Source of the DNA: Dictyostelium discoideum
Lineage: Eukaryota
Assembly (NCBI GenBank): GCA_000004695.1
Contig: CM000151.3
Span: 7,264,001-7,328,000 of the forward strand
Direction: 5' to 3'
Length of the DNA stretch: 64,000 bases
In this document: one piece after another, positions 1 to 64,000 of the stretch
Layout: each line of letters starts with the position of its first letter
Position numbering within the stretch: the stretch's first letter is position 1
The notes under the pieces: generated by a model
Database searches by the model: none
What the model was told of the DNA's origin: nothing
What the model saw: only the letters and a program-made list of their open reading frames with translations
Program-made: the position numbers and the translations under genes

Positions 1-173
1 ATTAAAGCGTGAAAAAAAAAAAAAAAAAAAAAAAAAAATTTAATTCGAAAAATTAAAAAAAAAGTGAAGTTTCATTATTTTATTTTTATTTTTATTTTTT
101 TGTTTATTTTTTTATTTTTTTAATAATATATATTTTAAATATTTAATTTTTTTTTTTTTAAAAAAATAAATAA

Positions 174-944
174 TTATTGTTTTAATAATTCCCATTTTGC
201 ATCAGAGAAAATTAAAGATCTAACATTTTGAATATAGTTAAGTAAATTTTGATTTTCAAAAAGTATTGAACGAATTGGAGTATCAACTGGTACATAATAA
301 ATTTGAGCCAATGTTGAAAATAATGAGATATCTGCCATTGATAAATGGTCACCAAAAATAAAAGTTTTTGAACCTAATAAATTTGAAAGTGAGTTTAAAT
401 CTGATTTGAAAACTGAAACCACTTCATCTAAACTGAAATTACCAACTTGGGTTTTATATTTTTGAATTGACACTTGGTTTATAGCCTTATGAGCAAATGA
501 TCTAAAAATTGGATTTTGAATACTTGATAAAAGTCTTGGAATTATTTTTTCATTATATTCAGGTACGACCCAACGGATGTATGCTGATAAATATGTAAAA
601 GCTTGATCAATGAAACGTTTTGTGATATGGTCAATTGCTTGATCCATTTCACCGCTACCACCACCACTACCGATGGATTGTTGCATTTTTGGTGTCACAT
701 GTTTAAATTGTTGTGAAATCCATTCTAAAATGAAATAACTATCATAAACGAATTCATCATTATAACGAATGTATGGGAATGTTTTTCTTGGATTTGGTCC
801 TAAATCACCAGTTGTATTAATTTCATATCTAATATTACAATATTCTAATATTGATATCACTTTTAAAACAAATGGTGAATAACTTGGTAAATCTTTATTT
901 ATACCTGGGAAATCTGCAACGTAAACAACATCTTTTTCAAAAAT

Positions 945-980
<36 letters not shown>

Positions 981-1152
981 TGTTAAAAATGGTGAAATAA
1001 TGAAAACAAGGTTCAGAAGAGTAATTAAAATGAATATTTACTGGTTTATTTGTATTTAGTGAAATTGTTTTATAAAGGATACCAGCTGAAACTGTAACAG
1101 TTGCAGCAACTAATAATTTATTATTTTTGACTACTTCAATTACTTTTTCCAT
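174..1152 (-). CDS. FAX/metaxin-like GST-fold protein (thioredoxin-like GST_N plus GST_C), about 293 aa
   Basis: Two exons on the minus strand: 1042..1152 (MEKVIEVVKNNKLLVAATVTVSAGILYKTISLNTNKP) and 174..944 (IFEKDVVYVADFPGINKDLPSYSPFVLKVISILEYCNIRYE...). The intron is GTAAAT...AG, running through a poly(A) tract. The alignment pattern matches failed-axon-connections/metaxin proteins: DFPG...SPFxLK...PYIxYN...DSxFI near the N-terminus and a C-terminal K.FIFG..LS.AD...FS.LAQ block. The ORF-track 'M' at 860 is really GTG (Val) inside exon 2. Confidence 0.6.
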
Positions 1153-1713
1153 TTTATTGTATATTTTAATTTATTAAATAAATTTTATTTAAAAAAAAAG
1201 ATTTTTTTTTTTTTTTTTTTTCTTTTTTTCACAGGTGAACTTTTTTTGATTATTAATAATTTTTTTTTTCCAAATGGTTTTTATTTTATGTTTATTTATA
1301 TTTTTTTTTTTTTTTTTTTTTTTTGTTTTTTTTCTTTTTTTTTTTTTGTGACGAAATTTTAACGCTAAAAGTAAAATTTCAAAGAATTGATTGATAACAA
1401 TTATGTCTCTTCGGCATTTTTATTTTAATTTGTTTTAATTTTTTTTTTTTTTTTTTTTTAATTTACACATTAAATAAAATATAAACTTGTGGTCTAAACT
1501 AAAAATAATTTTATTTAGTATTATAAACATGTTCAACTAAAAATAAAAATAAAATACTTTTTTATTATTCAAATCAAATATTAAATAAAACATACTAAAT
1601 CTTTAAAATTATTTTTAAAAGATTATTTTTTATTTATTTATTTATTTAAATTTTTTTAAAAATGAAAATTATAAATGTTGATTAATAATTATTGAATTTG
1701 AACAATAAATTAT

Positions 1714-2151
1714 TTATTGTTCTGGGAGACTTTTGTATTTAGTAACGTACTCCTGAAGTTCACACTTGGTTACGAATCTGTCATTATCTTTATCCAATTC
1801 ACTAAAGAAATTTTCAACAATCATAAGTGGAGCAATTGCATCTGGATTGTTTTTATTTACCCAATTGCATACTTCATCCCATGAGATCCTTCCATCCTTA
1901 TCAGTGTCATAGCCTTTCAAGAAGTTGTTACAGATGTTGTTAATTGCCTTTTGCAATTTCTTTGCAGCAACATCAGCCTTATGGCCATGAATCTCTTTTA
2001 TTGAAATAATTCCATCCTTATCCTTATCAAGAGAAATAAACATTGAAGAGGCAGCACGTAATGGATCTTTTGAACCGGTTTCCTTCAAACGTTTTACAGC
2101 TTCATCAAATGTAATATTACCATCACCATTTGAATCAAATTTTCTTAACAT
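1714..2151 (-). CDS. EF-hand calcium-binding protein with four EF-hand loops, 145 aa
   Basis: Single ORF with a true ATG at 2151. It carries four canonical 12-residue EF-hand loops: DSNGDGNITFDE, DKDKDGIISIKE, DTDKDGRISWDE and DKDNDRFVTKCE. It resembles the small Dictyostelium CBP-type calcium-binding proteins. Confidence 0.75.
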   Translation of the reverse strand: MLRKFDSNGDGNITFDEAVKRLKETGSKDPLRAASSMFISLDKDKDGIISIKEIHGHKADVAAKKLQKAINNICNNFLKGYDTDKDGRISWDEVCNWVNKNNPDAIAPLMIVENFFSELDKDNDRFVTKCELQEYVTKYKSLPEQ

Positions 2152-2545
2152 ATCCTCCTATGCACAGTTAGTTTTTGGAAAGAAAAAAAATAAAAAAAAT
2201 TATTAATATGGCATTTCTATTTTCTTTTTTTTTTTTTTTTTTTTTTTTTACATACTACATCTTTTGTAATTGCACAATCCATTTTTTAATTTTAATATTT
2301 TCTAACAATTTAATAACACAATAATGAAATAATTAATGAAAAAAAAATTGAAAATTACTCCCTTTAAATAGAAAAAATATTATTTTTATTTTTTTTTTTT
2401 ATTTTAATTATTTTTTTTTTTTTTATTATTATTATTAATATAATTATTATTTTTTTTTTTTTAAATTTTAATTTTTCATTTTTATTATTATTTTTATTAT
2501 TATTAAAATTTTTATTTTTTTTTAGGGGGTACCATCTTTTTTTTT

Positions 2546-2628
2546 AATACCCCCAATCACACATATTACAAAAATGGATATTGAATTCAACTGTTTTTTT
2601 TTTTTTAAATATTAATTTTTCATTTTTA

Positions 2629-2665
<37 letters not shown>

Positions 2666-2725
2666 AATTATTTTTTTTTTTAGGGGGGCACCCCTCTTTT
2701 TTTTTTTAGGATTGTATGTGTGAAG

Positions 2726-2761
<36 letters not shown>

Positions 2762-2807
2762 GTTGAATTCAATATCCATTTTTGTAATGTGTGTGATTGG
2801 GGGTATT
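2546..2807. repeat. 48-bp inverted repeat (arms 2546..2593 and 2760..2807, one mismatch) around a tandemly sub-repeated core; candidate foldback/MITE-like element
   Basis: Arm 1 is aatacccccaatcacacatattacaaaaatggatattgaattcaactg; arm 2 is its reverse complement, with inner ends cagttg/caactg and an EcoRI site. Between and before the arms there are two to three direct copies of a roughly 145-bp unit (taatttttcatttttat...attaaaatt...ttttaggggg[t/g]acc...ctttttttt) at about 2467..2545, 2611..2710 and a partial copy at 2828..2850. A related fragment (gtgattgggggtatt plus acaaaaatgg) recurs at 54307..54365. Confidence 0.7.
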
Positions 2808-3533
2808 AAAAAAATTTTAATAATAATACTAAATAATTTCATTTTTATTATATAATTTTTTTTTTATATATTTATTTTTATTATTTTTTTTTTATTATTT
2901 TTTTTTTATTATTTTTTTTTTTATATAGAATTTTTTTATAATTCAATCTTTTAGAATTATGTCATACTATTAAGATAGGTTTATTTAATTTTTTTAATTA
3001 ATTGGGAATTATTTGTAAAAAATATATTTAAACTTTCAATATAAACAAATTGTCAAGTTTAAATATATTTTTTGCTTAGTACTTTCCAATTTATTTAAAA
3101 TAATTAAAATAAATATATTTAAATAGTATTACAATAATTAACTCTTATTTTTAATTTCTAAGAAATTGAGATTATATTTATCTCTTTTACTTTTTTATTT
3201 TTTTTTATTTATGTTTGTTTTATCTTGAGTTTTAGTTATAATTAAAAAAGTTGGAATATAAAAAATAAAATATTTAAAATAATTTTTAATAAAAAAAAAT
3301 AATAAAAAAATAATAAAAAATAATAATCAAATAAACCAACTTTAATAGCACAACCATAAAAATAAAATCACAAAAAAAATATCTAAAAATTTCGAGCTTG
3401 GGTTGTCATTTTTATTTTTGTCAATTGTCACAAAATTTATTTTTTTAATTTTTTTTTTTTTTAATAAAAAAAAAAATTGATTATAGAAAAAAAAAAAAAA
3501 TAATGGTTCAAAATTTTAATTTCACTCACAAAA

Positions 3534-5288
3534 ATGAAACTTAGTATTGTTACTTTTATTGTAACAGTAGTTGTGTTATCAGTGATCTATATTTATAATA
3601 GTTCAACATTATTAGAATCTAGAGTATTGAAGGATTATGTTGAAAAGTATGATCCAAATTATAAATGGACATTAAATGCAACTTATAACACTAATGTCTC
3701 AACAATTTACATATTAGAATTAAGTATGTTTTTTTTGGATAATAATAATTGTTTAGAAAAATAAAAAAAATAAAAAAAAAAAAAAAAAAAAAAAAAAAAG
3801 TGAAAATATTAATATATATTGATAACATATTATTAAATAATTTTTTTTTATTTTTTAAATAATTATGTTAATTAGCATCACAAAAATGGGATATGGGAAA
3901 TTCAAGTAGTCCACTTTGGAAACATTGGTTAACAGTTTGTATACCAAATAATGCAACAGAAAATTTAGAAACTGGTTTATTACTTATTGATGGAGGTTCA
4001 ACAGTGAATTGGGCAGTACCAAGTGTTAATGGTTGGAGTTCTTTTGGTCAACAATTATGTAAAACATCAAATGAAATTACAGCAACAGTTCAACAAGTAC
4101 CAAATGAACCATTGATTTTTGATAATAATGGTATTAAAAGATCAGAGGATGGTATTGTTGCACTCACATGGCGAAAATATATTGATACAAAGGATTCAAA
4201 TTGGGTTAGTTTACTTCCACAAACTAAATCTGCAATTAAAGCAATGGATGCAGTTCAAGAATTTGGTAAAGAAATTGGTAAATTTTCAATTAAAAATTTT
4301 GTTGTAACTGGTGCTTCAAAGCGTGGGTATGTATTTAAAATTATTTTTTTATTTTTTTTAATTTTATTAATTTTATTAATTTATTATTTTTTAAATTGTT
4401 ATTATTATTATTTTTATTATTATTTATTTCAAAAGATGGACAACATGGGGTACAGCAATGTCATCAGATAAACGTGTTGTTGGTATTGCACCAATGGTTA
4501 TACCAATTTTAAATGTTGCAGAAAATATTGGATCACAAATGCAAGATCTTGGTGAATGGTCATTTGAATTATATGATTATATTCAAAATGGTATCACAAA
4601 TTTCCTTTATACAAAATATTTTGATAATCTTAGAAAGATCATTGACCCAATTAATTATATTAATACATTGGAACCAATTGCAAAATATGTATTAAATGCA
4701 GCAGATGATGAATTCTTTGCAGTTGATAGTCCAAAATTCTTTTATAGTAAATTAAAAGGTGAGACTAGATTAAACACCTATCCAAACACTAATCATAATG
4801 GTATTAAGAAACAAGCAGTTGCCAATGATATTGTAAACTTTTTCAAATTGGTCGCATTTGGTATTGAACGTCCAGAGATTGAATGGTCAATTGAATACTC
4901 TCAAGATAAAAACTTTGGTACAATTAAAATGAAAGTTTTAAAAGGTGTACCAACTAAAATCTCCTTATGGTTTTCAACAACAATTTCAACAACAATGAGA
5001 GATTTCCGTATGTATACATGTGAAGATGCTTCATGTTATCAAAATCTCGATTGGCAATCCATTGATATTGAAATCTCACCAGAAAACAATTATTTCTATA
5101 CAATGGAAAAACCAGCTGCTGGTTGGACTGGTTTCTTTTATCAAGTTGAATTTGAAACTGGTTCATATTACTCAACTGAAGTATCAATTGTACCAGATAT
5201 TTTACCTTTCCCAAAATGTCCAATGTCAGTTTGTGCTTCTGGTATTCCAGCTTATAAAAATAAAACTTTAGAAATAGAAAATAATTAA
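3534..5288 (+). CDS. PhoPQ-activated pathogenicity-related protein (bacterial PqaA-like, Pfam PhoPQ_related), about 497 aa
   Basis: Three exons: 3534..3723, 3876..4326 and 4436..5288, with donors GTATGT at 3724 and 4327 and acceptors AG at 3874-3875 and 4434-4435. Splice phases are confirmed against the inverted paralogue at 17651..19492 (...SQKWDMGNSSSPLWKHWLTV versus SQQWMSGHTDKPIWKHWLTI; GASKRGWTTWGTAMSSDKRVVGIAPM versus GASKRGWTAWGAAMVDKRVIGIAPM). It has an N-terminal signal peptide. Confidence 0.8.
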
Positions 5289-5336
5289 TTAATTAAAAAA
5301 AAAATAAATTTATTTATTTTCAAAATTAAAACTTAT

Positions 5337-6143
5337 TTATTCAATTGGTTTTGAATTTTTATTTAAAATTGATGGTGGTTGTAATTCACTATTTATTTTA
5401 TTATTATTATTGTAAATATTATTTTTATTATTATTAATAATATTATGGTTATTAAAATAATCATTATTATAACTAGTATTATTAATATTATTATTTGAAT
5501 TATTGATATTATTATTATTGATATTATTATTATTATTACCAGATATATTATTTAATGATGGAGATCTTATAGCTGTATCGTTTGTATTATTTATAGTATT
5601 CAATTGTTTTAATTTTCTTTCTTTTTTTAAAACTTGAATTAGCCAACTTAAATTGGGATGTAATGCAACACCTTCAACTACAATTAATGCTATTATTTTA
5701 TATGTTTTCTTTCTGTAATATGCTCTATCATGATTACATTGATCACTTATACATGTATTTTCAATAATATTTAATTCACCAGAATACCAAAAAAATGAAA
5801 ATGAAGCAGTTATTAATAAACCACTTAGTAATATTACATACTGAATTAATTAATTATTGATTAAATATTACAAATAAAAAGATTAATAAATTTATTTATT
5901 TAAATAAAATAAAATTAATAATAAAAATAAACATACCAAATACAATAATTTTGAATTTGTTGATTTTTTAAAAAAAACAAAAATACCAAATAAAGATAAT
6001 ATTAAATGGGATGCAAAATAATACCATGAATCAAATAAATGATCATGGTCATTCGTTGTTACTGATAAAGATAATAGTACAATTGAAATTATCTATTTTA
6101 AAAAAATAATAATTAATTTTTAATTATAAATAAATATAATTAT

Positions 6144-6186
<43 letters not shown>

Positions 6187-6306
6187 TACAACTTGAAATA
6201 TTACAAATAATTTTCTTAAATGATGTTCATGTTTTTTAATAAATATATAAATTTTTAAAATTGTATTTATTTGCCTTTTTAATTTTCTTAATATATTTCT
6301 ATACAT
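5337..6306 (-). CDS. Hypothetical multi-pass membrane protein with an Asn-rich C-terminal tail
   Basis: Three exons on the minus strand: 6190..6306 (ATG at 6306, MYRNILRKLKRQINTILKIYIFIKKHEHHLRKLFVIFQV, donor GTAAGT), 5937..6092 (IISIVLLSLSVTTNDHDHLFDSWYYFASHLILSLFGIFVFFKKSTNSKLLYL, donor GTATGT) and 5337..5840 (YVILLSGLLITASFSFFWYSGELNIIENTCISDQCNHDRAYYRKK... then a poly-N tail). All phases are 0. No family could be assigned. Confidence 0.45.
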
Positions 6307-7006
6307 TTTTATTTTTTATTCTTTTTTTTTTAAAAATAATTTATTAAATTTGCATGATATTTATAATTTAGAAAAAAAAAAAAAATTAAATAAATAAATA
6401 TATAAATAAATAAATAAAATTATTTTTTTAAAAAAAAAATAAGTTACAAAAAACAAAACAAATAAAATCGAAACAGATAAGGATTAAAAAAAAATAAAAT
6501 AATAAAATAATATTTTAAAAATTTCATTAAAAAATATAAAAATTCTAATAGATAGTTTGCACAGTTTTTGTTTTTTTTTTTATTTATTTTTATTTTTAAT
6601 TTTTATAAAATTAATAGTGTAGTACTCTATTTACCCATCAAAAAAATCTCTAAAAACTTGTGATTTGTTTTGTGTGGGTAATGGTGTGTGTGTGTGTGTT
6701 AATTGAAAATGAATAAAAAAAAAAATTTTAAAAAAATAAATAAAGAACCCTTAACTACCAATATTGGCCTTCTCATGTTTTAACACCAATATAAATAATA
6801 GCATTTTATATCTTCATTCGCCTAAAATTATGTAAAATCTTTTACAATTTTGAACTGAACTATCACTTTTTTTTTTTTTTCTAATCAACCCCTTTTTTTT
6901 TTTTTTTTTTTGATTAATTCTACAATATAATCTTTTAAAATAAGTTTTTTTTTTTTTTTTTTTTTTATTATAAATAATTTTTCAAAAAAATTTAATATGA
7001 TTTTAT

Positions 7007-7378
7007 TTAATTTTTTTTTTTGATTTGAGGAGTACTTGTTTTTGTTCTAGATAAATGTTTTAAAATACCTTTAATTACAAGATAAGTCCAAAATAAATTT
7101 AAAATTGTAATTATTGGAAAACAGAAAAATATTATTGTATTTGCAATTGAATTTAATTCAGTATACCCATTAATGTAAATTTTTACAACTTTGATTGGCA
7201 CATAAATATCTCTAATGAAAATAAAGAAAAATGCCATCATAAATCCATTAATTGAATATAAAATATGATTTTCCAATTTTAAATCTTTTAAAAACCATTT
7301 CATATGAATAAAAGGATTTGTAATTTCAAATAATAAAAAATATAATAATGTTAAATGAACTTTTTTATAATACTAAAA

Positions 7379-7437
<59 letters not shown>

Positions 7438-8048
7438 TTTTTTTTTTTTTAGTATTTTTTATAAACAATATTAATTTTTTTTTTTTTTTTTTTTTTAAAT
7501 AAATAAACAAATACTTACTAAACCAATATATACATAACTTAAAATACCAACTACCAAATGATGAATAATTATTGGCCAGTCAAATAATTGTTTATAATAA
7601 ATGATTAAATGAAGTGCATCGAATAAAAAGTAAAATGATATAAATTTTAAAATAAAATCACTCAAAGCACAAGTACTAGTCATTTCGTTTGTTACCCATG
7701 ATTTTTTATTATAAATACAATAGCATGATAATGAAAATGAAACAATTGAACTAATTGTTGCCACAATTCTAAAAAATTATTTTATTATTATTATTTTTTT
7801 TTTTTTTTTTTTAAAAAATATTAATTTTTTTTTTTTTTTTTTTTTTTTCAATTATTTATTATTGTTAAAAATGAATTTAATATGTACTTATTTGTCCATT
7901 CTATTTTTGAAGAATATGATAATTGTTTTTCATTATTATTAAAAATAGTTTGTAGTAAACTTGGTATCCATATATATAATGATGTATAGTATAAAATGAA
8001 ACCTAAAGGTTCAACTGATATTAAATAATTTGAAATATAACTAAACAT
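7007..8048 (-). CDS. TLC (TRAM/LAG1/CLN8)-domain membrane protein, paralogue C, about 258 aa
   Basis: Three exons on the minus strand: 7888..8048 (ATG at 8048, unusual GTACAT donor), 7519..7768 (donor GTAAGT) and 7007..7372. The TLC signature is present: YFLFDALHL...IIHHLVVG (YFxxD...HH) followed by E-I-T-N-P-F. Intron positions and phases are identical to the downstream paralogue D. Confidence 0.6.
7384..7432. repeat. (TA)n microsatellite, about 24 units, in the intron/UTR of the TLC gene
   Basis: A perfect atatat... run. A second (TA)n run lies at 27851..27884 and a (GT)n run at 6683..6700. Confidence 0.9.
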
Positions 8049-8591
8049 TTTACCATTGAAATTATGTATTGTTTTTAAATCTTAAATTTTTTATTTTATT
8101 TTTTAAATTTTTAATATGTAAATTATTGTTTTTTTTTTTTATTATTTTTTTTTTTTATTTTTTTTTTATTTTGTTTTGTTTTTTTTTTTTTTATTTTTTT
8201 TTTTTTTTTTTAATAACCACAAAAAAAATAATCACGTCATAACCCAAATTAAAAAAAAAATAAAAATAAAAATAAAAAAATTAGATTCAAACAAAATTCA
8301 TTCAAAAATTAACAAAAAAAAAAATAAAATAAAAAAATGAAAAAAATTAAATTGGTTTTATTACATAACCCATTAATAGCACCTTACGGTTTTAATAATA
8401 TAGAAGATATTATTTTTTAAAAAGGTGGGATTTAAACAATCCCAACCAATTTCTGGGCTCCCAGAAATTTCAGATTAATTTTTTTTTTTTTTTTATTTTT
8501 TTTTTTATTTTTATTTTTTTTTTTGGTTAAAGTGATTTTTATCTTTCTTTTTTAGTGTTTTTTTATTTTTATTTTTATTTTTATAATTAAT

Positions 8592-9328
8592 TTAATCTTG
8601 TTTATTTTTTATTCTTGAATTTTCATTTTTTGAAGTAGTGAAATATTTGAAAATGGATTTTGAAATGTAAAATGTCCAATATAAATTCAAAAGGGTGATT
8701 GCAGGATATACAAAATTTATAAAAAAAGGTATTAAAGGATCAGTTTCAATTGAGTAATGTGGTTGATTGAAAATAACATCAAACATTGTTGCTGATGTAT
8801 AAAAAACTCTAAATAAAACGAAACCAACAAAAATTAATAACCCATTAATTACATATAATGGATGATTTTTTAAATTTAAATCCAATAAAAAAAATCTTAA
8901 ATTAATTAAAGGTGTTGTTATCTCTGTAAATGTATAACTTAAAAGTAAATGATGTGCTAACCCTTTCTTTAAATATAATAATATTAAATAAAAAAAAAAT
9001 AAAAAAGTTAGTTGAATAATATTATTATAAAATAATTTTTTATATATATACATACACCTCCTAAAAATGTGAATGATAATAATGCAATAGTATGATGTAA
9101 TAAATTACCCCATGTAAATAAATATTTACTATAATAAGATGAAATTATAAAATCATAAATAAAATAATATGTAATGAATTTAAAAATGAAATAACTCATT
9201 TCACTTGTACTTCTAAGTGAATTCACTATCCATTCATTATAATATAAACAATATATTGATAAAGCTGATGTAACTATAGCATTAACTGTTGATATAATTC
9301 TAAAAAAAAAAAATTAAAGTTAATTAAT

Positions 9329-9363
<35 letters not shown>

Positions 9364-9552
9364 TTTTTGTTTATAAAAATATTTAAAAAATACTTACCTG
9401 TTTGGCCATTCAATTCTTTTTCTTTCATAAAATCCAATATTGTTTTTTTTAAAAATAATTTCTATTATTTTAGGTAAAAATAAATGTAAAGATGTAAATA
9501 ATAAAAAACAAGGCAAATCCTGGTATAAAATTACATTTATATTAGTTTCCAT
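8592..9552 (-). CDS. TLC-domain membrane protein, paralogue D (tandem duplicate of 7007..8048), about 257 aa
   Basis: Three exons on the minus strand: 9398..9552 (ATG at 9552, [16 protein letters not shown]..., donor GTAAGT), 9056..9299 (…[41 protein letters not shown], donor GTATGT) and 8592..8966 ([44 protein letters not shown]...). Confidence 0.6.
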
Positions 9553-9595
9553 TATATTTTATTTTTTTAATATTTAAAAAAAAAAAAACCAAATA

Positions 9596-9629
<34 letters not shown>

Positions 9630-9770
9630 GAAAAAAAAAAAAAAAATTTAATTAAATAAAAATAATTATCAAAATAAAAATAAAAATAATAAAAATATAT
9701 CTTTTAACCACCTTTTTTTTTAAAAAAAAAAAAAAAAAGAAAAAAAAAATTTAAATGCCAATCGGTAGAG

Positions 9771-9848
9771 TAAATACTTAAATATCATAATTGAATTTTT
9801 TAAACCACTTTTTAAATTTAAAAAATTCAATTATGATATTTAAGTGTT
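9771..9848. repeat. Hairpin inverted repeat: 28-29-bp arms with one mismatch and a 20-nt loop
   Basis: aaatacttaaatatcataattgaatttttt...aaaaaattcaattatgatatttaagtgttt. It sits in the head-to-head intergenic region between the TLC gene D start (9552, minus) and the 10148 gene start (plus). Confidence 0.85.
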
Positions 9849-10147
9849 TTTATTTTTTTGATAAAAAAAAAAAATAAAAAAAAAAAAAAAAAAATTATTA
9901 TCAATTTTGTGGATATCAATAGATATACAAAAATAAAAGATTTCCTTGTATTTTATTCGTAAAAATTTATCAACTACATAAGAACAGTAACAACTTCGCC
10001 CTAATCAACTCTAAAACAATAGTTTGCAAAAAATGTCAAAAAAAAAAAATAAAAAAAAAAACAGAAATTTTTAGCGCCAACAAAATTTTTTTTTTTTTTT
10101 TTATTTTTTTTTTTTTAATCACCACCAAAGCCAACACCACCACTACA

Positions 10148-11595
10148 ATGAATGACAACAATCAAAATGATATTGAAAATATTGAATTAGAAAAAAAGAA
10201 TCTGGTTTTTATATTGGAGATAGCAAAATCATATAGTATATCAACAACTAAATTAAAGAAAATGGAAATCATTGAAAAGATAAAAACAGTAGCTAAAAGG
10301 AAAAGAGAATATGAAGAAGAACAAAAGCAAAAAGCAAATGTAATTCATTCAATAAAATTATTAAATTAACAATTGTAGATAATATTGAACCAATTGAAAT
10401 ATTATTTTGGAAAGTGTTTAGAAATAAACTAATTTATAGAAATATATTCTCATTTATGGATCAACGATTTTCATTAAGCTATGACTCAATTTCATCAATA
10501 CCAAATCTTATAATTTCAAATCAATTTAGTATATTAAAAGAAAAAGTTTATAGAAATTGTAGATACTTACAATTTGATTTAAAGAGTGGACAATTGGGAA
10601 TCAATTATTTAAAACTATTATTCGAAAATGTTAAAGATGATTATAAATTCTATAGAAACTTTTTTAAAAATGATAATCATTATTATGAATCCCAAGACAT
10701 TATATCATTTGCATTAATTTTATCAAAGAATTTACAAATTTATAAATTGTATATCAAAGAATTCAATTATGAACCAACAAAATTAGATCTTTTATTTTCG
10801 ATTATATCTGGTTCAAATAAATTCATTAAATATCTATTTGAATTAAATCCACCACCAATTTCAGAATTAGCTCCTAAATGTTTAATTGAAAATATTTTAA
10901 TAATATTTTTAGAGGGTGAACAAGATCAGATCAATAGATCAAGAAAAGAAGCTTTTCCTTCTATTAAAAAAGATGATATTTTCAAAGGACTACTTTGTTA
11001 TTTAAATATCATTAACAATAATAATGATGATGATTTCAGTTGTAGTTTAAATTATAATGAATTAATAAATGATAAAACTGAAAATGATTTATACGAAATT
11101 AATGAAAACTCAACATTAAAAAGATTAATCACAATTTGTATTTTTTCAATAAAAACAAAAACATCATCAGAAGAAGAAAAAGATGCAACAAAAACATCAA
11201 AAACATCAAATGAATCATTTAAATCAGTTCCAACAATTCAAGAAATTGAAAATTTTAAAGAAAAAGTTGGTAAAGAAAGATTAAAATCAATTTTACAAGA
11301 TCCGATCAATTATAATTATAAAAGGGATGACAATAATGAAATTAAAAATTTTATAAAGAAACTTTTATATTTTTATTTTTCAACATTTAAAAAAACATCA
11401 AGTATTTTATATTACTGTTATTTTGATGATAAAGATTATGGTGATGATATAGCCCATACTCCTACCAATTTCATTCTTCCTACACCAAAGATTGAATTTG
11501 CTTTTAGATTTGGAAATTTTAAAATTTTAGAATCATTCAAAACAATTGATTTTTATCAAATTCTGCCAACTATTCATTTTGATAAAAATAATTAA
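10148..11595 (+). CDS. Hypothetical protein family member, copy 1 (SAP-like N-terminus); frameshifted near the N-terminus
   Basis: ORFs 10148..10369 and 10414..11595 are a single reading frame in copy 2 (13816..14760). Copy 1 differs by a 1-nt deletion in an A-run (gtaattc versus gtaaattc near 10345), which shifts the frame. The 40-nt GT..AG interval at that spot is too short for a Dictyostelium intron. Either a sequencing error or a pseudogenising frameshift. Confidence 0.45.
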
Positions 11596-11645
11596 AAGAT
11601 TTAATAAAAAGCCAGTAAAAGGTTGTTGGTTATATTATTTTTATA

Positions 11646-12415
11646 TGCTTGTAATTCATAATGATATTGAATTATTAAAATATTATTATTCAAATGGTAA
11701 TGTTGGTATTGTTACACAATTATTTAGTGTAAAAAATTCTCCAATAGTTGCACCAATATATTATATCAATTCAATTGATATGTTAGAGTATTTATTTAAT
11801 AATCATATAAATTTCTTCAAAGAACCACGTATTGATGGTAATCGTTATAGTACAAATTTTAAAAATTTAGAATTATTAAAACATTTTGAACTATTATTAA
11901 CCCAATCAAACTCAAACTCTACTTCTTCTTCTTCTTCTTCTCCTTCTCCTTCTCAAAACCACTTTTCCGATGGTCATTTTTGTTTTATTAGCCATTCTAT
12001 TAATAATTTTGAATTTCTAAAAAACAAAAACCTTCTTACTTTTGCAAATTACTTTGCTTCAAATTCTAAATACCATGATGCAAATTTAGACTATGAACAA
12101 CTGTTTGTTTTAATCTCTAATGTCGAACCATCATCTCAACTATCGATCAGTTTTGAAACATTAAGAGATTTTGCAATTAACTCTATGAAATATAAAAGAA
12201 AAAACTTATTCTTTACCAGAGCATCAGTAAGAAGTACAAAGTATGCATATCATTATTTAAAATTCATTGATTGGATGTTTATTAACTATAATCAGGAAAA
12301 GGAAAATGCTTGTAACTTCTTTTACAAAGGATTTCACCATTATCATAACCTTTTTGCAACCCATAGATATTGTTCAAACAACAATGACATCAATGACACC
12401 CACAACTTCAGCTTC

Positions 12416-12489
<74 letters not shown>

Positions 12490-12949
12490 TATTGAAGGAA
12501 ATAAACATCTTGTTATTGAAAGATTGGAAAAATCAACAGTTTTAATCAATGATTTAACACCATATTTATATGAAATTAATAATTTTAAATTTTTAAATTG
12601 GTTTTTAACAATCATTAAAATTTATTATTTTTCATCATCAATAGATAATACTGAAAAAAAAACAATTAAAGCAATAGTTGAATCATTTATGAATCTTATT
12701 ATACATAAATCAAGATTACAAGTACTTGAAATTATTCATCAAAATTTTGATTTCATTTTAAAGAAAGAATCAAATGGTGGAATATTGGATATTAATACTT
12801 TAAAATCTTATTTATTTACATCTCTTAAAAATGGTTCAATTAATGTTTCAAAATTTCTTTTTCAATTTATTAATATAACTAAAAAAGAATTTGAAAAAAA
12901 TTCAAATCAACACTCACTTTTATTCTTTTCAAATAAATTTAATAAATAA
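11646..12949 (+). CDS. Hypothetical protein, second gene of duplicated unit (copy 1), poly-Asn insert, about 430 aa
   Basis: ORF MLVIHNDIELLKYYYSNGNVGIVTQLF...; the ORF-track start at 11546 is in a different frame from the preceding ORF and overlaps it. The ATG at 11646 matches the copy-2 start (15397). It contains an (AAT)24 poly-N run at 12415..12485. Confidence 0.5.
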
Positions 12950-12979
12950 TAATATTCTTAGTTCTCTTTGCTTTAATTA

Positions 12980-13010
<31 letters not shown>

Positions 13011-13089
13011 AATAAAAAAAAAAAAAAAAAAAAACTTAAATATTTTTTATTGTTGGAATTTCACTATTTGCTTGTTGTAATTTTTAAAG

Positions 13090-13440
13090 TAATAATATTT
13101 TTTTTTTCCCAAAATTATTATTTTTTAAAAGTTGAATATAAAAAAGAAGAAATTAAGAAATTTTAAAATCACTTTTTTTTGCCTTAAAAAAGCAATAAAG
13201 TCAAAAAAATCTTCTTGAAGCGTAATAGCTTTAATCAAGTGTAGTATCTGTTCTAGAACGCTTAAAATCGTTCTGCTATCTAAGTGATAGCTTTCGAATT
13301 TAATTTTATTTTTTATTCGAGGTTTTTAGATGTTATTATTATAATATCGGCTTGCCTTTATTCATTACATCTAAAGTTGTATTCCCTCTGTATCGCACCA
13401 TTTCAGAGTCAATAAAAGAGTACTACCTCTACCTATTTAA
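13090..13440 (+). other. Conserved complex non-coding block downstream of duplicated unit copy 1 (repeated at about 17085..17430)
   Basis: It is relatively GC-rich (gaagcgtaatagctttaatcaagtgtagtatctgttctagaacgcttaaaatcgttctgctatctaagtgatagctttcgaatt...). Stop codons occur in all six frames. It holds the hairpins AAGCGT...ACGCTT and GCTATC-TAAGT-GATAGC. Confidence 0.5.
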
Positions 13441-13815
13441 TTTTAATGAAAAAAAAAAAAAAAAATTAGTTTGCATAGAATAATTACAAACTTTATTATT
13501 ATGTTTCTATTTTTTTATAAATAAAAAATTATAAAAAAAAAAAAGCCTTTTTATCAAAATTTACTTTAATAAAAAAATTAAAAAAAAAAAAATAATAATA
13601 AAAAGAATAAAAAAAAAATACTAAGAAAAAATGGAATTTAATAGTATTTTGCATCTTGGTGCACTTGGTGCAATATTTTTTATTTTTTTTTTTTTAAATT
13701 TTCTTAAATTTTTTTTTTTTTTTTTTAAATAACCAATACATTTTTATTTTTATTTTTTTATTTTTTTTTTTTATTTGTTTACCAAAGCAACAACACCACC
13801 TCCATCACTACTACA

Positions 13816-14760
13816 ATGAATGGCAACAATCAAAATGATATTGAAAATATTGAATTAGAAAAAAAGAATCTAGTATTTATATTGGAGATAGCAAAATCAT
13901 ATAGTATATCAACAACTAAATTAAAGAAAATGGAAATTATTGAAAAGATAAAAGCAGTAGCTAAAAGGAAAAGAAAATATGAAGAAGAAAAAAAGCAAAA
14001 AGCAAATGTAAATTCATTCAATAAAATTATTAAATTAACAATTGTAGATAATATTGAACCAATTGAAATATTATTTTGGAAAGTGTTTAGAAATAAAACA
14101 ATTTATAGAAATATATTCTCATTTATGGATCAACGATTTTCATTAAGCTATGACTCAATTTCATCAATACCAAATCTTATAATTTCAAATCAATTTAGTA
14201 TATTAAAAGAAAAAGTTTATAGAAATTGTAGATATTTACAATTTGATTTAAAGAGTGGTCACCATTTGGGAATTATTATTTTTAAACGATTATTTGAAAA
14301 TATTAAAGATGATTATAAATTCTATAGAATCTTTTTTAAAAATGATAATCATTATGAATTTCAAGACAGTATACCATTTGCATTAATTTTTTCAAAGAAT
14401 TTACAAATATATAAATTGTATATCAAAGAATTCAATAATGAACCAACAAAATTAGATCTTTTATTTTCAATTATATCTGGTTCAAATAAATTCATTAAAT
14501 ATCTATTTGAATTAAATCCAGACTTATATTCTAAATTTTTAGTAAAAAATATCTTTACCAATATGCTTTTAGAGGGCCTTCACAACCAAATCAATTTATC
14601 AAGAAAAGAAATTTTTAATTGTATTAAAAATGTTGATATTTTCAAAGGATTACTCTGTTATTTAACTATCATTAACAATAATAATGATGATGATTTCAGT
14701 TGTAGTTTAAATTATAATGAATTAATAAATAGTAAAGCTCAAGACAATATACGAAATTAA
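13816..14760 (+). CDS. Hypothetical protein family member, copy 2 (intact N-terminal 314 aa; C-terminal half 14761..15310 degenerate)
   Basis: A continuous ORF through the position where copy 1 is frameshifted. Downstream of 14760 the sequence is still about 90% identical to copy 1 codons (…EEIENFKEKVGKERLKSIL…, …HTPTNFILPTPKIEFAFRFGNFKILESF…) but carries stops and frameshifts plus a roughly 90-bp insertion at 15265..15350. Confidence 0.45.
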   Translation: MNGNNQNDIENIELEKKNLVFILEIAKSYSISTTKLKKMEIIEKIKAVAKRKRKYEEEKKQKANVNSFNKIIKLTIVDNIEPIEILFWKVFRNKTIYRNIFSFMDQRFSLSYDSISSIPNLIISNQFSILKEKVYRNCRYLQFDLKSGHHLGIIIFKRLFENIKDDYKFYRIFFKNDNHYEFQDSIPFALIFSKNLQIYKLYIKEFNNEPTKLDLLFSIISGSNKFIKYLFELNPDLYSKFLVKNIFTNMLLEGLHNQINLSRKEIFNCIKNVDIFKGLLCYLTIINNNNDDDFSCSLNYNELINSKAQDNIRN

Positions 14761-15396
14761 TCAAAATTCAACATTAAAATGATTAATCACAATTTGTATA
14801 TTTTTAATAAAAACAAAAACAACATCTACATCACCAGAATAAGATGATGATGATGATGATGATGAAGTAACAACATCAAAAGAATCATTTAAATCAGTTT
14901 CAACAATTGAAGAAATTGAAAATTTTAAAGAAAAAGTTGGTAAAGAAAGATTAAAATCAATTTTAGAAGATCCAATTAATTAATTATAAAAGGGATGATA
15001 ATAATGAAATTAAAAATTTTATAAAGAAACTTTTATATTTTTATTTTTCAACATTTAAAAAAACATCAAGTATTTTTAATTACTGTTATTTTGATGGAAA
15101 AGATTATGGTGATGATATAGCCCCCACTCCTACCAATTTCATTCTTCCTACACCAAAGATTGAATTTGCTTTTAGATTTGGAAATTTTAAAATTTTAGAA
15201 TCATTCAAAACAATTGATTTTTATCAAATTCTGCCAACTATTCATTTTGATACATGTTTTGATGTTGATGATGATAAATGTTATAAAATTTTATTTTCAC
15301 ATTGTTTAGATTAAGAGAAAAAGTTGGAATTCATTAATCAAATAATTAAAAGATTTAATAAAAAGCCTGAAAAAGATTGTTGGTTATATTTCTTTT

Positions 15397-16167
15397 ATGC
15401 TTGTAATTCATAATGATATTGAATTATTAAAATATTATTATTCAAATGGTAATGTTGGTGTTGTTACACAATTATTTAGTTTCAAAAATTGTCCAATATT
15501 TCCACCAATATATTATATCAATTCAATTGATATGTTAGAGTATTTATTTAATAATCATATAAATTACTTTAGAGAAACACGTATTGATGGTAATCTTTAT
15601 AATACCAATTTTAAAAATTTAGAATTATTAAAACATTTTGAACTATTACTTACCCAATCAAAAAAAGAAAATCAAGCCTCCTCTTCTTCTTCCCTAAATC
15701 ACTTTCCCGATGGTCATTTTTGTTTTATAGGCCATTCTATTAATAATTTTGAATTTCTAAAAAACAAAAACCTTCTTACTTTTGCAAATTACTTTGCTTC
15801 AAATTCTCAATACCATAATGCAAAATTAGACTATGTACAATTGTTTGTTTTACTCACTAATGTCGAACCATCATCTCAACTATCGATCAGTTTTGAAACA
15901 TTAAGAAATTTAGCAATTAACTCTATGAAATATAAAAGAATAAACTTATTCCATTTCAGAGCATCGATAAGAGGTACAAAGTACACGAATCATTATTTAA
16001 AATTCATTGATTGGATGTTTATTAACTATAATCAGGAAAAGGAAAATGCTTGTAACTTCTTTTACAAAGGATTTCACCATTATCATAACCTTTTTGCAAC
16101 CCATAGATATTGTTTAAAAGACAATCACATCAATGACACTGACAACTTCAGCTTCAATAATAATAAC

Positions 16168-16211
<44 letters not shown>

Positions 16212-16677
16212 TGATGATACTGATGCAAATAAATATTTTATTATTGAAAGATTGGAAAAATCAATCATTTTAATCAATGATTTAACACCATATTTATATG
16301 AAATTAATAATTTTAAATTTTTAAATTGGTTTTTAACAATGATTAAAACTTATTATTATTCATCATCAATAGATGATACTCAAAAAAAACAATTAAAAAA
16401 TATAGTTAACTCATTTATGAATGCTATTATACATAAATCAAGATTGCAAGTACATGAAATCATTTATCAAAATTTTGATTTCATTTTAAAGAAAGAATCA
16501 AATGGTGGAATATTGGATATTAATACTTTAAAATCTTATTTATTTACATCTCTTGGACATGGTTCAATTAATGTTTCAAAATTTCTTTTTCAATTTATTA
16601 ATATAACTAAAAAAGAATTTGAAAAAAATTCAAATCGAAACTCACTTTTATTCATTTCAAATAAATTTAATAAATAA
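15397..16677 (+). CDS. Hypothetical protein, second gene of duplicated unit (copy 2), 426 aa
   Basis: ORF MLVIHNDIELLKYYYSNGNVGVVTQLFSFKN..., collinear with 11646..12949. Confidence 0.5.
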
Positions 16678-16708
16678 TAATATTCTTATCTTTCTTTAAA
16701 CAACAACA

Positions 16709-16761
<53 letters not shown>

Positions 16762-17650
16762 ATGATAATTCAATTTCATGATTTTTATCTATATCTTTAT
16801 TTGTTTATTTTTTTTATTTTAGCCTATTTCCATTTGATATAATTATCAATATAATAAAAACTTTGTTTTTTTTATGTTTTTTTTTTTCTTAAGAATTTTT
16901 TGCAAGAGTTTTAGTTGCCTTTGTTAATAAATTAATTACAAAAAAAAAATATAAAATATAAATTAAAAAATAAAAAATAAAAAAAATATTTTTAGATTTC
17001 GATTTTCACTGAAAAAAAAAAAACAATTTTTATTGTTGAAATTTCATTGCTTGTTTGTTGTAATTTCTAAAGTAATAATATTTTTGTTTTTCCCAAATTA
17101 TTATTTTTTAAAAGTTGAATATAAAAAAGAAGAAATTAAGAAATTTTAAAATCACTTTTTTTTGCCTTAAAAAAGCAATAAAGTCAAAAAAAATCTTCTT
17201 GAAGCGTAATAGCTTTAATCAAGTGTAGTATCTGTTCTAGAACGCTTAAAATCGTTCTGCTATCTAAGTGGTAGCTTTCGAATTTAATTTTATTTTTTAT
17301 TCGAGGTTTTTAGATGTTATTATAATAATATAGGCTTGCCTTTATTCATTACATCTTAAGTTGTATTCGCTCTGTATCGCACCATTTCAGAGTCAATAAA
17401 AGAGTACTACCTCTCCCTATTTAATTTTAATGAAAAAAAAATTTTAGTTTGCATGGAAAAATTAAAAAGTTTTTATATTATTCACAGAAATAATTATTTT
17501 ACTCACCAACCAATAAGAAAAGAAAAATAATAAAAGAGTTTCTATATCCTCTAATTATTATTATTTTAAAAAAAAAAAAAATAAATAAAAAAAAAATAAA
17601 AAAAAAATCAAATATTTTATTTATAGAATATATTGAAAAGATTATTTAAA

Positions 17651-18951
17651 TTAAAAATCTTCTTCAATTTCATCTTCAATGTCTTCATAGTCATCTTCAT
17701 TATCTGAATCATTGTTTTGGTTTTGATTTGATTTCACCCATGATGGTTTACCTGAGCCACATACTTCCATTGTACATTTTGGGAATGGATATACGTCTGG
17801 TACAACTGCACCTTCTGAAGTATAGGAAGCACCATTTGAGAATATAACTTGGAAGAAAAAGCCACTCCAACCTGATGTTGGTTTTAACATTGTGTGTGAA
17901 TAGTTATTGGATGATGATAAATTAATTTCTTGTGATGTCCATTTAATATTTTGGTAACATTCAGCAGCATTACAAGTAAACATACGGAAATCTCTTTTAG
18001 TTGATGAAATAGTAGTTGCTGACCATAATAATACTTTAGTTGCAACACCTTTGGTAACTTTAAGATTGATTGTGCCATAGTTTTTACAATCAGAGTAAGC
18101 AATGTTCCATGTGATTTCTGGACGTTCAATTCCATTTGCAACCAATTTGAAAAAGTTTGCAATATCAGTAGCACAACTTTGTTGTAAAATTCCACCATGG
18201 TTTGTATTTGGATAAATACCTAATTTTGTCTCACCTTTTAATAAATGAAAGAATGATTTAGTTTGATCGAAAAGGAAAAATTCATCAGATGTACCAAGTA
18301 AAATAAATTTAGCAATTGGTTTTAATGTATTTAAATAATTAATTGGATCAATAATCTTTGTAACCTTTTTAAAGTATTTGGTGTAAAGGAAATTTGTAAT
18401 ATTATGATTAACATAATCTTTAAGAGCAAATGACCAATTTCCATATGCTTCAACTTGTGCTTCAATATTTTCAACAAGATTTAAAATTGGAATAACCATT
18501 GGTGCAATACCAATAACACGTTTATCTACCATAGCTGCACCCCATGCTGTCCAACTTTTGAAATAAAAAAATAAATATATAATAAAAAAAAAATTAGAAT
18601 TAAAAGAATAATTTATAATAAATAATAATAATTAAAATTAACATACCCACGTTTAGAAGCACCAGTTACAATAAACTTTTTAATTGTGTAATTACCAGTG
18701 ATTGTTTTACCAAACTCTTGAATTGCATCCATTGCTTTTGTTGCTGATTTGGTTTGTGGAAGTAAACTAAGCCATGTTGGATCTTTAGTATCCATAAATT
18801 TACGCCATGTGTATGCTACAATATCATCCTCTGATCTTTGAACACCATCATTTTCAAAAATTATATATTGATTTGGTACTTGAAGAAGTGTAGCTGTAAT
18901 TTCACCTGATGCATTACATAACATTCCTCCAAATGAATCTAATTTACTATT

Positions 18952-18986
<35 letters not shown>

Positions 18987-19258
18987 ATTTATTTATATTT
19001 TAATTAATATTAATAATAATAATAAAAATGATTATTAATACTTACTTAATTGTTGGTACTGCCCAATTAATATTATTACCATTATTTACAAACAACAAAC
19101 CAGTTTGATGATTTGATGAATAGTTATTTGGTTTACAAATTGTTAACCAATGTTTCCAAATTGGTTTATCTGTATGACCACTCATCCATTGTTGTGATGC
19201 TATTTTTTTTATAATTATTATTGTTAATTTTATTTATTTATTTATTTTTTTTTTTTTT

Positions 19259-19301
<43 letters not shown>

Positions 19302-19492
19302 CTAATTAATAACATACCTAATTCTAAAACATAAACCTTTGCATAATTTATATCATATGTGGCGTTTAAAGTCCATTTATAGCTTGGATCATACTTTTCA
19401 ACATATTTTTTTAATTTTTTAGATTCTGATAAAACAGAACTACAACTAATTAATATTATTACAATCAAAAATAATAAATTATTTATTTTCAT
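17651..19492 (-). CDS. PhoPQ-activated pathogenicity-related protein (PqaA-like), inverted paralogue of 3534..5288
   Basis: Four exons on the minus strand: 19318..19492 (ATG at 19492, signal peptide, donor GTATGT), 19046..19199 (donor GTAAGT), 18657..18946 (donor GTATGT) and 17651..18554. It has one extra intron (18947..19045) relative to the plus-strand paralogue. The C-terminus is an acidic DSDNEDDYEDIEDEIEEDF tail. Confidence 0.8.
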
Positions 19493-20176
19493 TTCTTTGT
19501 ATGGTTTCTTTTGATAACACTCAAAATAAAAAAAAAAGAATAAAAAAAGGTTTTTAAATTAAAAAAAAGAAAATAAAAAAAAAAAACTAAATCATTGTCA
19601 TTAATTGAAAATCTTTAAAACCCAAAAAATCTGCAAATTTAAGTGATGGTTTTTTTTTGAAATTAAAAATTAAAAAGACTGACGTTACATAATGGGGCGG
19701 TTTATCGTTTTTTTTTTAAAAAAAAAATACAAAAATCACTGATTATTATTTAAAAGGAAAAAAATTATAAACCAAGACAATTATTATTTCACCTGGTCAA
19801 AAAGAATCAAAAAAATTTAGATATTAGTGTTCCAGTGCTCAACTAAAAATAGATTGAAAAATTAAAAAAAAAAAAAAAACAGTTTTCTTGAACAAAATTA
19901 AATATAATCACCACCGCGAGTGGTTTTTTTTTTTTTTTTTTTTTTTTCTTTCCTTTTAACTTATTTTTATTTTTTATTTATATTTTATTTTATTTTAATC
20001 TTTTTTTATATATATATTTATACATATATTTTATTTTTATTGTTTGATTTTATTAATTTAAAAAAAACAAACAATAAAAAAAAAAAAAAAAAAAGAATTA
20101 AAAATGAAGAGAGGAGGAGAGAGAGAAATTAAAAGGGAGAAAAATAAAAAAAATAAATTTTTTTTTTTTTTTTTTT

Positions 20177-20949
20177 TTAGTTGGCTGACAATTCAACTGG
20201 ATTAACATTTAAATCAACTTGTTTTGATGGACTCCCAGAGGATTGATCAAATTGAGTATTGTTTGATTGATCTTGAGTGGTTGATTCTTGAGTAGTTGAA
20301 GCTTCACTGGTATTTGATTCTTCAAGTGTTAAAAGATATTTTTTGTATTCTGTGACAATAGTTGGAAGTAATTCGACTGTCTTTTTCAATTCTGAAAGAA
20401 TATTATTTTCAATAACTGATGAAAACCATTGTAATGGACCTGTAAATCTAAATGTAACTTTTAATACCTTTAAACATGTATTATCATCTAATGGTTCAAT
20501 ATTAATTACACCTTCAACGCTATAGCAATAAATAAAAAAAAAAAAAAAAGAAAGCAAAAAAAAAAAATTAATATTCGCGCGCATGACATTTTTTAGATTT
20601 GAAAACTTGGAAAAAAAAAAAAAAATACATACTGAATATGTTCAGCCATAACTGGGGCTTGAGTTTTAAAACAAATTTCTCTTTTAACTTTTGACTTTGT
20701 TTGAGTATCTTGATAAGAAACCTCTTGATTAGCGGTTGTGAACTTTAATAAAATCTTTGGAATACTTGTTTTTGGTTTAATTTTAACGATTCTGTGAATG
20801 TGTGTTTCTTTATCGACCTCTTCGACCAACTCGTGAGAATCTAATCCTAAGAATGGGATTTGAAATTGGTCAAATTCTTTAGTTTCTGTAATCGAATAAA
20901 ACTTATCGGCGTTCATTGGAACAATAACTGTTAATGTATGTGTTGACAT
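20177..20949 (-). CDS. Hypothetical protein, about 219 aa, Ser/Thr/Gln-rich C-terminus
   Basis: Two exons on the minus strand: 20633..20949 (ATG at 20949, MSTHTLTVIVPMNADKFYSITETKEFDQFQIPFLG..., donor GTATGT, phase 2) and 20177..20519 (…VEGVINIEPLDDNTCLKVLKVTFRFTGPLQWFSSVIENNILSELKKTVELLP…). No family could be assigned with confidence. Confidence 0.5.
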
Positions 20950-21359
20950 TTTGTTTTATGTATATATATGTAATTTGTTTTTTTTTTATATTGAAATAAA
21001 AAATTTATAATGTATTTTTTTTTAATAATAAAATTGAATTGGTTGTTTTGCTGTTTTTATTGATTATCTCGTAAAATTAATTTAAATTTGAAAATTTATA
21101 TATGAATATTAAAATATTTCAAATCAAGATTATGTTTTTTGTTGCTGAAAATAATTAATTTAAGATTGAACTTTTTTTGAATAAATAAATAAATAAAATT
21201 TTTAAACTAAAAATTTTTTATTTTTTTTTTAAATTTTTTGTTTGTTTATTTGTATTATATGTAAAAAGAAAAAAAATGCAATGGTTAATATATATATATA
21301 TATATTTATATAGAGATTATTTTTGTTGTAAAGAGTAAATTAAAAAAAAAATTAAAAAG

Positions 21360-21419
<60 letters not shown>

Positions 21420-21551
21420 AAAAAATATAAAATATAATAAAAAAAAAAAAAAAAAAAAAGAATTCAACAGCAAAACAAAACAACCCAAACACACAAATGA
21501 AAAAAATTAATTTGATATGGAAAAATTGTGGTTTGTGTGTGAAAATAATAT

Positions 21552-21591
<40 letters not shown>

Positions 21592-21911
21592 TTTTGTTTT
21601 TATTTTGTATGAGGTGGTAGTTTTAATATGATAGCGACTAATAGATTAACTATTCCACATATGTTGTAATGAGTTTTAACTTGTGGAATATAAGAATCTT
21701 CTATTCTATTTGATTATTTTATATTATTTTTTATTTTTTTATTTTTTTTTATTTTTTTTTTATTTATGTCATAAAAAAAGAAGAAAAAAAAAAAAAAAAA
21801 AAACAGATATTTGTATATCTATATTAAATACAAACTTTTTGTTATATGTCTTTTTTTTAAATGTGAGGAATAACAAAAATAAAAAAATAAGGGCAAAACA
21901 AAATATTATTT

Positions 21912-21952
<41 letters not shown>

Positions 21953-22321
21953 GATTAATTATTAGATTTTTTAATTTTTTTTTTTTTTTTTGGACACAAC
22001 CGCCAGAAAATACTCGAACATAACGCAATTGTTTTTACGAATTTACACATAAACCAAAATTAAAAAAAAAAAAATTAAAAAAAATAAAAATAAAATAAAA
22101 ATAAAAAAATTTTAATTCGTAACGAACCTGGTGGATGTGAATGAAAAAAAAAAAATTCCCTTTAGAATAAATTTAATAAATAATTAAAAATAAAAATAAA
22201 ATAAAAATAAAAAAATAAAAATAAAAATAAAAAAAAAAAAAAAATTTACTTTTATATCTATTTGATTTGTGTTCTAAAAAAAAAATAAGCTAAAAAAAAA
22301 AAATAAAGAAGAAAATAGTTA

Positions 22322-22353
<32 letters not shown>

Positions 22354-22724
22354 TAAATAAAAATTAAAAAAAATATTTTTAAAATAAAAATGATGAGCGG
22401 GCTTTTCGAACGGGATGTCGTAAAGCAAGCGTTGACAGTGCACAATAAACTCATTTTTTGAAATTTTGTATAAATGGATTATAATAAACAGAGCATTTTG
22501 ATTAATGATAATAATACTCACATTACAAGATATCGGGGAATTAATGGATTTCAAGATTTTTTATTTTGAAAGAATAATTAAATTTCTATTGCAAAAAAAA
22601 AAAAAAAAAAAAAAATTTTAAATTGGAAAAAATAAATAATTTAAAAAATATTTAATTTTGGTGAATATGAAAAGTTTTGTTGTTGTTGATTGACAGTAAA
22701 TAGTTTTTATTTATTTCTAAAATA

Positions 22725-22764
<40 letters not shown>

Positions 22765-22778
22765 AAATATTTATTTTG

Positions 22779-22814
<36 letters not shown>

Positions 22815-23389
22815 AAAATTAAATTATTACAATTTAAATTTATTTTATTTTATTTAATTATTAGGGTTATATACCAACATAATGTTTTTTTTGAGGTTTA
22901 GATATCAACTGATTCTCAATGACACTATCACCCAAAGTAAAGTGGCTTTTCTGACTTTGCTTTCAAAATTTTATTTTTTTATTTTTTTAATTTTTTTTTA
23001 TTTTTTTTTTTTTTTTTATGAATATTTAGTTAATTTCCACCTAAAAAAAAAAAACAACCGTCACAGGAAGAAAGAAAAAAAGAATAGATCTAATTAAGAC
23101 AATTAATAATTTTTAATTTTTAAATAATTAAAAAATAAATAAAGTAAAATAAAATATATAAAAAGTAATAAATTTAAAAAATAAAATAAAATAAAATTTT
23201 TATTAATTTTAAATTATGAAAGTAATAAATCATAAAAATTCTTAATCAATTTTTTTATTTTTATTTTTTTTTTTTTTTATTTTTTTTTTTATTTTTTTTT
23301 TTTTTTGAAAATGAAATTTTTGTTTTTTTTTTTTAAATTTTTTTTTATTTTTGAATAAGAGAATCAATAAAAGTAATTCATACAATAAA

Positions 23390-24028
23390 ATGGCACCACA
23401 AAAAGTTAAAGCACTAGAATTATTAAAATGGGGTGTATACTTTGGAATGCCAATCATAGCAACTATTCATGTTTTAGACCCTGACAGATTAGATAATTTA
23501 ATTATGAAAGTATGTATATACTTTTTTTATTATTACTTTTTCTTTTCACCCAAACATTCTTTCTTTACTTTTTTTTTTTTTTTTTCTTTGTGTTTTTTTT
23601 TTTTTTCAAATAAAACCTTTAACGAAAACACATCACTTTTTTTTTGAAAAGATAAATATAACCCCCTTCCAAAAAAAATGAAATTTCGTTTTTTTTTGGG
23701 AAAAAAAAAAAAGGGGTTTTATCTTGAATATTTTGAAAAAAAAAAAAAAAAAAAAAAAAAAAATCGCAATGTGACATCAACAACATCATGGTGTGATAAA
23801 TTAAAATGAGAATCAATAATGACACCATAAACAACAAATATATTTGATTACGATTTGAATCGAAACTAACATCAAATTTTTTTTTTTATGTCACAAAAGC
23901 ATCAATTTGTTGTTTACCCACCAGAAGCACAAACACAAGAAGAATTTAAAAAGAAAGAATTGGAATATTTTGAAAAAAGAACCACTAAAAGATTATTAGA
24001 ACAACAACAACAACCAACAACCAATTAA
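23390..24028 (+). CDS. Small protein MAPQKVKALELLKWGVYFGMPIIATIHVLDPDRLDNLIMK..., with a speculative second exon
   Basis: Exon 1 is 23390..23509 (ATG at 23390, donor GTATGT at 23510). A candidate exon 2 at 23900..24028 (acceptor aaaag|cat; HQFVVYPPEAQTQEEFKKKELEYFEKRTTKRLLEQQQQPTTN*) would need a roughly 390-nt intron through poly(T) tracts. The exon-2 assignment is weak. Confidence 0.3.
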
Positions 24029-24117
24029 ATATGTATATAGTAAAAAAAAAAAAAAAAAAAATAATAATAATAACAACTAATAATATAATGATAATAAAGT
24101 GTAAAATCTTTATTTTC

Positions 24118-24239
24118 TTATTGTTTATATTGATATAATAATGGGAAAAATTTAATTGTTCCATCATTGTAGGCCTAAATAAAAAAAAAAAAAAAAAAAA
24201 AGTAATAAATGGTTAGAAATTTGTAAATTTTAAAAGGTG

Positions 24240-24271
<32 letters not shown>

Positions 24272-24275
24272 ATTA

Positions 24276-24351
<76 letters not shown>

Positions 24352-24789
24352 TTACAATTGATAATAAAGAACCTTTTTTATAATTTGGGACAAAAGAAAC
24401 TGATTGAATTGATTGATCTTTTGACCTTATGAAACCTCTTGGTGTTACAGAAAATTTAGGATAAGTTTTAATTTTATAGATTGCACAATAAGTATCATTA
24501 TTTCTACTCTTGCTATTTAAATAAAAGATGACAGCCAATCTTTGACTATCAGGTGACCATGCAATTTTCTTTATATGTCCGCCTAAAAATAATTCACTAC
24601 TACTTGAACCACCACCACTACCACCAACATTTTGTAATCTATAGGTTGAAGTTTTCTCAACATACATTAATTCACCACCTGATTCAAATGCTCTATTTAT
24701 ACATTGAATAAACTGAATTCTATCACCACTTGCAACTGCTAAATATTCACCTTTTCCATTCCATGATCCTGTCTAATAAAAAATAAAAA

Positions 24790-24839
<50 letters not shown>

Positions 24840-25937
24840 CTTTAGAATTATATATAGAGGTGGTTTATTTTATAAGAAATAAATAAATAAACTTACTTGA
24901 TAATTTGTTAACATTGGCCATTCTTTATTATTGTAATCCCATTTTGAGATATCGAAAATTCTACAAGTTTTACCACCACAAGATAAAAGATAATCATTTT
25001 TTGGAGACCAAACTAATAATGAGTTACCATTATAACGTGGTATGAATGTTGGTACTCTAGATACAACATCCCATAATAGAATTGAACTATGATTAGTTGA
25101 ACCACATGCTAATTGTAAACCATTTGATGACCATGTAATTGTATTTGATAAAAAGTATGGATAATTTAAAATATTTGCACAAGTACTTGATTGATTAATT
25201 CTATAATTTGGTGATGTTCTCTTTAATTCAACTTTTAAATCACTTATATCAATTTCCCATAAAATTATACCATTTCTATTTAATTAAAAATAAAAAAAAA
25301 AAAAAAAAATTATTATTATTTAAATTAATATTATTATTGTTTTTGTTATTGTTTTTGTTATTATTAATACTTACTCACAAGCAACAGCTAAAGTATATGG
25401 TAAGAAAGGTTTCCATTGTATATCATAAACTTTTGATTGTAATTCAAACCATAATGTTAAAGGTCTGACATTACCCATACCATACATATCTTGATTTGGG
25501 AAATAGTAGATATAAATAACATCATTTTTATTACAAACTGCAAGTAATCTATGTTGTGGATGCCATGACATTACTTTAATCTTTTTATTTTGTAATGAAT
25601 CATCTTCATTCGAGGAGGACGATGATGATGATTGATTTGATGATGATGATGATGGTTTAAATACTTGATTAATCGATTCAATAGTTTGATAAAAATTAAT
25701 TTGAAACTTTTGTAATAATGTTGGATTTGGTGTTTTTAATGCAGATTCACTCTTTTTATATTCTTCATCAGAAATTTTCAATTCTACTAAATTCTTTCTC
25801 TCTAATAATAATTCATATGGTAATTTACTTTCATCTGTAAATGAATCTAATTTAGATTTATATTCACCATAAACTTGTTGTTCACCAATTGCTGCTGTAT
25901 TTATAAATTCTTCAAAACAATTATGTTCTTCAATCAT
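24118..25937 (-). CDS. Aladin (AAAS) WD40-repeat nucleoporin orthologue, about 471 aa
   Basis: Four exons on the minus strand: 25375..25937, 24897..25275, 24356..24772 and 24118..24174, with GTAAGT donors and phases 2/0/0. It is collinear with human Aladin: VMSWHPQHRLLAVCNKND~VFAWHPHTNKFAVALLDD; IQWKPFLPYTLAVACE~LAWKPLSASVLAVACQ; LLVWSPKNDYLLSCGG~LLWSPDGSKILATTPS; IAWSPDSQRLAVIF~MVWDPSGERLAVLM; terminal AYNDGTIKFFPLLY~GWSTGRIAHIPLYF. It contains a poly-N run encoded by (ATT)n on the plus strand. Confidence 0.75.
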
Positions 25938-25997
25938 TTTTCTATTATTTTATGAAAAATAATAATAATTATCTTTTTAAAAAAAATGAATAAAATG

Positions 25998-26031
<34 letters not shown>

Positions 26032-26265
26032 TGGAAGTGTCGAAAATTGAAATTTAAAAAAAAATAAAAAAAAAAAAAAATAAAAATAAAATATTAATAT
26101 TAATAATGATAAACTTCTTGAATATTAATATTAATATTTGCCAATCCCTTTTTTTTTTTTTTTTTTTTTATTTAATAATAAATTTTAAAATTGGTTCTTT
26201 ATTTTTATTTTTTTTATTTTTTATTTTTTTATTTTTTTATTTTTTTTATTTTTTTTATTTTTTTA

Positions 26266-27176
26266 TTATACAAAAGTATTATAGCCATCATAAATTCCTT
26301 TAGCAGCAGTACCAGTTACTTTTAATGCAGTTTCAGCATCAATTGAAATATTGAAATTTGGAGCTACAGATGGTGCACTTAAATTAAACTCTAAATTACC
26401 ATTATTCATTGTTGGTGCAACGTTAACTGGTGGTGGTACGAAACCAACGCCATTAACATTAACTTGATTTGGTTGATAATTGAATGATGGACCACTTGGT
26501 GAGTGTGGTTGTGGGTTACCTCCAATTGGTAAAATACTTTGAACAAAACCTAAAATACCACCGGAACTACCTGGTGCAGGGAATCTAATTTCTAAATATT
26601 GTTTATGTTTTCTAACGACTTTATCATTAGCACCTTGTTTAACTATTTTTGGTTTACCTGTTTTCTCTCTAAAAGTAAATGTAATTCTTCTTTCTGCGAA
26701 ATAATTATTTGCTTCTTGTAATGCTGGTTGCATATTATTCTTTACCTTAATATATTTATCAATTTTATTAGTTAATATATATATAACTAATATAACTAAT
26801 ATAACTAATATAACTAATATATATATAATATATAATTTTTTAAACAAAATACACATACCTTACGTCTAAAGAAACAAACCATAACTACCATAACTACAAA
26901 ACCAACTAATAAAATTGTAAAACCAGAGGAAATTACTGACCAATCGAATTTAACAATACCAATAATGAATAAAATAATACCAAGGAAAATAATGATTAAT
27001 GGAATTGAAATTGTTTTTGGATAACGAGTTTTTGATAACATATTAATTCTATTAATAACTTGTTCAAATTCTTGTGGTTGCATAACTCCATTTAAACCAC
27101 TTGGATAATGTTTTGAAAAACCTTCAAAACCCTTACATGAGTTTGAATTAATTGTCTTTACTTTAACTCTATTCAT
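26266..27176 (-). CDS. Membrane protein with a possibly Erf4/GOLGA7-like N-terminus, one TM segment and a Gly/Pro/Asn-rich C-terminus, about 265 aa
   Basis: Two exons on the minus strand: 26859..27176 (ATG at 27176, MNRVKVKTINSNSCKGFEGFSKHYPSGLNGVMQPQEFEQVINRINMLSK...TM..., donor GTATGT) and 26266..26745 (VKNNMQPALQEANNYFAERRITF...). The 113-nt intron contains the 9-mer tandem repeat taatataac x4. Confidence 0.5.
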
Positions 27177-27392
27177 TTTTTTTTTTTTTTTTCTTCTTAA
27201 AAGCAACGAATTTTGAAAAATAAAAAAAAAATATATATTGTGTGTTAGTGGGAAGGAGAAAAAATAAAAAAAAAACAAAAAAAGTTTTAGTGCGATCAAA
27301 AAAAAAAAAAATAAAAAATTAAAAATAAAAAAAAATTAAATATTAAATAAAAAACTTTTTGGAAAAAAGAAAAAACTTTTGAAAAAAAAGGT

Positions 27393-27427
<35 letters not shown>

Positions 27428-27531
27428 TAAACTTTGTCCCGTTTTAATGAGATATTTCCTTTTTAAAATTTTTTTTAGTTTTTTTAGTTTTTTTTTTTTT
27501 AGTTTTTTTTTTTTTTAAAATTTATTTTATT

Positions 27532-27849
27532 TTAATTTTGTTCAACCAATCCAGATGTTTCATTTATTGAAAGTGATTTCAAAATAAAAGGTTCAATTTG
27601 GTCATCTTGAATATATTGAGAATTATAAATTGTATTACTAACTACAATTGTATTATGATTACTACCACTATTTATCCAAACTCTACCATTAACACCAACT
27701 GCAATTTCATAAGGTATATGTTTTCCTAAAATTTGTAATAAAAAACAATCTTCTGATAATAAACTATAAATATGTATATAAGAAATTAATTAGTATTAAT
27801 TATTCATATATATATATATGTTGGTATGAGAGTTGTGTTATTTTTATTA

Positions 27850-27888
<39 letters not shown>

Positions 27889-28461
27889 CATACTAATGTG
27901 ATAAACCTAATGAACAATTTAACATATAACCACCAATTAATTGACCGAAACCTTCTGCTTTTTGTTTTTGTGATAAACAAACAACCTCTGGTTCCATATC
28001 TCTATTTGCAACTGTAACACGGCAATAAATTAAATTACCAACATTTAATAAAGGTTTATTACTTTTTGTAGCACCTTCAAATGAATATGCTGATAATAAC
28101 GCACTACAACTTGACCCTATATCAACTTTAAACGATTCTGCATGTTTTTCAATAATTGTTCCTATAACCATATCTTCAACTTGTGGTACATACTTTAATA
28201 ATAAAACAAAAAAAAATGAATTAGATATATATATTTATAAATTTATACGTATGTTTTTAATATATAATGAAAATTTACCCTTTTTTGTTCATTTTCTATC
28301 CAATAAAATCTATGAAATTTACTATATCTTAAAACACCTGCTTTGGTTGCTAATACTGTATCTTTGGTTTGTAAAAGACCTGGTCCTATTCTAACTTTTA
28401 AATCTCCAATTTTACCAATAACATCACCTGGAACTACAAATTGATCTTTTAATGTATCCAT
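27532..28461 (-). CDS. exosc3: Exosome complex component Rrp40 (EXOSC3), S1 plus KH domains, 237 aa
   Basis: Three exons on the minus strand: 28279..28461, 27894..28192 and 27532..27763 (donors GTAAAT and GTATGT). It aligns with human EXOSC3 throughout: GDMVIGTIIEKHAESFKVDIGSS..LSAYSFEGATKSNKPLLNVGNLIYCRVTVANRDMEPEVVC and the KH-domain motif GVNGRVWI. Confidence 0.8.
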
Positions 28462-28482
28462 TTTGTATTATATATATATTTG

Positions 28483-28513
<31 letters not shown>

Positions 28514-28936
28514 ATTTTTCTTTTCTACTTTTGTATTTATGTGTAAGGTAAGAAGCAAAGGAGGTTGATGATTTTTTGTAGAATACAAATTTTAATTAAT
28601 CCAAAAAAAAAAAAAAAGATTTGTGATTATTTTTTTTTTTGGGGTGAAATTACGAAAATTTAGATATATTCAATTTTTTTGAATTTTTTTTATTTTACTG
28701 ACTTTTTTGAAAAAAAAATAAAAAGAAAAAATAAAAATTAAAAAAAAAAAAACAAAAAAAAAAAAAAAAAAAAGTCACCAATTACCCATCAGTACCACAA
28801 AAACCTTTTCAGTTATTTTTTTTATTTTTATTTTTTTATATTTATAAACATTAAAAATAAAAATAAAAAAAGAGGAGAACAAAGATATTATATATATCTG
28901 AGTTCTTTTTTTTAATTTTTTTATTTTTAATTATAA

Positions 28937-28968
<32 letters not shown>

Positions 28969-29361
28969 ACAAAAAAAAAAAAAAAAAAAAAAACCTTTCA
29001 CACCACCATTTTAATGAATTATAAATATATAATCAAATAAAAAGCCACAACATTTTTTTTTTTTTTTTTACCTTTGTTTTATTTTTTTTTATATATTTAT
29101 TTATTTAATTAATTATTTATTTATTTTGTCATCCACCAATCATCAATCCAACCAATCATAAATCAAATCAGCAAACATATATATAAAAACAAAAGTGGTT
29201 TTTTTTTTTTTTCCTTTTTTTTTTTTTAAAATTTTTTTTATTTGTAATATAGTAGTATTAAACCAATAGTAATAAAAGTTGTAAAAAATAAATAATAATA
29301 AAAAAAAGAAATAAACGAATAGGTTCCTAAAAGAGAATTATAAAAAAAAAAAAAAAAAAAA

Positions 29362-31018
29362 ATGTCCCGACCGTCATATGCCTCAGCCACTAAAACATAC
29401 TTTCATAATAGGCTTGTTACAGGTCCTGATAGAGCATATTTTATTGTTGCGATGATATTAATGCTAATACCAGAGATACCATTTCTTATATTTGTGTAAG
29501 TATTTACATTTTTTTTTTTTTTTTTTTTTTAATAATCCAGATGATTTAACACATTTTATAATAATAATCAATACCAATAGATGCCCATTATTTGAAGAAT
29601 GGATTACAGCAGCAATATACCCAGTATCAATTTATTTTTGGATTGCTTCATATATATTTTTAATTCAAACAGCATATACAGATCCAGGTATTATACCTCG
29701 TGGAATTTATAATGATGATATTTTCGCACCAGATCACAGACAACCTCTATTTAAAAAAATTACAGTTAAAGATACAAAACAAGAAATAAAATGGTGTGGT
29801 ATGTTAATAATTACTATTTTATTTAATAATTAGAGAATTAGTAACTAATCAATGTTTATAATAATCATATTCTTAAATATTTAGAAACATGTTGTTTATA
29901 TAGACCACCAAGAGCGAATCATTGTGGTATTTGTAATAATTGTGTTGAAAGATTTGATCATCATTGGTAAGTTTCCCACCCATCTTCATTTATTAATTCC
30001 AAATACTTTGTACAAATATTAATATGTGTTTTTTTTTTATTATTTTTTTTTTCTAATAGTCCATGGGTTGGAAATTGTATTGGAAGAAGAAATTATCAAA
30101 CATTTTTATACTTTTTATATTCATTAGGGTTTTTATGTATTTGGATAATGGGATTTTGTGTAGCACATATATGTATAGAATCAGCACGTTATAGGGACAA
30201 TCATCCATCTGCATCGAGTGCAAAAGTATTTCAAGAAGGTATGAATAAGTCACACTATATATCGGATTATAACTATAGTTTATGGGTTAGCAGGTTTAAT
30301 GTTTGTTGGTTCATTAGGTGGATTTCACTTCTTTTTATTACTAACAAATCAAAGTACAAATGAAAAGATCAAAAAAACATATAAAAAGTCTAATCCTTAT
30401 CGTAAATCAGCATTTGCTAATTTTATTGAAGCATTTTGTCCACCACGTTATCCAAGTTTTTATAAATATACTTTAGATCATGAAAAGGAATTAACAACAA
30501 TACCAACTCCAAATAATATAAATGGAAATAATAATAATAGTATAAACAATAACAATAATAATAATAATAATAACAATAATAATAATAATAACAATAATAA
30601 CAACAATAATAATAATAATAATATAAATAATGGTAATAGCGGTGGTACAACTAATAATGGTTATACGCCACCAATTTCTCCACCTCAGATGTTACAACGT
30701 CAATCAAGTACAATAAGATATTCATTAGATAATTTAAGAACAAGTAGTAATAGTAGTTTGGGTAATTTTAATAATTTGAAATCAAGTAGAGACCTTAATT
30801 TGTCAACTATAAGTGAAGATAAACCGAAAAATTTAAGTAATAGTAATAATAATAATAATACCAATAATAAGAACACTAGTGAAGATAATAATCATAGTAG
30901 TGGAAGTGATTTTGGTGGTGATGAAGAAAATAATGAGGATGATTTTAAGAGTGATAACGATAAAGAAATTAATTCATCTTCACTATCTTTAAATCATGAA
31001 TTACAAGTAAATGTTTAA
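29362..31018 (+). CDS. DHHC-type zinc-finger protein S-acyltransferase (palmitoyltransferase) with a poly-Asn C-terminal tail
   Basis: Five exons: 29362..29495, 29581..29798, 29885..29966, 30060..30238 and 30279..31018 (donors GTAAGT, GTATGT, GTAAGT, GTATGA). The DHHC-CRD motif is split by intron 3: ...[14 protein letters not shown]|[13 protein letters not shown]. It has four predicted TM helices. Confidence 0.85.
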
Positions 31019-31273
31019 AGAATGAAGTAAAATAAAAAAAAAAAAAAAGAAATAAATAAAAAAAAAAAAAGAAATAATTAAAAAAAAAAAAGAAATAAAT
31101 AAAAATTGTAAAATAAACATTAAAAAAAAAAAAAAAAAAAAAGGATCTTATCTAATTAAATATCTTGAAACTTTATTTATAGTACTTATTTTTATTTTTT
31201 TTATTTTTATTTTTTTTTTATTTTTTTTTTTATTTTATTTTTTGATTTGAAAACCTAAATCTGAATTGATTAA

Positions 31274-32646
31274 TTAATTTTCTTTCATTGCTTCTTCTGT
31301 TTGTGTTGATTCATTTGTAGTTGTAGTGATAGTATTGGCATTGATAGTTGTTGTGGTTGTTGTTGTTGTTGTTGCTGAAGGTTGATCGTTATAGTTTTGT
31401 TGTTGTTGTTGTTGTGGTTGTTGTTGTAGTTGTGATTGTAATTGTGATTGTTGTTGTTGATGATCTTTTTTATTTTGATTAACTAAATAAGATGGAATTT
31501 GTTGTTGTAATTGATTATTTTGAGAAGCTTTTAATAAACTAAATCTTTCAGAGAATAAAGCTTGTCTTTCTTTTTCTAATTGATTCTTTTCCTTTTCTAA
31601 AGCATTTTCCATTTCAGAATAACATTTTAATTTTAATTCCAATTTCTTTGTTTGAACATTAATAATCTTTAATATGAGTGATTGAATTTCTCTCTCTTCA
31701 GATTTACTTAATGCTTTTGCTTTAATACTTGTTGCAGCTAAAGTAGCAGAGGCAGCAGCTTGAATATTTACTTTTGAGAGATGATCATTGTCGTCGTTGT
31801 CATTATCAGTTATCATAGAGTCACCATTTTCTTTATTTAATACATCAGTTGCAGCTTTTGCAGCAGCAGAAGCGACTTCAGAAGATACACTTGTTGATAA
31901 GAAAGAAATCATTGAAACTATTGGATTATTTAATAATTGTTGATTGTTATTGTTGTTGTTGTTGTTATTTGAAGAACTACCATTTAAAATTGAATTTGAA
32001 GATGGTGGTTGAAGTGAAATTGATTTTGTGATATTATCTTCCAAGTAAGGTTCTTCAATTGGTAGCTTTAAGAATTGTAATAAACATTGTTCCTTTGATT
32101 TAGTTTTAACATGATCAGCAACATCATTCCAAGAGTCACTATAGATATCCAATGCTTCCAAAAGTAATAAAGTCTCTTGATCAGTCCATTGATCTTCCAA
32201 TGGACTTGGTTCAGGTAATTCAATCTTTTTGAATTGATCCTTTATCAAATGTGAATGATCAATAAATGTTTGGTCATTGGTGAAACAATTATTACATAAA
32301 AGTATGGTTTGTGGTGGTTGTGGTTGAATCACTTGTTCACCTGATACCGCTTGATCTTGTGGTGGTGGTGCTGGTGTAAAACTATATCTAAGGAATGTAC
32401 AATCTTGTGAACATTTAGAACAAATATGTCTAAATGGTTGTGAGAATAAATTTTGTCTAAGGTCTAATGATGTTGAAAATGGTTTCGATATATTATTTGT
32501 TGATGATGATGAAGATGATGATGAAGAGGATGAGGAAGTCGATTGTTTTGGTGATGTTATCTTTTCTTTTGTAGTTGTTGTGGTTGTGGTTGTAGTTGAT
32601 GTTGTTGTTGTTTCTCTTTCAATTGTATTATTATTACTATTATTAC

Positions 32647-32714
<68 letters not shown>

Positions 32715-35183
32715 GAAGATAATAATGGTATATAAGCACCACCATCTGGATTTACAAAATAATTAATCAAACCCCAATGTTCAAGGAAACTATGAACACG
32801 AAGTATTGAACAAACATCACCAACTAAATTTCTTCTAATTGCAGTAAGTGTTAAATATTGATATGGATTTTGAAGATAAGTGTTGATCATAAAATCACGA
32901 TATTCTTTATAAACTTCAGGTGTTTTTGATGGTGATTTACCAGTAAAAAATTCTGGTAATTGATTCTTTTCAACTTCATGTATTCTTTCCATCTTGAACC
33001 AAGTACATTGTGATGGTGGAATTGTAAATGATGATTGAAGTGTAACATTTTTTGGTGGTTGTGGTTGTGGTTGTACTGATGTTGTAGTAGTTGTTGTTGG
33101 TTGTTGTGGTAATGATTGTTGCTGTTGTTGTTGTTGTTGTGGTAATACTTGTTGTTGTGGAAGTAATTGTTGTTGTGATTGCTGAGTAATTTGAGATCTT
33201 GGTGATAATGGAGTACCATTTGAATTAACTGGTATTAAAGTAGTTGGATTAATAGCACCTAAATTATTTGAATCAGTTGATGATGGAGCAGAAGAGATTG
33301 GTTGTGATGCAAATGGATTTGTAATACCACCAGCTGTATTGATAGTTGTTGGTGTTGTTGGATTTGATGATTTTGATGATGATCTTGGTCTATTGGTTGT
33401 TATTGGTGCTGCTCCTGTTGGACTTGTTTGTTTGGTTGGTGATGTTGGATTAGTGGTAGTAGTGGTAGAAGTGGTAGTTGTAGTTGTTTGTGGTGGTGCA
33501 ATATTTGGTACTGGTTTGGCAAATGGTGGAGGAAGTTGTTGTATACTTGGTTGTTGATTTAATTGATTTTGTAATAATTGCTGTTGTTGTGATATTTGTT
33601 GTATTATTTGTTGTTGATTCTCTGCATCTGTTGGAATGGTAGTTGTGGTGGCTTCTTGTAATGGTTGCATTGGTTGTGGTGGTAATTGTTGTTGATCAGT
33701 ATCGTCATGTTTTTGTTTTTTACTTGGGGTTGAAGTTGGATCAGCTAATGGTCTTTTATTAGAATCATTAACTTCACTACCTGAATCAACATTCATTTGG
33801 TCACCACCATTTGATTGTTCTGTACCACCATTTGAATCTTGTGCTGTAGTATTTTCACTATTGCTATTGCTATTGCTATTATTACTATTTAATGTCTTTC
33901 TCTTTGCTTTTCTACCTCTCTTTTTAGGTATAGTACCAGCTGCAGTTAATTTAATTTGAGATGATGGTGATTTTGGACCATCTTTATTTACATTGTTGTT
34001 GTTGTTGTTGTTGGTATTAGTAGTTGAACTGTTATTATTAGTATTATTACTATTACTATTACTATTGTTATTATTATTACTTTCATCCAATTCATAATCG
34101 ATTTCATTCATCCATTCATTGAAAATCTCAGTATCAGTGATCCATCTTGGATTTAGGAACCATTGACCAACATGAGATTGATCGAGATCAGGATCATCAC
34201 CTTCTACCTCTGTAGATGGAAGCCAAGTATCATATGAATCTGGATAATACCACCAATGTACTAAACTCATTTTACTCTTATTTTCAATAGTTCTAATATA
34301 TTCCAAGTCTGCTTGATCATTACTATTACTATTGTTATCAACTTTAATAATATGTGTTGCCAATTTGGAATCTGTTACAATCTTACCACCATGATTTTCA
34401 ACTATCTTTGCTAAATCTTTATCACTCTTTACATCTGAATTTAAAAAAACAATTGGAAATTTTAATAATTCTAATTTCTATAATCATTATTATTATAAAA
34501 ATAAAAATATTTTATATGATATTAGTAACTTATTGATCTATCTATCTATCTATCTATGTATGTATGAATAATAAATAATAATAATACAATTAAATTTGAT
34601 TCAATTAAATCTAATAATTCTATATTCTTCTCTTTTTTCGAAGCAACTTTAAAATCTGATTTTTTCCAATCTTGTGAAGTTTTAAATGATTGAATTGTAT
34701 CTAAAACATGAAATAATGATCCATTTGTTGAATAATCTTTTAATAATTTCATTGGTAATTTGGTTTTATTTGATGGTTTATCAGTTGCCTTTTTTTTTTT
34801 AATTATATATGTTTAAAGAGAAAGTTTTTTTTAAATTAATATTGCTATTTTCTAAATTAAAATATATTTTTAAAAAAAAGAAAAAAAAGAGTATATATAT
34901 ATATATATATAATTACATTTTTACCGAAAGCATCTTCATAAAATTGAATTAAACTAAATATTAATTGACCTAAACTTTTGGTTGTTAATGATTGGTCGTC
35001 GGCACCATTATATTTTTCAACTAATGCTTGTCTAACTGGTTCTAATTTCTTTAAAAAAGCTGAATCTTCAAAATCTTTGGCATTGATATTAAATTCTCTA
35101 TTCTTTACTATTGTTGTTGTTGTTGTTGTTGGTGTGGTTGTCTCTTCACTATTTGGTGATGAAATTGTTCCATTTGATGTCAT
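31274..35183 (-). CDS. SWI/SNF complex subunit Swi3/SMARCC (BAF155/170) homologue with SWIRM and SANT domains, coiled-coil and poly-Q/N/T tracts, about 1223 aa
   Basis: Three exons on the minus strand: 34917..35183 (ATG at 35183), 34588..34788 and 31274..34477, all phase 0 with weak GTAATT/GTATTA donors. The SWIRM domain is ...WFKMERIHEVEKNQLPEFFTGKSPSKTPEVYKEYRDFMINTYLQNPYQYLTLTAIRRNLVGDVCSILRVHSFLEHWGLINY; the SANT domain is WTDQETLLLLEALDIYSDSWNDVADHV; a C-terminal leucine-zipper coiled-coil follows. The assignment of exons 1-2 is less certain than exon 3. Confidence 0.75.
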
Positions 35184-35214
35184 TCTTTATGTCGTTTAGT
35201 TATTTTAAGTCTAT

Positions 35215-35300
35215 ATTATCGATTGTCGGGTGAATGTGAGTTCCTCTCTGTGTGTTTTGTGTGTTTTTGTGTTTTGTGTGTTTTGTGTTGTGTTGCGTTT
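35215..35300. promoter_or_regulatory. G/T-rich (tgtgtttt)n tract immediately upstream of the Swi3/SMARCC start codon
   Basis: gtgtgttttgtgtgtttttgtgttttgtgtgttttgtgttgtgttgcg lies 40-120 bp 5' of the ATG at 35183. GT-rich boxes are common in Dictyostelium promoters. A regulatory role is inferred from position only. Confidence 0.3.
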
Positions 35301-36080
35301 ATTTTTAAATTTTTGAAAATTTATTTTATTGTTTATAAAAGACGACAACGACGATAAAAAAAAATAAAAATTTAAAAAAAAAAAAAAAAAAAAATGAAAT
35401 TACAGGATGTATATAAGTTTTATGATTTTTTTTTTTTTAGTTTTTTTGTTTTTTCCACTGAAGATCTATTTCCCCAATTTTTTTTTTTTTTTTTTTTTTT
35501 TTTTATTCTCTAAAAAAAAAAGAAGTAAAGGATAAATGAAAAAAAAAATTTTTGAAAAAATTTGAAATTTTTTTTTTTTTTATTTTTTTTTTTTTTGTAA
35601 TTTTTTTATTTTTTTTTTTTTTCAATATTTTAGCAGTTAAAAATGCTTTTTTTTTGTAATTAATTTTTTTTTTTTTTTTTTTTAAAAATTTAAAAAAAAT
35701 GAAATATTAAGAAGTTCAAAATTAAATCGTAAAACCGAAAAAAGAATTATTTTTTTTTTTACTTTTTTTTATTTTATTATAATCAAAAAAAAAAAAAGAA
35801 AAATAAAATAAAATAAAATAAAAATATTAAAAAAAAATAAAAATAATAAAAAAATTTTCAAATTCATAGATAAATCAAAATTTTGATTTCTTTTTTCTAG
35901 ACCACCCAAAAAAAAAAAAAATCTTTTTTTTTTTTTTTTTTAATTTTTTGTTGGATTTATTTTTAGTTTTCAGTTTTTTTTTTTTTATTATTTTGAAATG
36001 AAAAATCTTTTTATTTTGTTTATTTTTATCTTTTTAATGTCAAACCACAAAATGTATAATTATATTTTATTTTAATATTT

Positions 36081-36783
36081 TTAATAATCATAATCATAGT
36101 CATCATCTCCGCTGTAGTAGGTACAATTATCACATTTATTTTTTAAAAATACAACAACCACTGGTACAACTGGTAATGAAACACCCAACAAAACAAAAAA
36201 AAGTAGAATTGAAACTAGACCATATACTCTAGCTCTTGACCTTCTTTTGAGATAAATAAATCCAAGTAACCAAATAAACGGAATTAAAAAACCAGTTCTA
36301 AATTTTTATTTTTAATAAAAATATTAAATTTTTTAATTTTTTAATTTTAGTTTAAATAATAAAAAAAAAATATTTTAACTTTTTAACATACATTAAAATT
36401 ATTAAAGAAGCTGTGTCATCTTTTACTTTACAAATTTTAAATTTCTTTTTTGGTTTTTTCGAAGATGTTTTTAAAGATTTAATATTATTATTGTTATTAT
36501 TATCATAGTGTTGAGATGGTTTGGTTTCAATAGGAGGATTTATTTGTGGTGGTAAATGTGGAGTTTTATGAGTATCGGTTGGTTTATCTAAGGAGATTGG
36601 TGATAAATGAGGATTTGTAAATAAACCATTTTGTTTCTTTAGAGAAATTGGTTGAGATTCTTGAATGTGAGGAGTTCTTATCAAACCTGTTTGTATCTCT
36701 AATGAAACTGGTGGATAATCATTTTCTCTCTGATATTTTATATAAACTCTGGTCTTTTTTTTGCTTTCTTTTTCTAGGCTCAA
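36081..36783 (-). CDS. Hypothetical tail-anchored/2-TM protein with three PxSLxxQxGLxxxPH repeats and an acidic DYDYDY C-terminus, about 202 aa
   Basis: Two exons on the minus strand: 36392..36783 (donor GTATGT, phase 2) and 36081..36297 (ITGFLIPFIWLLGFIYLKRRSRARVYGLVSILLFFVLLGVSLPVVPVVVVFLKNKCDNCTYYSGDDDYDYDY*). Confidence 0.5.
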
Positions 36784-37029
36784 CTTTCAAAAATTGGTAA
36801 TTCTTTTGCATCTTTAGATAATCACTCTTTCACTACTATCTTGACTTATTTCCTCTCTGTATCAACACTATTCTCCATTTTTCTATCATGACTTGTTTCA
36901 CTCTCTGTTTCAACACTGTTCTCCTTTTCTTTATTCATTTAACTAATTATTATCGTAAAAAAAAAAAACAATTTAAAAAAAAAAGGTACGTTTTTTGATT
37001 GATAAAAAAAAAAAATCAAATCGACACAC

Positions 37030-37060
<31 letters not shown>

Positions 37061-37616
37061 CCCTATTCTTTGAAAAAGTAAATTTGAAAATGTAAAAATA
37101 GTTTTTTTTTCAAAAATAAAAGATATTTATTTCATTACACTTTAGAGAAAATTATTAAATTTGATTTTCTTAATTTTAAACAAAAAATAATAACAAATAA
37201 TTTTTTTTTTAGTATTTCATTTTTTTTTTTTTTTTTTAAAAAAATAAGAAATACTAAAAAAAAAAAAAAAAATTACAATAATATTATAATAAAATAGATT
37301 ATTAAAAAAAAAAAGTAATATCCTAAATTTTGATTTTTTTCTTTAATTTTAAAGGGGAGCCAGTTTGGGATGTGTTCACCAGCAGTAACACATCACCAAA
37401 CCAACAAATTTTGTTTGGTACATATATTTCGAAGTATGAATTTGTCAAAGCACTAAATAAAGTGATGGCGACAATTCATTGAGATTGATTAATTATTTTG
37501 GAAGAATAATTGAGTTACTGAAGATAAAAATTTTTTCACACTCATTTAAATACCAATAATAATCATTTCACCATTATGGGAATTTAAAAATATCTTAATT
37601 TTTGGCCGCTTGTGAA

Positions 37617-37647
<31 letters not shown>

Positions 37648-37661
37648 AAATATTAACTGAC

Positions 37662-37807
37662 TTATAATTTTGAGAAAATTTTATTATTAATCTTCACACG
37701 ACGATTACTAAAATGATATATTGTCATGAAAGTATTATTTTTGTTATTTATAATTTCATCATAAGAAAATGTGTTTGAATTAATTTTTCTTATTCTATTA
37801 TGGAATA

Positions 37808-37905
<98 letters not shown>

Positions 37906-38357
37906 GTAATTTCTAATGGATTAAAACAATTAAACATTAAACCTATTTTAGTATCTAAAAGATATTCTTTTCCATCTACCCATTTTAAAATATTTGAATA
38001 ATGAATATTATTTTTTTTATTATTATTTTTAAATGATTTGACTAATTTTATATTGAAACCATTTTCATGTAAAAATAAACCAAATACTATATTTAAATCT
38101 GAAAAATTAGAAGGTAACCTATCAATTAAAACCTTTTTAATTGCATTTTCATTTGATATAACTATAATTTCATTTGATTGATTATCATAATTAATTATAT
38201 TTGTTGATTTTATAAAATTATAATGTAATTCAGTTATATCACTTATATTTATTATTGAAAATTCTTGATTATAATTTAAAAAATCAAAAAATAATTTTTT
38301 AATATTATAAAAACTATAATAATAATGATATAAATTTTTATTATTATTATCCAACAT
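37662..38357 (-). CDS. Arylamine N-acetyltransferase-like protein lacking the catalytic Cys (probable pseudoenzyme), with a poly-Asn insert
   Basis: A single exon on the minus strand with probable ATG at 38357 (MLDNNNKNLYHYYY...). It is collinear with the upstream NAT paralogue, but the RGGxC catalytic motif (LIDGEGGICTTLNILMGMFLYEFGIPVRL) is replaced by LIDRLPSNFSDLNIVFGLFLHENGFNIKL. An (ATT)32 tract on the plus strand at 37811..37905 encodes about 32 Asn. Confidence 0.6.
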
Positions 38358-38629
38358 TTTGTGTAATGGGAGTTTATAAAAAATAAAAAAAAAAAATAAA
38401 AAAAAAAAAAATCCAATAATAAAAAGAGCAATGACAAAAACAAAATTAATTAAAAAAAAAATAAATAAATAAAACAATAATAATAATAATAATAAAAGAT
38501 TTTAAATTTTTTTTTTAAAAAAAGTGTGTGTAATTTTAAATCGTTTAATGTTTAATTAATATTTTATTTAGGGGTTAATAATATTATTTTTTTATTTTAT
38601 TTTTTATTTTTTAATTTTTTTTTTTTAAT

Positions 38630-39499
38630 TTATATTTGTTTTTTTATATTTTCATTTAAATTAATTTTAAAATAATTTAATAATAATTTTTTTAATTGAT
38701 ATTGATCAGTAATTGTAATAGTATTTTCTTTTCCATCTAGGAAACCAATTTTTAAACAATCATGGTGAAAATAGTAATAACCTTTTTCAAATTTTAAAAA
38801 TGAAAATAATTTTTTCTCTGTAATTTCAAGGTAACGTTGGTGACAATCTAAAATTTCACCATGAGTAATTTCACTTGAACTGAATTGAAATAAATTTAAA
38901 TAACTATCCATGCCAGGTTTTTTCTCTTGATAAATGTATGATGAATCATCTGAATTCTCAATACAACGATAGTAGGAGTGATTGCCAGCATTTGATAAAA
39001 CACCAATTTCATTACCCAATTCAATTGGATTTAATGAACCAAAGAAACCAATTCCAACTTCAACCATATACCATTTACTATTTAATGGCCATTGAATTAA
39101 ATTTGAAATGTGGCATGAAAAATGTGGAACTATATTAAATTGTGATTGTTTATATGCTTTAATCAATCTAACTGGAATTCCAAATTCATAAAGAAACATA
39201 CCCATTAAAATATTTAATGTTGTACAAATACCACCCTCACCATCAATTAGTAATCTTTTAACAATATAATCTAATCCCCATTCATCAATACCATGACAAA
39301 GGTCAAAATTATTATATGGTAATTCTTCAACAAACTTTTTTTGTAGAAATGCAATATCATCCAAAGTTTTTAATTGAAAATCTTTTTTTAATTTCAATTT
39401 ATGAATTAATAATTCTTTAATATTATATTTATGACCATTAATTAATTTTTTATATGAGAAAATTTCATTATTATTATTAATTTCATTTAAATAATCCAT
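38630..39499 (-). CDS. Arylamine N-acetyltransferase (NAT family), 289 aa
   Basis: A single ORF with ATG at 39499. It has the NAT catalytic-Cys motif DGEGGICTTLN (RGGxC-type) and conserved NAT-fold spacing. Confidence 0.75.
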   Translation of the reverse strand: MDYLNEINNNNEIFSYKKLINGHKYNIKELLIHKLKLKKDFQLKTLDDIAFLQKKFVEELPYNNFDLCHGIDEWGLDYIVKRLLIDGEGGICTTLNILMGMFLYEFGIPVRLIKAYKQSQFNIVPHFSCHISNLIQWPLNSKWYMVEVGIGFFGSLNPIELGNEIGVLSNAGNHSYYRCIENSDDSSYIYQEKKPGMDSYLNLFQFSSSEITHGEILDCHQRYLEITEKKLFSFLKFEKGYYYFHHDCLKIGFLDGKENTITITDQYQLKKLLLNYFKINLNENIKKQI

Positions 39500-39759
39500 T
39501 ATTTTTTTATTTTTTTTTTTTATTTTTTTTTTTTGAAATAATATTAAATAATTTATTTTTTTTATTTATTTTTTCGAATTTTAAAAATAAAAAAAAAAAG
39601 GTTTAAAAAGTTAGAAATAATTAAAATAAAAATATGATAAAATAAAAAAAAAATAAAAAAAATAATAAATAGTTAACATATTTTTTTTTTTTTTTTTTTT
39701 TTTTTTGTTTTTTTTTTTTTACCATTTAAAATATCAAACCTCTTGTCACACACGCTTGT

Positions 39760-39793
<34 letters not shown>

Positions 39794-40446
39794 AATTAAT
39801 GTAAAAGTGTGTTTATTGGGTGTGTTTTTTTTTTTTAAATTTAGATATATACTTTTACATTAATCTTTTTTTTTATTATTTTAAATTTTTTTTTAATTTT
39901 TTTTGATTTTTTTTTTTTTTTTTTTTTTTTTTTGGTCATAAAAAAATGCTCCACAGTAGTTAATTCAATAAAATTGTAATTTATAGATCTATATTTGTAA
40001 AATATTAATTGGAAAAAATAATAAAAAAATTTAAATTTTTTTAAAATTAATTTTTTGACAAGCCTGCCAAAAAATACTAATAAAATAAATAATTTATTTA
40101 TTTTACCAGATTTAAAAATTAATTTTATTTTGAAAATAAAAAAAAATATGTTTTTTAAAAATTGAAAAGATTTATTTTATTTTTTATTTAATTTTTTTTA
40201 ATTATTTTTTTCCCTTTGGAATTTCCACATCCAAAAAGATTTAATGTAAAAATACTTTTTTTTAAATTAAAAAAATAAATTTGATCAAAATACTTTACGT
40301 GTATCTTATTTAAGATTTTTTTTTTAAAATTTACCATTGTTTTTTTTTTTTTATATTTAAAGATTTAGCAAGTAATCATATATTTACCTATATTCTGATT
40401 AATTAAAAATTAAAAATAAAAAAATTAAAAAAAAAAAAACTTCCAA

Positions 40447-40483
<37 letters not shown>

Positions 40484-40769
40484 TAAATATTATCTCTTTT
40501 TTATATAAAAACTTAAAAATTAGTACTTTTATTTTATTTTACATATTTTTGAATGATCATTACTTTTTTTTTTTTTTTAATAATGGCCATTATTGAGGGA
40601 AAAGGAGTTCTTTTTTTTTTCCAAAATTTAATAATGATTTTTTTTTTATTTTTTTATTTGTTATTATAAATTTATATCTTTTTTTATATATATATTTTTT
40701 AATTTTTTTTTATTTATTTATTTTTATTTTTTTTTTTAATTTTTTTTTTTTTTTTTTATTTATTTAGAT

Positions 40770-41814
40770 TTATTTTTTAGCAGCAGCTTTTGCTTCTTCT
40801 TTACCATTAAGATATTTTTCAATTAAAATATTTTCAGATTCTAATTTTGAAGCTAATTTCTTTGCTTGTTCTTCAAAGGAAAGACTTGAGAGTTCAGAAT
40901 CTAAATCGACAGGGGTACCAGTGTATGGAACAGTTTCTGGATGTTCCAAAAAGGATTGCCATTTATGAATATCAGAGAATTGAGCAGCGAGATGTTGACG
41001 AATTAAACCGAGACCCAAACGTTCAGCTTCAGCTCTCTTTTTATCTTCATCGATTTTCTTTTCGAGTCTATCTTTTTCGTCGAGGATTTCAGCGAGTTTT
41101 AATTCGAGGATAGCTTTATCTTTTTCACATTTGGCAAGACGAGATTCGAGATCGAGTTTAGCCAATTTCTCATCATCGAGACCACGAAGGGCATCGTCAA
41201 TCTTTGATTGGAGATCGGTGATACGAGAGTTTCTATTATCATTTTGTTCTCTGATTTTGTTGAGAGCATCTTCGAGATCCTTCTTTTGTTTGACCAATTC
41301 CTCTTGAGAGTGTTTCTCACCTTCGAGAGATTGTTCGAGTGAGGCTAATTTATTGTTTAATGAATTTTGACTGGCTTCAAGTGCTTCTCTTTCCTCTTTG
41401 GCACGGAAAGCATGGAAGAACAATGAAGTGTAAAGTACGATTGAACGTTCATCGACATTACCTTTGGAGAGGGATTCAGCTTCTAAAAGCTTTGGAATAC
41501 CTAATCCTTTCTCTGCGAAATCAAAGGCAGCATTCAAACGAGCAATATTATCATGACCTTCATATTCATCATATTTGAAAACGGTTGGATCATATTTATG
41601 TGCTAATGCCAAGAAACCATGACCATCACGGAAACTAGATTTAAAGCCTGTGATATTAACATTATTATAACCTTCTGTGGTCTTTTTACACCAAGCTAAT
41701 AAACCTTCCTCTGATGATTTATCACCTTCATTAATAACTGAAATACGATATTTACGATATAATGTCCATAAAAAACCCAAAATCATCTTTTTATTATTAT
41801 CAACAAATTCTTTT

Positions 41815-41861
<47 letters not shown>

Positions 41862-42212
41862 TAATAAATTATTCATATTAATAATTTTATAAATTAAATT
41901 GGTTATTATTTTTAATTTAAATTTACCTTCAGCAGCAACACCTTGAACTTTAATTTTTAAATCTTCATCAATGAAAAGCATAGCTAAATGAAGATTTTGT
42001 ACTCTCATAATTCTTGTTTTTGGTTCGAGATCGAATTTCTTTGGGAATTTCTTTCCTGAAACAGATTCTAAAAAGTAAATTAATTTGACACCATCACTGA
42101 GATCAGTTGAAACATCTGAAATTTTATCACAACCACGTTTCTCTAATACTGAATTGACCCATGATGTAAAGGCCATTTCTTGAACTTTTTCCCATTCTTT
42201 ATTTAAATCCAT
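40770..42212 (-). CDS. ctxB: Cortexillin (CH-domain actin-binding protein with a C-terminal coiled-coil), 441 aa; the length fits cortexillin II
   Basis: Two exons on the minus strand: 41927..42212 (ATG at 42212, donor GTAAAT, phase 1) and 40770..41809. It has two calponin-homology domains (…[14 protein letters not shown]…; …[13 protein letters not shown]…) followed by a roughly 200-aa heptad coiled-coil. Codon usage is less AT-biased than in the neighbouring genes, suggesting high expression. Choosing I versus II from length alone is tentative. Confidence 0.8.
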
Positions 42213-42808
42213 TGTTTTTTCTTTTTGTTTTTGTTTTTTTTTTTTTTTACAATAATTTACAAAGGTTTGATTTTTTTTTTTTTTTGTGTTTTTTTTTTTT
42301 TGAGTTTCTTAAATTATTAAAAAATTATATTATATTTTATTTTAATAATCTTTTTAATAATAAAATAGTTTAATAAATAAGTAAAAAAAGGTGTGTATAT
42401 ATAATAAATAAATATATAAATAAATATCAAAAACTATAAATATGATATATTTTTTTTTTTTTTGGACAAAAATAAATTATTAAAAGAAAAAAAAAAAAAA
42501 AATTAAAAAAAAAAAAAGTTTGCCAAAAAAAAAAAAAAATAAAAAAAAAAAAAATAAAAAAATATTAAATTTTTTTTTTTTTTAAAATCCCTAAAATTAC
42601 TTGAAAAAAAAAAGGGTTGGGTTCAAACTGAAATTATTTTTAAAAATAAAAAAAAAAAATTTTCAAATAATTATTTTTTATTTATTATTTTCATTTTTAT
42701 TTTTTTTTTTTTTGATCATTTCTCACCTCTCCCATCATATTATTTTAAAATGATTATTTTTTTTTCCACCATTATGTTATTAGAAAGTTAACTTGTATTT
42801 TTTCAAAC

Positions 42809-42853
<45 letters not shown>

Positions 42854-42872
42854 TTTAGTTAGTAAATAAATA

Positions 42873-42908
<36 letters not shown>

Positions 42909-42920
42909 TTTGGAACGTTT

Positions 42921-43056
42921 TTATTTTATTTCAATTTTTTTTTTTTTATTGTCTCTTTGTTCATTATCATCATTTTCTAAATTTATAATTTGATCATTTG
43001 TCCTTTTCTTTACAGTTAAAACACTACCCCATATATCATTTTTAAAATTACCATTA

Positions 43057-43087
<31 letters not shown>

Positions 43088-43376
43088 CATTATTGGTATT
43101 ATTTTTATTATTATTATTATTTGAGTTTGAATTTGGTGGTGATGATGATAGTAAAGATGAGTATGTTAAGGTTGATTGCTTTGAAGGTGACATTGATTTA
43201 TTTTTAATATATTTATTAGATGGTGTAGTTTTTATTATTACTAGATATTTTAACTTTATCATTGAATTGGATGGAACTAAAAATTGATTATATTTTCCCC
43301 AAACTTTTAAATAACCATTTAACCATCCATTTCCTTTAATTATTTTTGTTGATGGTATTGGTTTACCAATTGGAAA

Positions 43377-43443
<67 letters not shown>

Positions 43444-43885
43444 GGCTCAGGTGATAATTCACCAGTCACTTGAAGTATTTGATCCCTATCGATTTGATCA
43501 CTAATTTCTTTACAATAAACAAATTTCTCTTTTTTTTGGTTTTTATTATTATTTTTATTACTATTATCATCATTATCATCTTTTATAACTATACAATCTT
43601 TATCATCAGCTTCATCTTCAGTATCATCATCTTCATTATATTCTAAAACATTTTTAGTGTAATCTTCACTTTTTAATGTATCAATTTTAATTAAATTTGG
43701 TATTGAGATTGTTTTATAGTTTACTTCTACCAACATTAGGATACCAATATTTGGTTGAAATTTAGTTGTTGTTTTATCTCTTTGAAACTTTGACATATTA
43801 ATATTATCTAAACATCCATAAATATTATCCCAACATGATACTTTTATAATATTTATAAATATTATTAGTAAATGAATAATCTTTT

Positions 43886-43925
<40 letters not shown>

Positions 43926-44250
43926 TATTATTATTTTGATAAATACTAGATTTATAACTTGTAAAACTATTATAAGATGGTGAAATACCATTTAAAATTT
44001 TAGCAGCAACACTACTATTATAACAACCATACCAAAGTAATGATTGTTTATTATTTTTATCACTTGAAAAATCTTTTGAATTATCTGATAATCTTGTTGC
44101 TGTGAAACAATCTACACATTGAACTGTATAGTCTTCTTCGTTTGATGATCCATTGGCAATCATTGTTTCAATTGATTTATAACTTTCATTTCTTTTATCT
44201 AATGGCTCAACTGTTATATTTAATCTTTGTAATAAATTTGAATAATTCAT
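42921..44250 (-). CDS. Hypothetical Asn/Asp-rich protein; the two ORF-track pieces are joined by an intron or frameshift in a poly(A) tract
   Basis: ATG at 44250. ORFs 43825..44250 and 42921..43991 overlap in different frames across a 50-nt A-run (43875..43925). A plausible intron (donor a|GTATTT at about 43952, acceptor aaaag| at about 43833) restores the frame (…SFTSYKS|ISCWDNIYGCLDNINMSKF…). No family was recognised. Confidence 0.4.
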
Positions 44251-45074
44251 ATTTTTAAATAAATAAAAAAAAAAAAAAAATAATAAAAAATAAAAATGAA
44301 TAAAAAAAAAAAAAATAAAAAAAAATTGAAAAAAAAAAAAAAATAAAAAAAAATAAAAACTAAATTATTTATTTTATTTATAGGAAATTGTTTTTTTTTA
44401 AGAATTATAAAATAAAAATTATTTCACAATTGTGAACTTCCATCACTTTATTATTATTTCACATCTATTTTCTTTTTTCTTTTTTTTTTTTTTTTTGTCC
44501 TTTAAACCAACCAAAAAAATTTTCCTTCCCATTTGAAAAAAAATAAAAAAACTTCCATCTATTTTTATCATTTTTGATTACTATGCCACGTGTAGGTGGG
44601 AAAAGTTGATAGAATCGTCTGTTTTAAAAAAAAAAAAAAAATTAAATTTTTTAAATTTATATCAAAAATATCTCGAAATTTTTATTTTTTTATTTTTATT
44701 TTTATTTTTATTTTTATTTTTTTTTTCCATAAGTTTTTCTTTTTTTTTTTCAGTTGTACCTTTTCATATTTCATTTAATTTTTTTTTTTTCTTTTTTTTC
44801 TTTATTATTTTTAAATTTTTTTTTTTATTTTTAAATTTTTTTAATTTTTTTTTTTTTTTTTTTTTTGTGTTCCCCCATGCATTATTAAATTCAAAAAAAA
44901 AAAAAAAAAAAAAAAAAAACAAAACAAAAAAAAAAAAAAACCCAAAAAAAAAAAAAGATAAATATAAATAAAAAGATAAATTAAATCAAAAAAAAAAAAA
45001 AAAAAAAAATAAAAAAAGGAAAGGAAAAATCAAACAAACTTTTTTTTTCAAAATTTTCATAAAAAAAAAAATTC

Positions 45075-46965
45075 ATGAAAATCATGTCGCCAATTTTTAG
45101 TTTTTTCATAACATTGTTCAATATGATAAAGAGAGCATTGGCACCAATCGTTCAACCACAAAGATTGTTTGCCGCTTTAATGGTAATTGGTGGTGGTGGT
45201 AGATCAGCAACAACAACAACAACAACAACAACTAAAGCATGTGGTAATGGATCATCTCAGTCACCTCCATCTACACCATTATTATCATCAAAATCCTCAA
45301 CAATAACATCAAATAAAAAATCAGCAATACCATCATCACATTTATATATTCCAAAGAAATCAACATTAGATTCTAGACAAATTGGAAATTATTCAAGAGA
45401 ATATTCTACCTCCTCCTCTTCATCATCAAAAAAGTCAATCTTTAATGATACATATTTAAATGATTTATTTTGGCAATTATCATCACAAGGTCCTGCATTT
45501 GAAGTTAATCCAAATAATATAGATTTTATTCAAGAACCAATTGATTTTTATAATCATTTAATTGTAAAGTATTATACTACCCTCCCCTCCCCTCACCTCA
45601 CCTCACCTCCCCCCATATCATATAATATTAATATATTTTTTATTTTTTATTTTTTTTTAGGATGGAGTTAAAAGATCAAAAAAAAGAATTACAATGGCAT
45701 CATTATATTTAGGTACAAGTAAACAAGAGATTGAATTAGTTAAAGAGATGAAATTAGCAATGGAAAGAAATAAAGAATTAAAGATACATATATTATTGGA
45801 TGGTTTAAGGGGTACTAGAATTGGATTAGATAAAGAGAGTAGTGCAACTATATTGGGTGAACTATTAAGCCTTTACTCTGATCGTGTCACTATAAGTATG
45901 TATCATACACCAGACCTAAATGGAATCTTAAAGAAAGTATTACCACCAAGAATCAATGAAACCATTGGTGTTCAACATATTAAAACCTATATATTCGATG
46001 ACGATTTACTTTTAAGTGGTGCAAATCTATCTAAAGATTATTTCACAAATAGACAAGATCGTTATGTTTTAATTCGTTCCACAAGCACAGTTTCAAACTA
46101 TTTCAATGAGATCGTTGAAATCATCGGTTCACTCTCTCTACATGTCGATAAAGATAATAGGAATCAGTTACTCCTATCATCTGGTTCAATCGATCCAGTC
46201 ACACAATCAAATGAATTTAAAAATTTAGCATATACAAAATTATCAACACTTTTAAAATCACATTCATATTATCCAAGTAACAGTAATAGTAATTCATCAG
46301 TTGATTCACCATTTGATTGTAATAATATAAATAATGGGGAGACTACTTGGATATTTCCAACAATTCAAATGGGACCATTTAATATACGTCAGGATGAGGT
46401 TGTTACATCACACATTTTCGAATCTGTTCCAAATGATTCTAAATTCTTTATCACTTCACCATACTTTAATTTAACAGAGAATTACTTAAACTTAATTCTA
46501 ACTGGTAAACCAAAATTGGATATTATCACATGTTCACCACAAGCCAATGGATTCTATGGTAGTAAAGGCTTGAGTAGTGCAGTACCCGACTGTTATGCAA
46601 TTATAGAGAAACGTTTCCTTCAACGTGTTCAAGATACTGATAATGGTGATCGTATCTCTGTTCAAGAGTATATTCGTGATAAATGGACCTATCATGCCAA
46701 GGGACTTTGGATTCAAGTAAAGAATCAACAACATCCATCCATTACACTCATTGGTAGTCCAAATTTCGGTTCACGTAGTGTTGAAAAGGATTTAGAAGCT
46801 CAAATCATTTTAATCACTCAAAATAAACAATTACAACAAAAAATGGAAAATGAAAAAAATTATCTTTGGACTGATACTCAAAATGCTAACCTTGAATTAT
46901 TTGAAAAAAGAAAAGTTTCTTTAATGGTTAGATTTTTAGTTTATATTTTTGGTAATTATTTATAA
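45075..46965 (+). CDS. pgs1: CDP-diacylglycerol--glycerol-3-phosphate 3-phosphatidyltransferase (PGP synthase, Pgs1; PLD-like with two HKD motifs)
   Basis: Two exons: 45075..45563 (donor GTAAAG) and 45661..46965 (acceptor tttttttttag). The join gives ...DFYNHLI|DGVKRSKKRITMASLYLG, matching the Pgs1 'K.RI..ASLY.G' region. HKD motif 1 is HIKTYIFDDDLLLSGANL; HKD motif 2 is TYHAKGLWIQ...IGSPNFGSRS. The N-terminus looks like a mitochondrial presequence. Confidence 0.8.
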
Positions 46966-47291
46966 ATAATCAAAAAATCAAAAAAAAAAAAAAAAAAAAA
47001 AAATCAAAATTAATAAAAATAAAATAGTAAAAATAAAAAAATAAAAATAAATCAAGATATTTGTAAATAAATAAAATAAAATAAAATAAAATCGGAAATG
47101 GATTTTTTTTATTTTTTTTTTTTTTTTTATTTTTTGAGCAAAAACTGAAAAGTCACCACCTACCAGGGAATTTAATTTTTTGTAAATTGTTTTTTTTTTT
47201 TTTTATTTTTTTTTTTTTTTTATTTTTTTGTTTTGACACACACACAACCACTTTTTGTTTCAAATGATTGATTAAAAAAAAAAAAAAAAAA

Positions 47292-49178
<1,887 letters not shown>

Positions 49179-49368
49179 TAAAATAAAAAAAATAAAAATA
49201 AATGTTGGGAAAAAAAAAAAAAAAAGTTAATAGAAATAATAAAAAAAAAAAAAAAAATTCAAAAAACACAATGAGTACATTAATTTTTTTTAAAAAAATT
49301 TGTGTATATTTGAGTGTGCTCTATTAATCAATACTAAATTCATATTAAAAACAAATAAAATTAAATCA

Positions 49369-49419
<51 letters not shown>

Positions 49420-49617
49420 AAAATTTTGGAATTTTTGTTAATATTTGAACTTAAGACACACACAATATTTTTTTTTTTTTTTTTTTTTTTTTATTTTTTA
49501 AAGTGGACTTTTCGCTAAAATTTGCTTTTTTTGTTTTTACATAATATTTTTTATTTCATTTCATTTTCATTTTCATTTTCAAAAAAAAAATAAATATAAA
49601 TAAAAATCAAAATAAAA

Positions 49618-51046
49618 ATGATTAGATTATTTTCAAAATCTACTTTTTTTAATGGAATTAATTTCACAAAATCTATTTCATCACCTTCAGTTAGATATAT
49701 TTCAAATAATAGTCCAACATCTGAATCACCAAAGATACTAGAATACAAAGTAAGTAATTATCATTATTATTGTTTTTATTATTAGTATTAATAATTTATC
49801 ATGGAAAAAAAAAAAAAATTATAGAGAACTAGGGTTCAAGTAATAAATGCACATAATGAAAAATTTAAATTTTCATTTATTAATTTAACCAAAGCAGCAA
49901 ATTTTTCAAAAACAAAACATAATCTATCAATTTCAGATGCTCAATTATTAGGTAAATTAATGTCTGGTGTTTCAATGTGTGCTTCATTTTTATCTGATGA
50001 AGAAAGAATCTCTGCTCAAATTATTTCTGATATTAATCCAACTGTAATTAATTAATTAATTAATTAATTACCAATACAAGATATTATATACATACATATT
50101 ACTAACATTATATAAATATAAATATACATAAATATAGCATATATATGCAGAAGCAATTCATGTTGGAGAAGTTAGAGGATTTTTAATTAATGGTGATACA
50201 CCAAGATTGGAGACACCTGATCAAGTTATAAATAGAAAAGGTATTTTCCAATTTTCAAAGATATTATATGGTCATTTAAAACCAATTCAAAGTGTTGTAG
50301 CTGTAGAGGAAAAAGATTTAACAATAACAAAAGAATTTCAACATTATTTTGATCAATCTGAACAAATTCCATCATTTATTCAATTAGAAACTAGATTAAA
50401 ATCAAATAATAATAATAGTAAAAGTGATAACAATAATATTGTTATTAATGATGAAATTCAACAACAAATTCAAATACAAGAACAACAAGGACAAGGACAA
50501 GGACAAGGACAAGGACAACAAATTATAAATAGTAATAATGATGTAATTGATAATGATCAATTAGAATTTAATGGTGGTATTTTAATTCAAACATTACCAT
50601 CAACGACTGATGAAGAATTGGTTCAATTGAAAAATAATATTGAAAAGCATTCAATTGCAGATTTATTTTTAAAAGAAAAGAAATCAATCAAAGAGATATT
50701 ATCAATCCTTACAAATAATGATCCATCAGTTGAGATTATTTCAACCATTTTCGTAGATTTCTATTGTCGTTGTACTTTGAAAACTTTTAAAGATAAAATT
50801 CTAACTTTAGGCATCAACGAAATTAAACATCTTGAAGAACATAATCATAATGAATTAAAATGTATCTATTGTAATCGTTATCATTATTTAAAGGATACTG
50901 ATTTCAAAGAAATGATTAATCATTTAGAACAAGATAAAGAACAAAAATTAAAAGTTTTAAAAGAAATGGAACAAGAACAAGAACAAGAAGTGCAACAACA
51001 AAATAATCATACTGAAAAAATAAATGATGAAACTAAAAAAGAATAA
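49618..51046 (+). CDS. Hsp33 family redox-regulated chaperone (HslO-like) with an N-terminal mitochondrial-type presequence and low-complexity inserts
   Basis: Three exons: 49618..49749 (MIRLFSKSTFFNGINF..., donor GTAAGT), 49825..50043 (…SDAQLLGKLMSGVSMCASFLSDEERISAQI…, donor GTAATT) and 50138..51046. The C-terminal Zn-switch cysteines are YCRCT(x29)CIYCNRYH, the Hsp33 C-x-C...C-x-x-C signature. A (Gln-Gly)n insert is encoded by (caagga)n at about 50481..50520. Confidence 0.8.
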
Positions 51047-51143
51047 ATTAAAAATACTAAAATAAATTGTAAAAAAAAAAAAATTAAAAAATAAATTTAT
51101 ATTTTTAGTATTATTTATTATTATCATTATTATTAAAATTTAA

Positions 51144-51929
51144 TTAATAATTTATTTCTAATGGTTCGAGTTTTTCTTGATTTTCAAGATCATCATCATT
51201 GTCATCATCATCACTATTATCTAAAATTAAACCAAATTTATCAATAATTGATGGTGGTGTATTTATAATATCTAATATATTTTTACTATTTTCTGGATTA
51301 AAATTGATTTGTTCATCTAAATTATTGTTTTTGTTGTTATTTTTATTATTATTATCTGTACAGGTTTTGTTGGCATTATTTGGTTGTTTTCTTTTTTTAT
51401 TATCATTATTATTATTATTTTCATTTTCATTTTCTTTATTTATTTCTAAAATTGGTGTATTTGTATTATTATTATTATTATTATTATTATTTTTATTATT
51501 GGATGTAATTTTTATATTGTTTTCACTTAATTCTTCTTTATGTTCTAAAATACCTAATGCTAAATTCTAAATTATTATTATTATTATTAAAAAGTGTTAG
51601 AGCTGAGCTAAAAAATTAATAAATATAAAAAAAGAAATAAATACCATTTGAATATATTCATCACCTTCTTTAATATTCTCTATATTAACATCTTCTTTAT
51701 TTTCAATTTTCTTTTTTAAATCAATGTTTGCTTCTTTTAATTTTGGTAAAAAATCTTTAACTCTATTTAAAACTGAACTTTCTTCCATTTTAAAGAAATT
51801 TGGTTTGGTTTTTGGTGCTTGTTGAGGTGTTATTAAAAATGGTGAAACACTTGGTTCTGTTAAACCATTATTAATTTTGGTTTTATTACTATTCTTTTCT
51901 AATTCTAATAAGTCTTTATTTACAATCAT
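51144..51929 (-). CDS. Hypothetical protein (…SVLNRVKDFLPKLKEANIDLKKK… N-terminal module, Asn/Asp-rich tail), about 235 aa
   Basis: Two exons on the minus strand: 51645..51929 (ATG at 51929, donor GTATTT, phase 0) and 51144..51566 (NLALGILEHKEELSEN...LEINY*). The plus-strand ORF 51199..51570 is the antisense low-complexity frame of exon 2. Confidence 0.45.
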
Positions 51930-52111
51930 TATTTATATATTTGTTGTTTATTATTTATTTATTTTTAAAATGTTTTTATTTTATTTATTTTATTTTTTTT
52001 TTTTTTGTTTCGTTTGTGGTGATAAAAATAAATAAAACGAGACAACCGAAAAAAGTTAAAAAAAAAAAAAAATGAAATTAAATTATGAAAAAAAAAAATT
52101 AAAAAACGAAT

Positions 52112-52149
<38 letters not shown>

Positions 52150-52226
52150 AATATTTTCAAACTGCTTTAAATAAATAAAAAAGTTCATTTAAATAAAATA
52201 AATAATTGTAAAATTTAATAATTAAG

Positions 52227-52367
52227 AAAGGTAATACCAATTTTCAATTGCCTCTTAATTTGAAAATAATAGTTAATGAAAAATGGATTATTTTAATAAT
52301 TAAAATAATCCATTATTCATAAATTATTATTTTGAAATTAAGAGGCAATTGAAAATTGGTATTACCT
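52227..52367. repeat. Near-perfect 141-bp palindrome: 44-bp arms (one mismatch) around an internally palindromic 53-bp core
   Basis: Left arm aaaggtaataccaattttcaattgcctcttaatttgaaaataat (52227..52270); right arm attattttgaaattaagaggcaattgaaaattggtattaccttt (52324..52367); core aatggattattttaataattaaaataatccatt. It lies in the head-to-head intergenic region between the 51929 (minus) and 52822 (plus) gene starts. Confidence 0.9.
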
Positions 52368-52821
52368 TTTAAAATAAATAAAAAAATTAATAATTGAAAA
52401 AATTAAAAATTAAAAAATAAATTTTTGAAGTATAATTTTATTTTCATTTATTAATTTTAACATTATATTATTAATGTTTTAGAATATTTTAAAGTTCTAT
52501 AATTGAATTTCTTTTTTTATTCGATTTAGAATTGGTGATCTTGAATTAATTGAGGTAATTATTAATGATCATCTTTTTGTTTTTGTGTTTTTTTATTAAT
52601 AAATTCCAACTTATAATAAAAAATCAAAATCTTTTTTAATGCTTTTTCCCACAAAATAAATAAAATAAATTAAATTTGATATTTTTAATGGGGATTAAAG
52701 GAGATTTCTTTTTTTTTTTTCAATTTTTTTTTTTTTTATAAAAATTTAATAATCACTTTTTTTCACTCACACTTAATATTTTTAATTTCACCATTTTTCT
52801 ATTTAAAAAAAAAAAAAAATA

Positions 52822-54082
52822 ATGAAAATTTTTATAATTATTTCTTTAATTTTAACAATTTTAATTATTCAATCAAAATCAAAAGAGTGTCCTTGTTCAA
52901 ATGTTGAGTTGTGTAAACCATTGGAAATTGGTCCAAGAAAAGAATTTATTGGATTTTCTGTAAATAGCACTTTCTATCCATACTATAATTGGGATCATTT
53001 GACAACTATTGGAATTTTTTATAGTGAAGATATTGAAGATGAATTACTTTGTATGGCTAAAACTAATGGTGTAAGATTAGTTTATAGTGCATTTTACCCA
53101 GTTGAACAATTATCAAATGAAACATATATAGATCAATGGATAAATGAAAAATTAGAACTTGTTCAAAATACATTTACTGATGGTTTAAATTTTGATGTTG
53201 AATATCCAATCACTGATCCAATCGTTGCACAACAATATACTCAATTAGTTGCTGCCACTAATAATGCTTTTAAATCAGTTAATCTTTATTATCAAATTAG
53301 TGTTGATGTGGCATGGGATGCTTCAAACTGTATAGATTATCGTTGTTATGATTATTTGGGACTTTCAAAAGCTTCTGATTTTTTAGTAGTTATGGATTAT
53401 GATATGAAGTTGGATGGATATTACTTCAAAACATGCCTTGCAAGTGCAAACTCACCACCTTCTTCAGTTTTATCTGGTATGGTAAATTTTACAAAACTTG
53501 GAATTGATGAAAGTTCATTAGTAATGGGACTACCATGGTATGGGTATGTTTTATAATGTTATTATTATTAAATTTTGTTTTTTTATTTTTTTTATTTTTT
53601 TTATTTTTTTTATTTTTTTTTAATCTCAAAAAGTAATATTTATAATTTTCATTTATTTTTTTCAAAATTCATTTTAAAAAAGATACAATTATCCATGTAT
53701 TGGCTCAAATTATACATTACAAACATTTGAATGTATTATTCCTCCTTCCAGTTATTTAGGTTATAATTGCACAGATGCATCAGGAATTGAAATTAATTAC
53801 TCAATCATTATGAATATGTTAAATGATACAGCAATACAAAATGGTGGTGTTCAATGGGATTCAGAATCAGAGTCACCATATTTTAATTTTATTGACTTAT
53901 TTTCTGGTACTCAACACCAAATGTGGTTTGATAATCCAGACTCATTAACCATTAAAGTCAATATAGCACGTACAATGAACCTTAGAGGTGTTGGTGTATG
54001 GAATATTGATCAACTTTGGGATGACCATTCTCTTTCATCTGGAATGTGGGGTGCATTAAATTCTTTCTTTAAAATTAATTAG
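52822..54082 (+). CDS. ctbs: Di-N-acetylchitobiase (glycoside hydrolase family 18, CTBS orthologue), secreted, about 373 aa
   Basis: Two exons: 52822..53543 (donor GTATGT at 53544, phase 2) and 53683..54082. It aligns with human CTBS: CPCSNVELCKPL~CPCPEPELCRPI; DVAWDASNCIDYRCYDYLGLSKASDFLVVMDYD~DVAWSPKNIDRRCYNYTGIADACDFLFVMSYD; LPWYGYNYPC~VPWYGYDYTC; MWFDNPDSLTIKVNIARTMNLRGVGVWN~VWYDNPQSISLKATYIQNYRLRGIGMWN. Confidence 0.85.
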
Positions 54083-54135
<53 letters not shown>

Positions 54136-54661
54136 GTAATAAATAAATAAATAAATTAATAAATAAATAAATTAATAAATAAATTAATAAAAAAATAAAT
54201 TATAATAAAAATTAATAAAAATAAGATTAGAAAACAAATAATAAATTACCAAAAGACAAAAGACAATCACTCAAAAAAATAGGAAAATTAAATTTTGGGG
54301 TTAAAATACAAAAATGGATTAATTATCAAAAATAAAGGGTGATTGGGGGTATTACAAAAATGATGAGATATAAATAATTGTAATTAAAGTGAAAATAAAA
54401 TTTCTCAATTTTTCGATAAAAAAAAAAAAAAGATAAATCACACAGATTTATTCAAAGCTTAATTTTAACATAGATTTAATCTATTAAAAAATAGAGCTTA
54501 AAATTATAAAAAAATACACACAAGAATAAGTTGAACTTATAACAAACAATAATAAAAAAAAAATATTTAAACCAAATGGTTTTTATGTAAATTTTTCATT
54601 TGAAGTTAATTTATTTTTAATAATATTAATTTAGTGTGTATAATATTTCTAAAAATTAAAA

Positions 54662-56064
54662 ATGGTTTTGGATTTTTTAAAAGGGGAAAAAGTTAAATAT
54701 GATAAATTACCAGAGCCAAATGAAGTTGGTGATTTGATGAAAAATATTAAAAAACTTGCTGATTCTGATGATAATATTATCGTATGTAATTACTTTTTAA
54801 CAATGGGATATAGATAAAAATTAAATTTTAAAAAATTGAATTTTTTTTTTTTTTTTTATTATTAAAAAAGAGAGAAGCAGCAAGAAAGTTTGGTGTTTGT
54901 ATTCCAACGGAGTTTTGTAGAGTGTTATTATTCACATCTCTATCAAAGAAATCAGTTTTAAAACATTTTGTTAACAAAATCCAAAGACTTGTTGAATTAT
55001 TTGTTACATTTTTCAAATTGGTTTCAAAGTTTAATAGAGATGCAACTGAAATTTCTCTTGATACTCACTATGAAAATGCAAATTTAGAGATTAAATCTAA
55101 TCTTAATGATTTGGAGAATATTCATAGTCAATTGATTGTATTAGCCAATGAAATAATTGGTGAAATTGATGAATGTATCAATGAATGTAAAAGAGAAGTT
55201 GGCTCTAAAAATCATTTTAGAGAACCAATTTTACTAAAATCAATGACTGATAGTAGTGCCTGTAATACACCACTCTTAAAAAGCAAAAATCAATTCTCAA
55301 ATGAACATATTAAAAGTCTAACGCAATGTATATTACAAAGCAAATCAAATCAAGTTCCAAATATTCAAAAACTTATTGATAAAAACAACTTAAAGAAAAT
55401 ACTTTTAAATTCTGGTGGTATCTTTTTTTTGGTAATGGGTTGTGCAACTGTTGTAGTTGGTGCTGTACTCGCTCCATTCACTGCCGGAATTTCATTATTC
55501 ACTGCATTGGTATCAATTTTCATGATTGCTGGTGGCGCACTTTCATTGGTTGGTGGAGTTGCTGCCGAAGTACTTGGTAATAAATTCTTTATTGAAAAGG
55601 ATCTTGACCTTCTTAACTCTTTGCAAACTTTGAAAGAAATCAAATCGGATGTTGAAGAAATACTCAAAGCTTTTTCAAACAATTCACAATTAGCTGACCA
55701 ATTATCTAAAAATTTTCTACATTTTAAAATGGGTGAATATGGATCATTGGGTATACTTTGTGGTATTTGTAATAACGTTTTAAAGGATCCTTTATTTTTT
55801 GATGACGAAGTAAATTCAACTAAAAACTTCTGTAAGGATTGTATAACACAATATTATAAATCTCAACAAAAATTGGCTGGTAGTAATAATGATGATGATT
55901 TTTTCAATTTACCAAATTCAAATTATCAAACTTTTAATTTAAAAAATTTACAACCTGCATGTGGTTCTTTAAAAAGTTTAATTAGAAATTCTGAAGAGAG
56001 ATATGATGAATGGCAAAGAAAATTATTATCAATGATTGGTAATAATACAATTTATCATTTGTAA
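54662..56064 (+). CDS. Apolipoprotein-L-like membrane-insertion domain protein with a C-terminal U-box/RING-like motif, about 438 aa
   Basis: Two exons: 54662..54781 (donor GTATGT) and 54871..56064. A coiled-coil N-terminal region is followed by a Gly/Ala-rich helical hairpin VVGAVLAPFTAGISLFTALVSIFMIAGGALSLVGGVAAEVLG that matches the ApoL 'LAPFT.GGS' signature (human APOL1: LVGMGLAPFTEGGSLVLL), then LCGICNNVLKDPLFFDDEVNSTKNFCKDCITQYY (U-box-like C-x-I-...-DP). Confidence 0.55.
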
Positions 56065-56553
56065 TCCAGTAAAATAAAAAAAATAATAATAATCATATGA
56101 TTACATTCATTTTTAATATTTAAATCACTTTTATTTTTGAGTGTTCAAATTATCTATACTAAATTCTTAATAAAAAAATAAAATTAAATAATTGTAAATA
56201 ATATTTAACAATATCTAAATTCCATTATAACTTAAAAAAATCAAATTTATTATATTTTTAATTTTATTTATTAAATTATTACTTTGATTTTAAAATTTTG
56301 TAAATTTGGATATTTAAAAAAATAAAAAAAAAAACTAATAGAGATTTAATTTATTTTTTTGATTTAAAAACTAAAAAAAATAATAAAAAATAAAAATAAA
56401 AAAAAAAAAAGGTAATAACTATTTAATTTAAATTTTTTATTCTGTCCTCTTGTTTATCTTTTTTTAAAAAAATAAAAACAATTAATGAAAATAAGAATTT
56501 TATAAAACTTTAAAAAATAAAAAAAATAAAAAATAAACCAATCCCCAAACCAA

Positions 56554-56585
<32 letters not shown>

Positions 56586-56793
56586 TCTATCTTTTATATA
56601 AAATTTAATCGCTACTCGTTGTTCTTAAAAATAAAAAAAAATAACAAAAACTTAAATTATAAATTATTAAATTCTAAAAATTAAAAATAAAAATAAAAAA
56701 AATCATGGTCAACTGATTAAATCTCGTTTAGTTAAAAAAAAAAAAATAAAAAAAAAATAATAAAAAATTAAAAAATAAAATGGAAAATTTTAA

Positions 56794-56826
<33 letters not shown>

Positions 56827-57469
56827 TTTTTTTAAAATTTTTTTCTTTTTTTTTTTTTTTATTAATAAAAATGGGTTTTATAAATAAAAATATAGATAAA
56901 ACCAAACCTTAGATTTAACAATAATAATAACAACTTTTCAAAACACATATTGTAACTTAATTGTGTATCAACACTTTTAAATATCACTTTTTCATTGAAA
57001 AAAAAAAAAAAAAAAAATTTTAAAAAAAATAAAATAAAAATAAAATAAAATAAAATATTTTTATTAAATAAATAAATAAAAACTCCTTTTAAATTTTTTA
57101 AAAAAAAATAATAAATAAAAAAACATCAACATATAATTATATATAATATATAACACCTACTGTTCAATTATTAATTTGTATAATAAAAAACAAAAACAAA
57201 AAATTAATAATAATCCCACCTCTTTAAATATTTATAACATAATAAATATCAATAATCTAAAACCAAAAAAAAGACATTCGTTTTTTTTTTTTTTATATTT
57301 TTTCTTTTTTTTTTAAAAAAAAGCTTCACCTCTTCAATTATTAAATAATAATAATAAATAAATAAATAATAAAAAAGCTAATAACCTATATTAGTAAATA
57401 TTAATAACAAAACAACAACAATAATAATAATAAATAAATAAATAAAAACACGAAATTAAATTTATATAA

Positions 57470-58125
57470 ATGGCACCACAAAAACATAGAAAGATCTGTG
57501 TAATGGGATCAAGAGCAGTTGGAAAATCAACAATTACAATGCAATTTGTTGAAAGCCATTGTCCAGACTCATACCATCCAACTATTGAAAATACATATCA
57601 AAAAATAATTAGACACCAAGGTCAAGAATATTCAGTTGAAATTATAGATACAGCTGGTCAAGTATGATCATTCTCATAAAGAGTTATTATTATTATTATT
57701 GTTATTGTTATTATAGTTATTATTGTTACTAACTCTTTTATTTATTTTTATTTTTATAGGATGAATATTCAATTTTACAAAAGCAATATTCAATTGGTAT
57801 TCATGGATATATTTTAGTTTATAGTGTTACATCAGTATCATCATTAGAAGTTATTAAAGTTTTAAATGATAAGATCTTAAGTTCATTGGGAGCTGAAAAG
57901 ATACCAAGAGTTTTAGTTGGAAATAAATCTGATTTAGATAATGAAAGAAATATATCAAGAGATCAAGGTATTCAATTAGCAAATGAATGGGAATGTGCAT
58001 TTGTTGAATGCTCTGGTAAAAATAATGAAAATGTTGAAGAAGTTTTTAAACAAATTTTAAATGAAGTTAATAAAGGTTCAACAGGTCCTGAACCTCCACA
58101 AAAAGAAGGTTGTATTTTAATGTAA
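57470..58125 (+). CDS. rheb: Small GTPase Rheb (Ras homologue enriched in brain), 185 aa, CaaX box CILM
   Basis: Two exons: 57470..57661 (donor GTATGA) and 57760..58125. It is near-identical in pattern to human RHEB: GSRAVGKSTITMQFVE..DSYHPTIENTYQKII..QGQEYSVEIIDTAGQ|DEYSILQKQYSIGIHGYILVYSVTS..S.EVIKV...VGNKSDL... Confidence 0.9.
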
Positions 58126-58605
58126 CACAATTTTCTTTTTTTTTGATAAAAAAAAAAAAAAAAAAAAGAAAAAAGAAGGAAACATATATTAAAATTAAAA
58201 CACCACTCCTCTGCCCTCTTTTTTTTTTATTTAAAAATACCTTCACATAAATGTGCCAATTAAACAACAAAAAATAATATCCGATATTCGAATTTCTTTT
58301 CCCCTTTTTAAACATTTTTTAAAAAAAATAAAAAAAAAAAAAAAAAAAAAAAAAATCTAAAAATAAAGAATGTGTATATATATTTATATATATATATATT
58401 ATATAAAAAATCTTTAAATTTTTTTTATTTTTTTTTTATTTAATCGCTTTTTTAATTCGCTTTTTTTTTTTTGCCGAAGTAAATTATTTCTTTTTATTTA
58501 ATATGTTTTCCATTACTTTTTTTTTTTTTTTTTTTTTTTCTTTTTTTTTTTCTTTTTTTTTTTTTTTTCTTTTTTTTTTTTTCTTCGATTATTATTATTA
58601 TAATT

Positions 58606-58820
58606 TTATTTATCTTTATTTCCACTATCAAATTTATTTAATTCTTCTTTCTTTTTTCCATAATCATAACCATAGATTACTATTAAAATTGAATGAATAA
58701 TATAGATACCCAATAAAATATTTAAAACCAATTCTTGTGAACCATTTCCTTTTCTACCAAATTTCATAATCTGTGTAATATCTTTATACTATAATAAATA
58801 AAAACTTATATTATTAATAA

Positions 58821-58867
<47 letters not shown>

Positions 58868-59292
58868 GAAAAATAATGACTTACAATAAAATTAGTACAA
58901 AAAGCACCAGAGATGAAACCAGTTAAAAGATTAATATTAAATCTATGACAATGGAAAGTAGCCAAAGCCAAAAATCCAAGTACATTAATTTCAAAAGCAT
59001 AAACTGTATCAATTAAAGAAACGATAGCCATAGTTAATAGATGAAGGAATAGTACTCTATGCCCTCTAATTGATACAAAAAGTGATGATTTAAATGTTGG
59101 TGTTGAATTTGATGATGATGATGATGATGAAGTTGAAGTTGATAAAGTTGATGATAATGATACAGTATTTGAAGATCCAATAGCTGCTACTGATGAAAGT
59201 GGAATTAATGAATTTGAAGAAGATGATGATGATGAAATTGATGGTGATGATTGACCGCCGCCATCATTTGATGATGAAGATAATTCATTCAA
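58606..59292 (-). CDS. Hypothetical small membrane protein, Ser-rich N-terminal region, 5' end unresolved
   Basis: Exon 58885..59292 (…LLTMAIVSLIDTVYAFEINVLGFLALATFHCHRFNINLLTGFISGAFCTNFI, donor GTAAGT) plus exon 58606..58788 (YKDITQIMKFGRKGNGSQELVLNILLGIYIIHSILIVIYGYDYGKKKEEL...*). The ORF-track 'M' at 59292 is TTG, and the frame stays open upstream to about 59470 with no in-frame ATG. The start may be the internal Met (MAIVSL...) or an unfound 5' exon. Confidence 0.4.
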
Positions 59293-59489
59293 ACTTTGAT
59301 GGTTATCCTCTCTTTCACTTGTTGATTCATCATTTTCATTCTGTATATTATGTTTCTTTAATCTATAAATTCTTTTTCTACTTTGATATTTACATTTTTC
59401 ATATTGTAATACTAATTCTCTATAATTTTTAAATGTTGTAAAATAACTTTTTTTAAAAAAATGAATGAATAAATAAATTAGTAAATTAA

Positions 59490-59529
<40 letters not shown>

Positions 59530-59545
59530 TATTTTAATTTAAAAC

Positions 59546-60488
59546 TTACATAAATAATAATAAAAATAAAGAAATTAAAATTAATTGAAAATAACCTAAA
59601 CCAATTGGACCAATGAAAAGATATTGAGTATTACCAGAAAAGAATAAATTTAAAAGTTTTTCAAGGGTTGAGAGTAAGAGATTGATAGTTGGAGAATTTG
59701 AGAAATTTTTAAAACTTTTTCTTGGTATTGAAGAGGAATCATCCAAAGTAGCCAATAGGAAATGGTAAACGATATTTGCAGTTTCTTTGATGAGATCAGG
59801 ATCGAGATGATTTGGTTGATCACTTAATTCACCACTAATGAATGGCTTTTCAATGTCATTTGAGGAATGAGAATTCTCACCGTAAAAGTAATCGTTATCA
59901 GTGAGTAACATCGAGTCGACGCCAGCCCATGTGAATGGACCCTCGTCGCCTAAATAAGAGATCGAGTGTAAATGGTAACGGTGGGCTTGATACATCACCG
60001 ATACGCCAATACTCGAACTGCTACCCACCGCAATACCATCGACTGGATTCACAGCGTAGGCAGATTGCACCATTGAATTGACCAACCAACGTGGTGTGAA
60101 CAACGTCTGATGTTTATGTTCGTAGGGCAATGTCTGAATCATGACCCTATCATTGCCAATCGTATCTATATTCAAAAAGTAGGCTATCTCTGATTGAGAT
60201 GCCATCTTTGAGATTTTATTATTCGATACGAAACTTCTGCTACCCAATGCACCTGGATTCTCTTGATCAAACAATATAAACATGTATGGCGTATCGTTGG
60301 GAATACCCTCCATCTTTGACACTGCTTCTTGATGTCTAAATAATTCAATAGCCTCCTCTATCACCAATCCTGTACCTGATAAACAATCATGTGCTCCTGA
60401 TGTTCTATCTGGTGATCCCCAATATTTCGTATCGTAATGTGATGAAATTATTCTAATTGCTTTATTTTTACTATCATCATTACTACTA

Positions 60489-60522
<34 letters not shown>

Positions 60523-60991
60523 TTGTATTTATCCATATTATAATATTTATACCTGTCCAAGTTGTAGTTGTAATATTTTTACCTTCAGCTTTTCTTTCGT
60601 TCCATTCAAAATGATTCCAAATTATATTATCCTTTGGGAATCCACCCTCCTCAATTAAATAATCTCTAATGTATTCTCTTGCTATACTTCTACTTTCTTC
60701 GTAAACAATTTTTGAATTTCCAATTTCAATCAATCTTTTTGTATGATTTATAATTTTATCTGGCCTTATATTATTCCTTATTTTATCATTATTATCATTA
60801 TTATTATTTTTATTATTATTATTATTTTTATTATTATTATTATTATTATTAATTATATTATATATATTTTTATTATTAATTATATCATTTGAATCATTGT
60901 AAAAATATCGGGATATAAAAAATAAGATAATAAATACAATAAATGTAGTAATTAAATTTTTATTAAAATATAAATTTAATCCTTTTTTCAT
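59546..60991 (-). CDS. Peptidase M28 family Zn-metallopeptidase with an N-terminal signal anchor and C-terminal TM helix, 481 aa
   Basis: A single ORF with ATG at 60991. M28 metal-ligand motifs are ISSHYDT (His), GAHDCLSGTG (GA.D..SG Asp), ILFDQENPGALGSRSF (EE/GS-type Glu) plus downstream Asp/His. It has a poly-Asn/Ser insert. Confidence 0.75.
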
Positions 60992-61005
60992 TTATTTGTA
61001 AAATA

Positions 61006-61038
<33 letters not shown>

Positions 61039-61387
61039 CTAATTTTATTTTGATTTAATTTTTATTTTATTTTTATTTTTATTTTTATTTTATTTTATTT
61101 TATTAATTATTTTATTATATATCTTTAATTATTTGAATTATTAAATGGTCAAAAAATTGAAAAAAAAAAAAAAAAAATAAAAAAAAAAATAAAAAAAATG
61201 AAAAGCAAAATGAAAAAAAAAAAAATTAAAAGAAATTAATTAAAAAAAAAAAAATAAAAAAAAAAAATGTGTTCACATTTTTAAGTCATTTTTTTTTTTG
61301 CCTCGGAACCAAAATGGAACTTTTTCATAACAATTCAAGTGTTTCTAATCTTTTTCTTTTTTTCTTGAATTTTTTTTTTTTTAAATA

Positions 61388-61458
61388 ATCAAAAATGGAA
61401 ATTGAGACAATTAAAAATAAAAAATAAAATCAATCAATTGTCTCAATTTCCATTTTTG
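61388..61458. repeat. Perfect hairpin inverted repeat: 25-bp arms and a 21-nt loop
   Basis: atcaaaaatggaaattgagacaatt...aattgtctcaatttccatttttgat. It lies in the head-to-head intergenic region between the M28 peptidase start (60991, minus) and the CARMIL-like gene (62201, plus). Confidence 0.9.
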
Positions 61459-61795
61459 ATTAAAAAAATAAAAAAAGAAAAATAAAAAAAAAGAAAAATA
61501 AAAAATATCACAGAGTGCTTAAAGCAAAATTCATTTTAGCTTAATCATTTTTAATTTTAATATTATTTTTTTAAAAATTATTAATAGGTTTTTTAAAAAA
61601 TTATTAATTATAAAAAATGATAAATATTCCAAAAAAAATGATAAATATTCCATTTTCAGTTTTGGATTATTTACGGAAAAAAAAAAATAAAAAAATAATT
61701 CTAAATAATAAAAAAAAAAAAAAAAATTAAAATAGGAATTAATTAATTTTCAAACAATTTATTACCTTTGATTATATAAGGTATGAAAAGTAATC

Positions 61796-61796
<1 letters not shown>

Positions 61797-61857
<61 letters not shown>
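61797..61857. repeat. (ATA)n microsatellite of about 20 units; a second (ATT)n tract at 61921..61965
   Basis: A direct aataataata... run in an intergenic region. Confidence 0.9.
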
Positions 61858-61860
<3 letters not shown>

Positions 61861-62200
61861 TTATAATAAAATAAAAAAAATAATTAATAATATTACCACA
61901 CATTTAATGTGATTACATTTTATATCATCGTTATTATTATTATTATTATTATTATTGTTATTACTGGTCATAAAAAATTAAAAATTTAAAAAAATAAAAA
62001 AAAAAATAAAAAATAAAAATAAAAAATGAAAATATTGGTCGACTGGTAACTAATCAATTATTAGAAAAAAAAAAAAAAATTTTTAAATTTTGATTTTTTT
62101 TTTTTTAAATAATTTTTCAAATTTGTTGAAAAAAAAAAAAAAAAAAAAAATATATATATAAAAAAAAAAACCTACACATATATAGACCACCAATTATGAA

Positions 62201-62331
62201 ATGCAAGAACCATTAGAAATTACTCCATCAGACCAAAGGAATTTTTTATTTACTTTTTATTTTTTTTTTTATTTTTTTATTTTTTTATTTTTTTATTGAA
62301 TCATTCCATTTAAGTTAAAAATAAAAGAATT

Positions 62332-62363
<32 letters not shown>

Positions 62364-64000
62364 TAAATATTTAACTAATTTTATTTTTATAATTTTTCAT
62401 TTTTTAAAAAATAGATTATATTTATGAACAATTATCACCATTGGGTGGATTATTTGGTGAAGAAGTTACATGTCAATGTCCAATATATTCAACAGATGAA
62501 GCAGGTGATGTTGAATTAGTACCAAGAATATTAGTAATTGGAAAATATAGGATATTATTAATAAAGAAAGAAAAAGGGGAAAAAAAGGTTTTAAAGAAAA
62601 ATATACATTTATATGATTTAATTGAAGTATCAGAACCAATTATAAATTGTAATTTTAATGCAATGCCAAATATTATAGAGATAAAATATAGGGATAACTC
62701 ATCAACAGGTGGAAGTGGTGGTGGTGGTGGTGGTGGTGGTGCAGCCGCAGGTGGAGGAGGGGGTGCAATGACAGGAGGTGCAACATCAGCATCACAAGCA
62801 TTACATAATCAATCACAAATTAAATCATTTATAATACAATCACCAAGTAGAGAGATTGAAATTATTATAGTAAAAACGTTAGCATTAACATCATGGTCAA
62901 TTTCAAAAGGGTTCCCACAAGAGTATATAATGAGGGTAAATTTAAATAACCCACCCAACCGATACCCACAATTGAAATTCGATCATGATATTGGTATTGC
63001 CGATGGTAAAGGTATTGCAGAGTGTTATATAGCGCATTCACATTATTTCAATACCAAATCAACATTGGACTATCTTAGACATTTGGAAACACTTTATCAA
63101 AGTAGATACCCGGAATTGGACTTATCAGACATAGCGGGTATTGACGCAACCTCATCATTGGGATTCAATTTATACACTGGTATCATATGCTTACGTCATA
63201 ATAGATTCATCAGATCGTTAAAGGCCAATTCAATACCACATATAAACGTAACGTCGGCCATTGGCGAAATGATGTTGACCAATAAAACCATCACCCAATT
63301 GGAGATCACCAATCTATTGACAGAGCAAAGTTTTACACCAATTGGTAATTTTTTAAAGAATAATCCATTCACAAGTTTACAAATCCTAAATCTTTCAAAT
63401 AATACAATGAATAATGAGTCGGTGGTGGGGTTATGCGACGGGTTGGCTAATTTCAATCATTCCCTATTGTCGTTGAATTTGTCGGGTTGTTCAATACCAA
63501 CCAAGGGTGTGGCATTGTTGTTCAATTCCCTTCAAAAGAATTTCGGTATGTCATTGACATTGGAGGAATTGATTCTATCAGATAACAGATTTCAAGATGC
63601 TGGTAGTTCAGCTATGTCATCATGGTTGAATAAAACCAGAGGTTATAATAGATTGAAGAGATTAATCCTATCAAATTCTCAATTAAACATTGGTATGATA
63701 GCACCCTCATTGAAAGTACTAAGTTGTATAGAGTCATTGGATCTCTCAAAGAATTCAATTAATATTCAATCTTGTAGAACTCTATCGATGGATGGTTTGG
63801 AGGGTATCGAATCAAGGGAATTTAAAAACTTGAATCTTTCATCATGTGGTTTAGTCGGTGAATCAATTGCAACATTATTGGTTGCACTATCGAGAAATTC
63901 AAAATTACATAATCTAACATTAAATTTACAACGTAATGGTTTCGCTCAAAAAACAGCACTCATTCTAATTCAATTGCTACCACAATGTGCAAAATCATTC
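62201..64000 (+). CDS. CARMIL-like leucine-rich-repeat protein (N-terminal PH-like region plus RNI-type LRRs), partial, continuing beyond the window
   Basis: A long open frame runs from about 62414 (acceptor aaaaaatag|at) to the window end: …RILVIGKYRILLIKKEKGEKKVLKKNIHLYDLIEVSEPII… then (Gly)n and LRRs (LSNNTMNNESVVGLCDGLANFNHSLLSLNLSGCSI…LILSDNRFQDAGSSAMSSWL…LDLSKNSINIQSCRTL…). A probable first exon begins at ATG 62201 (MQEPLEITPSDQ...), but no GT donor is found before 62315, so the exon 1/2 junction is unresolved. Confidence 0.5.

Follow-up and report, generated by a model that had tools for sequence, protein, structure and literature searches.

Gene duplications of differing age and one small inversion at a Dictyostelium discoideum chromosome 2 locus

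Results and Discussion

The layout of this chromosome 2 locus of Dictyostelium discoideum AX4 is the product of ordinary gene duplications of widely differing ages and one small species-specific inversion. The three duplications are unequal in age: that of the TLC genes is ancient, that of the PqaA-like genes is old, and that of a 3.66-kb unit is young. All of the structures, the orthology, the orientations, the lesions and the relative ages have been demonstrated, and we consider the overall five-event account of the locus likely to be correct. Repeated duplication and inversion had been predicted for this region; synteny with other strains and species bears this out, with a single inversion. 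The history is one of ordinary locus evolution, by now well resolved.

Locus and genomes compared

The window is the whole analyzed stretch of 64,000 nucleotides, and its features are collected in Table 1. The locus was identified as that of AX4 because all four spliced PqaA and TLC models are identical to annotated AX4 proteins (XP_642850, XP_642859, DDB_G0277027 and DDB_G0277029). The window was compared with seven other assemblies, including the outgroups D. firmibasis (L002), D. citrinum (L003) and D. dimigraforme (L004); the D. discoideum-clade set comprises the window, L001, L007 and L008 (ACTFIT, a strain near AX4). The independent assembly L008 is 99.6% identical to the window across 18 kb, with unchanged structure. 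An assembly artefact, for which the original prediction had proposed a check, is therefore ruled out, and the locus is genuine.

Table 1. Features of the locus, in window coordinates
Feature	Position	Strand	Details and evidence
Left flank, GST-like gene	174..1152	-	ORFs; collinear with GST beyond DsrE in D. firmibasis and D. citrinum
Left inversion-breakpoint interval	1421..3372	.	EF-hand gene, palindrome; DsrE-like gene missing
EF-hand gene	1714-2151	-	ORF; in left breakpoint interval
Inverted segment, ~6.3 kb	3372..9726	.	PqaA1, ~250-aa hypothetical gene, TLC-A, TLC-B
PqaA1, PhoPQ_related / AprA-like	join(3534..3723, 3876..4326, 4436..5288)	+	497 aa, 2 introns; XP_642850
Hypothetical Asn-rich gene, ~250 aa	5337..6306 (approximate)	-	ORFs 5337-5603 and 6154-6306; inside inverted segment
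TLC-A, TLC domain-containing protein 4 A, DDB_G0277027	complement join(8048..7888, 7768..7519, 7372..7007)	-	258 aa, PF03798
TLC-B, TLC domain-containing protein 4 B, DDB_G0277029	complement join(9552..9398, 9299..9056, 8966..8592)	-	257 aa, PF03798
Right inversion-breakpoint interval	9727..10076	.	AT-rich, from TLC-B promoter to start of tandem unit A
Tandem unit A	10077..13619	+	ORF-X copy A and U2 copy A; blastn self-comparison, pairwise alignment
ORF-X copy A, pseudogene in AX4	10148..12949	+	1-nt deletion ~10341, 86-nt deletion 11584
Putative U2 promoter, copy A	13107..13208	+	DUSE match TCCCAAAA at 13107 (-102); motif scan
U2 snRNA gene copy A	13209..13423	+	Rfam RF00004, 76.2 bits, model 1-192 of 192
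Tandem unit B	13733..17608	+	ORF-X copy B and U2 copy B; blastn self-comparison, pairwise alignment
ORF-X copy B, pseudogene	13816..16677	+	2-nt deletions ~14747, 14980, 15389; in-frame TAA ~15311
U2 snRNA gene copy B	17193..17407	+	Rfam RF00004, 72.7 bits, full model
PqaA2, PhoPQ_related / AprA-like	complement join(19492..19318, 19199..19046, 18946..18647, 18554..17651)	-	510 aa; XP_642859

The PqaA and TLC pairs

Both pairs are as originally predicted: the PqaA-like genes stand in inverted orientation (blastn, Pfam PF10142), and the TLC-domain genes (PF03798) form a tandem on the minus strand. The two PqaA genes match PF10142 over its full length, like the AprA/PqaA-type family in Dictyostelia, with E-values of 1e-37 to 1e-62. 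Splice sites of PqaA1 were taken from the sequence and its ORF is clean; PqaA2 has three introns, one more than PqaA1. A hydrophobic, signal-like segment is located at each N-terminus. Both are paralogous, at 41% identity, to an AX4 PF10142 protein whose UniRef label begins 'Autocrine p', which we take to be AprA (autocrine proliferation repressor A). XP_642850 and XP_642859 are paralogues separate from AprA, and a search for an experimental function of either protein returned none.

PqaA1 and PqaA2 share 60.6% amino acid and 72–74% nucleotide identity (blastn: 74.5% over 1200 nt and 68.8% over 416 nt), with a dN of 0.28 and a dS of 0.5–0.64. The original prediction had conceded that the paralogues might prove highly diverged, from an early duplication with no connection to the inner ones. 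This applies in part: the dS of at least 0.5 compares with about 0.1 for the inner unit. In the PqaA tree, PqaA1 genes form a clade with 100% bootstrap and PqaA2 genes also cluster, each with one orthologue per species and the branching (dimigraforme,(firmibasis,(discoideum,citrinum))), while the D. purpureum pair is a clade apart. The PqaA duplication thus predates these four Dictyostelium species, and that of D. purpureum is a separate event. Identity to the D. purpureum homologue is 53% for PqaA1 versus 63% for PqaA2, and PqaA1 has evolved faster.

TLC-A and TLC-B are ancient tandem paralogues, with 36% amino acid identity and a dN of 0.57. The hypothetical Asn-rich gene has no Pfam domain, and models of 222–258 aa occupy the same position in L001, L002, L003, L004, L007 and L008.

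A small inversion in the D. discoideum lineage

Window positions 3372-9719 are forward relative to D. firmibasis L002 9824-16220, as are positions 3446-9726 relative to D. citrinum L003 9918-15970. Both flanks are reverse relative to both species (against L002, window 13-1421 corresponds to 18929-17594 and 17567-19620 to 9705-7580), and only 3372-9726 switches orientation. Synteny comparison, suggested in the original prediction, thus reveals the inversion directly in the firmibasis and citrinum alignments. The PqaA pair is inverted in all four D. discoideum-clade assemblies, whereas in D. firmibasis, D. citrinum and D. dimigraforme (the last on the basis of gene calls only) PqaA2 and PqaA1 are direct and lie both to one side of the TLC pair. 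The segment from PqaA1 to the second TLC gene thus flipped within the D. discoideum lineage, and the inverted PqaA layout is therefore the outcome of the inversion and not its cause.

The left junction saw more than a simple inversion. The outgroups have a DsrE-like gene at this position, which tblastn did not find anywhere in the window, and the interval holds an EF-hand gene specific to the D. discoideum clade, with models also in L001, L007 and L008. An AX4-specific palindrome (2539-2606 / 2747-2814) lies in the same interval, which has no homology to L002 or L003 beyond low-complexity sequence. Further left, orthologous gene models of the GST-like gene in L001, L002, L007 and L008 carry GST Pfam families. 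On the right, outgroup homology ends at 9719/9726 and tandem-unit homology begins at 10077. The breakpoints are resolved to ~0.3–2 kb, as limited by AT-rich intergenic divergence, and no repeats were detected at them; break-and-rejoin is the probable mechanism.

The original prediction instead saw the inverted PqaA paralogues as substrates for non-allelic homologous recombination that would flip the enclosed 16-kb block, perhaps between strains. Although the arms are genuine inverted repeats of ~1.7 kb and the locus did undergo an inversion, paralogues that are direct in three outgroups could not have mediated it. Moreover, the inverted segment includes PqaA1 itself, as its sole PqaA gene, and leaves PqaA2 and the ORF-X/U2 array outside, so that the 16-kb block was not the inverted unit. 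The arms are also a poor substrate today, being 72–74% identical and sharing no complex exact match longer than 22 nt, and the window, L001, L007 and L008 share one orientation despite differing by up to ~12% along the aligned locus. This model is already largely refuted, and we give it next to no credence. Inverted U2 genes would be a far better substrate than the PqaA arms: in D. citrinum they lie on either side of the PqaA1–TLC block (L003 7983-8193, minus, and 20524-20734, plus) as an inverted repeat of 432 bp whose 284-bp core is perfectly identical, so that exchange between them in a citrinum-like ancestor, followed by deletions, might have led to the AX4 layout. Such an exchange, however, would also have inverted an ORF-X fragment and a 903-aa gene and left one ORF-X/U2 per side. 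AX4 and L007 have no ORF-X/U2 on the PqaA1 side, and several extra deletions are therefore needed; so far, no ORF-X/U2 remnants have been found between PqaA1 and GST in the D. discoideum-clade genomes. The ORF-X-to-U2 order beside PqaA2 in AX4 equals that of the citrinum left unit, for which no exchange is needed, neither U2 is present in D. firmibasis, and two D. citrinum assemblies are collinear, with no polymorphism seen. We consider the U2 route very improbable.

The inversion at the AX4 locus resembles lineage-specific micro-inversions that make inverted from tandem duplicates, with two breakpoints a few kb apart, collinear flanks and fixation in one lineage. It departs from this class in that it is without detectable breakpoint repeats and has one junction remodelled besides. 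The chromosome-scale inversions reported between D. discoideum and D. firmibasis (PMC11193728) are far larger.

The tandem unit and its decayed ORF

The two units repeat with a period of 3656 nt and are ~92% identical overall (~90% by blastn over 1540 and 1387 nt). The predicted tandem duplication of a 3.7-kb unit therefore stands, but its two-gene content does not: each unit carries one ancestral 968-codon ORF, ORF-X, broken by frameshifting lesions, together with a U2 snRNA gene. When the two ORF-X copies are merged, the reading frame runs through 968 codons and meets only one stop. The lesions differ between the copies, and all six AX4 lesions recur in L008. The L001 orthologue of copy A (P0001) is an intact ORF of 948 aa.

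ORF-X belongs to a family of Dictyostelium-only proteins of ~900–950 aa, some with a Rho_N/SAP-like N-terminal domain. Over 98–99% of its length it is 45–48% identical to DDB_G0271438 and DDB_G0271166 and 33% identical to DDB_G0268918, and it has a Rho_N-like N-terminal motif, as in Dictyostelium 'Rho termination factor N-terminal domain-containing' proteins. Unlike these family members, the AX4 copies are frameshifted pseudogenes; the U2 linkage is likewise peculiar to this locus, the DDB_G0271438 cluster being without U2. Between copies A and B, dS is about 0.10 and omega 0.67–0.78 (bootstrap interval 0.60–1.22).

Public annotations model the ORF-X fragments in each unit as two genes, and the ACTFIT annotation calls four, each a long ORF (444, 434, 451 and 426 aa). 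With omega below 1 in some comparisons (0.41–0.68), these could be read as real separate genes in a truly two-gene unit. The split points, however, are unlike in A and B and coincide with the 1-nt, three 2-nt and 86-nt deletions and the stop codon, and restoring the lesions yields the single 968-codon ORF. The L001 orthologue, like every paralogue elsewhere, is a single protein of ~900–950 aa, and A and B differ evenly at the three codon positions (81, 54 and 69); non-synonymous codon changes number 130 and synonymous ones 33. Separate genes are thus quite improbable in our judgement. The ORF-X omega values of 0.4–0.7 mean that some constraint persisted, and truncated products are possible. 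The age of the duplication is a closer question. L007 has a single unit and a single U2, which could reflect collapse by unequal crossing-over if the duplication were older than the D. discoideum-clade radiation, with gene conversion keeping A and B alike. The L007 copy is nearer to A copies (0.08) than to B (0.105); the unit tree is weakly rooted, 58% of bootstraps placing L007 outside the duplication and 41% grouping it with the A copies; and A–B distances are slightly lower within genomes (0.069–0.071) than across them (0.078–0.079), which hints at some gene conversion that would blur dating. D. citrinum, whose ORF-X/U2 array is on the PqaA2 side as in D. discoideum (alignment, Rfam), likewise has two ORF-X copies in that place. 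Against this, unit distances rise from orthologues (0.05) through A–B (0.07) to L007–A (0.08), the extra distance to B is accounted for by its faster decay, and the D. citrinum copies stem from another, older duplication, being 78% identical, with only the U2-linked one closest to the AX4 copies. An older duplication is possible, if rather unlikely, and we favor a young one.

Proposed history

In the five-event account, an ancient tandem duplication produced TLC-A and TLC-B. Direct tandem duplication of a secreted AprA-like PhoPQ_related gene, before the split of D. discoideum, D. citrinum, D. firmibasis and D. dimigraforme, gave PqaA2 followed by PqaA1. ORF-X (~950 aa, with a Rho_N/SAP-like N-terminus) and the downstream U2 would have adjoined the PqaA2 3' end before D. 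citrinum and D. discoideum diverged. After the D. citrinum split, a two-break inversion of the ~6.3-kb PqaA1/250-aa gene/TLC-A/TLC-B segment would have left PqaA1 and PqaA2 inverted and ~12.4 kb apart, with TLC-B and PqaA2 now on either side of the ORF-X/U2 unit. The other junction was remodelled, with DsrE lost and the EF-hand gene present. The 3.66-kb ORF-X and U2 unit would then have been tandemly duplicated in the AX4/L001 lineage, and since then both AX4 ORF-X copies have decayed, with the two U2 genes still full-length. For the last three steps (ORF-X/U2 placement, inversion and tandem duplication), it is the order that we infer.

Duplicated U2 snRNA genes

The original prediction missed a full-length U2 snRNA gene in each copy of the unit (RF00004 gathering score 46). 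The two U2 genes are 97.7% identical, with 5 substitutions, and are the most conserved part of the unit, compared with ~92% for ORF-X. Nucleotides 3-85 of copy A, GUAGUA included, are invariant relative to D. citrinum. As in known U2 genes, the branch-point-binding region is conserved and a U-rich candidate Sm site and terminal stem-loops are present.

Like other Dictyostelium ncRNA genes, the AX4 U2 copies have an upstream DUSE-type motif (definition in PMC3188802 and PMC7919456). The match of copy A lies 102 nt upstream of the predicted 5' end, compared with ~60 nt in most Dictyostelium ncRNA genes (PMC3188802, PMC7919456), and its putative promoter contains a conserved proximal block, AAATCAC-T8-GCCTTAAAAAAGCAA, at about -44 to -12. 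Upstream of copy B, a DUSE-like box, TCCCAAAT, at 17091 is one position off the consensus. Upstream and downstream blocks are conserved over 7 copies in 4 genomes. Both U2 copies are probably expressed, and their full length, conserved upstream boxes and conserved 3' flank suggest that the working outcome of the youngest duplication would be an additional U2 snRNA gene, a variant with 5 substitutions. PMC11193728 and PMC3188802 cite Hinas et al. 2006 for 17 annotated snRNA genes in D. discoideum, with developmentally regulated U2 variants.

The AX4 copies resemble known variant U2 genes in being few substitutions apart, and known multicopy U2 genes in being duplicated within a multi-kb unit that bears non-U2 sequence. 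Human RNU2, for example, is a tandem array of ~6-kb units. In contrast to multicopy arrays, AX4 has only two copies in units ~92% identical, and this is therefore a simple recent duplication rather than a homogenised array.

Gene content of the locus

G+C across the region is ~13-28%, and the splice sites of four gene models, the two PhoPQ_related genes PqaA1 and PqaA2 and the two TLC-domain genes TLC-A and TLC-B, were taken straight from the sequence. None of the four translated models contains an internal stop, and all four are identical to D. discoideum AX4 chromosome 2 proteins. Both PqaA genes match PF10142 (PhoPQ-activated pathogenicity-related) over their full length, with exon-level scores of 129-210 bits (cut-off 20.3; profile positions 43-367), and their AX4 counterparts carry the name PhoPQ-activated pathogenicity-related; the last exons of the TLC genes match PF03798 (TRAM/LAG1/CLN8) with 32.0 and 36.6 bits (cut-off 24.6). 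The two PqaA genes align to each other in inverted orientation, with 74.5% identity across 1200 nt and 68.8% across 416 nt; TLC-A and TLC-B, in tandem on the minus strand, are 67% identical across 245 nt of DNA, and their proteins 36%. DNA identity, Pfam matches and AX4 protein matches thus show both the inverted PqaA pair and the tandem TLC pair of the original prediction to be real and correctly placed. A tblastn search of the 64-kb window detected no further PqaA, TLC or ORF-X copies, ORF-X being the ancestral 968-codon ORF of the tandem unit described below.

PqaA2 contains a 99-nt intron (GTAAGT...ATAG), and PqaA1 is uninterrupted at the corresponding site (4020-4060), so that the gain or loss of this intron postdates the PqaA duplication.

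Features of the locus (window positions)
Feature	Coordinates	Strand	Identity or score
EF-hand gene	1714-2151	-	~157 aa
Left breakpoint interval	1421-3372
Palindrome arms	2539-2606 / 2747-2814		predicted fold -114 kcal/mol
Inverted segment	~3372-9726
PqaA1	join(3534..3723, 3876..4326, 4436..5288)	+	XP_642850
TLC-A	complement join(8048..7888, 7768..7519, 7372..7007)	-	DDB_G0277027, TLC domain-containing protein 4 A
TLC-B	complement join(9552..9398, 9299..9056, 8966..8592)	-	DDB_G0277029, TLC domain-containing protein 4 B
Right breakpoint interval	9727-10076
Tandem duplication	10077-13619 vs 13733-17608		period 3656 nt
ORF-X copy A lesions	~10341; 11584		1-nt deletion; 86-nt deletion
ORF-X copy B lesions	~14747, ~14980, ~15389; ~15311		2-nt deletions; in-frame TAA
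DUSE-type box, copy A	13107		TCCCAAAA
DUSE-like box, copy B	17091		TCCCAAAT, one mismatch
AAATCAC block	13165-13172; 17149-17157
U2 copy A	13209-13423		RF00004, 76.2 bits (gathering score 46)
U2 copy B	17193-17407		RF00004, 72.7 bits (gathering score 46)
PqaA2	complement join(19492..19318, 19199..19046, 18946..18647, 18554..17651)	-	XP_642859
PqaA2 99-nt intron	18947-19045	-

The tandem unit consists of a broken ORF and a U2 snRNA gene

The two tandem units are ~90% identical with gaps and ~92% at aligned bases. An independent assembly of strain ACTFIT (L008) matches the layout of the window with 99.6% identity over 18 kb, and the more divergent assembly L001 also carries the duplication; the presence of the duplication in both excludes an assembly artefact. 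The original prediction had described the duplicated stretch as a 3.7-kb unit of two genes, and of this the duplication is genuine and the two genes are not. Choosing the longer form wherever an indel separates copies A and B yields a single 968-codon ORF with one stop, and each unit has a U2 gene after it. All six lesions that break this ORF are identical base for base in ACTFIT, whose annotation places four genes across the two copies (444, 434, 451 and 426 aa); these calls are evidently the origin of the two-gene description. The four annotated AX4 genes are pieces of two pseudogene copies of ORF-X, and the orthologue of copy A in strain L001 (GCA_054859385.1) is an intact ORF of 948 aa. 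An intron absorbing the 1-nt frameshift of copy A was considered and rejected, as no GT...AG pair puts both copies back in frame, and the site is read through without interruption in copy B and in the L001 copy A.

Substitutions between ORF-X copies A and B are spread evenly across codon positions (81, 54 and 69), with an omega of 0.67-0.78 and a bootstrap interval (0.60-1.22) that includes 1; omega is 0.41-0.55 between orthologues and 0.68 against D. citrinum. Judged by these substitution patterns, ORF-X appears poorly constrained, and its family as a whole weakly so. Its relatives (DDB_G0271438, DDB_G0271166 and DDB_G0268918; 33-48% identity) form a Dictyostelium-only family of ~900-950 aa, in which the sole recognisable feature of ORF-X is an N-terminal Rho_N/SAP-like motif, scoring 18.6 bits in AX4 copy A (cut-off 24.9) and 36 in a paralogue. 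Linkage to U2 is not a general trait of the family, since the DDB_G0271438 cluster lacks U2. A 903-aa gene beside the right-hand U2 of D. citrinum gave no tblastn match to ORF-X.

Both U2 copies span positions 1-192 of the 192-position RF00004 model without truncation, and their orthologues in five other assemblies (L001, L003, L007, L008 and L010) score 72.7-79.1 bits. The U2 genes, like the pseudogene nature of the supposed two-gene unit, were missed in the first reading of the sequence. The 5' region, AAUCAAGUGUAGUAUCUGUUCU, agrees with the Rfam consensus except at base 1 (consensus GAUCAAG…), and nucleotides 3-85, with the branch-point sequence GUAGUA, show no variation among the seven copies compared, which come from four genomes (D. 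discoideum clade and D. citrinum). U2 is the best-conserved part of the unit (97.7% vs ~92% for the ORF), and the two AX4 copies differ at five positions, U2 nucleotides 79, 133, 140, 166 and 179, and in their DUSE box. DUSE elements, [AT]CCCA[AT]AA, lie upstream of Dictyostelium ncRNA genes, usually ~60 nt before the start (PMC3188802, PMC7919456); a box of this type is kept in all seven U2 copies, but in copy A it stands 102 nt upstream of the predicted U2 5' end, a non-canonical spacing. A proximal block, AAATCAC-T7/8-GCCTTAAAAAAGCAA, is conserved upstream of the U2 copies, as are ~35 nt of 3' flank. The AAATCAC block lies ~60 nt past the DUSE box and ~40 nt before the U2 5' end, and may mark either a proximal promoter element or the point where a precursor starts.

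The conserved upstream boxes and 3' flank give indirect support to U2 copies that may be transcribed and built into snRNPs. U2 genes and variants are already on record in D. discoideum, PMC11193728 giving 17 annotated snRNA genes and citing Hinas 2006. The AX4 copies provide a natural variant pair for work on Dictyostelium snRNA variant expression. A reading that seems to us quite improbable makes the U2 gene the part of the 3.7-kb unit under selection, has U2 genes shape the arrangement of the locus, and would count the AX4 copies with the developmentally regulated U2 variants already described in D. discoideum. No other ncRNA was detected in window positions 1-24000 by an Rfam search at a permissive E-value, and a tRNA scan of the window found none, so that the locus is not associated with retroelements of the tRNA-targeted kind.

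A lineage-specific inversion accounts for the PqaA arrangement

To compare gene order, the locus was retrieved from seven other assemblies.

Gene order and orientation in the assemblies compared
Assembly and species	Gene order	Remark
L002, D. firmibasis	219aa(+) PqaA2(+) PqaA1(+) 222aa(-) TLC-A/B(-) DsrE(+) GST(+)
L003/L010, D. citrinum, left part	PqaA2(+), ORF-X(-) U2(-) ORF-X fragment(-), PqaA1(+) 227aa(-)	L010 range fetched ends before PqaA2
L003/L010, D. citrinum, right part	TLC-A(-) TLC-B(-), 903-aa gene(+) U2(+) DsrE(+) GST(+)
L004, D. dimigraforme	PqaA2(+) PqaA2'(+) ... PqaA1(+) 248aa(-) TLC(-) TLC(-)	gene calls only
L001, L007, L008, D. discoideum clade	inverted layout as in window

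At the DNA level, window 3372-9726 matches the D. firmibasis (L002) and D. citrinum (L003) loci in forward orientation, and window 13-1421 and 17567-27371 match them in reverse. These mixed orientations indicate that a ~6.3-kb segment, comprising PqaA1, a ~250-aa gene, TLC-A and TLC-B, was inverted in the D. discoideum lineage. Neither PqaA2 nor the ORF-X/U2 array belongs to the inverted segment, and in D. citrinum the array already adjoins the 3' end of PqaA2. A neighbour-joining tree of PqaA proteins separates a PqaA1 clade (100% bootstrap) from a PqaA2 group; both contain all four species, in the order (dimigraforme,(firmibasis,(discoideum,citrinum))) with support of 98% and 80%; values near the root exceed 100% for some nodes owing to double counting and were not relied on. 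Together with the outgroup layouts, the tree indicates that direct orientation is ancestral and that the inversion is derived, having arisen after the D. citrinum split. D. purpureum is uninformative for polarity: its homologues lie ~24.5 kb apart in opposite orientation, are non-syntenic and form a clade of their own, and the tree shows this pair to be independent of that of the other four species. The synteny comparison, a check that came with the original prediction, bears out a locus with repeated duplication and one inversion.

Two further observations concern the outgroup loci. D. dimigraforme carries an extra tandem PqaA2 (L004 1-3955; 507 and 505 aa, 94% identical in a trimmed alignment), so PqaA2 was duplicated again in that lineage. 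Between the PqaA2 3' end and the full-length ORF-X of D. citrinum, the whole space is taken up by an (ATT)n microsatellite of great length (L003 ~2650-4100); this interval differs in L010.

The left breakpoint interval has been remodelled, with an EF-hand gene present and the DsrE-like gene absent from the whole 64-kb window. In D. firmibasis (L002 16897-17382) and D. citrinum (L003 20934-21386), TLC-B and GST are separated by the DsrE-like gene (150-161 aa), and the EF-hand gene occupies the corresponding junction in the D. discoideum clade. Between the EF-hand gene and PqaA1 lies a near-perfect palindrome, with arms of 68 nt at 97% identity (~140 nt apart), or of 87 nt at 89% (102 nt apart), which occurs once in the window and is present in ACTFIT. 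As a relic of the breakpoint it has no demonstrable role, being missing from D. firmibasis and D. citrinum and represented by one arm in L001.

Origin of the inversion

The original prediction saw in the inverted PqaA paralogues a substrate for recombination that would invert the block between them. The evidence contradicts this: the paralogues are in direct orientation in the outgroups, both breakpoint intervals are intergenic and outside the PqaA genes, and the arms, 72-74% identical in nucleotide sequence, have complex exact matches of at most 22 nt. The orientation is also common to all four D. discoideum-clade assemblies, despite divergence of up to ~12% over the aligned locus. Of the overall interpretation, the duplications and the inversion therefore stand, and the causal role of the paralogues falls, because their inverted orientation results from the inversion. 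A small inversion, fixed and specific to the lineage, left the inverted PqaA pair as its by-product.

A U2-mediated origin is an unlikely alternative that the D. citrinum locus brings up. No repeats were found at the breakpoints: between the two breakpoint regions of D. firmibasis and D. citrinum there are only 10-11-nt AT-rich inverted matches, at chance level. The sole good inverted-repeat substrate at the locus is the pair of D. citrinum U2 genes (432 bp with a 284-bp identical core), which flanks the block inverted in D. discoideum. On a reading that we hold improbable, this arrangement would make the PqaA1-TLC block a hot spot that snRNA genes cause to invert repeatedly. The two D. citrinum assemblies are nevertheless collinear, with no inversion polymorphism found, and several additional deletions would be needed had U2 genes mediated the D. 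discoideum inversion. The identical cores are themselves a signature of gene conversion or of U2 genes under very strong selection. They lie at L003 7951-8234 and 20483-20766, ~12.3 kb apart, with the same pair in L010, and cover proximal promoter, U2 gene and 3' flank; sequence further out is ~80% identical.

The locus is a case of ordinary evolution, well resolved. The value of the analysis is mainly corrective, in recognising pseudogene fragments, U2 as the conserved element and an inverted PqaA pair that is no recombination engine; the understanding of the gene families concerned stays unchanged.

Relative timing of the events

The TLC, PqaA and ORF-X/U2 duplications are three unrelated events and not a single burst. 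TLC-A and TLC-B (36% amino acid identity) have a dN of 0.57 and saturated dS, PqaA1 and PqaA2 (60.6%) a dN of 0.28 and a dS of at least 0.5-0.64, and ORF-X copies A and B a dN of 0.07 and a dS of ~0.10. Maximum-likelihood dS is unstable for the old pairs (0.31 for PqaA, 16 for TLC), so dS for these is only a lower bound. In the series of events the TLC duplication comes first and the PqaA duplication second, with the arrival of ORF-X/U2, the inversion, the unit duplication and pseudogenisation presumably following in this order.

For the later steps, the locus of D. cf. discoideum (L007) has the inversion with only one unit and one U2 gene. Orthologous ORF-X/U2 copies of AX4 and L001 are ~95% identical, and paralogues within a genome ~92-93%. 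Unit distances are 0.05 between orthologues, 0.07 between A and B, 0.08 between L007 and A, and 0.105 between L007 and B; the unit tree gives the B clade 100% support and puts L007 outside the duplication in 58% of bootstrap replicates, the less likely alternative being that L007 lost a copy. Most likely the inversion preceded the tandem duplication, which took place in the AX4/L001 lineage, and the decay of ORF-X; in this scheme, ORF-X decay would follow the duplication. The AX4 copies are nearest to the U2-linked ORF-X of D. citrinum (81-85% in the 3' part vs 73-74% for the other copy).

This series of events could supply markers for working out how D. discoideum-clade isolates are related. 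L001, labelled D. discoideum, and L007 (GCA_054859205.1), labelled D. cf. discoideum, are only ~87-90% identical to AX4 across the locus with gaps and ~95% in ORF-X, compared with 99.6% for ACTFIT, and look like distinct lineages within a D. discoideum species complex.

Follow-up and report, generated by a model that had tools for sequence, protein, structure and literature searches.

The window analysed here is a 64,000-nt stretch of Dictyostelium discoideum AX4 chromosome 2 and contains a head-to-tail tandem duplication with a start-to-start spacing of 3660-3984 nt, the two units of which are colinear in pairwise alignment across ~3.4 kb. This bears out the tandem 3.7-kb duplication described in an initial annotation of the same DNA. 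Each unit consists of one single-exon gene of ~950 aa and one U2 snRNA gene, which lies ~260-520 nt downstream of the protein-gene stop codon. The two protein genes per unit that had been proposed are the halves of this one gene, and the conserved 3' non-coding sequence noticed behind them is the U2 gene with its promoter region.

about 10086-13494, plus strand: duplication unit 1, with promoter region, protein (pseudo)gene, spacer and U2 gene (direct-repeat families D2-D11, pairwise alignment)
about 13754-17472, plus strand: duplication unit 2 (direct-repeat families D2-D11, pairwise alignment)

Identity between the units is 92.3% in the coding sequence, 93.5% in the block upstream of U2 and 97.7% over the U2 gene only, rather than the 95-97% throughout that was first estimated. 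The spacer from the stop codon to the block upstream of U2 is poorly conserved and differs in length by 255 nt; the extra nucleotides are found in unit 2 and are common to copy 2 of strain ACTFIR. An ORF flanking the duplication is 100% identical to AX4 XP_642859.1, and ctxB lies elsewhere in the window (40770-41786).

The protein genes belong to a family of single-exon, full-length proteins of 884-1076 aa (E = 0 to 1e-77 over 91-100% of the query), which is fast-evolving and apparently dictyostelid-restricted and includes the paralogs DDB_G0271438, DDB_G0271166 and DDB_G0268918. No U2 gene adjoins the paralogs examined. UniRef lists the family as “Rho termination factor N-terminal domain-containing protein”, and it carries a weak N-terminal Rho_N/HeH-like motif: the Rho_N match (PF07498) is above the cut-off in P0004 (36 bits) and below it in P0002 (15 bits), and the Pfam search gave no match in ACTFIR copy 1 (P0001) or ACTFIW copy 2. 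The structure model of a family protein was of low confidence, and a fold search with it gave no match. An invariant block, E81-F91 (P0001 numbering), is encoded in both AX4 copies.

U2 snRNA genes and their upstream DNA

Both units contain a full-length match to the Rfam U2 model (RF00004, model positions 1-192; gathering score 46), preceded by a DUSE or DUSE-like motif and a short invariant block.

13209-13423, plus strand: U2 snRNA gene of unit 1 (Rfam RF00004, 76.2 bits)
17193-17407, plus strand: U2 snRNA gene of unit 2 (Rfam RF00004, 72.7 bits)
13107-13114, plus strand: DUSE promoter motif of unit 1, TCCCAAAA, 102 nt before the Rfam start of U2
17091-17098, plus strand: DUSE-like motif TCCCAAAT, 102 nt before the second U2, the final base differing from the consensus
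13161-13208, plus strand: 48-nt block immediately 5' of U2, identical in all six copies from three strains

Related loci hold two U2 genes each (L001, L003) or one (L002, where the stretch examined ends before the second gene), with 76-79 bits for the orthologous copies. The stem-loops align to the RF00004 model, and the GUAGUA branch-point sequence within AUCAAGUGUAGUAUCUGUUCU matches the model exactly and is invariant in the six copies. The conserved GAUC of helix Ia, which precedes GUAGUA, reads AAUC, and the Sm-like site is AUUUUUU, aligned to the consensus AUUUUUg with U replacing G (Sm rule A U4-6 G). Across the six copies 13 of the 215 columns of the U2 body vary, as opposed to a heavily rearranged spacer.

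According to PMC3188802, Dictyostelium ncRNA genes possess a DUSE, [AT]CCCA[AT]AA, ~63 nt before the start of the RNA. Five of the six copies contain the motif in perfect form, although so short a sequence has 13 matches in the window, compared with 22 expected by chance. Its distance here, -102 instead of about -63, fits only with a transcription start near 13170. The 48-nt block shows 0/48 variable columns against 11/54 in the next block upstream (Fisher p = 0.0007), a degree of conservation that makes it a candidate RNA 5' extension or proximal promoter element. Both U2 genes, together with ~170 nt of upstream DNA including the DUSE motif, would remain under purifying selection and are probably the only parts of the cassette still functional in AX4; we infer that they are expressed.

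Lesions in the two protein genes

An uninterrupted ORF of ~880-1080 codons is present in ACTFIR copy 1 and in both ACTFIW copies and absent from both AX4 copies. These orthologs are open and both AX4 frames interrupted, in agreement with the earlier view that neither copy encodes the full product. In copy 1 the features are as follows.

10148-12949, plus strand: copy 1 of the ~950-aa family gene, disabled (AX4_1; homology, lesions relative to intact orthologs)
10341-10342, plus strand: 1-nt deletion (A3 to A2) in AX4 copy 1 only; GTAAATTC in the five other copies, here GTAATTC
10456-11595, plus strand: ORF that the AX4 annotation lists as the 379-aa hypothetical protein DDB_G0276891 (exact-sequence look-up, XP_642855.1 / EAL68947.1 / Q7KWY6)
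11584-11585, plus strand: junction of an 86-nt deletion that shifts the frame (alignment to the other copies)

The repaired translation of AX4_1 is 85% identical to P0001 over 100% of its length, and nucleotide identity to intact orthologs is 95.1%. The 1-nt frameshift near the N-terminus, previously placed at ~10345, maps to 10341/10342 and results in a stop at 10367-10369. The second deletion measures 86 nt, or 122-125 nt against the copy-1 orthologs. The ancestral frame of this copy is still without a stop codon. DDB_G0276891 is the middle fragment of copy 1 and includes neither the N-terminal motif with its invariant E81-F91 block nor any of the conserved C-terminal third.

13816-16677, plus strand: copy 2 of the family gene, disabled (AX4_2; homology, lesions relative to orthologs)
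14746-14747, plus strand: 2-nt deletion in copy 2, (AT)3 to (AT)2 slippage, with a resulting stop at 14758-14760
14780-14782, plus strand: TGA in copy 2, AGA in all other copies
14840-14842, plus strand: TAA inside a copy-2-specific 12-nt expansion beside a GAT repeat
14980-14981, plus strand: 2-nt (TA) deletion in AATTATAATTAT, copy 2
15253-15338, plus strand: 86-nt ancestral coding segment, retained in copy 2 and absent from copy 1
15312-15314, plus strand: TAA in copy 2, AAA in all other copies (Lys in HCLDKEKK)
15395-15396, plus strand: 2-nt deletion in copy 2, TATATG to TATG

AX4_2 is 94.4-94.5% identical at the nucleotide level to its copy-2 counterparts in the other strains, among them an intact ORF of 998 aa. 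As initially reported, it is open at the site of the copy-1 frameshift (ORF 13816-14760) and carries stops and frameshifts further on. These comprise three 2-nt TA/AT deletions and three stop codons, all within 14746-15396, so that the six lesions sit in 650 of 2862 nt (p ~0.003). No lesion of either AX4 copy recurs in any of the five other copies compared. Of the ~90-bp insertion once assigned to copy 2, the length difference stands (86 nt; 11584 versus 15253-15338), but the direction is the opposite: since the segment is found in 4/4 orthologous copies of two other strains, it is ancestral and was lost from copy 1. The lesions occupy different places in the two copies; however, decay is not reciprocal and complementary as had been thought, the 86-nt segment being deleted in copy 1 and bearing the TAA (15312-15314) in copy 2. 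This segment is defective in both, and an intact gene is impossible to obtain by recombining the two copies.

At the syntenic locus of strain ACTFIR copy 1 is an intact gene of 948 aa, and in ACTFIW both copies are intact (950-aa and 998-aa ORFs). These single-exon orthologs agree with the suggestion of one long ancestral gene (~900 aa), as does the reconstructed ORF of ~960 codons. ACTFIR copy 2 is dead via lesions unlike those of AX4 (+1, -1, +1, TAA, TAG), and the isolates thus form an allelic series with two, one or no intact copies.

Nucleotide identity is 94.4-95.1% between orthologs and 91.8-93.0% between paralogs, and across the gene alignment 67 sites group by ortholog versus 21 by strain. 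The duplication is older than the divergence between the AX4 lineage and isolates ACTFIR and ACTFIW. The first 400 nt (bins 10148-10547) contain strain-grouping sites only (8 to 0); ortholog-grouping sites appear from 10548 on, with 5 against 3 strain-grouping sites in bins 10548-10747. Since that divergence the copies have exchanged sequence via gene conversion, for which the 5' end gives the clearest signal.

10148-10600, plus strand: 5' gene-conversion tract, partner 13816-14270 (strain-grouping sites)

Derived N:S, for which the neutral expectation is 4.48, is 0.9-1.75 in intact copies and 5.3 in ACTFIR copy 2. AX4 copy 2 shows 2.06 overall and 4.0 (16:4) in its C-terminal part, and AX4 copy 1, at 1.43, falls in the range of the intact copies; the counts are small in each case. 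Pairwise dN/dS among orthologs is 0.34-0.39. The absence of relaxed constraint in AX4 copy 1 fits a very recent inactivation and also continued function of the fragments, and the clustering of lesions in copy 2 could mean that the flanking parts are still constrained.

Fate of the cassette and comparison with known systems

An old cassette duplication in which both AX4 protein genes are dead and the U2 genes were kept is, with considerable confidence, the best explanation of the locus. In keeping with the mid-pseudogenisation suggested earlier, both copies have one mark of a unitary pseudogene, namely lesions that break a frame still open in orthologs at this locus and that are reproduced in a second assembly; on this basis the protein function of both is predicted to be lost. 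In the AX4 lineage ordinary replication-slippage and point mutations would have knocked out both genes, copy 1 very recently (1-nt A-run deletion and 86-nt deletion) and copy 2 at a somewhat earlier time (three nonsense codons plus the loss of a TA/AT dinucleotide at three sites), slippage being a presumed mechanism. The remaining ORFs, DDB_G0276891 included, would be fragments of two unitary pseudogenes. Because the genes are broken in AX4 but intact in wild relatives, this is ordinary recent gene loss; the decay is recent and lineage-specific, and the process is ordinary birth-and-death evolution.

There is a small chance that the lesions have instead split each long gene into separately expressed, still useful N-terminal and C-terminal proteins, with DDB_G0276891 a real gene. 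Four long ORFs do remain (379, 434, 314 and 426 aa), at least one fragment is annotated as a gene in AX4 and the ACTFIT annotation calls four genes; the central clustering of copy-2 lesions and the intact-like N:S of copy 1 point in the same direction. However, the C-terminal part of AX4 copy 2 is near-neutral (16 N to 4 S), the C-terminal ORFs start at an internal Met 50-80 nt past the upstream stop and have no promoter region of their own, DDB_G0276891 lacks the conserved parts listed above, and short fragments of this family are common in databases. In addition, in-frame indels and repeats concentrate centrally in every copy, and the lesion clustering may therefore simply reflect mutability. 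A slightly less probable, compound version holds that the genes were split into selected N-terminal (HeH/Rho_N-like) and C-terminal proteins and that the U2 genes are 5'-extended, developmentally regulated variants. If true, gene fission would have been caught in progress, and U2-variant promoters would be located in the 3' flank of the split genes.

It is highly improbable that both copies are truly intact in AX4 and that the lesions are errors of the reference sequence or assembly. Near-identical tandem copies can be mis-assembled, and one lesion (10341) falls within a short A-run, although it is the only one in a homopolymer. However, an independent de novo assembly, GCA_054883475.1 (ACTFIT, locus L002), is identical to window positions 9753-16711 apart from an intergenic poly-A run that differs by 2 nt; every lesion is therefore reproduced, and the homopolymer sequencing errors that had been suspected do not account for them. 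Its independence of the AX4 reads is deduced from differences at many nearby intergenic sites. Moreover, an 86-nt deletion, three stops arising by substitution or insertion and three dinucleotide deletions are atypical of homopolymer errors.

Equally hard to credit is the restoration of a full-length product from one or both copies by short introns or programmed frameshifting: the shifts total a multiple of three in each copy (1 + 86 = 87; 2 + 2 + 2 = 6), which has a chance probability of 1/3 per copy, and a GT...AG pair flanks the copy-1 site (10340-10378), but this 39-nt candidate is very short as an intron and leaves the frame unrestored, translation of either copy meets a stop within 14-28 nt of the initial frameshift, and three nonsense codons interrupt copy 2. 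The intact orthologs are single-exon and the lesions fall in sequence that is coding in them, so introns, raised at the outset as a possible refutation, do not rescue the frames. The only recorded gene model joining ORFs, ACTFIT_004522, needs a 113-nt GC-AG “intron” (10327-10439, splice sites read off the sequence) that would delete the family's invariant block.

With loss of both protein genes as the preferred reading, at least one AX4 “hypothetical protein”, DDB_G0276891, would be a pseudogene fragment, and the automated annotation of the related ACTFIT assembly would have invented four genes and a non-canonical intron. The AX4 reference strain would be a natural double null for a gene pair of which wild isolates carry one or two intact copies, an allelic series ready for probing the role of this uncharacterised family. 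The DUSE spacing and the invariant 48-nt leader predict a 5'-extended form of U2. The understanding of gene duplication and loss is unchanged by the locus.

The protein genes share with the DDB_G0271438/DDB_G0271166/DDB_G0268918 family 33-48% identity over 98-100% of the length and invariant blocks in common, and differ in that the AX4 copies at the duplicated locus are disrupted. The U2 genes resemble those of D. discoideum in the full-length Rfam match, the GUAGUA box, the stem-loops, the U-rich Sm-like site and the upstream DUSE, and depart from them in AAUC for GAUC and in the last base of the second DUSE. Hinas and colleagues reportedly described, in 2006, divergent D. discoideum U2 variants carrying an extra 5' stem-loop. 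A DUSE at 102 nt and the invariant 48 nt would fit a 5' extension of ~40 nt; by contrast, the 5' hairpin predicted here is weak (-4 to -5 kcal/mol, z = -1.1 to -1.4).

Duplication-degeneration-complementation likewise involves degenerative mutations at different positions in two duplicates. However, the AX4 lesions destroy reading frames, not separable subfunctions, and the pair together fails to cover the ancestral product. The closest parallel is the birth-and-death of tandem lineage-specific genes, with which the locus shares a tandem pair exchanging sequence by gene conversion, disabling mutations that arose independently in separate lineages and an allelic series across isolates. From this process there is no essential difference; the locus is unusual only in the conserved snRNA gene riding in each decaying unit.

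Extent and content of the tandem units

The locus is an ordinary tandem duplication, which consists of two decaying, lineage-specific gene copies and a conserved U2 snRNA gene in each unit. The duplication itself, already proposed in the initial annotation, is real: a repeat search of the window yields ten two-copy direct-repeat families within 10086-17381, at a spacing of 3660-3984 nt, and pairwise alignment shows the units to be colinear from ~10086/13754 to ~13494/17472. The 95-97% identity that had been attributed to them holds locally, but not for the coding sequence, and the spacer is poorly conserved.

Identity between unit 1 and unit 2
Coding sequence: 92.3%
Spacer 3' of the stop codon (90 vs 345 nt): poor
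169-nt block 5' of the RNA gene: 93.5%
RNA gene, 215 nt: 97.7%

Comparison of the flanks at the breakpoints returned poly-A/T low-complexity matches only, so the mechanism of duplication is not readable from the junctions.

Each unit contains one protein gene (copy 1, 10148-12949; copy 2, 13816-16677) and not the two that had been described. The suggested reconstruction of an ancestral ORF succeeds: minimal repair of copy 1, with one A restored and 86 nt inserted from copy 2, generates a single ORF of ~960 codons. Its product matches a Dictyostelium family of 884-1076-aa proteins end to end, with 33-48% identity to AX4 DDB_G0271438, DDB_G0271166 and DDB_G0268918 and 85% identity to an intact 948-aa ortholog from another D. 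discoideum isolate; the supposed two genes are therefore halves of one. Among 1.84 billion representatives, profile searching retrieved 69 relatives, many of them short fragments. The named relatives found by homology search all come from Dictyostelium, which suggests that the family is restricted to dictyostelids. Pfam matches are weak or below threshold, with a weak N-terminal Rho_N match in some members. The AlphaFold model of a family protein is all-helical and poor (pLDDT 60.9, pTM 0.45), and a Foldseek search with it against the PDB gave no match below E = 0.45. An intragenic poly-Asn (AAT) tract (12416-12483 / 16156-16210) varies in length by up to ~190 nt among six copies (two each from AX4 and the ACTFIR and ACTFIW isolates), with up to 66 Asn (ACTFIW copy 2). 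The locus of the paralog DDB_G0271438 carries further family members, a DDE_3 transposase gene and, ~9 kb upstream of the paralog (675-763 of that locus), an Rfam mir-7131 match on both strands (99 and 96 bits).

Other features of the window (G+C ~20%)
3872-5288 (+) and 17651-19302 (-): inverted pair of PhoPQ-related genes (AprA-like, PF10142) flanking the whole region; ~61% amino-acid identity, arrangement identical in other isolates
17651-18532 (-): 293-aa ORF, matching the C-terminal exon of the PhoPQ-related AX4 protein XP_642859.1 / EAL69017.1 at 100% identity; with ctxB and DDB_G0276891 it places the window on AX4 chromosome 2
~7645-9560 (-): two TLC-domain genes (TRAM/LAG1/CLN8) in tandem, directly upstream of unit 1 and positioned by synteny with the ACTFIR, ACTFIT and ACTFIW loci; a second local tandem duplication
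24244-24350: (TTA)36 microsatellite, 96% matching
31274-34363 (-): 1029-aa SWI3/MOIRA-like ORF (domains: SWIRM, Myb, SWIRM-associated), coinciding with the window's only block of 32% G+C and strong GC skew (0.36)
40770-41786 (-): cortexillin gene (CH domain and cortexillin coiled coil), most likely ctxB (DDB_G0276893; PMC4263456)
48021-48136: perfect (AAT)38 microsatellite

Inactivation of the AX4 copies

Lesions were called from an alignment of the six coding sequences in which the intact ACTFIW copies defined the reading frame.

Lesions in the AX4 copies
10341/2, copy 1: 1-nt deletion, one A lost (GTAAATTC to GTAATTC)
11584/5, copy 1: 86-nt deletion relative to AX4 copy 2, 122-125 nt relative to copy 1 orthologs
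14746, 14980 and 15395, copy 2: three 2-nt deletions in TA/AT repeats
14780, copy 2: TGA (AGA in the other copies)
14840, copy 2: TAA within a 12-nt repeat expansion
15312, copy 2: TAA (AAA in the other copies)

Each lesion is private to a single AX4 copy, and in copy 1 the ancestral frame is free of stop codons. Splicing would not restore the reading frame: with the 39-nt GT-AG candidate at 10340-10378, worked through by hand, the frame stays wrong, and rescue by short introns is rejected. Nor are the lesions sequencing errors, the other option that had been raised. Over window positions 7635-16964, a locus from the de novo assembly GCA_054883475.1 (ACTFIT locus tags) shows 99.5% identity; many differences lie in 9360-9752, and over 9753-16711 the sole one is 2 nt in an intergenic poly-A run at 13014, so that every lesion is reproduced, apparently independently. 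At the sequence level, pseudogenisation is confirmed for the AX4 lineage.

The ORF at 10456-11595 (+), of 379 aa, corresponds exactly to AX4 DDB_G0276891 (XP_642855.1, Q7KWY6), which is annotated as protein-coding and is probably a pseudogene fragment. The ACTFIT annotation, with four genes called here, extends this fragment across a 113-nt intron: its 444-aa model fuses the first two ORFs by excising 10327-10439. This intron, as read off the sequence, is GC-AG and would delete the invariant E81-F91 block of the family, and the model is probably an artefact of forcing an ORF. Exact-product look-ups for the ORFs at 10148-10369, 11546-12949 and 13816-14760 found no record; among the ORFs of the two gene copies, only an ATG-started 434-aa ORF and the 379-aa ORF have one.

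The segment formerly regarded as a copy 2 insertion is ancestral and was lost from copy 1. Decay of the two copies had been called complementary, and the lesion sites do differ, but the 86-nt segment is defective in both, being absent from copy 1 and carrying the TAA at 15312 in copy 2. Neither crossover nor conversion of one AX4 copy with the other can regenerate an intact gene unless a back-mutation occurs. The copy 2 lesions are clustered (6 in 650 of 2862 nt, p ~0.003), as might be expected if the fragments of a split gene had retained function. Every copy has its in-frame indels and simple repeats concentrated in this same stretch, and we read the clustering as probable mutability rather than retained function; functional fission is an unlikely alternative.

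Orthologous loci, gene conversion and selection

The intact 948-aa ortholog, ACTFIR_006239, lies in a locus syntenic with the window, with the same neighbours (GST, EF-hand, PhoPQ-related and TLC-domain genes), a flanking PhoPQ protein 98.6% identical to that of AX4, and a second tandem copy. This ACTFIR copy 2 is likewise dead, through three frameshifts (+1, -1, +1) and two stop codons (TAA, TAG) distinct from the lesions of AX4. In ACTFIW both copies are uninterrupted (950 and 998 codons). The two isolates, labelled D. discoideum, differ from AX4 by ~10-11% of DNA across the locus. In the family gene dS is ~0.10, whereas proteins encoded nearby retain 98-99% identity. Such divergence is unusually deep for one species.

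Orthologous copies share 94.4-95.1% identity and paralogous copies 91.8-93.0%, which places the duplication before the three lineages diverged; of the informative sites, 67 group orthologs and 21 group strains. In the first 400 nt only strain-grouping sites occur (8 vs 0), and an 18-nt indel at 11424 likewise groups by strain, which together indicate gene conversion between copies. Since the 1-nt deletion of copy 1 lies within the converted 5' tract yet is present in only one copy, it probably post-dates the last conversion of that tract.

Pairwise dN/dS between orthologs is 0.34-0.39. Polarised lineage-specific changes, in small counts, can be compared with a neutral N:S of 4.48.

Derived N:S by copy
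ACTFIW copy 2, intact: 0.92
ACTFIW copy 1, intact: 1.6
ACTFIR copy 1, intact: 1.75
ACTFIR copy 2, dead: 5.3
AX4 copy 2, dead: 2.06 overall; 16:4 in the C-terminal part
AX4 copy 1, dead: 1.43

These ratios suggest that the intact alleles are constrained, presumably being functional and under moderate purifying selection. On small counts, drift seems to have begun in AX4 copy 2, and the inactivation of AX4 copy 1 may, on equally small counts, be too recent for drift to show.

The U2 snRNA genes

What had been noted as conserved 3' non-coding sequence is indeed conserved, but it is a U2 snRNA gene, matched by Rfam over its full length (gathering score 46).

13209-13423 (+): U2 snRNA gene of unit 1, 76.2 bits
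17193-17407 (+): U2 snRNA gene of unit 2, 72.7 bits

Relative to the Rfam model, the GUAGUA branch-point box, stem-loops IIa/IIb, III and IV and a U-rich Sm-like site are present, and helix Ia contains AAUC instead of the conserved GAUC. A U2 gene lies 3' of both copies in ACTFIR and ACTFIW; the ACTFIT stretch examined, which ends before the second, includes one. The paralogs DDB_G0271438 and DDB_G0268918 have no U2 gene within 10 kb, so a general linkage of U2 to the protein family is rejected and the association is specific to this cassette.

Among the six copies from three strains, 13 of 215 columns vary in the U2 body. The 48 nt directly upstream contain no variable column and the next 54 nt contain 11 (Fisher p = 0.0007). 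The promoter motif DUSE, [AT]CCCA[AT]AA, is described at ~63 bp ahead of ncRNA genes in Dictyostelium (PMC3188802, PMC7919456). A perfect DUSE occurs in unit 1 at 13107-13114, 102 nt upstream of the Rfam U2 start, and its unit 2 counterpart is TCCCAAAT. Upstream of it, the stretch ATTGTTGAAATTTCATTATTTGTTTGTTGTAATTTTTAAAG (13040-13106 / 17023-17090) is conserved and common to all six U2 loci. At the usual DUSE spacing, the predicted transcription start would be near 13170, which would give the RNA a ~40-nt leader; a proximal promoter element explains the invariant 48-nt block equally well. The hairpin predicted by folding for the putative 5' extension is weak, and its stability is not significant. 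Hinas et al. (2006) reportedly described divergent U2 variants that are regulated in development and carry an additional 5' stem-loop; the U2 genes of the window may belong to such a 5'-extended class.

Follow-up and report, generated by a model that had tools for sequence, protein, structure and literature searches.

A near-perfect 143-bp palindrome in a Dictyostelium discoideum intergenic spacer: probable origin by local inverted duplication, and decay among its relatives

Hairpin-forming palindromes suffer asymmetric deletions, as seen in the human PATRRs, which are several hundred base pairs long, and in the quasi-palindromes of yeast. Template-switch mutations, described by the model of Löytynoja and Goldman, create whole hairpins in a single event and have given rise to miRNA genes in primates (Mönttinen et al., 2023, PMC10710096), where they are called with a rule of 80% identity to the source sequence (PMC10710096). 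Template switching also expands inverted repeats at yeast promoters, where such events are frequent and where an engineered expansion altered expression of GRE2 (Rozenfeld et al., 2026, PMC13100816). For Dictyostelium, a search of the literature turned up no report of such palindromes. Here we describe one on chromosome 2 of D. discoideum, together with its counterparts in related genomes. In our judgement it probably arose when a 71-bp segment already present in the spacer was duplicated in place in inverted orientation, a template switch being the likeliest means, and is now probably neutral, prone to deletion and free of any selected function that depends on its sequence.

The palindrome lies in an 892-bp spacer between two diverging genes (Table 1), within a stretch of 64,000 nucleotides that was analysed as a whole and that we refer to as the window. 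Its arms are complementary at 67 of 71 positions, the right arm being the reverse complement of the directly adjoining left arm, and only one base separates them. An inverted-repeat search of the window returned the same axis as the pairing analysis. The sequence begins with AAAGG, next to a left flank that ends in ATTAAG, and finishes with CCTTT, next to a right flank that opens with TAAAAT. It is 81% A+T, and the arms are of higher complexity and have more G+C than the spacer around them. The 12-mer at the centre, TAATAATTAAAA (52294-52305), occurs twice in the 64-kb window. An apparent direct relationship between the arm core ACCAATTTTCAATTGCC and ACCAATATTTTCAAACTGC, which lies just past the long T run of the spacer, is not significant, since 73 of 500 shuffles gave an equal score.

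Table 1. Features of the palindrome, its surroundings and the segments missing from related genomes (window coordinates)
Feature	Position	Strand	Remarks
DDB_G0276895 (NOPCHAP1-like)	51144..51929	-	ATG at 51929, 298 nt from the palindrome
T33 run	52114..52146	+	80 nt upstream of the palindrome, outside it
Segment missing in ACTFIY	52209..52334		126 nt: end of left flank, left arm, centre and most of right arm; TTG at both sides of the junction
Palindrome	52227..52369		143 bp
Left arm	52227..52297		71 nt; collinear with the left flank in every arm-bearing genome of the discoideum complex
Mismatch 1	52262/52334		G.G
Mismatch 2	52272/52324		G.T; G:U wobble in + strand RNA only
Mismatch 3	52275/52321		A.A
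Mismatch 4	52281/52315		A.A
Segment absent in ACTFIW and ACTFIR	52288..52291		4 nt of left arm near the centre; hairpin loop enlarged
Symmetry centre	52298..52298		single unpaired A
Right arm	52299..52369		71 nt; inverted copy; absent from ACTFIZ
Segment deleted in ACTFIW and ACTFIR	52340..52350		11 nt of right arm (AAGAGGCAATT); leaves an 11-nt bulge
GH18 gene, probable di-N-acetylchitobiase 1 (Q7KWW8)	52822..54082	+	ATG at 52822, 453 nt from the palindrome; intron 53544-53682

The symmetry is far beyond chance. Among 40 surrogate sequences generated from a first-order Markov model of the window, the longest palindrome with at most four mismatches extended over 22.1±1.3 positions per arm, with a maximum of 25, compared with the 71 observed. 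Predicted folding is correspondingly extreme. For the RNA of 52200-52396, a 197-nt segment that contains the palindrome, the predicted energies are -86.7 kcal/mol (z = -17.8) for the + strand and -77.5 kcal/mol (z = -16.8) for the - strand; the DNA fold is put at -59.2 kcal/mol (z = -18.6). When the window was scanned as 2,554 sliding segments of 150 nt, the palindrome ranked first at -84.5 kcal/mol; the mean was -19.4 (sd 7.2) and the runner-up reached -52.2. The 143-nt + strand hairpin by itself is predicted to fold at -82.5 kcal/mol at 37 C (-0.58 kcal/mol/nt) and at -105 kcal/mol at 22 C (-0.73 kcal/mol/nt).

An earlier note on this DNA, made from the sequence alone, had reported a 141-bp near-perfect palindrome at 52227-52367, the largest in the window. 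Near-perfect it is, and it gives the strongest fold of the whole window, but it ends 2 nt farther to the right; over the shorter interval the sequence is out of register and is not self-complementary as given. The earlier note had also divided it into 44-bp arms and a nested palindromic core. We find one continuous palindrome of which that core is the inner 15 bp, the two-piece appearance arising because three mismatches separate the inner part from the outer. The high complexity ascribed to the sequence and its strong capacity to form a hairpin or cruciform both hold.

Orthologous loci were located in seven other genomes through homologues of the GH18 protein, and all of them share the same gene order. 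Neighbour joining on the two flanking genes yields the topology (((((window, GCA_054883475.1), (ACTFIW, ACTFIR)), ACTFIY), ACTFIZ), D. citrinum), D. firmibasis, and the distances given below are genic distances from the window. For ACTFIY and ACTFIZ the flanks were placed by affine-gap global alignment, as automatic alignment (MAFFT) misplaces them. Neither of the two outermost species has an arm: the spacer is 505 bp in D. firmibasis (distance 0.165) and 461 bp in D. citrinum (0.127). In 'cf. discoideum' ACTFIZ (0.074), the most basal member of the complex, there is an arm in the left orientation alone, with no partner. It occupies positions 3427-3484 of that locus, is collinear with the left flank and identical to the left arm at 45 of 58 positions (78%); with a predicted fold of only -13.7 kcal/mol, the region forms no hairpin. 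The single copy of TAATAATTAAAA in the 9.2 kb of the ACTFIZ locus is located within this arm-homologous segment.

The remaining genomes carry the palindrome or parts of it. D. discoideum GCA_054883475.1 (distance 0) has all 143 bp intact and identical, including the four mismatches. Some 30 substitutions in 22 kb separate it from the window, and within the 1.5 kb from 51500 to 53000 only homopolymer lengths differ; since this independent assembly carries the identical 143 bp, the palindrome is neither an assembly artefact nor confined to a single strain. In D. discoideum ACTFIW and ACTFIR (0.029 and 0.033) there is an imperfect palindrome of 128 bp, with folds of -44 to -57 kcal/mol, that lacks two short segments of the window version (Table 1). 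In 'cf. discoideum' ACTFIY (0.045) the left arm is gone and a remnant in the orientation of the right arm, GAATTTCAGAGGCA, stands by the right flank; in the global alignment positions 2397-2414 of that locus correspond to window 52331-52347, followed by a 20-nt gap and then the right flank. The bases of AAGAGGCAATT are present in this remnant, and the 11-nt deletion of ACTFIW and ACTFIR is therefore the derived state. We note that the spacer has a second lineage-specific indel, a segment of about 70 nt within 52489-52583 (AAAGTTCTATAATTGAATTTC...GAGGTAA) that is found in the window and in ACTFIY and is missing from ACTFIW and ACTFIR.

The polarity and age of the duplication can be read from these loci. 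The left arm differs from its ACTFIZ orthologue at 13 of 58 positions, while the two arms differ from one another at only 4 of 71. The changes at 52334, 52321 and 52315, which account for three of the four mismatches, occur in the AX4-type lineage alone and only in its right arm; in the common ancestor of the four D. discoideum genomes the arms thus disagreed at a single position out of 71. Arms dating back to the ACTFIZ split should by now show some 16 differences (Poisson P = 4e-4). This argues that the one-arm locus of ACTFIZ is the state before duplication rather than the result of a later loss, on the assumption that there has been no gene conversion between the arms. Loss of a right arm in ACTFIZ could in principle have occurred. 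ACTFIZ is the only genome that represents the pre-duplication state. Both arms predate the ACTFIY split, because ACTFIY keeps a piece that is found in the right arm only. The low divergence of the arms and the ACTFIY remnant together place the duplication on the branch between the ACTFIZ and ACTFIY splits, with the left arm as source. The left arm would accordingly be the original and the right arm the copy, made in an ancestor of D. discoideum after ACTFIZ had diverged and before ACTFIY did.

The same comparison bears on whether the palindrome is a copy of a foldback transposon or MITE inserted at this locus, a reading to which we give very little credence. Its symmetry resembles that of terminal inverted repeats, it is short, and D. 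discoideum does have DNA transposons that yield small RNAs, thug-S among them. However, thug-S is an intron-containing, multicopy transposon quite unlike a 143-bp palindrome, and an insertion predicts an empty site, whereas the orthologous site in ACTFIZ is occupied by one arm collinear with the flank and that in ACTFIY by the right-arm remnant. Neither plausible boundary shows a direct repeat, so there is no target-site duplication, and the arm has no further match in the 64-kb window at up to three mismatches. The 'foldback transposon core' of the earlier note is not supported, and no second copy occurs either in the window or in the compared loci. Scans of metagenome and prokaryote genome collections with 18-mers returned 51 and 35 loci respectively, in which no exact match exceeded 22 nt, the longest imperfect alignment was 44 nt and there was no palindrome. 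These matches are ascribed to chance because none is exact beyond 22 nt and none is accompanied by a palindrome.

An inverted copy made in one step, adjoining its source with almost nothing in between, is what a template switch or fold-back during replication or repair characteristically leaves behind. In a replication template switch the nascent strand would fold back and copy either itself or the opposite strand, and a short pre-existing palindrome may have seeded the fold-back here, with which the presence of TAATAATTAAAA in ACTFIZ is consistent. Template-switch mutations are recognized by an inverted fragment of at least 15 nt derived from a nearby source, and the fragment here is 71 nt long and matches at 67 of 71 positions. 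They are further recognized by an outgroup that has the source and lacks the copy, as ACTFIZ does, its 78% identity lying just below the 80% of the primate rule, and by a better account from one event than from independent substitutions and indels, for which the 1 in 71 differences, as against some 16 expected, speaks. A double-strand break followed by fold-back repair would yield the same sequence as a template switch. The palindrome is a fresh example of an already known type of mutation, not a new type of element.

Since its formation the palindrome has changed at about the rate of its surroundings. Substitutions per aligned site amount to 5.5% in the palindrome and 4.4% in the rest of the spacer between the window and ACTFIW, to 6.3% and 4.6% between the window and ACTFIR, and to 3.1% and 2.4% between ACTFIW and ACTFIR. 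Nine arm substitutions could be placed on the tree, of which seven break a pair, one is opposite the deleted segment and one restores a pair. The restoring change, at pair 51:93, goes from T:A to C:G in ACTFIW, with the sister ACTFIR showing the C.A intermediate, and is explained equally well by compensation and by conversion between the arms. The RNA of the + strand is the more stable in the AX4 type and that of the - strand in ACTFIW and ACTFIR, such that no consistent strand preference is seen. Judged by pair-preserving changes, as is done for miRNA genes, the stem is not being maintained: one change in nine restores a pair, the stem suffers deletions and the rate is that of the flanking spacer. 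The neutral-like rate, the lack of strand preference and the deletions together make up the pattern of unconstrained, deletion-prone DNA, and we infer that the palindrome has no selected function that depends on its sequence. What has accumulated is a set of point mismatches on the AX4-type branch, short asymmetric deletions in ACTFIW and ACTFIR, and near-total deletion in ACTFIY.

The location of the palindrome in a diverging spacer, at no great distance from two start codons (Table 1), raises the question of an effect on transcription. Doubled inverted motifs such as CCAAT and CAATTG, or a cruciform or nucleosome-excluding structure, might alter expression of DDB_G0276895, of the GH18 gene or of both. 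Yeast promoters, at which template switching often lengthens inverted repeats and an engineered expansion affected GRE2 (PMC13100816), offer a precedent, and the greater complexity and G+C content of the arms relative to the surrounding spacer would fit as well. We nevertheless consider a cis-regulatory change of this type improbable, as the arms are without constraint and close relatives have either no palindrome or broken ones. The blocks of the spacer that are conserved in D. discoideum, 'cf. discoideum', D. citrinum and D. firmibasis lie elsewhere, at approximately 52022-52058 (GATAAAAATAAATAAAACGAGACAACCGAAAAAAGTT) and 52684-52720 (TTATTGGGGATTAAAGGAGATTTCTTTTTT), and these, unlike the unconstrained palindrome, are likely to be the real promoter elements of the flanking genes. 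The 'structured regulatory element' proposed in the earlier note is thus left without evolutionary support, the palindrome changing as fast as the spacer, carrying deletions in ACTFIW and ACTFIR and being almost wholly lost in ACTFIY.

A further possibility is that the palindrome is a young hairpin-RNA gene, either a proto-miRNA or a precursor of endogenous siRNAs, in which read-through from a T-rich promoter would yield a 67-bp stem to be cut by DrnB or DrnA to 21-nt RNAs. The predicted fold is the stable hairpin precursor that is looked for under the miRBase and MirGeneDB criteria as used for Dictyostelium; accepted miRNA loci of D. discoideum span -0.43 to -0.70 kcal/mol/nt, a range that its -0.73 at 22 C reaches or exceeds, and in length it falls among them. 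One of the palindrome mismatches becomes a G:U wobble on the + strand. The T33 run upstream is on the same strand and in the proximal promoter of neither gene, and starts of D. discoideum pri-miRNAs follow T-rich runs (Liao, 2018, PMC6161686); no other feature resembling a promoter could drive transcription of the + strand through the hairpin. Hairpins made by template switches are known to turn into miRNA genes once they are read through from a promoter already in place (PMC10710096), and dictyostelid miRNAs show fast turnover. Neutrality over about 3-5% divergence would be compatible with a young lineage-specific function, as young miRNA genes also evolve fast.

Several observations speak against such a gene, and we regard it as unlikely. 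The palindrome is not among the seven accepted and three rejected D. discoideum loci of Supplementary Table S3 of Edelbroek (2024, PMC11014262); no locus tabulated there shares its signature of energy and length, and no mature sequence listed there lies inside it. Matches to miRNA families in Rfam are all below threshold, the best, MIR7696, reaching 22.1 bits where the gathering score is 83. The T run stands in ACTFIZ without the palindrome and is therefore older than it, and its resemblance to the start-site motif of pri-miRNAs (Liao, 2018) is partial, the first G coming 18 nt after the run. There is, moreover, neither a surplus of pair-preserving changes nor a steady strand preference, the stem is broken in ACTFIW and ACTFIR, and the locus is lost in ACTFIY. 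That the palindrome is a hairpin-RNA gene caught just after birth by template switching, transcribed from the older T-rich promoter and diced to 21-nt RNAs, we hold to be decidedly unlikely. Were it so, it would be, as far as we have found, the first such case documented in Amoebozoa, and the broken versions in ACTFIW, ACTFIR and ACTFIY would be natural loss-of-function alleles.

Some observations may be added on the sequences involved. Searches with 17-18-mers of the arms found no match in the literature text that was searched, and none of the arm tiles occurs in the main text of Meier (2016). The cluster ddis_Cluster_1065 of Edelbroek (2024), which is 144 nt long with -0.5747 kcal/mol/nt, was considered as a possible record of the palindrome since it resembled our 37 C values of -0.574 to -0.576; the resemblance is a coincidence, because the published folds were made at 22 C, where the palindrome gives -0.73. 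The T run is of variable length, being 6 T shorter in GCA_054883475.1 and of other lengths again in ACTFIZ, ACTFIW, ACTFIR and ACTFIY.

The window has other features of related interest. A perfect inverted repeat of 26 nt and high complexity, 61389-61414 and 61437-61462 (AATCAAAAATGGAAATTGAGACAATT ... AATTGTCTCAATTTCCATTTTTGATT), encloses a 22-nt loop, ranks second among the 150-nt folds of the window (-52.2 kcal/mol) and may be another template-switch hairpin. A third inverted repeat able to form a hairpin, of fairly high complexity (AAATACTTAAATATCATAATTGAATTTTTTAAA), has 33-nt arms at 9772-9804 and 9817-9849 that are 97% complementary and separated by 12 nt. The remaining long inverted repeats are mostly low-complexity runs of A and T. 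Two genes for U2 spliceosomal RNA are found on the + strand at 13209-13423 and 17193-17407, about 4 kb apart, and score 76 and 73 bits in Rfam, where the gathering score is 46. The segment 59901-60050 is G+C-rich (51%) and folds on the - strand at -48.8 kcal/mol; it matches neither an Rfam family nor a tRNA and is probably within the coding region of a neighbouring large gene.

The palindrome and its counterparts form an unusually complete natural series, from absence in D. citrinum and D. firmibasis through one arm in ACTFIZ to the intact form in the window and GCA_054883475.1, and on to small deletions in ACTFIW and ACTFIR and near-disappearance in ACTFIY. The series indicates that a hairpin-forming sequence of 143 bp can arise in one step in an AT-rich spacer and then erode, which bears on the origin both of new hairpin-RNA genes and of fragile sites. 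The chief value of the locus lies in this series and in its being a candidate proto-hairpin-RNA locus. In annotation, neither a transposon nor a conserved regulatory element is an appropriate label for the palindrome.

Among the systems to which it can be compared, the precursors of D. discoideum miRNAs (Liao, 2018, PMC6161686; Edelbroek, 2024, PMC11014262) resemble the palindrome in being intergenic, in having a similar length and an equal or lesser stability, and in following a T-rich run; the palindrome departs from them in a stem that is almost fully paired, which is a better fit to a hairpin of the siRNA type. With the PATRRs and the quasi-palindromic fragile sites of yeast it shares an AT-rich, near-perfect sequence with virtually no spacer, and relatives that carry asymmetric deletion variants, although at 143 bp it is shorter than the PATRRs and is known as a sequence rather than by breakage or translocation. 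Like the inverted repeats of yeast promoters (PMC13100816), it lies in a spacer that contains promoters and may have extended a short prior palindrome, as TAATAATTAAAA in ACTFIZ suggests, but the expansion is much larger than typical events there. The miRNA-like stems of primates (PMC10710096) measure 30-55 nt, whereas the tract here is 71 nt with a 67-bp stem and one base between the arms, in an amoebozoan, and both the hairpin and the expansion are known from sequence. The palindrome is like these primate hairpins in consisting of an inverted copy of an adjacent source that appeared on one branch of the tree, with an outgroup that has the source and lacks the copy, and in having a near-perfect stem that would have been made by a single event and acquired its point mismatches later.
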